Assembly: GCA_905612275.1 (NCBI GenBank)
Contig: CAJQRM010000003.1
Coordinates: 9,305 to 41,304 of the forward strand
Source: an uncultured Candidatus Nitrosopumilus sp.
GTDB lineage: Archaea; Thermoproteota; Nitrososphaeria; Nitrososphaerales; Nitrosopumilaceae
Reading direction: 5' to 3'
DNA length: 32,000 nt
The notes under the pieces are model-generated. The model saw only the letters and a list, made by a program, of their open reading frames with translations. It did no database searches and had not been told where the DNA came from. The position numbers were made by a program, and so were the translations under genes. Below are positions 1 through 32,000 of this stretch, one piece after another (the first letter of the stretch is position 1; every line of letters starts with the position of its first letter).

Positions 1-894
1 ATCAAATTTATCTATTGTAAAAAAATCTGTTTTCATATTTTTATGAATTTCATTATTTACAATTAAAAATGCTGGATCATCACCTACTGTTTGAAATGCT
101 CCTCTTTTACTAGTGTGATTTTTTCTTACACGTGTACCAATATGACATGCAATTGTTTCATCATTTTCATCTTGATGCATTGCTATGTAAATTCCATTTG
201 TTTTAGATTCAATAAGAAATTTTACTGCTCCAATTAGATTTAATGCAGCATCAGATGATGCACGATCTGATGATCTTTGTGATCCAACTAATGCTATAGG
301 TATTGGAAAACCTGCTAATGAAAAAGAAAGATATGATGATGTATAATGCATAGTATCTGTTCCATGAGCAATAATTATTCCTGAGTAATCTGATTTACTG
401 TATTCTTTTATTGTCTCAGCAATTTTTAACCAATGTTTAGGCATAATATTTTCAGAATATTCTGAAAATAGTACTTTTGTGTCAATGTTTGCAATTTTAC
501 TTAGTTCTGGAACTGATGAATTTAATTCCTCAGCTGTTAATACTGGTGTAACAGCACCTGTTCTATAATCAATTTTACTTGCAATTGTACCTCCAGTTGA
601 TAGTAATAAAATATTTGGCAAGTTTTCATTTTTTTTAATCTCTTGATTTTTTTCAATACTTTTTTCTATTGATGGATTTTTTTCAATCTTTTCAATCTTT
701 TCAATTTCTAACCCAATGTTATATCCACTTTTTAATTTTAAAACAATATGTTTATCATCACTGTGTTCATATCTTGGCATTACTATTCCTGAATATGTGA
801 TATCAGCCAAAATTTTTACAGAATCACCAACTAGGATTTTATTTGTTTTAAGAAATTGTAATGAATTTCCATTATATCCTGTATATTCTGACAT
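1..894 (-). CDS. gatD: Glutamyl-tRNA(Gln) amidotransferase subunit D (GatD), first 298 codons; the 3' part lies beyond the window start
   Basis: Absent from the ORF track because it runs off the edge. My translation of the minus strand from the ATG at 894 gives MSEYTGYNGNSLQFLKTNKILVGDSVKILADITYSGIVMPRYEH. A K/E-rich linker follows, then an asparaginase-type domain with LLLSTGGTIASKIDY and IIIAHGTDTMHYTSS. The frame stays open to base 1. Confidence 0.8.
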   Translation of the reverse strand, partial: MSEYTGYNGNSLQFLKTNKILVGDSVKILADITYSGIVMPRYEHSDDKHIVLKLKSGYNIGLEIEKIEKIEKNPSIEKSIEKNQEIKKNENLPNILLLSTGGTIASKIDYRTGAVTPVLTAEELNSSVPELSKIANIDTKVLFSEYSENIMPKHWLKIAETIKEYSKSDYSGIIIAHGTDTMHYTSSYLSFSLAGFPIPIALVGSQRSSDRASSDAALNLIGAVKFLIESKTNGIYIAMHQDENDETIACHIGTRVRKNHTSKRGAFQTVGDDPAFLIVNNEIHKNMKTDFFTIDKFD

Positions 895-952
895 TCATGG
901 AAATTAGATTTGTTATTTAATTAAAACTACCTGTTCAATTGATACTTTTATG

Positions 953-2320
953 TTATCTTGCATTAAAAAAATGATTCAAACAATAGAATAAACCCCGTTT
1001 GTATACACTACCTACTCTATCATATTTCAAGTGCGATCCAAGATCGGCATTACTCCAATTTGCTTTTTGGGGTCCTATCAATAACCACTTCAATAATCGT
1101 ATATCTAACGATATGACCATGTATTGTTCCAATTTTCTTAAAGTATTTTCATTTATTTTGTTAATTCCTTTTCCATTACAACTTATTTCAACCATTAATT
1201 CTTCATTGTTGATATCATTAGTTTTTAGAATAATAACTGTGTTTGAAATCCAGTTTATTTTTTGTCGAATTTTTTCAAAATTTTCATAAGCTTTTCCCAT
1301 TAAATCATATATTTCAGATGCTTTTGGTTTTGATTCAAATTCATAATTAAATTTTTTATATGATAAAATACTTTCAATGTATTTTTTCTTATCTTTTTTA
1401 TCTACTGGACTATACTCCTTACTACTTGTTCCTGTATCAATGTTAAACCAAGAATCGTTATTCAAAATTATGCCTTTGTATTTTTCTTGGGAGATATTTT
1501 TACATGTCCATTCAAATGCATCTTCTAATTCTGGTTCTCCTCTATATTCATTTAAACTAGTATTTTTTCCACATAATGTATAACGACCTGCAAAAGGAAT
1601 GTAATATTTTGGTTCTAGTAATTCTAAATATTCTTTGATTGTTTCAAGCTTTTTTTGTTGTTTTAAAATTGCTGCTGACTTTTTTTCTTCTTTGGGAAGA
1701 TTATAACAATGTGGCCATGATGATGCTGCAACATACCCTACTAACAATAAATCAATATTACCGTACATGGATTTAATTGAGGAAGCAGTAATTTTTGCAA
1801 TATCATATGGACAATCATTTGTATTTACAATTACTTGATTTTGATTATCAAAAACTGCAATTGTATCTATCTGAGTTGTTTGATATTTAAATTCAGATAA
1901 ACCACAACCCATTATATTTCCACAAATATTTGGATCACAATTATCTGCTGCTAAAATATTTAGATACATATTTTTTTTTATTTTGATTCTGATTCCATGC
2001 TCTAATTCAATTGTTTTAAATCCTAATCTTTCAATTTTATTTTTAAGAAATTTTTCTGGGAAATTATGAATTAGTATTGGAATATTTTTATTTAATTTTG
2101 ATAATGTTTTTGTAGATACATGATCAGAATGGATATGACTTACATAAATAAAATCAACATCTGAAAAGTTTTCTGGTTTAAAATCATATGGTGGATAAAT
2201 TGCCCATGACCCGATATATTCTTCTCCTTCTAACCATGGATCACATAGAATTTTGACCGTGGAACCCTCATTATCATCTTCAATTAAGATTGATGCAGAA
2301 TTTAATTGTGTAACTTTCAT
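953..2320 (-). CDS. Metallo-beta-lactamase-fold protein with a long C-terminal extension; specific function unknown
   Basis: 455-aa ORF. The HxHxDH zinc motif appears as VSHIHSDHVS near residue 60, in an N-terminal beta-lactamase-like context (ILCDPWLEGEE). The roughly 230 C-terminal residues have no motif I recognise. Confidence 0.7.
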   Translation of the reverse strand: MKVTQLNSASILIEDDNEGSTVKILCDPWLEGEEYIGSWAIYPPYDFKPENFSDVDFIYVSHIHSDHVSTKTLSKLNKNIPILIHNFPEKFLKNKIERLGFKTIELEHGIRIKIKKNMYLNILAADNCDPNICGNIMGCGLSEFKYQTTQIDTIAVFDNQNQVIVNTNDCPYDIAKITASSIKSMYGNIDLLLVGYVAASSWPHCYNLPKEEKKSAAILKQQKKLETIKEYLELLEPKYYIPFAGRYTLCGKNTSLNEYRGEPELEDAFEWTCKNISQEKYKGIILNNDSWFNIDTGTSSKEYSPVDKKDKKKYIESILSYKKFNYEFESKPKASEIYDLMGKAYENFEKIRQKINWISNTVIILKTNDINNEELMVEISCNGKGINKINENTLRKLEQYMVISLDIRLLKWLLIGPQKANWSNADLGSHLKYDRVGSVYKRGLFYCLNHFFNAR

Positions 2321-2385
2321 TTTGTTTATATTATAATTTTTTAATGTATTAAAAAATGTCTCTTTAATTATTAATTAAAAATAAT

Positions 2386-4578
<2,193 letters not shown>

Positions 4579-4675
4579 AGACCCTCTAATCTAATTTTTA
4601 TACCTTTGTGGTATTCTTTCATATTTTACGCCATACCAAAGCTTAAAATTCTCTTTTCAGTTGGAAACGATCAAC

Positions 4676-5410
4676 TTGGGTAAAAGACCATTAGTACGTA
4701 GACGAGGCCGTGGAGGTAATCAATTTAGATCAACTTCTACTGGCAAAGTAGGAAAAACTGCTACTTATCCACGTTTTCCACTAGCAGAAAATCATACTGG
4801 TGAAATTATAGACTTAGTTCATGAGCGTGGAAGAGAAGCACCGCTATCTAAAGTTAGATTTGAAGACGGTTCTGTTTCCTTTATTCCAGCAGTTCTTGGA
4901 ACTAAAGTAGGAGAATCATTAGAATTTGGCTTAAAATCAAAAATTGAAAAAGGAAATGTAATTAGTGTTCAAAATATTCCCGATGGTACTATTGTTTGTA
5001 ATATTGAAAGACATTTTGGAGACGGTGGCGCTATAGTAAAATCTGCAGGGACTGATGCAACTATTTTCTCTCACGGTGATGATGGCGTTATAATTAAACT
5101 TCCTTCTGGTAAATTTGCAACTCTTAATCCAAAAAATAGAGCTATGATTGGTACTCTTTCTGGGGGTGGAGCCACTGAACGTCACTTTATGAGTGCCGGC
5201 AACAAATGGCGTAGTTTTAAAGCTAAAGGAAAGAAATATCCGATTGTTAGAGGTGTTGCACAAGCAGCATATGTTCACCCACACGGTGGTGGTAGACACC
5301 AACACGTTGGACAAAGTTCTACTGTTTCTAGAGATGCACCCCCTGGCGCAAAGGTGGGAAGTATTGCTGCTAGAAAGACTGGTAGAGCTAGAATTAAAGA
5401 AAGAAAGTAG
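4676..5410 (+). CDS. rpl2: 50S ribosomal protein uL2 (L2P)
   Basis: C-terminal HPHGGGRHQHVGQSSTVSRDAPPGAKVGSIAARKTGR is typical of uL2. The track ORF starts at TTG 4661, but the in-frame TTG at 4676 gives the canonical archaeal N-terminus (M)GKRPLVRRRGRGGNQFRS. Confidence 0.93.
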   Translation: MGKRPLVRRRGRGGNQFRSTSTGKVGKTATYPRFPLAENHTGEIIDLVHERGREAPLSKVRFEDGSVSFIPAVLGTKVGESLEFGLKSKIEKGNVISVQNIPDGTIVCNIERHFGDGGAIVKSAGTDATIFSHGDDGVIIKLPSGKFATLNPKNRAMIGTLSGGGATERHFMSAGNKWRSFKAKGKKYPIVRGVAQAAYVHPHGGGRHQHVGQSSTVSRDAPPGAKVGSIAARKTGRARIKERK

Positions 5411-5460
5411 TTTTTCTTTAAAGCTAAAATTGATTAATAAGTTTCTTAAATTTTCTATCA

Positions 5461-5739
5461 ATGTCTCATCAACGTGTAAGACTTTTTGTAACTGGTAGAG
5501 TACAAGGAGTTTTTTTCCGTCAGAGTTTAAAAGCTAAATCTATTCAAAATGATGTTTTTGGATGGGTAAAAAACCTTCAAGATGGTCGTGTTGAATGTCT
5601 TTTAGAAGGTAATGAGGAAAATATTCGTATACTTGTTGAATGGGCTAATAGTGGACCTGCAAATGCAATAGTTGAAAATGTTGAAGTTCATAATGAAAAA
5701 TTTGATAATGAATTTACAAAGTTTGATGTTTTGTATTAA
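5461..5739 (+). CDS. acyP: Acylphosphatase
   Basis: 92-aa ORF with the acylphosphatase signature VTGRVQGVFFR followed by GWVKNLQDGRVE. Confidence 0.9.
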   Translation: MSHQRVRLFVTGRVQGVFFRQSLKAKSIQNDVFGWVKNLQDGRVECLLEGNEENIRILVEWANSGPANAIVENVEVHNEKFDNEFTKFDVLY

Positions 5740-6068
5740 TGGATATTTTCATATGCTGTTTTGAATAATTCAGTAAATTCTAAAATTTTTTGATCTTTTT
5801 TAATTTGAATAGTTTGTATTGGATCTTTTCTGCTTTTTTGAATTTTAATAATAACACCGTCACTTTCTGGTTCTACATCAATAAACCATCTAAATGTCAT
5901 TGATTTACAAAAAACAACTCTGTGCATTCTAACATCTTCTAATACATTTTCTCCTAATGTGAAGCAAAATTCTCTAATTGAATCAAAAAGTGGCAATACC
6001 GTTAGTGGGATTTGTTTTTTAAAATCTTCATAATTTCTTTTATTTCCAACACCAATTAGATTCTCCAT
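5736..6068 (-). CDS. Hypothetical protein (110 aa)
   Basis: Clean ORF with coding-like composition, convergent with acyP with a 4-nt overlap. I recognise no motif with confidence. Confidence 0.5.
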   Translation of the reverse strand: MENLIGVGNKRNYEDFKKQIPLTVLPLFDSIREFCFTLGENVLEDVRMHRVVFCKSMTFRWFIDVEPESDGVIIKIQKSRKDPIQTIQIKKDQKILEFTELFKTAYENIH

Positions 6069-6195
6069 TGGTTAAATTCAAAATAGTTCAAATATTAGTC
6101 TATGAAAAATTGTCAGTGAAATTGACAAATCACGACTAAAAACCGTTAATTTGATAAATCTGAATCTTTTTTTATGGGTGTAACAATTTTCAGAT

Positions 6196-8268
6196 ATGCG
6201 CCCGATTAAGATATTTTTATGTGATTTCACATATGATACTGTTACTTTATCAGTTGATGGTTTTCCATTGAATGTAGGATATATTGCATCATATGCAAAA
6301 ATGAAATTCAAGGAAAAAGTTGAAATTCATCTTTTTAAATATATAGAAAAACTTGAAGAGGCTCTTGAAACATCAATTCCAGATGTTATTGGATTTGCTA
6401 ATTATGCTTGGAATAGGCAAATCAATAAAGAAATCTCTAGAATATTTCTAGAAAAAAATAAGAATGGATTAGTAGTTTGGGGTGGTCCAAATTTTCCTGC
6501 TGATGTTAAATCACAAGAATCTTTTTTTAAAAAATTTCCTCAAGTTGATATTTATGTTCCTATTGAAGGTGAAATCGGATTCTCAAATATTATAAAAGAA
6601 ATCTTTACCTTGCCTTCATTTGATCTTATACGAAAAAACATTCTCACAAAATCTGTACCTGGTTGTATAGTAAAATCTGATGATGGAAAATTAAACTTCT
6701 CATTTTCTACAGAGAGAATTAAATCGCTTGATGAAATTCCTTCACCCTATCTTACTGGTATTTTAGATGAATTTTTTGATGAAAGATTAGTTCCAATGAT
6801 TCAAACTAATCGTGGATGCCCATTTTCATGTACCTTTTGTGTTGATGGTTCTGATTCTGTAAATAAGATTAATCAATTTTCTACACAACGTGTTGATGAA
6901 GAATTAAATTATATTGCTAAACATGTTCCAAATAACCAACACAATCTTCACATCAGTGATCTAAATTTCGGAATGTATACAAGAGATGTTGAAGTATGTG
7001 ATTCAATAAATAATATCCAAGAAAAATATGGTTACCCACATTTTGTAAAAATTACAAGTGGAAAAAATAATCCTGAAAAAATTGGAAAAGCAATAAAAAA
7101 ACTTGGAAACACAACAAGTATGTCACTAAGTGTACAATCATTAAACGATCAAATACTATCTAATATTAAACGAGACAATATTAGTTCTGAAAAATTGGTT
7201 CAGCTTGGTCCAGCATTAAAAAATGAAGGACTTGATACTGTGTGTGATGTAATACTTGGATTACCTGGTGAAACTTATGATACAGCTATTCAAACAATAA
7301 AAGATGTTCTTAACGCAAACATAGACTGGATAAATATCTGGACTCTGATGCTTCTTGATGGTTCTGAACTTAATACGCCTAAAGAACGAGAAAAATGGAA
7401 TCTAAAATCTAAATTTAGAATAATCCCTAGAGATTTTGTTAAATTTAAGTCTGGAAAAGTTGTTATGGAAATTGAAGAGGTTGGTATTGGTACAAATGCT
7501 CTATCTTTTAATGATTATGTTGAATTACGACTTTTCAGTTTAATAATAAAAATAATCTCTGCTACACCTTGTTATAGATCTATATTCAAATTTATAAAAT
7601 TTTATGATGTAAAAATATTTGATTTGGCTTTTTCCATGCTTAAGAATACTAATCTTTCTTCAAAAAAATTACAGATATTCTTTGAGGAATTTAAGCAATA
7701 CACTATTGATGAATTATGGGATTCTGAAGCTGAATTAATTGAACATTATCAGAATCCTTTGGAATATGAAAAATTATTGAATGGAAGTGTTGGTCAAAAT
7801 GTTGCCTTTTATTTTCATGCAATTGCAATATCTGATCATATGTCTGATTTTACAGACTTTATTATACAGAATTCAAGAATATTACTTGAAAATCACACAA
7901 TAGATGATTTTAATTCCCAATTAAATTCTATTGAACAATACTGTAAAGGAAGTTGCGAAAACATTTTTGGTGAAGATAGATTGAAATCAAATCCTGAATT
8001 TATTTTTGATTATGATATTTTAACTTGGATGAATACTGGAGTAACTGCTTCATTGAACTCGTTTAAACTAGATCAAAAATCTAAAATTAAATTTTCTTTA
8101 ACACAAGAACAGTATGATGTATTAGAAGATAAATTAAATATATTTGGTCATAATAAAATTGGAAAAAGCCAATCTGTTAACTGGGTTCCTCAACATCTTT
8201 TTTGGCGAAAACCTTTACTGCAAAATAATAAAGGTAGTAGATCCGCTGGTTCCAGTCTAGACAAATAG
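6196..8268 (+). CDS. B12-binding-domain (class B-like) radical SAM protein, paralog 1 (690 aa)
   Basis: The CX3CX2C radical SAM motif occurs in TNRGCPFSCTFCVDG. The N-terminal Rossmann-like region (DVIGFANYAW...VVWGGPNFP) is typical of cobalamin-binding-domain radical SAM enzymes. It is collinear over its full length with the ORF at 13410-15485. Confidence 0.85.
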   Translation: MRPIKIFLCDFTYDTVTLSVDGFPLNVGYIASYAKMKFKEKVEIHLFKYIEKLEEALETSIPDVIGFANYAWNRQINKEISRIFLEKNKNGLVVWGGPNFPADVKSQESFFKKFPQVDIYVPIEGEIGFSNIIKEIFTLPSFDLIRKNILTKSVPGCIVKSDDGKLNFSFSTERIKSLDEIPSPYLTGILDEFFDERLVPMIQTNRGCPFSCTFCVDGSDSVNKINQFSTQRVDEELNYIAKHVPNNQHNLHISDLNFGMYTRDVEVCDSINNIQEKYGYPHFVKITSGKNNPEKIGKAIKKLGNTTSMSLSVQSLNDQILSNIKRDNISSEKLVQLGPALKNEGLDTVCDVILGLPGETYDTAIQTIKDVLNANIDWINIWTLMLLDGSELNTPKEREKWNLKSKFRIIPRDFVKFKSGKVVMEIEEVGIGTNALSFNDYVELRLFSLIIKIISATPCYRSIFKFIKFYDVKIFDLAFSMLKNTNLSSKKLQIFFEEFKQYTIDELWDSEAELIEHYQNPLEYEKLLNGSVGQNVAFYFHAIAISDHMSDFTDFIIQNSRILLENHTIDDFNSQLNSIEQYCKGSCENIFGEDRLKSNPEFIFDYDILTWMNTGVTASLNSFKLDQKSKIKFSLTQEQYDVLEDKLNIFGHNKIGKSQSVNWVPQHLFWRKPLLQNNKGSRSAGSSLDK

Positions 8269-8548
8269 CCCCATTTCAAGGCGTACAAGATCCGCCACGT
8301 AGACGAGGAAGCGTGGATGTCCTACCTTAGGATTGCTCCCTCCCGGACCTCATCCCTTTCGATAGTTCGGTCTTAGAAGTTATTCCTTCGAATATTTCTA
8401 GTCCTGCAACCACCCGCCTCGGCGTGATTTCATTTCCGCACACCAAGCGGGAATTACCCATCTAGAGATTTACCCAACAGTTACTGATCTCTGCATATAG
8501 CCGGTTTCAGAAGAGGGCACGGCTAGCACCCCAATCCTACCTACTACC
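8233..8548 (-). ncRNA. Signal recognition particle RNA (archaeal 7S SRP RNA), boundaries approximate
   Basis: The only GC-rich island in the window. The minus strand carries the helix-8 core GAGGUCC-GGGA-GGGAGCAAUCC (plus coordinates 8331-8356), which matches the conserved GGUCCGGAAGGAAGC / GGCCCGGAAGGGAGCAAC SRP motif with a GNRA loop. 5' GGUAGUAG (8541-8548) pairs with 3' CUACUACC (8233-8240). Alu-domain-like hairpins are present (UAGCCG...CGGCUA and AGAGAU...AUCUCU), with complementary loops GCCC/GGGU. An upstream TATA-like box and a downstream U-rich tract lie on the minus strand. Confidence 0.8.
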
Positions 8549-8568
8549 ATTTTTTCTAAGATGGTATG

Positions 8569-8576
8569 TTATATTT
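8569..8576 (-). promoter_or_regulatory. Putative TATA box for the SRP RNA gene
   Basis: The minus strand reads AAATATAA, centred about 25 nt upstream of the proposed 5' end GGUAGUAGG at 8548. This matches typical archaeal TATA-to-start spacing. Confidence 0.35.
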
Positions 8577-8579
8577 GCA

Positions 8580-9500
8580 TTAGGTTTGATTTGATTTTAA
8601 TTTTGAGACCAAGGTACAAACTGAGCATACATTGCCTGTGCATTCACTACCACATTTTTCACAATTTGTTTTTTTCTTAGTATTTGATTTGGAGTTTTTC
8701 ATTACTTCAGAAACTTTGATAATTGATTGATACAAATTATTTTTAATTCCACTGCGTTGACTTTCTAATAAATTTAAAAATTCACGAATATCTGTTCTTA
8801 TTCCTTCATTCATGTGTGGACATGGTTCAGATTGAAATGGCATATCATTTGTGAATGCATAAAATACAATTTCAGATTCATATATTTCACAAAATGGTTT
8901 TATTTTTCTTAAAGAATTTGCTGATGTGTCTGGATTCATCCAACCTACTTTAGTTGTATCACCAGAAAGCATATTTATCACAAATGTTTGTAATGTATCA
9001 TCTAAATTATGACCTGTTGCAATTACATCTGCTCCAATATCATTTGCTGCATAATCCATTGCACGTCTTCGAAATGTTCCACACATTGAACATGATGATG
9101 TTTTTTCACTTTCTCGTAAATCTAATGCCTCATCAAGTGTTAAATCAAAAAGATCTTTGTAAGAATATATTTTATATTCTACATTTAGTTTACCACAAAC
9201 TTTTTTGACAATTTCTAATGCCTCATTTCTATATCCTGGAATTCCTTCATCAATTGTTATTACTTTAATTCTAAAACTATGTGTTAATGACATTTCATGA
9301 ATAACTTTGAGTAATGCTAGAGAATCTTTTCCACCTGATACTGCAACTGCAACTAATTCATCATGTTTAATCATTTTATATTTTGAAATAGTTTTAGCAG
9401 TTTTTTTTACAATGGATTTTGAAAAACATTCAGAGCATAGCTTTTCACCTGAATATTTTCTTGTGTATGCTGCTTGATTTTTACATCTATCGCAGGTCAT
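8580..9500 (-). CDS. PP-loop ATPase, tRNA 2-thiolation protein of the TtuA/NcsA (Ncs6/TtcA) family
   Basis: PP-loop SGGKDS in AVAVSGGKDSLALL. There are an N-terminal CxxC...CxxC zinc finger (CDRCKNQ...CSECF), central Fe-S ligand cysteines (SSCSMCGTFRR, PCPH) and a C-terminal Cys cluster (CEKCGSECTGNVCSVC). Confidence 0.85.
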   Translation of the reverse strand: MTCDRCKNQAAYTRKYSGEKLCSECFSKSIVKKTAKTISKYKMIKHDELVAVAVSGGKDSLALLKVIHEMSLTHSFRIKVITIDEGIPGYRNEALEIVKKVCGKLNVEYKIYSYKDLFDLTLDEALDLRESEKTSSCSMCGTFRRRAMDYAANDIGADVIATGHNLDDTLQTFVINMLSGDTTKVGWMNPDTSANSLRKIKPFCEIYESEIVFYAFTNDMPFQSEPCPHMNEGIRTDIREFLNLLESQRSGIKNNLYQSIIKVSEVMKNSKSNTKKKTNCEKCGSECTGNVCSVCTLVSKLKSNQT

Positions 9501-9645
9501 AAATATAATTATTATTTTTCATTAATGATTCTTTAGGAATATTGACACATCGACTAATAACCCCTAGGCACGTATTACAATTGAAAAGGTACAAAATATA
9601 TCTAGGAAGTGACTCAAATGTAATTTTTAAAATAAATTTTCATTT

Positions 9646-10599
9646 TTAAATATTTTTAAATATTTTGCCATGATTAATTTTTTTTAAAAGTTCAATTATG
9701 TTATTTTTTTCAACAGAAATTGGATTATTATCTAAATGTTTTCTATCTTTAAGTATAATTTCACTTGCTGTATCAAAATCTTGTTTTAAAAATATTGGTT
9801 CAAAATTTAATTTTTTAACTAATTTTTTAAATCTTGAATAAAAAATTGAATTATTAAAAAAATGAGATGCTGTAGTAGTAAATGCTAATGCATGTCCATG
9901 ACTATAACCTTCATTAGAAAAAACGTATGATAGAGCATGACCTAATGTTGTTGAACAGTTACCAAATCCTAATCCAGTCATGAGTGAACCTAATGCTAAG
10001 TTTTCATATTTTTCATTAATAATTGCATCTTCCAAAATATCAAATGCTTTTTTACATAAAAATTTGGTATGATAATTTCCACTTTTACTATCATATCCTT
10101 CTGAACATTGAGCACAAGCATCTATTGCAGAATTTCTTAAAATTTTGGGGGGGCAATTATTTAAAAAATATGAGTCAACAATAGCAATATCTGCAAAAAT
10201 TTGTTTATCATGAAAACTTTTCTTTTTTCCATTTATTGTTAATACTGAAATTTTTGTTACTTCGCTACCACTGCCAAATGTTGTAGGAATCATAATTTTT
10301 CTCTTCTTTAATTTGAAACCTACAAATTTTGCAACATCTAAAGAACTACCTCCTCCAAGTCCTATAACTGTAGAAAATTTTTCATTTTTAAATTGGGAAA
10401 TTATGTTTTCAACAGTATTCATTGAAGGGTTTGGTTCAACATTATCAAATATTTTAAAATTATTTCCTTTAATATAATCAATCCATCCACGAGATTTTGC
10501 ACCTTTTGAAGTGATTATTAAGCAATCATTTGGATATGAATACTCTGATGCTGCATATTTACCAAAAATTATATGATTAGGTTGTTGAATTTGAAACAA
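9646..10599 (-). CDS. Iron-containing (group III) alcohol dehydrogenase, candidate phosphonoacetaldehyde reductase (PhpC/FomC/Pdh-like)
   Basis: 317-aa ORF starting with TTG. It has the Fe-ADH glycine motif GLGGGSSLDVAKF and a His-rich metal region (GHALSY...SHGHALA). It is divergent from ppm across a 55-nt gap. The functional assignment comes from context. Confidence 0.75.
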   Translation of the reverse strand: MFQIQQPNHIIFGKYAASEYSYPNDCLIITSKGAKSRGWIDYIKGNNFKIFDNVEPNPSMNTVENIISQFKNEKFSTVIGLGGGSSLDVAKFVGFKLKKRKIMIPTTFGSGSEVTKISVLTINGKKKSFHDKQIFADIAIVDSYFLNNCPPKILRNSAIDACAQCSEGYDSKSGNYHTKFLCKKAFDILEDAIINEKYENLALGSLMTGLGFGNCSTTLGHALSYVFSNEGYSHGHALAFTTTASHFFNNSIFYSRFKKLVKKLNFEPIFLKQDFDTASEIILKDRKHLDNNPISVEKNNIIELLKKINHGKIFKNI

Positions 10600-10622
10600 T
10601 TAGATCATTATTGAATAACATG

Positions 10623-10632
10623 TTTTTTATAA
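10623..10632. promoter_or_regulatory. Putative shared TATA element for the divergent adh and ppm genes
   Basis: TTTTTTATAA is centred about 27 nt from the ppm ATG (10655) and about 29 nt from the adh TTG (10599). This is compatible with leaderless transcripts in both directions. Confidence 0.3.
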
Positions 10633-10654
10633 CTTACATTTCTCAGATGAAATC

Positions 10655-11551
10655 ATGAATCAAGCTGAAAATTTAGTTAATTTATTAGAAAAAAAAGAAA
10701 TCGTGAAGGTTTGTGGAGCATATGATGCGATGTCAGCAAAACTAGTTGAATTGAATGGATTTGACGCTATTTGGGCTGGAAGTTTTGCAATTTCAGCAAT
10801 TCATAATGTTCCAGATGCAAGTATTTTAACAATGACAGAATTCTTTAACGCTGCATCAAATATGGCACAAACATGTCAGATTCCAGTTATTGCAGATTGT
10901 GATACAGGTTATGGTGATGCAAATAATGTAAGACATATGGTTAAAAAATATGAGAATGCAGGAATTGCAGGAATTTGTATGGAAGATAAAACATTTCCAA
11001 AATCAAACAGTTTACTTAAAGGTGGAGATAATCAATTATTGTCTGAAAAAGATTTTGTAGCAAAAATTTTAGCTGCAAATGAAGCAAAACAAAATAAATC
11101 ATTTACAATAATTGCTCGTATTGAGGCATTAATTTCAGGTATAGGAATGAAAGAAGCTCTCAAAAGAGCATATGCTTATGAAAAGGCAGGTGCTGATTTA
11201 ATTTTGATTCATTCAAAAAAAATTTCACCAGAGGAGATTTTTGAATTTTCAGAATCTTGGAATGGTAGTGTTCCTCTCGTAGTTATTCCAACAACATATT
11301 ATTCAGTAAAAATTGATGAATTAATAGATCATAAAATAAAAATGGTCATATATGCAAATCAAACATTAAGAGCAGTTCATTTATCACTTTCAAGATTACT
11401 TCAGAAAATGAGTGATGCTAACAGTATGGATGAGGTACAAGATCAAATGTCATCTATGGAAGATATTTTTCAATTACAAGAAACGTATGATTTAAAATCT
11501 CAAGAAAAAAGTATTGAAGAAAAATTACGCAAACTAGGTTATATCGCTTGA
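10655..11551 (+). CDS. ppm: Phosphoenolpyruvate mutase (PEP phosphomutase)
   Basis: 298-aa ICL/PEPM-fold protein carrying the Ppm-diagnostic EDKx5NS motif as GICMEDKTFPKSNSL, plus ADCDTGYGD. Confidence 0.9.
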   Translation: MNQAENLVNLLEKKEIVKVCGAYDAMSAKLVELNGFDAIWAGSFAISAIHNVPDASILTMTEFFNAASNMAQTCQIPVIADCDTGYGDANNVRHMVKKYENAGIAGICMEDKTFPKSNSLLKGGDNQLLSEKDFVAKILAANEAKQNKSFTIIARIEALISGIGMKEALKRAYAYEKAGADLILIHSKKISPEEIFEFSESWNGSVPLVVIPTTYYSVKIDELIDHKIKMVIYANQTLRAVHLSLSRLLQKMSDANSMDEVQDQMSSMEDIFQLQETYDLKSQEKSIEEKLRKLGYIA

Positions 11552-12036
11552 AAAAATTATTTCAGCATGAAATATTAGATTTTTTTGTGAAAAATGACAT
11601 AGAAAATTTTGTTGGTGTTCCTGATTCTACCTTAAAACAGTTTATTTCTTATGCACTTAAAAAAAAGAAAATCATTATTGCAGCCAGAGAAGAAGAAGCT
11701 ATAGGTATAGCTACTGGAATGGCATTATCTGGAAGTAATTCATTAGTTTTTATGCAAAATGCAGGATTTGCAAATTCGTTAAGTACAATTACTTCATTAG
11801 TTCAATTATACAAAATCCCGTTAATTTTTTTAATTGGTTGGAGGGGCTATCTAAAAGAAGATGCACCAGAACATCGTAAAATTGGGAAGATTCAACCGGA
11901 TTTATTAAAAATTATTCAATTACCAACAAAAATTATTTCAGATAAAAATTGGAAAAAGAGTTGTAAATGGGCCATTAACAAAATAGAGAGTAAAAAATCA
12001 TGTGCATTGGTAATAAGAAGGGAATTTTATGATTAG
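11548..12036 (+). CDS. ppd: Phosphonopyruvate decarboxylase, alpha (N-terminal TPP pyrimidine-binding) subunit
   Basis: 162 aa with a TTG start that overlaps the ppm stop by 4 nt. VGVPDSTLKQF...REEEAIGIATGMALSG...MQNAGFANS is typical of Ppd/ComD N-domains. Confidence 0.85.
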   Translation: MKKLFQHEILDFFVKNDIENFVGVPDSTLKQFISYALKKKKIIIAAREEEAIGIATGMALSGSNSLVFMQNAGFANSLSTITSLVQLYKIPLIFLIGWRGYLKEDAPEHRKIGKIQPDLLKIIQLPTKIISDKNWKKSCKWAINKIESKKSCALVIRREFYD

Positions 12037-12577
12037 AAAAGAAGCAATGAGAATAATTTTAGAAGAAATTGGGGATGATCCAATTATATCTGCAAATGGA
12101 TTTATCAGCAGAGATCTTTTTGAATTAAAAGAAAAAAATACAAATTTTTACATGATAGGTTCTATGGGACTTGCTTCATCAATTGGGTTAGGGGTAGCAA
12201 TAAAAAATCCAAAAAAAACAATTTATGTTTTTGATGGTGATGGCAATATTCTTATGAATTTAGGATCATTAACAACAATTGGAACAATTAAACCAAAAAA
12301 TTTTATTCATATTATATTTGATAATCATGCTCATGAATCTACTGGAGGTCAACCAACAAATACAAAAAATATTTCAATTTCAAACATTGGAAAAGTAACT
12401 AATTTCCATGTTTTTGAAATAAATGATATAAATAATCTGAGGAGACAAATTAAAAAAATTAAAAAAATTAATGGTACAATAATGATTGTTGTAAAAATTA
12501 ATAATAGTAAAATACGAAGTGGGCGCGTTACACTAGATCCAGTACTTATAAAAAACAGATTCATGGAATCATTATAG
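12029..12577 (+). CDS. ppd: Phosphonopyruvate decarboxylase, beta (C-terminal TPP diphosphate-binding) subunit
   Basis: 182 aa, overlapping the alpha subunit by 8 nt. The TPP motif is GSMGLASSIGLG...FDGDGNILMNLGSL...FDNHAHESTGGQPT. Confidence 0.85.
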   Translation: MIRKEAMRIILEEIGDDPIISANGFISRDLFELKEKNTNFYMIGSMGLASSIGLGVAIKNPKKTIYVFDGDGNILMNLGSLTTIGTIKPKNFIHIIFDNHAHESTGGQPTNTKNISISNIGKVTNFHVFEINDINNLRRQIKKIKKINGTIMIVVKINNSKIRSGRVTLDPVLIKNRFMESL

Positions 12578-12584
12578 AATAAAA

Positions 12585-13334
12585 TTGAAAGCGATAATTA
12601 TTGCAGCAGGTATAGGATCAAGGTTAGGTAATTTAACAAAGAATTTACCAAAACCTTTGATAGATGTGAATGGTAAATCAATTATTGAAAGACAGATTTC
12701 ATCATTTAGAAAGGTTGGAATTAATGAAATTACAATAGTTACAGGTTATAAAAAAAATAAATTCATTTTTAAAAATATTAATTATGTGTTTAATCCAAAA
12801 TATGAAGAGGTAGAACAAGCATTTAGTTTAATGGTTGCACGAAAACAAATTTTTGGTGATGTCATTATATCTTTTGGTGATATAATTTTTGAAGATAAAA
12901 TAATTGAACAAATTTTAGAAATAAAAAATGATGTTGTGATAGGTGTAGAACAGAATTGGATGAAATCATATGAAAAAAGAGAAGATAATCCACCCACAAT
13001 GTCAGATTTTATTGCAATTAAAAATGGAAAAATAATCAAACTTTTTAGAAATTTAAAAGAATTTGATGAAGATTGTGTGATTACGGAGTTTACTGGTTTA
13101 TTCAAATTATCTCCAAAAGGTTCAAAAATAATTACTGAAAAATATACATTTCTAGAACAAAATCATTCGGGTAAATTTCATGATGCTATTTCATTGAAAA
13201 AAGCAAAAATCATTGATCTGTTACAAGAATTATATGAAAATGGTATCAATATGGAAGCACATATCTTAAAAGGGAAATGGTGTGAAATTGATACTCAACA
13301 AGATTTAGAAATAGCTAAACAAATGTTCAAGTAG
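12585..13334 (+). CDS. LicC/PntC-type nucleotidyltransferase (candidate phosphonate cytidylyltransferase), copy 1
   Basis: 249 aa. The TTG start is confirmed by alignment with copy 2. The N-terminal NTP-binding loop is (M)KAIIIAAGIGSRLG..LPKPLIDVNGKSIIERQI, and the C-terminus is GKWCEIDTQQDL. It lies 7 nt downstream of ppd-beta. Confidence 0.8.
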   Translation: MKAIIIAAGIGSRLGNLTKNLPKPLIDVNGKSIIERQISSFRKVGINEITIVTGYKKNKFIFKNINYVFNPKYEEVEQAFSLMVARKQIFGDVIISFGDIIFEDKIIEQILEIKNDVVIGVEQNWMKSYEKREDNPPTMSDFIAIKNGKIIKLFRNLKEFDEDCVITEFTGLFKLSPKGSKIITEKYTFLEQNHSGKFHDAISLKKAKIIDLLQELYENGINMEAHILKGKWCEIDTQQDLEIAKQMFK

Positions 13335-13409
13335 GAAATTTTCCTTTTAAGTTATACAAATCAGATTTTAAAAAATAGTTTATATATCGATAAAAATAAT
13401 TAAGATTCT

Positions 13410-15485
13410 TTGAAAAGTAATAACCCATTAAAGATCTATTTAGGGGATTTAACATATGATACAGTTACTTTAGCCACAGAAGCTATGCCACTCAATGTTG
13501 GTTATGCAGCAAGTTACTGTATCAAAAAATTTGGATCAAATGTTGATATTACGATTTTCAAATATATTGATGAATTAGATACAGCCATACATAATTCACC
13601 GCCAGATATTTTGGGTTTAAGTAATTATTGTTGGTCACATAATGTAAGTCTTGAAATGTTCAAAATGTTAAGAAAAGTAAAACCGGATGCAATAACGGTT
13701 ATGGGTGGACCGAATTTTCCCATTGATTTTCCATCTCAAGGAAAATTTATGAAAAAAAATTCACAAATTGATTACTATGTTCCCATAGATGGAGAAGAAG
13801 GTTTTTCAAATATTGTTGAACATGCATTAAATTCAACTCGTGAAAAAATGAGAGACGAAGTATTAAAAAATGAGATCGATGGATGTGTTTCATTAGATCC
13901 AGATGGAAAATTAAAATATACAATTCCTGTACTTAGAATAAAACATCTGGATGAAATACCATCGCCATACACAACAGGATTAATGGATAAATTTTTTGAT
14001 GGAAAACTTACACCAATGTTACAAACAAACAGAGGATGTCCTTTCAAATGTACATTTTGCACTGATGGGAAAGATGAAGTTAACAAAGTGAATTCATTTA
14101 GTACAAAAAGGGTCAAGGAAGAACTTGATTATATGGTAAAAATGATTCCAGAGAATACACATAATTTGTTAATTAGTGATTTAAATTTTGGAATGTATCC
14201 ACGTGATCAAGAAACTTGTGATTATATTGCTGAACATCAAAAAAAACATGATTTTCCACATTTTATTCTAGTTTCAACGGGTAAAAATCAAAAAGAAAAA
14301 ATTATCAAAGCCATTAACAAATTAAGTAGTTCAATAAGATTAGTAATGTCAGTTCAATCTATGGATCAAGAAGTTCTAACAAATATCAAAAGAGATAACA
14401 TTAGTGTTGATCAAATGATGCAATTAGCACCTGCTATTAAAGATGCCAAATTACTTACAAGATCTGAAGTGATTTCTGGATTACCAGGAGATACCTATGA
14501 AATTGAAATTAATACTCTACGGGATTTGGTTCATGCAAAGATGGATGAAATACAAGTACATACTTGTATGTTACTTGATGGATCTGAAATGGCGACTCCT
14601 GCAGAAAGAAAGAAATGGAAGTTCATCACAAGGTTCAGAGTTCTTCAAAGAGATTTTGCAGAATTAAGTAATGGTAAAAAAGTTGTAGAAGTTGAAGAAG
14701 TAGTAGTTGGCAATGAGAAAATGACTATAGACGAGTATGTTCAAATTCGCATTTTGGCATTTATTATCTATGTAACAGGAAGAGGAATTGTATATGATCC
14801 AATTTTGAAGATTCTTAGAGAACATGAAATTGATATTTTTGATTTTTATTTAAGAATCAAAGATAGTTTAGATACAGCGCCAGAATTAATTCAAGATTTG
14901 TTTAATCGTTTTGAGCAATCTACACGAAATGAATTATGGGATTCCAAAGAAGAAATATTAGAATATTATCAAAATAGTAAAAATTACCAAAAACTATTGG
15001 ATGGAGAAGATGGGATTAATGTAATGTATCATTATCTAGCTGAAGTAACTGTAGAAAACATGGATTCATGGGGAGATTATATTTTAAGAATTGCTAAAAA
15101 TCTATTACAAGAATTAAAAGAAAATAGTATGGACATCGATGAAGAATTTTTGCAAATTTCAAATTATTGTCATGGTGTATCACATAATACTATGGGAGTA
15201 GATCGTATGTTAACAAACCCAGAATTTGAATTTAGTTATGATATTATTAATTGGTTAGAAGATTCTAATGAAGCACATCTATCAAACTTCAAACTTCAAC
15301 AATCGACGAAAATTTCATTTCAATTGACAGATGAACAATTTAAATCCATTCAAGATACCATTGAAATGTTTGGAAATACAAAAGTTGGAAGAAGTAAGGC
15401 AATGAGAATGATAGCAGTGGAAACTCTTTGGAGACGGCCTATCAAATTAGTTAAAAATAATTTAGAAAATCAAATAGTTCAGTAA
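13410..15485 (+). CDS. B12-binding-domain (class B-like) radical SAM protein, paralog 2 (691 aa)
   Basis: TTG start. The CX3CX2C motif occurs in TNRGCPFKCTFCTDG. The N-terminal region is ILGLSNYCW...VMGGPNFP. It lies on the same strand as ppm-ppd-NT1, 75 nt downstream of NT1. Confidence 0.85.
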   Translation: MKSNNPLKIYLGDLTYDTVTLATEAMPLNVGYAASYCIKKFGSNVDITIFKYIDELDTAIHNSPPDILGLSNYCWSHNVSLEMFKMLRKVKPDAITVMGGPNFPIDFPSQGKFMKKNSQIDYYVPIDGEEGFSNIVEHALNSTREKMRDEVLKNEIDGCVSLDPDGKLKYTIPVLRIKHLDEIPSPYTTGLMDKFFDGKLTPMLQTNRGCPFKCTFCTDGKDEVNKVNSFSTKRVKEELDYMVKMIPENTHNLLISDLNFGMYPRDQETCDYIAEHQKKHDFPHFILVSTGKNQKEKIIKAINKLSSSIRLVMSVQSMDQEVLTNIKRDNISVDQMMQLAPAIKDAKLLTRSEVISGLPGDTYEIEINTLRDLVHAKMDEIQVHTCMLLDGSEMATPAERKKWKFITRFRVLQRDFAELSNGKKVVEVEEVVVGNEKMTIDEYVQIRILAFIIYVTGRGIVYDPILKILREHEIDIFDFYLRIKDSLDTAPELIQDLFNRFEQSTRNELWDSKEEILEYYQNSKNYQKLLDGEDGINVMYHYLAEVTVENMDSWGDYILRIAKNLLQELKENSMDIDEEFLQISNYCHGVSHNTMGVDRMLTNPEFEFSYDIINWLEDSNEAHLSNFKLQQSTKISFQLTDEQFKSIQDTIEMFGNTKVGRSKAMRMIAVETLWRRPIKLVKNNLENQIVQ

Positions 15486-15493
15486 AACTTGTA

Positions 15494-16279
15494 TTAATTT
15501 TCTACCGGAGGATATTTTAATTCATCAAGGCGAATTATTTTTGATTTCCAGTTATCATTATCAAAAGAAAAAATTCTAAAACCAGGTGGAATTGGATCAC
15601 ATTTTAAAAAATCTGTTCCTTTTTGAAATTGAACACTAGTAGCAGGAGTGGTAAATATGGTAATGTTTTCTAAATGTCCCTGAAATTCTTGATGTACATG
15701 ACCACAACTAATCAACCGAATTTGTGGATTTTGTTTTAAAGTTTCTATAAAAGGATCAGGATTTTTTAGACCCAGTAAATCAGTCCATTTTGTTTTTACA
15801 GGTATTGGGGGGTGATGCTGAAATAGAATAGTGTTTTTATTTTTATATTTATTTAACATACTTTTTAACCAAAGTAACGTTTCATCAGAAATTGTACCAT
15901 AAAGCTTTCCAAATACATGAGTATCCAATCCTATCAACTGCCAAGAATTGGTAGAAATTGAAAAATTTATGGGTCCATTTTTATTTTCTACACATTCAGG
16001 AAAAACTTTACGAATTAATTTTCTATCATCATGATTTCCAGGAATGATCTTACATTTTGAAATCATATCACCTAAGAGTTCTTTCACTGTTTGATAGCTA
16101 ATTAATTCCTCATCAGAAGTAAGATCACCAGTAATAATGATATGATCAAAAGTAATGTTCAAATCTACAACTTTAACTAAAATATCTTTTAGGGTTTTGA
16201 TAGTTGGAACACCAAAAAATTTTGTTTTAGGATCAGAAAATATATGAAAATCAGTTAGTTGTAAAACATTTAGAACCAC
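15494..16279 (-). CDS. Calcineurin-like metallophosphoesterase (CpdA/GpdQ-type phosphodiesterase)
   Basis: 261 aa with a GTG start. All signature motifs are present in order: LTDFH (DxH), ITGDL (GD), PGNHDD (GNHD/E), FQHHPP and CGHVH (GHxH). Confidence 0.8.
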   Translation of the reverse strand: MVLNVLQLTDFHIFSDPKTKFFGVPTIKTLKDILVKVVDLNITFDHIIITGDLTSDEELISYQTVKELLGDMISKCKIIPGNHDDRKLIRKVFPECVENKNGPINFSISTNSWQLIGLDTHVFGKLYGTISDETLLWLKSMLNKYKNKNTILFQHHPPIPVKTKWTDLLGLKNPDPFIETLKQNPQIRLISCGHVHQEFQGHLENITIFTTPATSVQFQKGTDFLKCDPIPPGFRIFSFDNDNWKSKIIRLDELKYPPVEN

Positions 16280-16402
16280 AATTTATCTAATTCATAATAC
16301 TTTATAATTAATTGTAAATCAAAATTGAAGTTATGATTTTTGAAATTATTCAACAGTGTTATATATTGAATTCAAGAACGTAATATTCTGACTAAAAAGA
16401 AA

Positions 16403-16903
16403 GTGTATAATGGTAAAGCCTTCAATGTAAATATTCATAATTTAAAAATTAAAGGAAAAAAAGTCAAACGGGAAATTATCGATCAAGTTGATGCTGCAGT
16501 TGTTTTAGCATTTGATGGAAATGATGTGATTTTAATAAAACAGAATCATTTTCCACAAGGTAACCTACTTGAAATTCCTGGAGGCAAAATAGAAAAAGGG
16601 GAAAATCCAAAAACTGCAGCATCAAGAGAATTTTCGGAAGAGACTGGATATCAAGCAAAAAAAATTAAACATTTATTGACATTTTATCCAAATGTAGGGT
16701 ACAGTACTTTAACAATTCATTGTTTTGTTGCGTCTGAAGTAAAAAAAATCAAAAAACCAAAGCCAAATGATGAAGATGAATTCATAGAAGTAAAAAGAAT
16801 GAATTTCAAAAGACTTTTGGGATTAATTAAAAGTGGAAAAATTACTGATCTAAAAACTATTTGTGCTGCATTAATATATGAATCAAAATTTTTTGGTAAA
16901 TAA
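16403..16903 (+). CDS. Nudix hydrolase (nucleoside-diphosphate-X pyrophosphatase type)
   Basis: 166 aa with a GTG start. The Nudix box GX5EX7REUXEEXGU is present as GGKIEKGENPKTAASREFSEETGY. Confidence 0.85.
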   Translation: MYNGKAFNVNIHNLKIKGKKVKREIIDQVDAAVVLAFDGNDVILIKQNHFPQGNLLEIPGGKIEKGENPKTAASREFSEETGYQAKKIKHLLTFYPNVGYSTLTIHCFVASEVKKIKKPKPNDEDEFIEVKRMNFKRLLGLIKSGKITDLKTICAALIYESKFFGK

Positions 16904-16940
16904 TAGACTAAATTATATTTCTTTAAAATTTTATAAATTT

Positions 16941-17693
16941 ATGAAAGCCATAATTCTTGCAGCTGGAATTGGTTCTAGATTAGGTGAACTAACAAAAATA
17001 TTACCGAAATCGTTGATAGATGTGAATGGCAAATCAATTATTGAAAGACAAATTGAAGTATTTAGGAAAGCTGGTATTAATGATATAATTCTTGTAATTG
17101 GTCCATTTGCTGAAAAGTTTTTGTTTAACAATGTCAAATACATTAATGGAAAAAAAACATTTTCACATAACATTCTTTATTCTTTAATTGAAGCTAAATC
17201 TGAAATGACAGATGATGTTATTATTTCATACGGCGATATAATTTTTGAAGATAGTATAATTCAAGCAATTTTAAATTCTAAAAATGAAATTGGTTTAGCA
17301 GTAGATCTTAAATGGAAAGAAATGTACCAAAATAAACCTAAAAATCTTGTAGATAAAGTATGTAATGTATTTATTGAAAATAACAAAATTATAAAAATTG
17401 GATATAAAGAAAATTTAGGAGAATCAGAGGGTAAAATTATTGGAGAATTTATCGGGTTAGCTAAATTTAGTAAAAAAGCTATAGATAATTTTCTAGAAAT
17501 TTATTTAGAATTAGAAAAATCTCATAATGGAAAATTTCATGAATCACCATCAATAAAAGAAGGCATCATCACTGATATGTGTCAAGAACTTATAGATAGA
17601 AACTATATCATAAATCCAATTTTTACAGATGGAAAATGGTGTGAAATTGATACTATAGATGATTTGAAAAATGCAAAAATATTATTTCAATAA
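16941..17693 (+). CDS. LicC/PntC-type nucleotidyltransferase, copy 2
   Basis: The track ORF starts at 16878, but alignment with copy 1 places the start at ATG 16941 (MKAIILAAGIGSRLGELTKILPKSLIDVNGKSIIERQI). Shared blocks are DVIISYGDIIFED, HNGKFH and GKWCEIDTIDDL. Confidence 0.8.
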   Translation: MKAIILAAGIGSRLGELTKILPKSLIDVNGKSIIERQIEVFRKAGINDIILVIGPFAEKFLFNNVKYINGKKTFSHNILYSLIEAKSEMTDDVIISYGDIIFEDSIIQAILNSKNEIGLAVDLKWKEMYQNKPKNLVDKVCNVFIENNKIIKIGYKENLGESEGKIIGEFIGLAKFSKKAIDNFLEIYLELEKSHNGKFHESPSIKEGIITDMCQELIDRNYIINPIFTDGKWCEIDTIDDLKNAKILFQ

Positions 17694-17696
17694 AAT

Positions 17697-18830
17697 TTAA
17701 TTAATTATTGATCTTTCTTGAATTTTTAAGAATTCTTTCCACAAAATATTTTCAATTTCTAATCCAGTGTTAATGAGGTTATTTTCTTCAAGAGAATCAT
17801 GTTTCAAATCATACAATTCTTTAGTATTATTATGCTCATTTACAATTAATTTCCATTCAGAGGTACGGATTGATTTTGTATTAGGTTTTTTTGGTGGCAT
17901 TTTACTATTAAGAGGATTTCCAGTCTCAGTGTAGGCAAAATTCTCTTTAGGATTTTGATTATTAATCAAAGGTAATAATGAAACTCCATCTAATGGTTCA
18001 AAATTGGTATCTAATTTAATTTCCAAGTGTTCAAGAATTGTAGGCATGAAATCTACACTTCTTACTTGGGAAGTTATCTCATTGTGTTTTAAATCTGAAG
18101 AGAAATAAGAATAAAATGTATTAATTGTGGATTCATAACAAAGTGCCCCATATGCACGTTCACCAAATTTTTCTCCTAAACTCATTCCATGATCTGAAAA
18201 AATTATTATTATAGAATTTTCCCATAAGTTTAACTCATCTAATTTTTGTTGAATATATTCAAGATATTTTTCAGCATCTGTAAACAATCTATCATATCTT
18301 TCTTCATTTTGTTTCCTATTTTTAAAATATTCATCACTAAAATTAGTAAATGATTTTAAAACAGAATCTCGTATGCCTTCATGAATTCCACTATAATGTA
18401 AATGTAGGAAAAAATTTTGTTTTGAATCTACCAATTTTTTCATTTTACATAATAATTTGTAATGATGAGTTTTAAGATTAATGTTACTTTCATCAGATAC
18501 ATAATATTCATCAAAATTTCTTCGTGGCATGATTAAATCAGAAGGAACATCTGCACAGGTATAGAAATTATTTTCATGTAAATAATCAATAATTGTTTTA
18601 AATTTAACATGATTAAATTTATGTGAATGCCAATAGCTGTAACACCCAGTTCTATTTCCATATGATCCACTAATTAAAGCATATAATGCTGAATTAGTGT
18701 ATGGTGCATAAGGTATTGATTGTGAAAAGAAAACAGAATGTTCTTTTCCAAAATTTTGTATTATAGATGAATTTTTTGCTCTATCTACTCTACCACCATC
18801 AATACAAATTAAAATTAAATTTTTTTTCAA
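17697..18830 (-). CDS. Alkaline-phosphatase-superfamily enzyme (sulfatase-fold) lacking the sulfatase CxPxR motif; probable phospho/phosphono-ester transferase or hydrolase
   Basis: 377 aa and apparently soluble. It has an N-terminal metal-binding ICIDGGR and the IIFSDHGMSLGE motif of the sulfatase/AP fold. The nucleophile position reads YAPYTNSALYALISG instead of C/S-x-P-x-R. Confidence 0.7.
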   Translation of the reverse strand: MKKNLILICIDGGRVDRAKNSSIIQNFGKEHSVFFSQSIPYAPYTNSALYALISGSYGNRTGCYSYWHSHKFNHVKFKTIIDYLHENNFYTCADVPSDLIMPRRNFDEYYVSDESNINLKTHHYKLLCKMKKLVDSKQNFFLHLHYSGIHEGIRDSVLKSFTNFSDEYFKNRKQNEERYDRLFTDAEKYLEYIQQKLDELNLWENSIIIIFSDHGMSLGEKFGERAYGALCYESTINTFYSYFSSDLKHNEITSQVRSVDFMPTILEHLEIKLDTNFEPLDGVSLLPLINNQNPKENFAYTETGNPLNSKMPPKKPNTKSIRTSEWKLIVNEHNNTKELYDLKHDSLEENNLINTGLEIENILWKEFLKIQERSIIN

Positions 18831-19049
18831 TTATATTTTCTAAATTTTCTAGTTTACTTATATCACTTTTGCGAATCAATATATTAATTAAAATATACAG
18901 AATTCTACATCTAAATCCTGAATGCAGGATTAAATAAAATAATAATTGATGAAAATTTAGTTTGGGATGAAATATTAGGCTCTAAAAAAGAGAAATTTCT
19001 TGTCACAATTAATGCATCAATAATTAACCTGCTAATAGAAAATAGGGAA

Positions 19050-19847
19050 TTGTTTAGTACGGCAGATCCAGATAATTTCAGTTTTTTAGAACCCGTGGTT
19101 TCTGATTTTAAGAAGATATTGGTTTCAGGTTGTGGTTTTGTAATCATTGATGGTACGAGTTTTGAAAAATTTTCTAAAGAAGAAGTTCAAATGATTTATC
19201 AAATTTTTGCTAAATCTTTAGGTGAATTATATGTTCAAAATATCAAAAAAGAAAAATTAGTTTTAATTAAAAATGAAGGTAAATCAATGAAAACTGGTGG
19301 AAGATATCATCAAACAAAAGAAGGTGGATCATATCATACAGATAGTCCTCAATGGGAAAATGTTCCAGATATAATTGGATTATGTTGTATTAATCCTGCA
19401 AAAACTGGAGGAACAAGTAAATTTATCAGTAGTTATACAGTTCATAATCTATTTTTACAAAAGGATAGTCAATTATTAGAAATATTATACAATAAATTTT
19501 ATTTTGATAAAAGAGGTGAAATAAAAGAAAATGAAGAACCAACTATTTTTGAACCAATAATGCAATTTAAAAATAATAAATTAATGTTTAGATATCTTAG
19601 AGACTATGTTGATAGTGGACATAAAATTCAAAATAAACCATTAACAGAGGAACAAGATAGATCATTAAAATTATTGGATGAAATTTTATCAGAAGAAAAT
19701 ATTGTAGTTAGTTATGATTTAAAGAAATTTGATATGACTTTTTTTAATAATCATAGAGTGATTCATGGGAGAACAAGTTTTGAAGATTTTGAAGATGAAG
19801 AAAAGAAAAGACTAATGATTAGAACTTGGATTAAATTTTCTTCTTAA
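19050..19847 (+). CDS. TauD/TfdA-family Fe(II)/2-oxoglutarate-dependent dioxygenase; the start codon is uncertain
   Basis: The HxD facial-triad motif appears in GGSYHTDSPQW, and the distal His/Arg in NNHRVIHGRTSF. The frame is open upstream to 18915 with coding-like sequence but no ATG/GTG/TTG before the TTG at 19050. Confidence 0.72.
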   Translation: MFSTADPDNFSFLEPVVSDFKKILVSGCGFVIIDGTSFEKFSKEEVQMIYQIFAKSLGELYVQNIKKEKLVLIKNEGKSMKTGGRYHQTKEGGSYHTDSPQWENVPDIIGLCCINPAKTGGTSKFISSYTVHNLFLQKDSQLLEILYNKFYFDKRGEIKENEEPTIFEPIMQFKNNKLMFRYLRDYVDSGHKIQNKPLTEEQDRSLKLLDEILSEENIVVSYDLKKFDMTFFNNHRVIHGRTSFEDFEDEEKKRLMIRTWIKFSS

Positions 19848-19982
19848 TTAAAATATATTCATGAAATTGATATGAGTTAAAAAATCCTAAGTATTAAGCT
19901 GATGTTAGAAATGCTAATTTAAGCCACTTTCTTTTATAATATTTTTATATTAATTTCTTAAAATAAGTTTTTTTAAGTATTT

Positions 19983-21284
19983 CTAGATTGTAAACCAACC
20001 AGATTTCATATATGATAAAGCAATATTGAGACCAAATAGAATAAATGTAAATGCGTAAATTACCCACATTGTAGTTTTAACTGCTTTATCTGAAAATCTT
20101 TTATCAATAATAATATGAATAAATTTTCCACCATCCAAGATTGGTAAGGGAAGCATGTTGATTATGCCTATGAAAAATGAAATCATCCATAACCATAACA
20201 AGAACATCGAAACAGTTGGATCATTCCATTCAATGAAATTCATTACAGGTGTATATGCAAATGAATTATCTCTCATAATTCCAATTAATCCTCTTTCAGG
20301 ATCATCTGGTGCTGGCATTACTGTTAATCCAAAGTCTAATGGTTGACCATCTCTAAGTACAGATACAGTAGCTGTATCCCCTGGATTCAAACTAGGAAAA
20401 TCAACTGGACTAAGAATCGGTATACCGTTAATTGAAGTGATAATATCATTTGCAAGTAATCCTGCTTGCTCAGCTCCTGAATTCTCTATAATTGAAAGTA
20501 TCAAAACACCTTCAGGTAACTCATAAAATATGCTCAATAATGGTTCAGGTACTACCATTGCAAAAAATGGATTTGTTAATAGTATGACACCTAACACTAA
20601 TGCAAATAATACATTTGAAGTCGCACCTGCTCCAATTACTCTTAATTTAGAAATCTTTTTAGCTTTTTCAAATTCTTCTTCATCTGGTTCTACAAATCCT
20701 GCAAACATTGCGATAAAAATTGCAAATCCTCCTGTTTTGATTTTAATTTTTTCAAGTGCAGCTACAATTCCATGTCCACCTTCATGCATTACAAGTACAA
20801 TTGGAATTGAAAGTAAAAAATACGTAATAGCTGGTGCTGAAGTTAAAGTAATTCCTGGAATTAGTACAGTTAATTCATTAAATTCTGATTGTGCAACAAA
20901 AAAGTTTGAAACATTATTTAGTAAAAACCAAAATGCAAAACCCATCATAAGAAAACCTGCAATTACACTAACATTTGCAAATACTGATACTGCCGCTCTT
21001 GTTCTTCCAAGAATTCGAATTAAAACATCATTGACACTTTTATTTTTGTAAACGAGACTGTATGCTTTAATTTCAACACCATATTTTTCTAATTTTAGAG
21101 CTTTTGCGGTTACAAAAATAGCTACCCAAGCCATTAAGACGTAGATTATCGCATTTTCAGTAATAAAATCAAGTTCCAAACTAATTGCTAATTTTTTAAA
21201 GAAGAGCCATTTATCGGTTACTATGAAACCCGTCTTGATTATATCTACATATCCTAATAAAAAATCAATTTTAAAAATCTCCAA
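19983..21284 (-). CDS. Site-2 protease-type M50 membrane metalloprotease with an internal PDZ domain
   Basis: HExxH as VMHEGGHGIV, a PDZ-like segment GAEQAGLLANDIITSINGIPI, a second S2P motif NMLPLPILDGGKF, and several hydrophobic helices. The longest ORF overlaps divergent cutA by 62 nt, so the real start is probably internal (TTG 21179 or ATG 21134). Confidence 0.85.
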   Translation of the reverse strand: MEIFKIDFLLGYVDIIKTGFIVTDKWLFFKKLAISLELDFITENAIIYVLMAWVAIFVTAKALKLEKYGVEIKAYSLVYKNKSVNDVLIRILGRTRAAVSVFANVSVIAGFLMMGFAFWFLLNNVSNFFVAQSEFNELTVLIPGITLTSAPAITYFLLSIPIVLVMHEGGHGIVAALEKIKIKTGGFAIFIAMFAGFVEPDEEEFEKAKKISKLRVIGAGATSNVLFALVLGVILLTNPFFAMVVPEPLLSIFYELPEGVLILSIIENSGAEQAGLLANDIITSINGIPILSPVDFPSLNPGDTATVSVLRDGQPLDFGLTVMPAPDDPERGLIGIMRDNSFAYTPVMNFIEWNDPTVSMFLLWLWMISFFIGIINMLPLPILDGGKFIHIIIDKRFSDKAVKTTMWVIYAFTFILFGLNIALSYMKSGWFTI

Positions 21285-21534
21285 TGAACTTGTGAAAACT
21301 AAGATAATAGCATGTGTGAATATTTCAAAAATTGATTCAGTTTATTCATGGAATGGTAAAATTCAAAATTCATCAGAATACATTGCAATATTCAAAACTG
21401 TAACAAAAAATAAAACTAAACTCAAAAAGAAAATTGCCGAAACTCATCCATATGATGTTCCAGAAATAGTAGAAATTGATGTTACTTCAATCAATAAATC
21501 ATATCTAAATTGGTTAATTGAATCAACAAATTAA
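21223..21534 (+). CDS. cutA: CutA1 divalent-cation tolerance protein
   Basis: 103 aa. MKPVLIISTYPNKKS...LVKTKIIACVNISKIDSVYSWNGKIQNSSEYIAIFKT matches the CutA pattern (AACVN...S.Y.W.G.I). Confidence 0.8.
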   Translation: MKPVLIISTYPNKKSILKISNELVKTKIIACVNISKIDSVYSWNGKIQNSSEYIAIFKTVTKNKTKLKKKIAETHPYDVPEIVEIDVTSINKSYLNWLIESTN

Positions 21535-22574
21535 GTTTCTAAAGAATATCTTAACAAAGAAACAATTCCACCCAAACCTGTAACTCTCAATCCAATATCT
21601 GTTGATGAATCAACACTGTAAATTTTAACTCCTTTATTTTCTACGTCATTTAGAAAATTCATTATCTCTTGCTCATTATTATCTTGAATTATTTTATCTG
21701 AAAATACTATTGATTCTACTGCTCCCAATTGATTTGCATTCAAAGTTTCAGTGTATCCCATTGTAAATTTTTTACTTTTTTTACTTGCGAGAATCATTAT
21801 TTCATCAATTATTGATGCTGCTTTTGCTAATTTACTATCAGACATTATTTCATGCATAGTTTGAGATTTTGTAAATGTGTATATCCCATCCTCTCCACCT
21901 GAATCAATTCCATCGACAACTTGAATTTTATATTTTTGTAATTTTTGAATGTGATTTGCAAATCTTTTTTTTGTTTCACCTGGACCAAAAATCACTATCA
22001 TATCTCCTTCCTTGAAAATAGAAGTTATTGCCTGATGTACGTGCTCAAAAAAATTTTCAATATTAAAACTAGTTTTGTATCTCTTTCCACCAGATCCTGA
22101 ATAAATATTTGGCATAAATTCTAAATGTGTGCCTCTTAATCTTGCAATTCCACAATCTGCAGTATCAATTGCAATTAAAACAAAACTTGTTTGATTGTTA
22201 CTTGATTTCAAAAGTTTTTTCTCAATTGGTGACCATTTTTTCTTTGAAATTGTTATTCCGTCATTAAGTTGTAAAATTAATGAGTGATGTGAGCCATGTG
22301 GTACTGACTCATTACTTGATTCAGAAATTATTCCTCCAATTCTTAACTTATCTAAAACTTCATCAAGAGAAATTTTTTCTACAGTTAATGCAATTCTAAT
22401 TCTAATTCTTTCTCCTTTATCTGGTCTTGCATAATCTTTATCTTGTTTTAGAACTCTTGTTGTATCTCCAATCACTTTATCATTTTCTTTAATTATACGT
22501 CGTAAATTCAATAAATCTTCTGAATCTTCTGGGATAACTGAAATTAGATTTTCATCTATTGTCTTTGTAATCAT
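21531..22574 (-). CDS. pelA: Pelota (Dom34) mRNA surveillance / ribosome rescue factor
   Basis: 347 aa. The N-terminus MITKTIDENLISVIPEDSEDLLNLRRII is followed by central and eRF1-like C-terminal domains. Size and layout are typical of archaeal Pelota. Confidence 0.82.
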   Translation of the reverse strand: MITKTIDENLISVIPEDSEDLLNLRRIIKENDKVIGDTTRVLKQDKDYARPDKGERIRIRIALTVEKISLDEVLDKLRIGGIISESSNESVPHGSHHSLILQLNDGITISKKKWSPIEKKLLKSSNNQTSFVLIAIDTADCGIARLRGTHLEFMPNIYSGSGGKRYKTSFNIENFFEHVHQAITSIFKEGDMIVIFGPGETKKRFANHIQKLQKYKIQVVDGIDSGGEDGIYTFTKSQTMHEIMSDSKLAKAASIIDEIMILASKKSKKFTMGYTETLNANQLGAVESIVFSDKIIQDNNEQEIMNFLNDVENKGVKIYSVDSSTDIGLRVTGLGGIVSLLRYSLET

Positions 22575-22606
22575 GATATTAGTATAACTTACAAAAAGTA
22601 AAGTGT

Positions 22607-23020
22607 TTAGTTTGTTGTTTCAGTGGTTTCTTCTTGGGATTTTTTCTTTAGATAATTTTCAACCCAATCTAAAGTAAGAACTCCAGATTCTGCTAAGTTT
22701 GTTAAAGAATTTGGAGAAGCTTCACCTGTTACTTTACCTTCCATTCTTCTTATTTGACGCCATTTTAGAGATGTGTTTCCACTTTTTGAATTATAAATTA
22801 TTCCAAGAACATCTCTTGCATTCATAAATGTAATATCTCTAATTTTTTTCAACGTTACTTTATCTGCAGCTTCAACGTATATTGCACCCAAATTATCATC
22901 TCTTTCTGCAAATACTTCTGAATCTCCCAAGTAATTTCTTGGGGCATAGGATTTACAAGTACTAGATATGATAAATCTTCTAAAACTTTCCAATGTTGCT
23001 GGAGCGCTAATTATAACCAT
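22607..23020 (-). CDS. Hypothetical protein (137 aa)
   Basis: Clean ORF with an ATG start and coding-like composition. No motif recognised. Confidence 0.5.
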   Translation of the reverse strand: MVIISAPATLESFRRFIISSTCKSYAPRNYLGDSEVFAERDDNLGAIYVEAADKVTLKKIRDITFMNARDVLGIIYNSKSGNTSLKWRQIRRMEGKVTGEASPNSLTNLAESGVLTLDWVENYLKKKSQEETTETTN

Positions 23021-23094
23021 TTTGCTTGACTACCTATCCGCCATTTATCAAGCTTCTTGAAAGACTCAATAGGAATATCTATAAAATTTGGCTT

Positions 23095-23154
23095 GCAGGC
23101 TGTGATGATCCTATCCCTCTGACTAGTGATGAGGATCTTGAGAACTGAGCCTGC
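23095..23154 (+). ncRNA. C/D-box sRNA (2'-O-methylation guide)
   Basis: A 60-nt intergenic element with all four boxes in canonical order. The 5' terminal stem is GCAGGC (23095-23100). The C box GUGAUGA is at 23102-23108 and the D' box CUGA at 23119-23122. The C' box GUGAUGA is at 23126-23132, followed by a 12-nt guide GGAUCUUGAGAA. The D box CUGA is at 23145-23148. The 3' terminal stem GCCUGC (23149-23154) is perfectly complementary to the 5' stem. Confidence 0.72.
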
Positions 23155-23190
23155 CTTATGATTTTAATGCTTGATCTGTATTGTTATTAT

Positions 23191-23610
23191 GTGAAATTCT
23201 TAACTGAATATCTAACTTTTCAAGTGAAAAAACGGAGAGGATTTGTTAACATCACTTCTGATATATCAAAACTAGTTTCAAAAAGTAAAATTCAGGAAGG
23301 TCTTTGTCTTGTTAATGCAATGCATATCACTGCAAGTGTTTTCATTAATGATAATGAAACTGGATTACATCATGATTATGAAAAGTGGTTAGAAGAATTA
23401 GCACCACATGAACCAATTGAACAATATGATCATAACAATACCGGTGAGGATAATGCAGATGCTCATCTAAAAAGACAGATTATGGGAAGAGAAGTTGTAG
23501 TTGCAATTACAAATGGACAATTAGATTTTGGTCCGTGGGAACAAATTTTCTATGGAGAATTTGATGGTAAAAGATCAAAAAGAGTTTTAGTTAAAATTAT
23601 TGGAGAATAA
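23191..23610 (+). CDS. YjbQ/UPF0047 family protein (secondary thiamine-phosphate synthase-like)
   Basis: [12 protein letters not shown]...[20 protein letters not shown]...[40 protein letters not shown] is the UPF0047 pattern. I prefer the GTG at 23191 over the track start 23158, because it gives the usual length of about 139 aa and clears the C/D sRNA. Confidence 0.8.
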
Positions 23611-23614
23611 TATT

Positions 23615-23779
23615 TTATCCAAAGTCTGCATCACGTTTTTGACTTTGTGATTCATTCTTTCTTGCAGCATCTCTAAAGGCATCATCATGATTTTGAGGTC
23701 CATGTTCACATTTTACACATGCAATTTTAAAACCATCTTCATTTTTCACATAAGTTTCACAACCACAGAAACATGCCAT
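23615..23779 (-). CDS. Small Cys/His-rich protein (54 aa), not in the ORF track
   Basis: My own translation gives MACFCGCETYVKNEDGFKIACVKCEHGPQNHDDAFRDAARKNESQSQKRDADFG, with ATG at 23779 and TAA at 23615-23617. It lies 47 nt downstream of, and co-oriented with, the DtxR-like gene. Confidence 0.4.
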   Translation of the reverse strand: MACFCGCETYVKNEDGFKIACVKCEHGPQNHDDAFRDAARKNESQSQKRDADFG

Positions 23780-23826
23780 GCTAAAGCTGTTTTTTAATCT
23801 GATATATCTTTTGGGATATTTTTTAT

Positions 23827-24270
23827 TTATTTACAGCATTCGCCCATTGGGATATCATGATCATGTGGACATTTTCTTGGATGTTTTAACATTACACATA
23901 ATGCATCTGTAAATTGTTTATTCATATGATGTTCAATTCCACATACCATCTCTTCATCAATTGCCACTTTTAATGCACTATCCATCAAGACTTCTAATAA
24001 TCGACTATTTCTCATCATACTAGAACCAATTCTTTCTCCTTCTTCTGTAAGATTTACTCCTGCTTTGTTGTACTCTACAAGATTTTTAATATTTAATTTT
24101 TTTAACATTTGAACTACACTTGGCTGTCTTATATTGAGCATTTTTGCAATTGTACTGATTTTAACAGATTCACCTCTTTCTCGTATATGCCAAATTGCTT
24201 TAAGATACATTTCAACATGTTCTGCTTCTGCAGTCCCAACAAATAGTGTTTCTTCTTTGAGTATATCCAT
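23827..24270 (-). CDS. DtxR/MntR-family metal-dependent transcriptional repressor
   Basis: 147 aa. EHVEMYLKAIWHIRERGESVKISTIAKMLNIRQPSVVQMLKKL forms the wHTH and NSRLLEVLM the dimerisation helix. The Cys/His-rich tail is CPHDHDIPMGECCK. Confidence 0.8.
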   Translation of the reverse strand: MDILKEETLFVGTAEAEHVEMYLKAIWHIRERGESVKISTIAKMLNIRQPSVVQMLKKLNIKNLVEYNKAGVNLTEEGERIGSSMMRNSRLLEVLMDSALKVAIDEEMVCGIEHHMNKQFTDALCVMLKHPRKCPHDHDIPMGECCK

Positions 24271-24272
24271 AA

Positions 24273-25040
24273 CTACACCTTCTTTGAATCTTTTAATAAA
24301 TATTCAAAATATTGACGTGCAAATCCTGCTAAACCTATATGATCTGCCCAAATTGCGATAACTTCTGAGGAATTTTCACCTGCTATTTCTGGACCTAATA
24401 AGATTACAACATATCTTTTATCACAAATTATACCTCCACCAAAGAGACCTTTCTTAATTTTTACTTCTGCAACTCTTTTGATTGCTATAATTGATTCTTT
24501 ATCGATCTTATCTGATGTAAGAATTGTAATTTTAACTCCTTTATCATGTAGTGCTCTTAATTTTGGCAATGCTTGTTTAACTAATTCTATACCAGCTTCT
24601 GGTAATGTGATCATTACTTCATTTCTACAATTATCTACCATCTCTAAAATTTTAGCAGTAATGTTAACTGCTCCAGACAGTACCCATATGTCTGGTTTTT
24701 CACTTGTTCCACTTTTTTCATATAAGGGAACTAATTCATTCAAAATAACATTTTGATTTTTTAAAAAATCACTTTCCATTTTTTGTTTTGTACTTTCTAC
24801 TCCTGTAGATGGTGATTTTGCAAAATATTTTGTTGGTCTTGAATCATCAGAACCAATCCATCCTTTATCTTCTAATGCTCCTAATACCTCATAGATTTTT
24901 GAATATGGTACACTTGATTTTTGACTGAGATCTGATGCTGTCATTTCTCCTGATTTTAGTAATGCAGAAAATGTTTTGATTTCATAACTAGTTAATCCAA
25001 TTTTTTCTAGAGATTTTTTTGTCTTATCTGATATACTCAT
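24273..25040 (-). CDS. TrmB-family transcriptional regulator
   Basis: 255 aa. The N-terminal TrmB-type wHTH is LEKIGLTSYEIKTFSALLKSGEMTASDLSQKSSVPYSKIYEVLGALEDKGWI, followed by a C-terminal effector-like domain. Its stop lies 2 nt before the DtxR-like start. Confidence 0.75.
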   Translation of the reverse strand: MSISDKTKKSLEKIGLTSYEIKTFSALLKSGEMTASDLSQKSSVPYSKIYEVLGALEDKGWIGSDDSRPTKYFAKSPSTGVESTKQKMESDFLKNQNVILNELVPLYEKSGTSEKPDIWVLSGAVNITAKILEMVDNCRNEVMITLPEAGIELVKQALPKLRALHDKGVKITILTSDKIDKESIIAIKRVAEVKIKKGLFGGGIICDKRYVVILLGPEIAGENSSEVIAIWADHIGLAGFARQYFEYLLKDSKKV

Positions 25041-25156
25041 GCGATCTTATCGATCAGTTTTGATATTTAAACCACTCATGACTATTTACTAAAATCCACA
25101 CGGGGCTTAGTGGGAAACAGATTATATACTGATTTTGAAAAACTCATGATACAGGC

Positions 25157-26821
25157 ATGGCACTAATTCAGATTTCTAATCAATCAAGTAAGAATTTAAG
25201 TAAAAAATCTACTATCAGATTTACTCAAAGTATTTGCCCTGATTGTAACATGATTTTAGATGCTGAAGTCTTTGAGCGAGATAGTCAAGTTTTCATGTCA
25301 AAAGTTTGCCCAACTCACGGTGAATGTGAGGAATTATATTTTGGTTCTTATGAAATGTATAAAAAATTTAGTACTTACTGGATGGATGGTAAAGGTGCAC
25401 ATTCTCCAAATGTAATGATTGACAAATGTTCTTGTCCAAATAACTGTGGTTTATGTTCAAACCACTTATCTCACAGTGGATTAGCAAACATGATTGTAAC
25501 TAATAGATGTGATTTAACATGTTGGTACTGTTTCTTTTATGTAAAGAAAGGTCTTGAAGGCGCTTACATGTATGAACCAGACCATACTCAAGTCAGAGGT
25601 ATGATGAAAACTCTAAGAGCAGAAAGGCCAATTCCAGGAAACTCTATGCAAATTACTGGTGGTGAACCAATGCTTAGAGATGATATTGCTGATGTTATTC
25701 AAATTATGAAAGAAGAAGGCGTTGACCATATTCAAATGAATACAAATGGTATTAGACATGCAATGGATCCAGAAGCAGCAAGAGAAGTAAGACTTGCTGG
25801 ATGTAACAACTTGTATCTCTCCTTTGACGGTGTAACTGCACGAACAAATCCTAAAAATCACTGGGAAATTCCATATGCTCTTGATAGTTGCAGAAAAACA
25901 GGTACTACTGTAGTATTTGTCCCAACAGTAATCAAATCAATTAATGATCATGAATTAGGCGGAATTATTAGATATGCACAAAAGAATATGGATGTAGTTC
26001 ATGCTGTTAACTTTCAACCCGTATCCTTAACTGGAAGAATGGGTAAATCTGAACGTGAAAAATACAGAATTACAGTCCCTGATTGTGTTCAAAGAATTGA
26101 AGAACAAACAGATGGTCAAGTAACTGTTGATGATTGGTTCCCAGTTCCAAGTTGTATGCCATTAACTAATGTAATTGAAGCATTCTCAAGTAAACCAAAA
26201 TATGAATTATCCATTCACTTTGCTTGTGGTGCAGGAACATACATCTTTGAAGATGCAGATACAAAGAAATTTGTTCCATTAACAAAATTCTGTGATATTC
26301 AAGGAATGTTAGAACTCTTTGAAGATAAAGCAGAAGAAATTCGTTCTGGTAAAAACAAATACTTTACAATGCTTGAAGTTGTAAGAAAACTAAAAGGTTT
26401 TGTTGATAGTAAGAAACAACCAGCAGGATTAGATTTAGCAAAAATGTTTGGTAACATACTCATGAAAAGATCATTTGATTCAGTTGGTTCATGGCACGTC
26501 AAGGGATTATTCCTTGGTATGATGCATTTCCAAGACAAATACAATGAAGATTTAGAAAGATTACAAAGATGTGATATTCACTATGTAACTCCGGACCTTA
26601 GAATCGTTCCATTTTGTGCATTTAATGTAATTCCAGAATGGTACAGAGACAGAATTCAAAAGAAATATTCTATCACTGTTGAAGAATGGGAAGAACGTGA
26701 AGGTGTAAAACTTGAAGATGGTCTATACAGAGGACTAATGAGACGTGGAGCAGGTGATGAGCTTGCTGCTGGCTGTGCAAAGAGTCAGATGTTTCATGAT
26801 GCTTCTCAGGCAACTATGTAA
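25157..26821 (+). CDS. Multi-cluster radical SAM protein, probably of the tetraether lipid synthase (Tes / GDGT-MAS) family
   Basis: 554 aa. The N-terminal rubredoxin-like site is CPDCN...CPTHGEC. An auxiliary cluster motif CSCPNNCGLCSNH follows, then the radical SAM CX3CX2C motif in TNRCDLTCWYCFF, and C-terminal conserved cysteines (RCDIHYVTPDLRIVPFCAFN). The radical SAM call is firm. The Tes assignment rests on my recollection of that family's architecture. Confidence 0.6.
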   Translation: MALIQISNQSSKNLSKKSTIRFTQSICPDCNMILDAEVFERDSQVFMSKVCPTHGECEELYFGSYEMYKKFSTYWMDGKGAHSPNVMIDKCSCPNNCGLCSNHLSHSGLANMIVTNRCDLTCWYCFFYVKKGLEGAYMYEPDHTQVRGMMKTLRAERPIPGNSMQITGGEPMLRDDIADVIQIMKEEGVDHIQMNTNGIRHAMDPEAAREVRLAGCNNLYLSFDGVTARTNPKNHWEIPYALDSCRKTGTTVVFVPTVIKSINDHELGGIIRYAQKNMDVVHAVNFQPVSLTGRMGKSEREKYRITVPDCVQRIEEQTDGQVTVDDWFPVPSCMPLTNVIEAFSSKPKYELSIHFACGAGTYIFEDADTKKFVPLTKFCDIQGMLELFEDKAEEIRSGKNKYFTMLEVVRKLKGFVDSKKQPAGLDLAKMFGNILMKRSFDSVGSWHVKGLFLGMMHFQDKYNEDLERLQRCDIHYVTPDLRIVPFCAFNVIPEWYRDRIQKKYSITVEEWEEREGVKLEDGLYRGLMRRGAGDELAAGCAKSQMFHDASQATM

Positions 26822-26866
26822 TAGAATTATTTATTCAAAAGAGTAATAACCATTCACAGATTAATT

Positions 26867-29095
26867 TTGTTATTGAATTCTCAAGCTCAATTATTTCAAG
26901 TTGGTAGTTTTAATTTCAAATTAAATCATATTGTTATAATTGGAGTACTAGTTTTAGCATTTTCAATATCCTTTCTAATAAGATCTCAGCCTGCAGATTA
27001 TGGCAATGAATTAATGGAATTTGATCCATTTTTTAATTTTCGTGCTACTGAATATATTGTAGAAAATGGATTTTCTGAATATTTTGAATGGCGTGATGAT
27101 AAAAGTTGGTATTTACCATTAGATACTTCAGGTCTTGGTCAAACAACTAATCTTGAACAATTGGGAGGAGGAAGAGATGTTGCTGGTACTTCTCAAGTTA
27201 TGCTTCATACTACAACAGCTATCACTTATGAAATATTTGGAGGAAATTCAAGCTTATATGATTTCACTATATTATTTCCAGCAGTAATTGGTTCATTAAC
27301 TGTAATTGTTATTTTTGGATTAGTAAGATTATTTGCAGGAACTACAGCCGGATTATTTGCATCATTACTTTTTGCAGTATCCCTTCCAATTATTTTACGA
27401 GGGACTATTGGATGGTTTAAATCAGAACCATTAGGAATTTTTTATGCTTTATTGGGTTTCTACTTCTTTTTTAGTGGAATAAGATCTGAAAATAAAAAAA
27501 TTGCATTTTCCAAAATTATTCTTGGAGGGATCATTATGACCTTTGCAATGGCTTCTTGGGGAGGAATTCAATTTTTAATAATTCCATTAGGATTATTTAT
27601 TTTAGCATTACCTTTTGTTAGAAAAGATCATAAATTTTTGCTTTGGAGCATTCCATTGTTTGTAGGAACTTTTCTTTTATCTGCAATTATGTTTGAACGA
27701 CCTGGACCTAATTTTGTATTTGGAGTAGGAGGGGCTTTATTGATAATTCCTACTATCTTTTTAGTAGTTTGTATATTTATTCAAAAAATAAGTAAAGATG
27801 AACATAAAATAAGAAATGGATTAATTTTATTATTTTCAATTCTAATTATTGGAGCCTTTTTAGTAACAATAAGTGAAGAACTAGATTTTTTACCATTACC
27901 CAGTTTTAGATATCTTAATGCACTTAATCCATTTTTAACAACTTTAGATCCTTTAACTGACTCAGTTGCAGAACATGCAACTACAAGTCTTCCGCTTTCA
28001 TTCCTTTTTCATTCTATTTTGTTAATTTTCTCTGCACTTGGTGCTTGGTTTCTTTTATCTAAAAAAATACCTCACTCTATAATTTTTGAAAGAAATGATA
28101 TGCGTGTATTTGTACTCATTATGGGAATAACTGGTGTTTATGTTAGTTCTGCATTTATTAGATTAGAGGTATTTGCATCTATATCATTAATTTTTCTTAC
28201 ATCCATTGGATTATCTATTTTAATAAAAGAAATTTTTAAAATTAATTTATCTAAGAAAAAAAATTATTTATTAAAAATTTCATCTATCACAATTATTTTT
28301 ATTTTATTTACAATTCCACTTGTTTATCCTACTACTAGTAATTGGATTAATGGTGTAGATTTTCCACCAACTATACTTAATGGTGGAACTTCATACCCTC
28401 CTAGCAATGATTGGTTAGAAACACTTGAATGGATAAAACTCAATACTCCTGAAGATTCAGTTGTTGCATCTTGGTGGGATTATGGATATTGGATTAGTAC
28501 TGTTGCTGAAAGAACTACATTAATTGATAATGCAACTCTTGGTGATTGGCAAATTAAAAAAGTTGCAGAAATATTTATGAGTACACCTGATGAAGCTTGG
28601 AATTTACTTACAGTATGGAATGTTGATTATGTAGTTGTATATGTTGCCGCACAAAGATTAGATGGAGATTGGAATGGTGACTCACTTTATGTTTTAAACG
28701 GTGGAGGCGATGAATCTAAAAAACCTTGGTTTATGCGTATAGCTGGTGTTGAACTTTCAAAATATTTAGAATCTGATAATCGAACTGGTACTAATTATTT
28801 TTGGAATGAAACATTGTTAGGTAAAATGATTCCATATAATACACTATTGTATTATAATGAAGAAGCTCAACAATCATATGAAATTTTTCAAACAGGAACT
28901 GTTCCAATTAGTGTTTTAGATATTAATTATAATGATGATGGTAATTATCCATTAAAATTAGTTCATACTTCACCTAGTTTTACTAATAAAAATATTGATA
29001 GATTTAGTGCTGTACTTGTATATGAAGTAAATAAAAATTATATTTTAATTAATGATGATTTAACAATAAATCAAAATATGAGTTTGGAAAATTAA
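26867..29095 (+). CDS. aglB: Archaeal oligosaccharyltransferase AglB (STT3 family)
   Basis: 742 aa with a TTG start. A multi-span N-terminal membrane domain is followed by the catalytic WWDYG motif (VASWWDYGYWIS) and a soluble C-terminal domain. Confidence 0.9.
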   Translation: MLLNSQAQLFQVGSFNFKLNHIVIIGVLVLAFSISFLIRSQPADYGNELMEFDPFFNFRATEYIVENGFSEYFEWRDDKSWYLPLDTSGLGQTTNLEQLGGGRDVAGTSQVMLHTTTAITYEIFGGNSSLYDFTILFPAVIGSLTVIVIFGLVRLFAGTTAGLFASLLFAVSLPIILRGTIGWFKSEPLGIFYALLGFYFFFSGIRSENKKIAFSKIILGGIIMTFAMASWGGIQFLIIPLGLFILALPFVRKDHKFLLWSIPLFVGTFLLSAIMFERPGPNFVFGVGGALLIIPTIFLVVCIFIQKISKDEHKIRNGLILLFSILIIGAFLVTISEELDFLPLPSFRYLNALNPFLTTLDPLTDSVAEHATTSLPLSFLFHSILLIFSALGAWFLLSKKIPHSIIFERNDMRVFVLIMGITGVYVSSAFIRLEVFASISLIFLTSIGLSILIKEIFKINLSKKKNYLLKISSITIIFILFTIPLVYPTTSNWINGVDFPPTILNGGTSYPPSNDWLETLEWIKLNTPEDSVVASWWDYGYWISTVAERTTLIDNATLGDWQIKKVAEIFMSTPDEAWNLLTVWNVDYVVVYVAAQRLDGDWNGDSLYVLNGGGDESKKPWFMRIAGVELSKYLESDNRTGTNYFWNETLLGKMIPYNTLLYYNEEAQQSYEIFQTGTVPISVLDINYNDDGNYPLKLVHTSPSFTNKNIDRFSAVLVYEVNKNYILINDDLTINQNMSLEN

Positions 29096-29102
29096 ATCGC
29101 TA

Positions 29103-30074
29103 ATGATCAATAAAAAATCTAACAATCTAAATATTTTATACATATCACCTACATTTGTTGGTGGCATTGGAGGACATGCTTTTAGAGTTAGTGAAAAATT
29201 AAACCAGAATAATTTTGATATTGAGCTAATGAAAATTCCACATATACCAATTAAAAATTTAAAAAATCCTAGCTTTACAATTTTTGGAAAAATGAAAACT
29301 ATACTCAATAAAAAATCATATGATTTAGTACATGCTTGGAATGTTCCTTCTGGAATAATTATGAAAAATATAAATGCAAAAAAAAAAATTTTATCAATTC
29401 ATGGAATGTATAGTGAACAAGTAGATGCAATTCATTCTAAATCTATTAGTAAATTAGGTAAAATTGCTGAAAAAAATGCTATTGAGAATGCTGATATTTT
29501 AACGACAGATTCAAAATTTGTTCAAAAAACATATTATGAAAAATTTGGTTTAAACATAGAATATCTTCCAGCACCTCTAGATGTTAACAAATTCATCAAT
29601 ATCCCTAAATCTAAATTAAAAAATCAAGTTGTATTCATTGGGAGAGATAGTCATGAAAAAGGAATTGACATTCTTAAATCCATTGAATTGTCAATTAATT
29701 CTAAAGTTATTTACTGTACAAATACTGATTGGGCTGAAACTATGAAAATATTACAACAATCAAAATTACTTGTTGTGCCATCTAGACAGGAAAGTCTTCC
29801 GCAAGTAATTAAAGAAGCATTTTATCTTAAAGTTCCTGTAATTGCAACAGATGTGGGAGGAATTTCAGAACTTGTTAAACATAATCAAACGGGAATACTT
29901 GTTCCTAGTCAAAATCCAGAAAAGTTAAAAATTGCAATAAATGATCTATTAGAAAATTTTGAACTTCAAGAAATTTTGAAAGAAAATGCTTATAATTTTA
30001 TTTTAGAAAATTTCACTTGGGAAAAATTATTGCCTAAATATATTAAATTTTATAACAATTTGTTCAATGATTAA
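29103..30074 (+). CDS. GT-B fold glycosyltransferase (GT4 family)
   Basis: 323 aa. The C-terminal nucleotide-sugar-binding pattern is FIGRDSHEKGIDIL...PSRQESLPQVIKEAFYLKVPVIATDVGGISELV. It lies 7 nt downstream of aglB. Confidence 0.8.
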   Translation: MINKKSNNLNILYISPTFVGGIGGHAFRVSEKLNQNNFDIELMKIPHIPIKNLKNPSFTIFGKMKTILNKKSYDLVHAWNVPSGIIMKNINAKKKILSIHGMYSEQVDAIHSKSISKLGKIAEKNAIENADILTTDSKFVQKTYYEKFGLNIEYLPAPLDVNKFINIPKSKLKNQVVFIGRDSHEKGIDILKSIELSINSKVIYCTNTDWAETMKILQQSKLLVVPSRQESLPQVIKEAFYLKVPVIATDVGGISELVKHNQTGILVPSQNPEKLKIAINDLLENFELQEILKENAYNFILENFTWEKLLPKYIKFYNNLFND

Positions 30075-30161
30075 TTTAATCACTCATAAAAATAGTATAA
30101 AATTAAAATTAAACCAAGTAAAATTAGATAGTTTTTATTCCCGATTTTAAAATTTATTTTA

Positions 30162-31205
30162 TTGAAGCAAAAATTAATTGATTTTTTAGTTTGTCCAACT
30201 TGTAGACATTCAATTAATGTAAAAATAAAGAAAAAAATCCATGAAGAGATTATTGAAGGATCAATAATTTGTGATCATTGTAAAGATAATTTCAAAATTA
30301 CGAATGGTATTCCCAGATTTGTTGTTGATAAAACAAAAGATTTTGTAAAAACAGAAGCTGCTTTTAGTTCTAAATGGCAAAAACATCATAAAAATCATCA
30401 AGAAAAAGATTGGGTTGATTTTCAAAGAAAATGGTTTTTAGATAGATATGGTTGGAAAACTGTAAAAAATTTTAATAAATTTTTAAATACAAAAACTACT
30501 ATACTTGATGCAGGAACAGGAATTGGAAATAGTGCAAAATTCCTTTCTGCAAATAAAGATGCACATGTATTTGCTTTAGATGCAAGTGATAGTGTAGATT
30601 TTGCATATAAAAAATATGGAAAATTATCTAATGTTCATTTTCTTCAAGCTGATCTTCGTCAATTACCATTCAAAAAAAGTTTTTTTGATTATATTTATTC
30701 AGATCAAGTTCTTCATCACACAAAAAATACTGGAACATCTTTCAAATATTTAGTAAAATTTTTGACAAAATTGGGTCATATTTCTATTTATGTTTACAAC
30801 AAAAAAGCACCTGTAAGAGAATATGTAGATGATTATATCCGTAACAAAACTGTAAAAATGTCTGTTGAAGAATGTACTAAATTTTCCAAGGATATGGCAT
30901 ATTTGGGAAAAAGTCTTTCACAATTAAAAAAGAAAATTAAAATTCCTCATGATATTCCACTGTTAGGTGTTAAAGCTGGAGAATATGATGTACAACGATT
31001 CATCTACTGGCATTTTTTAAAATGTTTTTGGGATGAATCTGATAATTTTGAAAGAAGTGTTGGTGTGAATTTTGATTGGTATTCACCAAAATTTGCATTT
31101 AGACATACTCCCAAAGAAGTAAAAACTTGGTTTAAAGAATCTAAATTAAAAATTACAAATTTTAAAGAAATTGAAAGTGGAATAAGTGTAACCGGTCAAA
31201 AATAA
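30162..31205 (+). CDS. Trm112-like zinc-ribbon domain fused to a class I SAM-dependent methyltransferase
   Basis: TTG start. The N-terminus is LIDFLVCPTCRHS...IICDHCKDNFKITNGIPRFV (Trm112/DUF343 pattern), followed by SAM-binding motif I ILDAGTGIGNSAKFL and LQADLRQLPF. Confidence 0.75.
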   Translation: MKQKLIDFLVCPTCRHSINVKIKKKIHEEIIEGSIICDHCKDNFKITNGIPRFVVDKTKDFVKTEAAFSSKWQKHHKNHQEKDWVDFQRKWFLDRYGWKTVKNFNKFLNTKTTILDAGTGIGNSAKFLSANKDAHVFALDASDSVDFAYKKYGKLSNVHFLQADLRQLPFKKSFFDYIYSDQVLHHTKNTGTSFKYLVKFLTKLGHISIYVYNKKAPVREYVDDYIRNKTVKMSVEECTKFSKDMAYLGKSLSQLKKKIKIPHDIPLLGVKAGEYDVQRFIYWHFLKCFWDESDNFERSVGVNFDWYSPKFAFRHTPKEVKTWFKESKLKITNFKEIESGISVTGQK

Positions 31206-31210
31206 ATTTT

Positions 31211-32000
31211 TTATTTGTCTGATATTTTTTTTAAATCTTTTACAAATTTTTCAGTAATAATTTTCCAACTAAAATTTTCTTCTACAAATTTTCTTCCTTG
31301 AATTCCCATTTCTTCAATTTTTTTGGGATCATTTAAAATCTCTTCAATTTTTTTAATTAATTCTTCAGAATTTCCTTTTTCTATTAAAAATCCTGTTTTT
31401 TTATCTATCATTAATTCTGGAATTCCGCCTACATTTGTTGCAATTACAGGTTTTTTCATTAATTGGGCTTCAAGCAAAGTTAATGGTGACATATCTAATC
31501 CTGAAATTAATGCATAAATATCAATTTCAGATAAATACTCTCTAACTTTATTTGGGTATTCTAGTGGTCCTAACCACTCAAAATTTTTATATTTTTTTAA
31601 CTTAATCATAATTTCTTTTCTAAATGGTCCATCTCCTACCCAATAAAATTTGATATTTGGTAATTTTTTAAGTACATTTTCTAAAATTAACATTTCTTTT
31701 GCTTTATCCCAAATTACTGCACCCTGTAGTAATCCTACACAAGGATGTTCTAATTTCATACCTTTAACATCATACCAGTTTGATGGATCTATTCCTTGAT
31801 GCATAACAAATGTTTTTTTATTTGGAATTTTTTGTTTTGTTATTTTGTTTAAATGATTACAAATAGGAACTATTATTTCTGCATTTTTAAAACATTGTTC
31901 ACCAATTTTCTTCCATGCATTGAGTGCTATATTTTTTGGAAATGATTTATAAATTGTTTCACGAGCTATTTTCATTTCTTTCCAATAGTCTCCTCTTAAA
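31211..32000 (-). CDS. GT-B fold glycosyltransferase (GT4 family); the 5' part probably lies beyond the window end
   Basis: The C-terminal GT4 pattern is YALISGLDMSPLTLLEAQLMKKPVIATNVGGIPELM. The reading frame stays open upstream of the track ATG (31975) to base 32000 (LRGDYWKE-MKIARE). At 254 aa the ORF is short for this family. Confidence 0.75.
   Translation of the reverse strand, partial: LRGDYWKEMKIARETIYKSFPKNIALNAWKKIGEQCFKNAEIIVPICNHLNKITKQKIPNKKTFVMHQGIDPSNWYDVKGMKLEHPCVGLLQGAVIWDKAKEMLILENVLKKLPNIKFYWVGDGPFRKEIMIKLKKYKNFEWLGPLEYPNKVREYLSEIDIYALISGLDMSPLTLLEAQLMKKPVIATNVGGIPELMIDKKTGFLIEKGNSEELIKKIEEILNDPKKIEEMGIQGRKFVEENFSWKIITEKFVKDLKKISDK

Follow-up and report, generated by a model that had tools for sequence, protein, structure and literature searches.

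A ten-gene cluster that is conserved in marine ammonia-oxidising archaea yields 2-hydroxyethylphosphonate (HEP) without MpnS. It lacks methylphosphonate synthase (MpnS), which converts HEP to methylphosphonate, and occupies positions 9646–19847 of the 32-kb stretch of DNA analysed here (the window), from a marine member of the Nitrosopumilaceae. On balance, we favor an explanation in which the cluster makes a cell-surface phosphonate other than methylphosphonate, in three stages, and in which a modular, recombining island exists in alternative alleles, this one and sisters that bear MpnS instead; this weighting applies to the explanation as a whole. Abundant ocean archaea would thus probably make a phosphonate different from methylphosphonate, the methane precursor. 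Genes were assigned with Pfam and NCBIfam profiles, while overlaps and spacers were read directly from the sequence. The profile searches agree with an earlier note on this DNA, finding every gene where it had been placed, with amended starts for the TauD-type oxygenase and the second nucleotidyltransferase:

9646–10599, minus strand: group III Fe-ADH, read as phosphonoacetaldehyde reductase (phosphonoacetaldehyde to 2-HEP), divergent from ppm; PF00465 1e-30, TIGR03405 (Phn_Fe-ADH) 86.7 bits, below cut-off
10655–11551, plus strand: PEP phosphomutase (Ppm); PF13714 2e-56, TIGR02320 290.3 bits (cut-off 319.6), motif EDKTFPKSNS in the translation
11548–12036, plus strand: phosphonopyruvate decarboxylase (Ppd) alpha, N-terminal TPP half, ppdA; TIGR03297 114.6 bits (profile positions 2–153), PF02776
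12029–12577, plus strand: Ppd beta, C-terminal TPP half, ppdB; TIGR03297 186 bits (profile positions 171–358), PF02775
12585–13334, plus strand: NT1, LicC/PntC-type nucleotidyltransferase (NT), proposed to tailor (NTP, probably CTP, plus HEP to NMP-HEP); PF12804/PF00483, LicC 1JYK 5e-18
13410–15485, plus strand: rSAM_B, class B cobalamin-dependent (B12) radical SAM enzyme of TokK/CysS architecture, proposed C-methyltransferase on a nucleotide-tagged phosphonate; PF04055, PF02310 31.6 bits (marginal)
15494–16279, minus strand: calcineurin-type metallophosphoesterase, CpdA/GpdQ-like phosphodiesterase, accessory; PF00149 3e-14, NF008359 174 bits (cut-off 225)
16403–16903, plus strand: Nudix NDP-X pyrophosphatase, proposed to remove the tag (NMP-phosphonate to NMP plus phosphonate); PF00293 1.5e-19, ADP-ribose/NDP-sugar pyrophosphatase relatives 1e-24
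16878–17693, plus strand: NT2, LicC/PntC-type, proposed to serve installation, paired with the AP-fold enzyme; PF12804/PF00483 (NTP_transf_3/NTP_transferase)
17697–18830, minus strand: alkaline phosphatase (AP) superfamily enzyme of Thr-nucleophile type, proposed phosphonyl transferase/phosphodiesterase on NMP-phosphonate; PF00884 3e-19, PF01663 1e-5
18918–19847, plus strand: Fe(II)/2-oxoglutarate (2OG) oxygenase, FrbJ/BBOX branch of the TauD family, proposed phosphonate C-hydroxylase; PF02668 5e-31

The core route to HEP and the absence of MpnS

The core route is well supported: Ppm would turn PEP into phosphonopyruvate, the split Ppd would decarboxylate this to phosphonoacetaldehyde, and the Fe-ADH would reduce the aldehyde to HEP. 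The ppm and ppdA genes overlap by 4 nt (cTTGA), ppdA and ppdB by 8 nt (ATGATTAG), and 55 nt separate ADH from ppm, so that the split, coupled Ppd and the ADH spacer described earlier, like the Ppm motif, can be read directly. NT1 begins 7 nt after ppdB in the same operon. The ADH-Ppm-Ppd core is 63–86% identical to the cores of MpnS clusters, and ADH orthologues (63–69% identity) flank ppm in MpnS-type and rSAM-type clusters alike. MpnS clusters require HEP; because the window ADH is orthologous to theirs, HEP is the branch-point intermediate, as had been proposed.

No similarity to MpnS, HEPD, or HppE was found in the 32-kb window, where tblastn with the genuine MpnS of locus L043 (a match to 6B9S at 2e-173) was negative even at E=10, nor did profile searches of the window find an aminotransferase, which bears out the earlier statement that it encodes no such bicupin and no AEP transaminase. 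The only other ORF of 455 aa (953–2320), considered as an MpnS/HEPD candidate, encodes an MBL-fold protein that matches neither MpnS nor HEPD. Wherever MpnS is present (17 loci), its gene lies inside the cluster, no more than a few kb from ppm, making a copy elsewhere in the source genome unlikely.

Tailoring and installation enzymes

The LicC-type assignment of the nucleotidyltransferase behind ppd holds: LicC is the best solved relative of NT1, which scores about as well on archaeal sugar-1-phosphate NT models. NT1 and NT2 are paralogues (48% identical) in different settings. The NT1 clade is always beside the radical SAM gene or TauD; members of the NT2 clade invariably have Nudix on one side and the AP-fold gene on the other, and the clade's affinity is to the NT found in minimal clusters and in MpnS clusters; minimal clusters and the MpnS-adjacent position have clades of their own. 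NT2 probably starts at an internal ATG at 16941. Full-length relatives of NT1 (30–38% identity) occur as fusions with Ppm (P0300, P0368), with Fe-ADH (P0272), with a genuine MpnS (P0279; 6B9S, 2e-144), or with Phosphodiest/Sulfatase domains of the AP fold (P0294, P0320). As sequence evidence, these fusions support a family that acts on phosphonates, and they agree with the rule that phosphonate clusters generally employ nucleotidyl activation (PMC6697681).

The radical SAM motif CxxxCxxC of rSAM_B reads CPFKCTFC. Its closest curated family is that of the KedN5 C-methyltransferases (184 bits; cut-off 700), while models for PhpK, HpnR, HpnJ, BchE, and ladderane enzymes score at most 53 bits. Over its full length it matches TokK (8e-33) and CysS (1e-30), and its AlphaFold model (pLDDT 85.5) superposes on TokK over ~660 residues in Foldseek (TM 0.72–0.77). 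TokK and CysS methylate small substrates bearing a pantetheine handle. Of the 18 copies of rSAM_B, 17 adjoin an NT gene, no more than 400 nt away, and have Nudix at a distance of up to 3 kb. The Nudix gene itself is present in 20 of the 23 loci that carry the radical SAM enzyme or TauD versus none of 25 loci with neither (Fisher 1e-10, for loci that are phylogenetically non-independent). The metallophosphoesterase is confined to a subset of window-type clusters (the window, L041, L045, L068, and L100).

The AP-fold enzyme is found in every cluster type. Its annotation as a sulfatase was rejected: the motif CxPxR, which would carry the formylglycine, is absent from the protein and replaced by an invariant Thr, and 37 homologues conserve IDGxR, SDHG, and this Thr within aP(Y/H)T. 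The TauD-type oxygenase had been correctly recognised, but at 19050–19847; its true start is a CTG at 18918, ~130 nt upstream, and 311-aa homologues align with its first 45 residues. A TauD remnant in L041 has ATG where the window has CTG, and because of this CTG start the window's enzyme may be poorly expressed. Its best solved relative is FrbJ (5EQN, 3e-23). The distance from the cluster to AglB and glycosyltransferase genes is 7 kb.

From gene linkage and analogy, we infer that HEP is tailored on a nucleotide handle. NT1 would join HEP to an NTP, probably CTP, and the TokK/CysS-type enzyme would modify the resulting NMP-HEP, most likely by methylating an sp3 carbon, to give by analogy with Fom3 NMP-2-hydroxypropylphosphonate. 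The FrbJ-like oxygenase may hydroxylate HEP or a derivative, and the Nudix hydrolase would strip the nucleotide tag. In the proposed installation stage NT2 would activate the finished phosphonate, and the AP-fold enzyme would move the phosphonyl group to a glycan hydroxyl, leaving a phosphonate ester on putative acceptors, namely surface glycans or glycoproteins; the cluster contains no recognised LicD-type or CDP-alcohol-type transferase. Releasing the phosphonate with Nudix only to re-activate it with NT2 is energetically odd.

This tag-tailor-untag logic is drawn from the NT-rSAM-Nudix linkage, the NT fusions, and the TokK/CysS match, which together uphold the earlier idea of nucleotide activation coupled to a B12 radical SAM enzyme. 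FrbH/FrbI/FrbJ are reportedly a precedent (Johannes and colleagues, 2010): FrbI, of the FR-900098 pathway, has the tag-removing role proposed for the window Nudix, and FrbJ is a phosphonate hydroxylase. Fom1/Fom3/FomD are another (PMC9088020). The "fosfomycin-like" label, however, stands as analogy only. The CyTase of Fom1 is of PF01467 type (PMC6697681), whereas the window NTs are PF12804/PF00483 proteins of LicC/PntC/FrbH type, and FomD is a DUF402 protein whereas the candidate untagging hydrolase is Nudix. The family assignments support a logic convergent with both systems and not homologous to Fom1.

A modular island and competing explanations

The gene order of the window recurs in at least 15 independent marine thaumarchaeal contigs and is therefore more than chance. 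The ppm clusters are built from modules: ADH, Ppm, Ppd, one NT, and one AP-fold enzyme form an invariant core, which is accompanied by MpnS or by the NT-rSAM-Nudix set, with or without TauD, and minimal clusters have the core, NT, and AP-fold enzyme without MpnS (L078, L087, L110). MpnS and TauD are never combined (17 MpnS-positive versus 13 TauD-positive loci), but L043 and L044 unite MpnS and the rSAM-NT-Nudix set in one cluster. The radical SAM route, which the earlier note had set in place of MpnS, does stand without MpnS here; given these two loci it is not simply an alternative to it.

A clearly less probable reading, though one with substance, is that the core, NT2, and the AP-fold enzyme put plain HEP on glycans, while the NT1-rSAM-Nudix(-TauD) cassette serves another molecule attached to a nucleotide, for instance an acceptor-glycan sugar, and is merely co-located in a surface-glycan island. 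Judged by its homologues, the radical SAM family is not restricted to phosphonates: in Acidobacteria, homologues 42% identical to rSAM_B are encoded in NeuB/NeuC/CMP-nonulosonate clusters that contain CMP-sugar synthetases but lack ppm, and archaeal paralogues adjoin GT2/GtrA/epimerase (as in a Nitrosopumilus homologue) or GT4/epimerase genes. In L041 and L042, ppm and ppd are deleted and NT1-rSAM-MPE-Nudix-NT2-AP is intact (92–97% amino acid identity), and L033 has NT-TauD-rSAM without ppm within 10 kb. Because of these ppm-less bacterial clusters and the retained cassette, the enzyme may have a non-phosphonate substrate; the minimal clusters, and the abundance of HEP esters in marine HMW DOM (PMC5649143), also suit plain HEP. 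Yet the window has no sugar-modifying gene from ppd to TauD, and NT1 follows ppdB within one operon, and its clade is part of the family in which fusions to Ppm, Fe-ADH, and MpnS occur. Moreover, the nearest solved relative of TauD hydroxylates phosphonates, and among archaeal ppm-centred loci the cassette directly adjoins the core. These points favor the tagged-phosphonate explanation.

It is improbable that this is an ordinary methylphosphonate cluster with mpnS outside the window and extra enzymes that only decorate or transfer methylphosphonate. L043 and L044 offer a precedent and the search covered 32 kb of the genome, but the window lacks any MpnS-like sequence, mpnS is near ppm in every MpnS-positive locus and is absent from all 13 loci with TauD, and window-type clusters have housekeeping genes on both flanks (TtuA and M50/Pelota), with homologous contigs (L045–L047, L100) running 5–10 kb further without MpnS. 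We give the least credence to a salvage or catabolic set (PhnY/PhnZ- or TmpA/TmpB-like) formed by TauD, phosphoesterase, Nudix, and AP-fold enzyme. PhnY and TmpA, of the TauD family, initiate oxidative C-P cleavage, and the window TauD scores 38 bits on the TmpA model; phosphonate monoester hydrolases are weak PDB matches of the AP-fold protein. Profile searches nevertheless found no HD-domain PhnZ/TmpB partner, C-P lyase, or transporter in the cluster, the set shares an operon with ppm and ppd and is interleaved with them, and AOA reportedly have no phosphonate catabolism (PMC7490402, PMC9381506). Scarcely more credible is that the window's two 690-aa B12 radical SAM proteins are GDGT membrane-lipid enzymes (Grs/Gmm/Cgm type) lying by chance near phosphonate genes and Tes. 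B12 radical SAM enzymes include the ring synthases and methylases of archaeal GDGTs (bioRxiv 10.1101/2025.10.20.683597), and Tes is 10 kb distant, but rSAM_B lies strictly between NT and Nudix or metallophosphoesterase in a flexible island, is patchy among ppm clusters whereas grs is reported at ~1:1 with amoA in AOA (PMC11442133), has homologues that are common in Acidobacteria within sugar clusters, and has closest characterised relatives that use small soluble substrates. A lipid role is possible only for its paralogue rSAM_A (6196–8268), which has no supported place in the pathway and lies among housekeeping genes in a stable context, like a core gene.

Layout and core genes of the cluster

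Pfam and NCBIfam searches bore out every open reading frame that the earlier note had named in the cluster, and assigned the genes as follows.

9646-10599, minus strand: Fe-alcohol dehydrogenase (ADH)
10655-11551, plus strand: PEP phosphomutase (Ppm), with the motif EDKTFPKSNS
11548-12036 and 12029-12577, plus strand: the two halves of phosphonopyruvate decarboxylase (Ppd)
12585-13334, plus strand: first LicC/PntC-type nucleotidyltransferase (NT1)
13410-15485, plus strand: B12-binding radical SAM protein (rSAM_B)
15494-16279, minus strand: calcineurin-type metallophosphoesterase (MPE)
16403-16903, plus strand: Nudix hydrolase
16878-17693, plus strand: second nucleotidyltransferase (NT2)
17697-18830, minus strand: alkaline-phosphatase-superfamily protein of the sulfatase/phosphodiesterase fold (AP-fold)
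18918-19847, plus strand: TauD-family oxygenase (TauD), conserved frame also defined by homologue alignment

The window has a G+C content of about 29% and encodes the archaeal markers Tes (NF045702, 690 bits), AglB/STT3, Pelota, CDC48 and ribosomal protein L2; among public assemblies, those of Marine Group I and Ca. Nitrosopelagicus are closest to it. Housekeeping blocks flank the cluster, with CDC48, L2, an acylphosphatase, a paralogue of rSAM_B (rSAM_A) and TtuA on the left, and an M50 protease and Pelota on the right. A 137-aa ORF without a Pfam match lies between Pelota and a UPF0047 gene (22607-23020, minus strand).

The EDKx5NS catalytic motif of Ppm lies in a region that is invariant across six archaeal orthologues. 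TIGR02320 is the top-scoring model on this protein (290.3 bits, cut-off 319.55), ahead of those for phosphonopyruvate hydrolase (236.8 bits) and methylisocitrate lyase (168.7 bits). The split Ppd directly follows Ppm, with overlaps of 4 nt and 8 nt that, like the 55-nt spacer between the divergent ADH and Ppm genes, are as the earlier note gave them. Phosphonopyruvate decarboxylase pulls the unfavourable Ppm equilibrium. The cluster is a ppm-ppd-adh phosphonate cluster with nucleotidyl activation, and a sister of the methylphosphonate (MPn) cluster of the Nitrosopumilus maritimus type.

We searched for methylphosphonate synthase (MpnS) with the 460-aa protein of metagenomic locus L043, which matches 6B9S at 2e-173 and also finds HEPD (6e-80) and HppE (2e-10). 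With this query, tblastn returned no MpnS/HEPD/HppE homologue in the 32-kb window at E≤10, and the window contains no aminotransferase; the absence of such a cupin and of an AEP transaminase, both proposed from the sequence beforehand, therefore holds within the window. The one ORF of comparable length to MpnS, 455 aa at 953-2320 (minus strand), was considered as a hidden MpnS and rejected, as its protein has an N-terminal metallo-beta-lactamase fold and no MpnS/HEPD match at E≤1; its Pfam matches are weak, and it has no informative PDB match. Because mpnS lies inside the ppm cluster in all 17 MpnS-positive archaeal loci that we recovered, a distant mpnS in the source genome, of which 32 kb were searched, is unlikely.

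Nucleotidyltransferases, Nudix hydrolase and putative tailoring enzymes

NT1 and NT2 match PF12804 (2.5e-11 and 1.8e-12), PF00483 and, weakly, IspD, and neither has a Pfam match to PF01467, the family of the Fom1 CyTase. The sequence AAGIGSRLG provides the N-terminal G-x-G-x-R-L signature, and the nearest structure is LicC 1JYK (5e-18); NCBIfam models for sugar-1-phosphate nucleotidyltransferases score similarly. PF12804 is the LicC/PntC/FrbH type, as distinct from PF01467 of Fom1, and about two thirds of phosphonate clusters encode a nucleotidyltransferase (PMC6697681). In a tree of 73 NT sequences, clades follow genomic neighbours: the NT1-type clade adjoins rSAM or TauD, the NT2-type clade lies between the Nudix and AP-fold genes, and further clades correspond to a minimal PpdB-NT-AP-fold arrangement, to an MpnS-adjacent position and to the rSAM of a second cluster type.

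An exhaustive search of 1.84 billion representative proteins with NT1 recovered full-length relatives, 30-38% identical, that are fused to other domains. The partners are PEP mutase (P0300 and P0368, as Ppm-NT and NT-Ppm), Fe-ADH (P0272, FeADH-NT), a genuine MpnS (P0279, NT-MpnS; 6B9S 2e-144), type I phosphodiesterase or sulfatase-fold domains (P0294 and P0320, NT-phosphodiesterase and sulfatase-fold-NT) and APS-kinase domains (three cases); P0333 has the order C26/GATase-NT-PPDK-like, a domain pair that we take to be reminiscent of the Campylobacter O-methyl phosphoramidate pathway. Through such fusions the NT family is linked to phosphonate (and phosphoramidate) metabolism, and the NT is physically joined to the AP-fold enzyme. 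They are indirect support for a phosphonate as the substrate of NT1 and NT2, for which CTP would probably be the donor. In L001 (Marine Group I SAG N8), an adenylylsulfate-kinase-like gene (8206-8742) and a 126-aa ORF (8793-9173) lie between ADH and NT1; this gene and the APS-kinase fusions are hints of 3'-phosphorylation of the nucleotide-phosphonate donor in some variants.

The NT, rSAM and Nudix genes are closely linked. Eighteen rSAM_B copies have contig sequence on both sides; in 17 of them an NT lies within 400 nt and a Nudix gene within 3 kb, and the single exception (L033) reads NT-TauD-rSAM. A Nudix gene is present in 20 of 23 loci with rSAM or TauD versus none of 25 with neither (Fisher 1e-10, over loci that are related and in some cases near-duplicates); two of the three loci with rSAM or TauD that lack it are contigs ending at rSAM. 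The Nudix hydrolase (PF00293 1.5e-19; TIGR00052 69 bits, below the cut-off of 79.6; ADPR/NDP-sugar pyrophosphatases 1e-24) has a Nudix box and a fold of the YffH/AdpP type, and falls in the NDP-X pyrophosphatase group. The chemistry of this group is that needed to split an NMP-phosphonate anhydride, which is the role we predict by analogy. In the FR-900098 pathway, the Nudix protein FrbI splits a CMP-phosphonate.

The radical SAM protein carries the CxxxCxxC motif as NRGCPFKCTFC (PF04055 1.6e-12). PF02310 scores 31.6 bits, just under its cut-off of 32.1, and the cobalamin-binding domain aligns with TokK and CysS from residue 62; judged from sequence and model, rSAM_B has an N-terminal cobalamin-binding Rossmann domain. 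Its only strong PDB matches are TokK (8e-33) and CysS (1e-30). The AlphaFold model (pLDDT 85.5) gives TM-scores of 0.72-0.77 to cobalamin-bound TokK over about 660 residues and 0.65-0.75 to CysS, with OxsB and TsrM at 0.42-0.47. The best NCBIfam model is that of the KedN5 family (NF033712), which scores 184 bits on rSAM_B and 210 bits on rSAM_A and spans only profile positions 11-409 of 624; with a score so far below the cut-off of 700, rSAM_B is not a member of that family. Models for PhpK, the Sden_1168 P-methyltransferase, HpnR, HpnJ, BchE and ladderane rSAM proteins reach at most 53 bits each, the PhpK-family and Sden_1168 models scoring 36-51 bits.

TokK/ThnK, CysS and KedN5 methylate unactivated sp3 carbons of small handle-carrying substrates. 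Since TokK, CysS and the KedN5 family are the nearest characterised relatives of rSAM_B, methylation of an sp3 carbon is, by analogy, its most likely chemistry. PDB entry titles list pantetheinylated substrates in the crystals of both TokK and CysS, that is, small molecules with a large handle; a tagged substrate for rSAM_B would fit this pattern, if the analogy extends that far. The likeness covers the three-domain architecture and the length of about 650-690 aa (E 1e-30 to 1e-33; TM 0.65-0.77), but identity in the structural alignment is only about 19%, and the genomic neighbourhood of rSAM_B supplies an NT and a Nudix hydrolase in place of carrier-protein/pantetheine machinery. A plasmid-collection search with the rSAM returned matches of 22-32% identity only, among them a KedN5-family gene and a Streptantibioticus cattleyicolor megaplasmid, presumably its thienamycin (ThnK) region; these ThnK-region and KedN5-family genes align at about 28% identity over roughly half of the length.

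The paralogue rSAM_A (6196-8268, plus strand; 690 aa, B12 radical SAM) is 44% identical to rSAM_B and lies among housekeeping genes (DUF5655, acylphosphatase, TtuA). Its orthologues, at 95-97% identity, hold the same housekeeping position in L128, and more distant relatives (56-59%) have COX/ArgH/SDH or GT4/epimerase genes as neighbours. This context has no link to phosphonate genes, and membership of rSAM_A in the phosphonate pathway is not supported. The 690-aa rSAM proteins could instead modify GDGT lipids, in the manner of the archaeal Grs/Gmm family of B12 rSAM enzymes (bioRxiv 10.1101/2025.10.20.683597) or of Cgm, and grs is reported to be near-universal in ammonia-oxidizing archaea (AOA; PMC11442133). 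Such a role is possible for rSAM_A; the flexible-island position of rSAM_B and its linkage to an NT and a Nudix gene speak against a lipid role for the latter.

The oxygenase frame is conserved 45 codons further upstream than had been supposed (18915-19050) and aligns with 311-aa homologues from 18918. Position 18918 is a CTG in the window, directly after a stop codon, and an ATG in the L041 remnant (below) and in the L045 and L046 homologues; either translation begins at a near-cognate codon here, or the start codon has been weakened or lost. TauD matches PF02668 (5e-31), and its nearest solved relative is FrbJ (5EQN, 3e-23), followed, after a "predicted hydroxylase", by gamma-butyrobetaine hydroxylases (BBOX, 1e-4); the phosphonate dioxygenase TmpA is among its NCBIfam matches. 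The HxD...H triad residues (HTDSPQW and HGRTSF) are invariant in three aligned sequences (window, L045 and L046), and the sequence places the product in the FrbJ/BBOX branch of Fe(II)/2OG oxygenases.

The AP-fold protein, annotated as a sulfatase, contains no C/S-x-P-x-R formylglycine motif. All 37 of 37 aligned homologues read aP(Y/H)T-x-x-x, with an invariant Thr at the formylglycine position, and we therefore rejected an S1 formylglycine sulfatase. Its metal motifs, IDGxR and SDHG, are like those of the NPP type, and PF01663 matches in part. Every cluster type has the gene, in most cases oriented convergently with an NT gene and in some fused to one. Given these motifs, this ubiquity and this association with the NT, we read the enzyme as a consumer of an NMP-phosphonate, which would either transfer the phosphonyl group to an acceptor via a phosphonyl-Thr intermediate or hydrolyse a diester. 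The MPE is CpdA/GpdQ-like (174 bits, below cut-off) and is confined to some of the window-type clusters; one survey places archaeal ppm neighbourhoods containing a phosphoesterase of this kind among the unclassified ones (PMC8942020).

Cassette variants and exchange between loci

To place the cluster among its relatives, we assembled more than 120 loci from an rSAM-centred genome scan, exact-protein context look-ups and a Ppm-centred metagenome scan, and annotated them by tblastn with the proteins of the window plus MpnS. The window order, ADH / Ppm PpdA PpdB NT1 rSAM (MPE) Nudix NT2 / AP-fold / TauD, is repeated in L001, L002, L045-L047, L049, L068 and L100 and in part in L052 and L064, and one homologous rSAM cluster, P0086, has entries in 42 blocks of the assembly collection. 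Other thaumarchaeal ppm clusters have in common ADH, Ppm, Ppd, one NT and one AP-fold enzyme, and their tailoring genes vary as follows.

Tailoring variants among the recovered loci
MpnS only: about 15 loci
rSAM, Nudix and second NT, without TauD: L065, L071, L079, L086
TauD and Nudix, without rSAM: L097, L098
MpnS and rSAM: L043, L044
None of the above: L078, L087, L110

No locus carries both TauD (13 loci) and MpnS (17 loci). The occurrence of TauD without rSAM in L097 and L098 means that its substrate need not be the rSAM product. Many of the recovered marine thaumarchaeal ppm clusters lack MpnS and carry the NT-B12 rSAM-Nudix(-TauD) set, in a sample biased towards relatives of the window by the recovery of contigs through similarity to its Ppm. 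Ppm of MpnS-type loci is 66-78% identical to that of the window, and that of the closest rSAM-type loci 80-94% (range for rSAM-type loci 66-94%). This split and the label Ca. Nitrosopelagicus on L002, a window-type locus, are compatible with the reported enrichment of mpnS in deep-water AOA (PMC7490402).

Recombination is directly visible in L049, which has the same insertion site as the window (compared over window positions 10028-20723). ADH (90%), Ppm (94%), PpdA (93%) and the M50 protease (98%) are close to those of the window in amino acid sequence, whereas identity falls to 46-62% for NT1, rSAM, Nudix, NT2, AP-fold and TauD, and the Nudix gene has the opposite orientation. The whole tailoring cassette has thus been swapped in one block.

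L041 and L042, from two metagenomes, are 94% identical in DNA to window positions 12486-18980. Both retain NT1-rSAM-MPE-Nudix-NT2-AP-fold intact, at 92-97% amino acid identity, despite loss of ppm and ppd, of which the last 29 ppm codons and the first ppdA codons, fused in frame to the last 28 ppdB codons, remain together with about 25 tauD codons. These remnants lie at 7890-8370 and 14609-14845 of L041 and likewise in L042, with window equivalents 12486 and 18980. L041 was considered as proof that the cassette works without a phosphonate and was downgraded: the remnants indicate that the deletion is recent, and the variant thus neither proves nor excludes independent function of the cassette.

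Possible product and relation to known pathways

From the domain identities, motifs, absence of MpnS in the window, synteny, linkage statistics, fusions and fold similarity, all directly established, a route can be drawn. PEP would be converted via phosphonopyruvate and phosphonoacetaldehyde to 2-hydroxyethylphosphonate (HEP), which NT1 would tag with a nucleotide; modification by rSAM_B and TauD would follow, Nudix would remove the tag, NT2 would re-activate the phosphonate, and the AP-fold enzyme would transfer the phosphonyl group to a surface glycan. The earlier note's observation of the cluster is confirmed, and its interpretation is supported in part. Our joint reading, which we offer tentatively and consider somewhat unlikely, is that epipelagic AOA make no MPn but a C-methylated and/or hydroxylated HEP derivative (e.g., 2-hydroxypropyl- or 1,2-dihydroxy(propyl/ethyl)phosphonate), that the sequence of tagging, tailoring, untagging and re-tagging evolved independently of fosfomycin and FR-900098, and that a Thr-nucleophile AP-fold phosphonyl transferase, of a kind not recognised before, installs the product on surface glycans.

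The proposed route has weak points: untagging followed by re-tagging is wasteful, MpnS and rSAM coexist in L043 and L044, tauD starts with CTG in the window, the cassette persists where ppm and ppd have been lost, and the rSAM family extends beyond phosphonate clusters. On these grounds the main rival is that plain HEP is installed, the cassette modifying another nucleotide-linked building block. Homologues of the rSAM from Acidobacteriota and others (about 42% identity; L006-L038, about 10001-12040) lie in conserved nonulosonic-acid clusters with NeuB, a NeuC-like 2-epimerase, a PglD-like acetyltransferase, a CBS-domain NT, a CMP-NulO synthetase, an SDR and a Wzm/Wzt exporter, a context that suggests radical C-modification of a nonulosonic acid, and a copy on a Nitrosopumilus chromosome lies between GT2, GtrA and an epimerase. 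Both contexts favour the rival, as does the persistence of the cassette in L041 and L042, and they led us to reject an rSAM family specific to phosphonates.

Thaumarchaeal phosphonate genes are usually taken as a source of MPn and hence of methane in oxic seawater. If the tailored-HEP reading is right, ppm/pepM counts overestimate archaeal methane-precursor potential, and a second, chemically distinct archaeal phosphonate exists that may be a source of HEP-type esters in marine high-molecular-weight (HMW) dissolved organic matter (DOM); a biological source would then be named for its non-methyl phosphonate esters. A third, propylene-yielding phosphonate was reportedly described in marine DOM by Repeta et al. 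2016; our literature search did not find propylene-yielding phosphonates in DOM. Marine HMW DOM is firmly known to contain HEP esters (PMC5649143), and ethylene-yielding esters are documented. The same reading would offer as leads a cobalamin radical SAM enzyme acting on a nucleotide-tagged phosphonate in an aerobe and, in the Thr-type AP-fold enzyme, the long-sought phosphonyl transferase of these clusters. The cluster is a well-founded genome-mining lead, and its natural variants (MpnS-only, TauD-only, rSAM-only, both, core-deleted) form a ready-made comparative experiment.

The combination of LicC-type NT, TokK/CysS-type rSAM, Nudix, FrbJ-like oxygenase and Thr-type AP-fold enzyme, without MpnS, HppE or AEP transaminase, differs from every characterised pathway. 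Our literature search found no description of an archaeal ppm/rSAM cassette, including in surveys of archaeal mpnS and ppm (PMC7490402, PMC8931226, PMC9381506, PMC8942020). With the MPn cluster of N. maritimus and other AOA (Ppm, Ppd, Pdh, MpnS, NTs and "sulfatases"), for which we took L043 as the reference, the window shares the orthologous ADH-Ppm-split Ppd core, the NT and AP-fold "sulfatase" families, the lineage Nitrosopumilaceae and the presumed destination, esters on surface polysaccharide or glycoprotein (PMC9381506). It differs in lacking MpnS and in having NT1, the cobalamin rSAM, Nudix, a second NT, the TauD-type oxygenase and the MPE.

In fosfomycin biosynthesis, a cobalamin radical SAM enzyme C-methylates the CMP conjugate formed by cytidylylation of HEP, and hydrolysis then removes the CMP (PMC9088020). 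With an NT, an rSAM and a hydrolase encoded immediately after ppm, ppd and ADH, the window parallels Streptomyces Fom1 CyTase/Fom3/FomD. However, the window NTs are PF12804/PF00483 proteins of the LicC/PntC/FrbH family and the Fom1 CyTase is PF01467 (PMC6697681), and "fosfomycin-like", as the earlier note had it, thus applies to the logic and not to descent. Furthermore, the hydrolase is Nudix and not DUF402, HppE epoxidase is absent from the window, the rSAM of about 690 aa has TokK/CysS architecture and is likened to Fom3 by logic, and the product would presumably be glycan-bound rather than a free antibiotic.

The late steps of FR-900098 biosynthesis (FrbH/FrbI/FrbJ) have counterparts in the PF12804 NT, the Nudix hydrolase and the FrbJ-like oxygenase of the window. 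In that pathway phosphonate intermediates are carried as CMP conjugates and then released (FrbI). The NT domain there belongs to FrbH (PMC6697681). Here, by contrast, the skeleton would be HEP-derived and not 3-aminopropylphosphonate, FrbC-type chain extension is absent, a radical SAM step is added, and the setting is an archaeal surface-glycan island. The bacterial Pnt pathway (PntC plus LicD-type) likewise has a LicC-like NT beside ppm that activates a small phosphonate for surface glycans or lipids (PMC6697681). The window differs in that its substrate, given the lack of an AEP transaminase, is not AEP, in having two NTs with distinct partners and in lacking LicD or a CDP-alcohol transferase, the constant partner being the Thr-type AP-superfamily enzyme, sometimes NT-fused.

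Genes of the DegT, dehydratase, acetyltransferase, GT4 and TagF-like kinds are found in related islands, and a TagF-type CDP-glycerol glycerophosphotransferase homologue (PF04464) lies beside window-type clusters in L046 (621-1760) and L047 (2611-3576). The window has no such gene; where one occurs, its product is a further candidate for the NMP-phosphonate-using transferase. In the window, AglB and three glycosylation genes lie 7 kb from the cluster; near the right end of the window, Tes is directly followed by AglB/STT3, GT4, a Trm112-fused methyltransferase and a second GT4 (25157-26821 (+), 26867-29095 (+), 29103-31975). In the SAG locus L033, the NT-TauD-rSAM trio immediately adjoins a GT4-AglB-Tes block.

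Follow-up and report, generated by a model that had tools for sequence, protein, structure and literature searches.

A TokK/CysS-type cobalamin radical SAM protein in a thaumarchaeal phosphonate cluster: a candidate C-methyltransferase set apart from lipid-modifying enzymes

The stretch of DNA analysed here (the window; 32,000 nucleotides of contig CAJQRM010000003.1 in assembly GCA_905612275.1, from an uncultured Candidatus Nitrosopumilus sp.) encodes two large radical SAM proteins, rSAM2 and its paralogue rSAM1, the former directly downstream of genes for phosphonate biosynthesis (Table 1). Members of this enzyme class methylate phosphonates in bacteria and modify membrane lipids in archaea, and this raises the question of which substrate rSAM2 acts on. 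A first-pass annotation, made from the sequence letters, favoured a phosphonate and left a membrane-lipid role open.

Table 1. Features of the window (positions in nucleotides; domain borders of rSAM2 in residues).
Feature	Position	Strand	Details
rSAM1, paralogue of rSAM2, other lineage of the family	6196..8268	+	690 aa
Fe-dependent alcohol dehydrogenase (Fe-ADH), likely phosphonoacetaldehyde reductase yielding 2-hydroxyethylphosphonate	9646..10599	-	Pfam Fe-ADH; NCBIfam Phn_Fe-ADH, 87 bits
Ppm, PEP mutase	10655..11551	+	PF13714, 192 bits; TIGR02320, 290 bits
Phosphonopyruvate decarboxylase (ppdA 11548-12036, ppdB 12029-12577)	11548..12577	+	TIGR03297, N- and C-terminal halves
NT1, LicC-like nucleotidyltransferase, candidate phosphonate cytidylyltransferase	12585..13334	+	Pfam NTP_transferase, NTP_transf_3
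rSAM2, cobalamin-type radical SAM	13410..15485	+	TTG start; 691 aa; predicted cobalamin-binding Rossmann domain ~1-190, radical SAM barrel ~195-440, TokK-type C-terminal cap ~441-682
Calcineurin-like metallophosphoesterase (MPE)	15494..16279	-	PF00149; CpdA-like, 174 bits; kept in the closest relatives (L096-L099)
Nudix hydrolase, NDP-X pyrophosphatase type, candidate remover of the nucleotide tag	16403..16903	+	PF00293
NT2, second LicC-like nucleotidyltransferase	16878..17693	+	47% identical to NT1
Sulfatase-fold (alkaline-phosphatase superfamily) enzyme, candidate phosphono-transferase/esterase	17697..18830	-	PF00884, Phosphodiest
TauD, Fe(II)/2-oxoglutarate dioxygenase, FrbJ-related	19050..19847	+	PF02668
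Tes	25157-26821		NF045702, 690 bits (cut-off 450)

The shared features named in the first-pass annotation were confirmed: both proteins contain the GGPNFP segment of the Rossmann domain (at residue 99 in rSAM2 and 96 in rSAM1), the motif CPF[KS]CTFC (at residues 210 and 208) and a shared C-terminus with the blocks ELWDS and NPEF.F.YDI; they align over 680 residues, the last ~250 included, with 44% identity and 67% positives. The cysteines of the CxxxCxxC motif (C210/C214/C217 in rSAM2, C208/C212/C215 in rSAM1) are invariant in 46 relatives. In Pfam, the Radical_SAM domain (PF04055) was recognised with 48 and 60 bits in the two proteins (cut-off 29.5), and the B12-binding domain (PF02310, cut-off 32.1) scored 31.6 bits in rSAM2 and 23.7 in rSAM1, or 34.1 and 26.9 in the genome scan. 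The modelled N-terminal domain of rSAM2 superposes on the cobalamin domains of TokK and CysS (Foldseek), so that cobalamin binding is predicted. By their Cys motif and Rossmann domain, both proteins are therefore assigned, from sequence, to the class B (cobalamin-binding) radical SAM enzymes.

Within this class, rSAM2 resembles TokK and CysS over its full length. These two were its matches among PDB sequences (8e-33 and 1e-30, respectively), and its AF2 model (pLDDT 92.1, pTM 0.91) fits TokK (7kdx/7kdy; E 1e-34, TM 0.74/0.77 over 663 columns) and CysS (9n1b-d; TM 0.69-0.77) in Foldseek, whereas OxsB and TsrM reach a TM of only ~0.45. The best NCBIfam model was KedN5 (NF033712), with 184 bits for rSAM2 and 210 for rSAM1 over model positions 11-409 of 624, far from its cut-off of 700 bits; all other B12-rSAM models of NCBIfam gave at most 53 bits. 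The initial picture of a Fom3-type methylase with an extension has consequently to be replaced, since the match to TokK and CysS includes the C-terminal cap: the extra ~150 residues are not a novel appended domain but correspond to this cap, and a length of 690-691 aa is ordinary for the type (TokK 681 aa, CysS 645 aa). The signature residues of the TokK group are W76 below the corrin, D250-A-N252 at the GGE site and W215 two residues after the Cys loop (PMC9204698). Reading the correspondence from motif position, we find W75 to be invariant and D257-L-N259 nearly so in the family, with Asp instead of Trp at position 219.

As judged from sequence and model, rSAM2 is thus a TokK/CysS/KedN5-like enzyme of three domains including a C-terminal substrate cap, and by motif position it appears to share with TokK, ThnK and CysS the Trp under the corrin and the D-x-N of the GGE site. 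NCBIfam assigns these three to the KedN5 family of methylcobalamin-dependent radical SAM C-methyltransferases. rSAM2 differs in that identity is only 18-20%, that the KedN5 model covers just the first ~400 residues, and that Asp stands where TokK has its Trp behind the Cys loop. TokK and ThnK perform alkylation at C6 of carbapenems and CysS belongs to cystobactamid; the substrates of TokK and CysS are pantetheinylated antibiotic precursors, whereas the rSAM family adjoins nucleotidyltransferases in glycan and phosphonate clusters, from which we infer a nucleotide handle.

The two paralogues had at first been treated alike, but their relationships differ: rSAM1 pairs with a copy in another Nitrosopumilaceae genome (G148; 81%) and nests among relatives from sugar and nonulosonic acid (NulO) contexts. 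By this placement, likewise a new result, rSAM1 is a member of a sugar-context lineage and not equivalent to rSAM2. It may act on the product of the rSAM2 pathway, or else on a nonulosonic acid that forms part of that surface glycan. A recent tandem-type duplication was rejected as the origin of the pair, as the two represent separate lineages of the family.

The proposed operon ppm-ppdAB-NT1-rSAM2, accompanied by adh, proved to be real. Ppm possesses the sequence EDKTFPKSNS, i.e., the catalytic motif EDKxxxxxNS, and NT1 and rSAM2 are separated by 75 nt. The Fe-ADH gene retains its position beside ppm across related loci, and NT1 lies directly 5' of rSAM2 wherever a related locus extends over this flank. 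The best PDB relative of NT1 is LicC, a CTP:phosphocholine cytidylyltransferase (5e-18), and that of TauD is FrbJ (3e-23), from the biosynthesis of the phosphonate FR-900098; the PDB relatives of the Nudix protein are ADP-ribose and GDP-mannose pyrophosphatases. The Nudix gene is conserved 3' of rSAM2 throughout the clade described below, the sulfatase-fold gene is conserved in this clade and in MpnS-type clusters, and the TauD gene is situated between the nucleotidyltransferase and rSAM2 genes in three loci (G148, L103, and L106).

Related loci were gathered with a 12-sequence alignment of the family. All 18 relatives with readable flanks (56-99% identity) have ppm-ppdAB-NT1 upstream and/or Nudix-NT2-sulfatase/TauD downstream, and these 18 form a single clade (FastTree 96; IQ-TREE SH-aLRT 88 for a subset of 12 rows), the context label changing once on the tree. 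At 12 positions the clade has a fixed residue that differs from those of 57 sugar-context relatives, and several of these positions adjoin family-invariant residues. Q294, H384, Q413 and Y540 are among the clade-specific residues, and the invariant ones include arginines. Two species genomes (G000 and G148) contain the clade and both have a true ppm, compared to 10 out of 151 genomes overall. One locus (L097, with an rSAM2 that is 93% identical) has NT1-rSAM2-MPE-Nudix-NT2-sulfatase intact, and its ppm and ppd are remnants of 29 and 28 residues. The family as a whole is very large, with over 1,100 clusters (50% identity, E <1e-30) and relatives in many bacteria. These wider relatives (28-55% identity) lie, without ppm, beside NeuB, CMP-sugar synthetases, DegT, 4,6-dehydratases and sugar C-methyltransferases: the member in G048 is surrounded by DegT, CMP-transferase, Capsule_synth and NeuB, soil and peat loci have NeuB immediately 5', and bacterial loci combine the gene with a nucleotidyltransferase, a dehydratase and a sugar C-methyltransferase. 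A sister lineage (G096, L115, and L138) occurs in GT2/GtrA/NeuB surroundings; its copy in G096, with GT2, GtrA and an epimerase as neighbours, is 846 kb away from that genome's own ppm cluster. As reconstructed from these alignments, the phosphonate clade is nested inside a very large family otherwise found in nonulosonic-acid and NDP-sugar clusters, which is a new result; our literature search returned no paper that places a cobalamin radical SAM enzyme in a nonulosonic-acid pathway or a phosphonate cluster of thaumarchaea. The phosphonate substrate favoured in the first-pass annotation is supported for rSAM2, all members of its single clade being located in ppm or phosphonate-tailoring neighbourhoods, but the commonest context of the family had been missed.

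We consider it probable that rSAM2 is a cobalamin-dependent radical SAM C-methyltransferase of a nucleotide-activated phosphonate. In the pathway that we envisage, Ppm, PpdAB and Fe-ADH would lead to 2-hydroxyethylphosphonate (HEP), to which LicC-like NT1 would join CMP. A 5'-deoxyadenosyl radical would then take a hydrogen, and rSAM2 would place at least one methyl group, donated by methylcobalamin, on an unactivated side-chain carbon of the phosphonate, CMP-2-hydroxypropylphosphonate being the simplest predicted product. This intermediate may be hydroxylated by the FrbJ-like dioxygenase, and the product could finally be transferred to surface glycans by sulfatase-fold or TagF-like transferases, or be freed of its nucleotide by the Nudix hydrolase or the metallophosphoesterase. 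Somewhat more doubtful, and in our estimate falling short of an even chance, is the full scenario in which marine ammonia-oxidizing archaea without MpnS in the cluster make a C-methylated phosphonate new to archaea (2-hydroxypropylphosphonate or a derivative with further branching or hydroxylation) by means of one or two TokK-like iterative methylases, a CMP handle and a glycan ester, after a sugar-modifying lineage had been recruited once.

The closest precedent is the Fom pathway, in which Ppm, Ppd and an Fe-ADH produce HEP, followed by cytidylylation, C-methylation by a B12 radical SAM enzyme and hydrolysis of CMP (partly after PMC8158854). The logic of Fom3, Fom1, FomC and FomD from the fosfomycin pathway of Streptomyces appears to be matched by five functions predicted around rSAM2, in an arrangement conserved in 18 loci, and it is the LicC-like nature of NT1 and the FrbJ-like nature of TauD that make it resemble Fom1/Fom3. 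NT1 is, however, free-standing and LicC-like and not fused to Ppm, unlike Fom1, the candidate hydrolase is a Nudix protein or metallophosphoesterase instead of FomD, and there is no epoxidase here. Fom3 itself falls in a similarity cluster with MoeK5 and HpnJ, apart from TokK/CysS (PMC9204698), and the HpnJ model, used as a proxy for Fom3, gave ~50 bits on rSAM1 and rSAM2 versus 184-210 for KedN5, which suggests that rSAM2 belongs to a subgroup other than that of Fom3. Given its three-domain TokK/CysS/KedN5 build, a Fom3-like role would thus be a matter of analogy, not orthology. Our search for Fom3 in 351 genomes of the genus Streptomyces, via Ppm and then nearby B12 domains, yielded an enzyme of the Sden_1168 family instead.

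The P-methyltransferases PhpK and SD_1168 (Sden_1168) are, like rSAM2, class B enzymes encoded beside ppm-ppd. Their models scored below the cut-off on rSAM1 and rSAM2 (46-51 bits against 600 for PhpK, 36-39 against 575 for Sden_1168), and hhalign against the Streptomyces enzyme just mentioned, a true Sden_1168 member encoded in a ppm cluster, aligned residues 25-394, i.e., the cobalamin and radical SAM core, at 21% identity, with the C-terminal domain unaligned. A relationship of rSAM2 with SD_1168/PhpK beyond the shared core was rejected on the basis of these low scores and the core-only alignment. The MpnS-type cluster (Nitrosopumilus maritimus type; locus L010 in G096) shares its ppm-ppdAB-adh-NT-sulfatase backbone with the cluster studied here and comes from this archaeal family too; rSAM2, the Nudix hydrolase, the second nucleotidyltransferase and the FrbJ-like dioxygenase are additions of the latter cluster. 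A search for MpnS in the window and in five long-flanked related loci found none. The genome G148 holds MpnS in addition to the rSAM module, and there MpnS would compete with the rSAM pathway for HEP, which counts against the reading proposed here.

To our knowledge, methylphosphonate is the sole phosphonate tied to thaumarchaea so far. A conserved cluster, mostly without MpnS, that combines cytidylylation with a B12 radical SAM step predicts another archaeal phosphonate, and the Fom3-like logic would apparently have arisen within another branch of class B, that of the TokK/CysS type. If true, the C-methylated phosphonate would add a second source to the phosphonates that archaea contribute to the ocean, and it could account for the phosphonate of dissolved organic matter from which C-P lyase releases propylene, which Repeta et al. 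reportedly described in 2016. The rSAM2 clade is also the tip of a huge family in nonulosonic-acid and deoxysugar clusters of both bacteria and archaea, where radical C-methylation of surface sugars is barely explored.

The main rival to a phosphonate substrate arises from the nesting of the clade in a sugar-context family and from the position of rSAM1 in a sugar lineage: rSAM2 could act on a nucleotide-activated sugar of a phosphonate-bearing glycan (a CMP-nonulosonic acid, an NDP-deoxysugar or an acyl substituent), the link with ppm then reflecting a shared glycan island. Since the wider family stands beside NeuB and sugar genes without ppm, a sugar would be the ancestral expectation, and most of the family (G048, the soil/peat and bacterial loci) as well as the sister lineage fit it; so does L097, which keeps the module although its ppm and ppd are mere remnants. 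NeuB is, furthermore, encoded in all five genomes checked and adjoins the ppm cluster in G096. However, the upstream gene in the clade is always the LicC-like NT1, of the small phospho-alcohol type, rather than a sugar-1-phosphate nucleotidyltransferase or NeuB, the 12 clade-fixed substitutions separate it from the sugar-context relatives, and the FrbJ-like dioxygenase and Nudix partners have their precedents in phosphonate pathways. We regard a sugar substrate for rSAM2 as rather unlikely.

It is less plausible still, indeed improbable, that rSAM2 acts on a phosphonate intermediate without methylating it, and instead uses cobalamin to rearrange or dehydrogenate it or for radical chemistry of another kind, as OxsB, BchE, HpnJ or the lipid desaturase Ted do. 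Class B rearrangements, cyclisations and desaturations are known (PMC9204698; bioRxiv 10.1101/2025.10.20.683597), and the missing second-sphere Trp of TokK would agree with a departure of this kind; yet the closest structures and HMM (TokK, CysS, and KedN5) are all radical C-methylases, and the corrin Trp and the D-x-N SAM motif of the TokK group are, by motif position, conserved. B12 radical SAM enzymes in general catalyse further reactions besides methylation, and this weighs against the methylase reading, as do the low KedN5 score and Asp at position 219.

Finally, the reading of rSAM1 and rSAM2 as GDGT-modifying enzymes (ring synthase, methylase or desaturase) working alongside Tes is highly improbable and was rejected, because the family occurs in about 5 out of 150 Nitrosopumilaceae species genomes whereas Tes is present in 139 out of 150 at ≥89% identity. 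In its favour, Grs, Gmm, Cgm and Ted are B12-rSAM proteins (bioRxiv 10.1101/2025.10.20.683597), GrsA/GrsB, Gmm and Cgm being archaeal class B enzymes like rSAM1 and rSAM2. The Tes-like gene noted earlier, 10 kb away, is a true Tes, and in G148 Tes likewise adjoins the island; nevertheless, Tes belongs to the conserved core and is no more than a neighbour of the glycosylation island (AglB, GTs), which is variable. All Nitrosopumilaceae make cyclised GDGTs, and the first-pass annotation had reasoned that a Grs-type protein should be present in all ring-producing thaumarchaea irrespective of ppm. Strong matches to the family were found in only 4 of the 150 other species genomes (G148, G096, G048, and, partial, G062), five complete genomes lack any TokK-like B12-rSAM, and relatives are widespread in bacteria that make no GDGTs. 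This rare accessory distribution is what sets the family apart from GrsA/GrsB, and the comparison is one of distribution because no thaumarchaeal Grs homologue was identified: in the five complete genomes the hits of the PF02310 scan were limited to MetH, the small subunit of MCM and a protein of 285 aa, and a single weak extra candidate turned out to be FtsY. Lipid-biomarker studies are thereby spared a false lead, since rSAM1 and rSAM2 genes should be left out of any count of Grs homologues. As to other proteins of this kind, a 520-aa B12-rSAM of the genome studied here (C40) recurs in 0 of the 150 other genomes, and a 480-aa HpnJ-like protein occurs in 5 out of 151.

The radical SAM protein rSAM2 (691 aa, TTG start) and its paralog rSAM1 (690 aa) are encoded on contig C3 of the source genome G000, a 733-kb, 54%-complete assembly of Nitrosopumilaceae kind that holds no further copies of the family. 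The two proteins are 44% identical across 680 residues, the last 250 included, and have GGPNFP, CPFxCTFC, and the C-terminal blocks ELWDS and NPEF.F.YDI in common, which bears out the first-pass annotation, in which shared motifs, a Cys cluster, and a conserved C-terminal region of ca. 250 aa had been claimed. Pfam recognized Radical_SAM and a borderline B12-binding domain in both. The top NCBIfam model was the KedN5 family of methylcobalamin-dependent C-methyltransferases (184 and 210 bits, far from the cut-off of 700, and confined to the first ca. 400 residues), while the other class B models (HpnJ, BchE, PhpK, Sden_1168) reached at most 53 bits. TokK (8e-33) and CysS (1e-30) were the only solved structures related by sequence. 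Because an AF2 model from 46 family members (pLDDT 92.1, pTM 0.91) superposes full-length on TokK (663 columns, TM 0.74/0.77) and CysS (TM 0.69-0.77; OxsB and TsrM about 0.45), the "150 extra residues" of rSAM2 can be assigned to a TokK/CysS-type C-terminal cap. In TokK, cap and barrel together make the substrate pocket, and the signature of its group consists of a Trp under the corrin, D-x-N at the GGE site, and a Trp after the Cys loop (PMC9204698). Judged by motif position, two of these three are kept in rSAM2, i.e., W75, which is invariant, and D257/N259; the third is replaced by D219.

Gene neighborhood of rSAM2 in the window
Feature	Position	Strand	Remark
rSAM1	6196-8268
Fe-ADH	9646-10599	-
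Ppm (PEP mutase)	10655-11551	+	EDKxxxxxNS motif
PpdA, PpdB (phosphonopyruvate decarboxylase)	11548-12577	+
NT1, LicC-like nucleotidyltransferase	12585-13334	+
rSAM2	13410-15485	+	75-nt gap before
Metallophosphoesterase (MPE)	15494-16279	-
Nudix hydrolase	16403-16903	+
NT2, second nucleotidyltransferase	16878-17693	+
Sulfatase-fold protein	17697-18830	-
TauD-type dioxygenase	19050-19847	+
Housekeeping genes, true Tes, AglB, glycosyltransferases			beyond the dioxygenase

The gene order ppm-ppdAB-NT1-rSAM2, from which a phosphonate substrate had been proposed, is indeed present, with 75 nt between NT1 and rSAM2. True Ppm orthologues (at least 60% identity) occur in 10 of 151 genomes. In G148, a genome of another genus, the same island comprises mpnS, ppdB-ppdA-ppm, adh, glycosyltransferases, a sulfatase-fold protein, and a TagF-like transferase, and continues with a nucleotidyltransferase, TauD, an rSAM2 orthologue (58%), a glycosyltransferase, AglB, and Tes. 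A metagenome scan for rSAM2 relatives yielded 80 loci; all those at 56-99% identity with readable flanks have ppm-ppdAB-NT1 upstream and/or Nudix-NT2-sulfatase/TauD downstream. The phosphonate-context proteins form one clade, both with FastTree (18 of 95 rows, support 96) and with IQ-TREE (12 of 39 rows, SH-aLRT 88, one context-label change). The nearest match of NT1 is the CTP:phosphocholine cytidylyltransferase LicC (5e-18) and that of the dioxygenase is FrbJ, from the pathway to the phosphonate FR-900098 (3e-23), and the Nudix enzyme belongs with the NDP-X pyrophosphatases; judged by these similarities, the partner enzymes suit reactions on a nucleotide-linked phosphonate. The cluster mirrors the order of fosfomycin biosynthesis, in which a handle is put on, the substrate tailored, and the handle removed (Fom1 cytidylyltransferase, Fom3, FomD; PMC8158854). 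We consider it reasonably probable, therefore, that rSAM2 C-methylates a nucleotide-linked phosphonate.

No MpnS was found in the window or, G148 excepted, in related loci with long flanks, which makes methylphosphonate an improbable product of the rSAM2 cluster. However, G148 unites the rSAM2 module with an MpnS orthologue (G148:C9:2916-4280; 60% identical to the enzyme of G096, for which comparison with N. maritimus MpnS gave 660 bits). Its gene directly adjoins ppdB, and NT-TauD-rSAM2 is part of the same island, so that one genome can have both a route to methylphosphonate and the rSAM route. A further caveat is provided by metagenomic locus L097 (L097:8145-8353, contig Ga0209992_10002090; rSAM2 93% identical), where an intact NT1-rSAM2-MPE-Nudix-NT2-sulfatase module is closely preceded by what is left of ppm and ppdB, 29 and 28 residues, respectively. 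Either the genes for C-P bond formation were lost by a natural deletion, or the assembly is at fault.

The wider family (1,146 clusters at 50% identity, E ≤1e-30; the best 150 almost all full-length alignments) has sugar genes as neighbors outside the phosphonate clade, a context overlooked when the choice was posed as phosphonate versus lipid; the phosphonate side of that choice is supported for rSAM2 by the single clade, the lipid side is not. The sister lineage (G096, L115, L138) occurs among GT2, GtrA, NAD-epimerase, and NeuB, the copy of G096 lying 846 kb from its ppm-mpnS cluster. Other marine low-GC lineages and a GC-rich soil/peat lineage adjoin NeuB, CMP-sugar synthetase, DegT, and PseB-like genes, and bacterial members follow a nucleotidyltransferase, a 4,6-dehydratase, and a sugar C-methyltransferase. 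With such relatives, modification by rSAM2 of a nucleotide sugar of the same glycan is the main alternative, though a less probable one. NeuB or nonulosonic-acid synthesis is present in all genomes checked, a caveat to the phosphonate reading; rSAM2 itself falls in the phosphonate clade. Since a nucleotidyltransferase next door is common to all family contexts, the cap may recognize a nucleotide handle, as TokK and CysS do a pantetheine handle. rSAM1 pairs with a second G148 copy (81%), found on another contig beside a phosphate transporter, and this pair nests in a lineage with epimerase, CMP-transferase, DegT, and NeuB neighbors. As rSAM1 and rSAM2 thus belong to different lineages, a recent duplication is excluded. 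The trees indicate a single recruitment of a sugar-associated enzyme to the phosphonate cluster. Twelve positions (F107, E223, Q294, M378, E380, H384, Q413, I452, Y480, L517, Y540, M667) are fixed in the phosphonate clade and different in 57 sugar-context relatives; several adjoin family-invariant residues, a pattern compatible with a change of substrate while the catalytic frame was conserved.

Some relatives deserve mention. G048, a genome without ppm, carries on contig C1 two TokK-like B12 radical SAM genes (L007:2413-4398, -; L007:17083-19227, +; 27% and 34% identity to rSAM2), both within a single nonulosonic-acid island that also contains DegT, CMP-sugar synthetase, Capsule_synth, two NeuB genes, and genes for a SAM methyltransferase and a HAD hydrolase. 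In G062, also without ppm, a free-standing 290-aa ORF (G062:C1:35800-36690; L009:9795-10667, -) comprises the cap alone (46% identity to rSAM2 residues 388-680) within an NDP-deoxysugar cluster (DegT, GNAT, RmlC-like, TylCIII-like C-methyltransferase, dehydratase, nucleotidyltransferase), and might be either what remains of a longer gene or a substrate-binding protein in its own right. The member from Saccharothrix obliqua (NZ_JAHXGQ010000008.1, L028:10001-11971) lies in a 1048-aa open frame, which suggests fusion with another domain; the query genes had no match in its neighborhood. In a Rhodospirillales MAG (LNEW01000002.1, L018:4640-5439), a member with 32% identity is followed by NDP-sugar genes, and upstream of it, in divergent orientation, is a gene for a Ppd-like thiamine-diphosphate decarboxylase. 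The 5.8 kb available for this locus lack ppm; the locus may connect the family with phosphonate or sulfonate chemistry a second time, independently.

The PhpK and Sden_1168 models give 36-51 bits on rSAM1 and rSAM2, whereas a true Sden_1168-family enzyme from a Streptomyces ppm-ppd cluster scores 1154 bits, and its alignment with the family profile is restricted to the Cbl and rSAM core (residues 25-394, 21% identity). Fom3 has been grouped with HpnJ and MoeK5 in a similarity cluster other than that of TokK/CysS (PMC9204698); on this description, any Fom3-like role of rSAM2 is, therefore, convergent. With a C-methyltransferase family as the top model, non-methylase chemistry on the phosphonate seems improbable.

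A lipid role like that of the GDGT ring synthases (Grs), which should entail presence in all ring-producing thaumarchaea, is very unlikely and was rejected on distribution and subfamily placement: among 150 Nitrosopumilaceae species genomes strong matches are confined to G148 (two copies), G096, G048 (34% identity), and G062 (fragment), whereas Tes from the window (NF045702, 690 bits vs. a cut-off of 450) is matched in 139 of 150 at 89-99% identity. PF02310 detected no B12 radical SAM proteins in five complete genomes, and the enzyme family extends to Nitrospina, Planctomycetota, Rhodospirillales, Flavobacteriales, Saccharothrix, and others. The Ppm and Tes tallies take in three unpublished genomes (G077, G092, G093), on which no specific claim rests; each has a Tes match and only a ppm paralogue of ca. 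28% identity, not true ppm, and none appears in the list of genomes that have an rSAM match. Tes and AglB flank the variable phosphonate/glycan island in G000 (window 25157-29095) and G148 (L005:4637-9894). The Tes adjacency from which a lipid role was suggested reflects a conserved boundary of the island rather than a link in function, Tes being a core gene that merely borders a variable glycosylation island, in G148 too. Rare class B enzymes of several unrelated kinds are present in Nitrosopumilaceae. The third B12 radical SAM gene of G000 (C40:20206-21765; L012:328-1890, -) encodes 520 aa (HpnJ, PhpK, and Sden_1168 models 104-128 bits), has a NeuB gene (C40:13031-13747) 7 kb away, and is matched in 0 of 150 other Nitrosopumilaceae genomes at E ≤1e-60. 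An accessory 480-aa HpnJ-like B12 radical SAM protein (L178:1334-2776, G042:C2; HpnJ 205 bits, Sden_1168 139 bits) occurs in 5 of 151 Nitrosopumilaceae genomes (G042, G064, G062, G002, G140).
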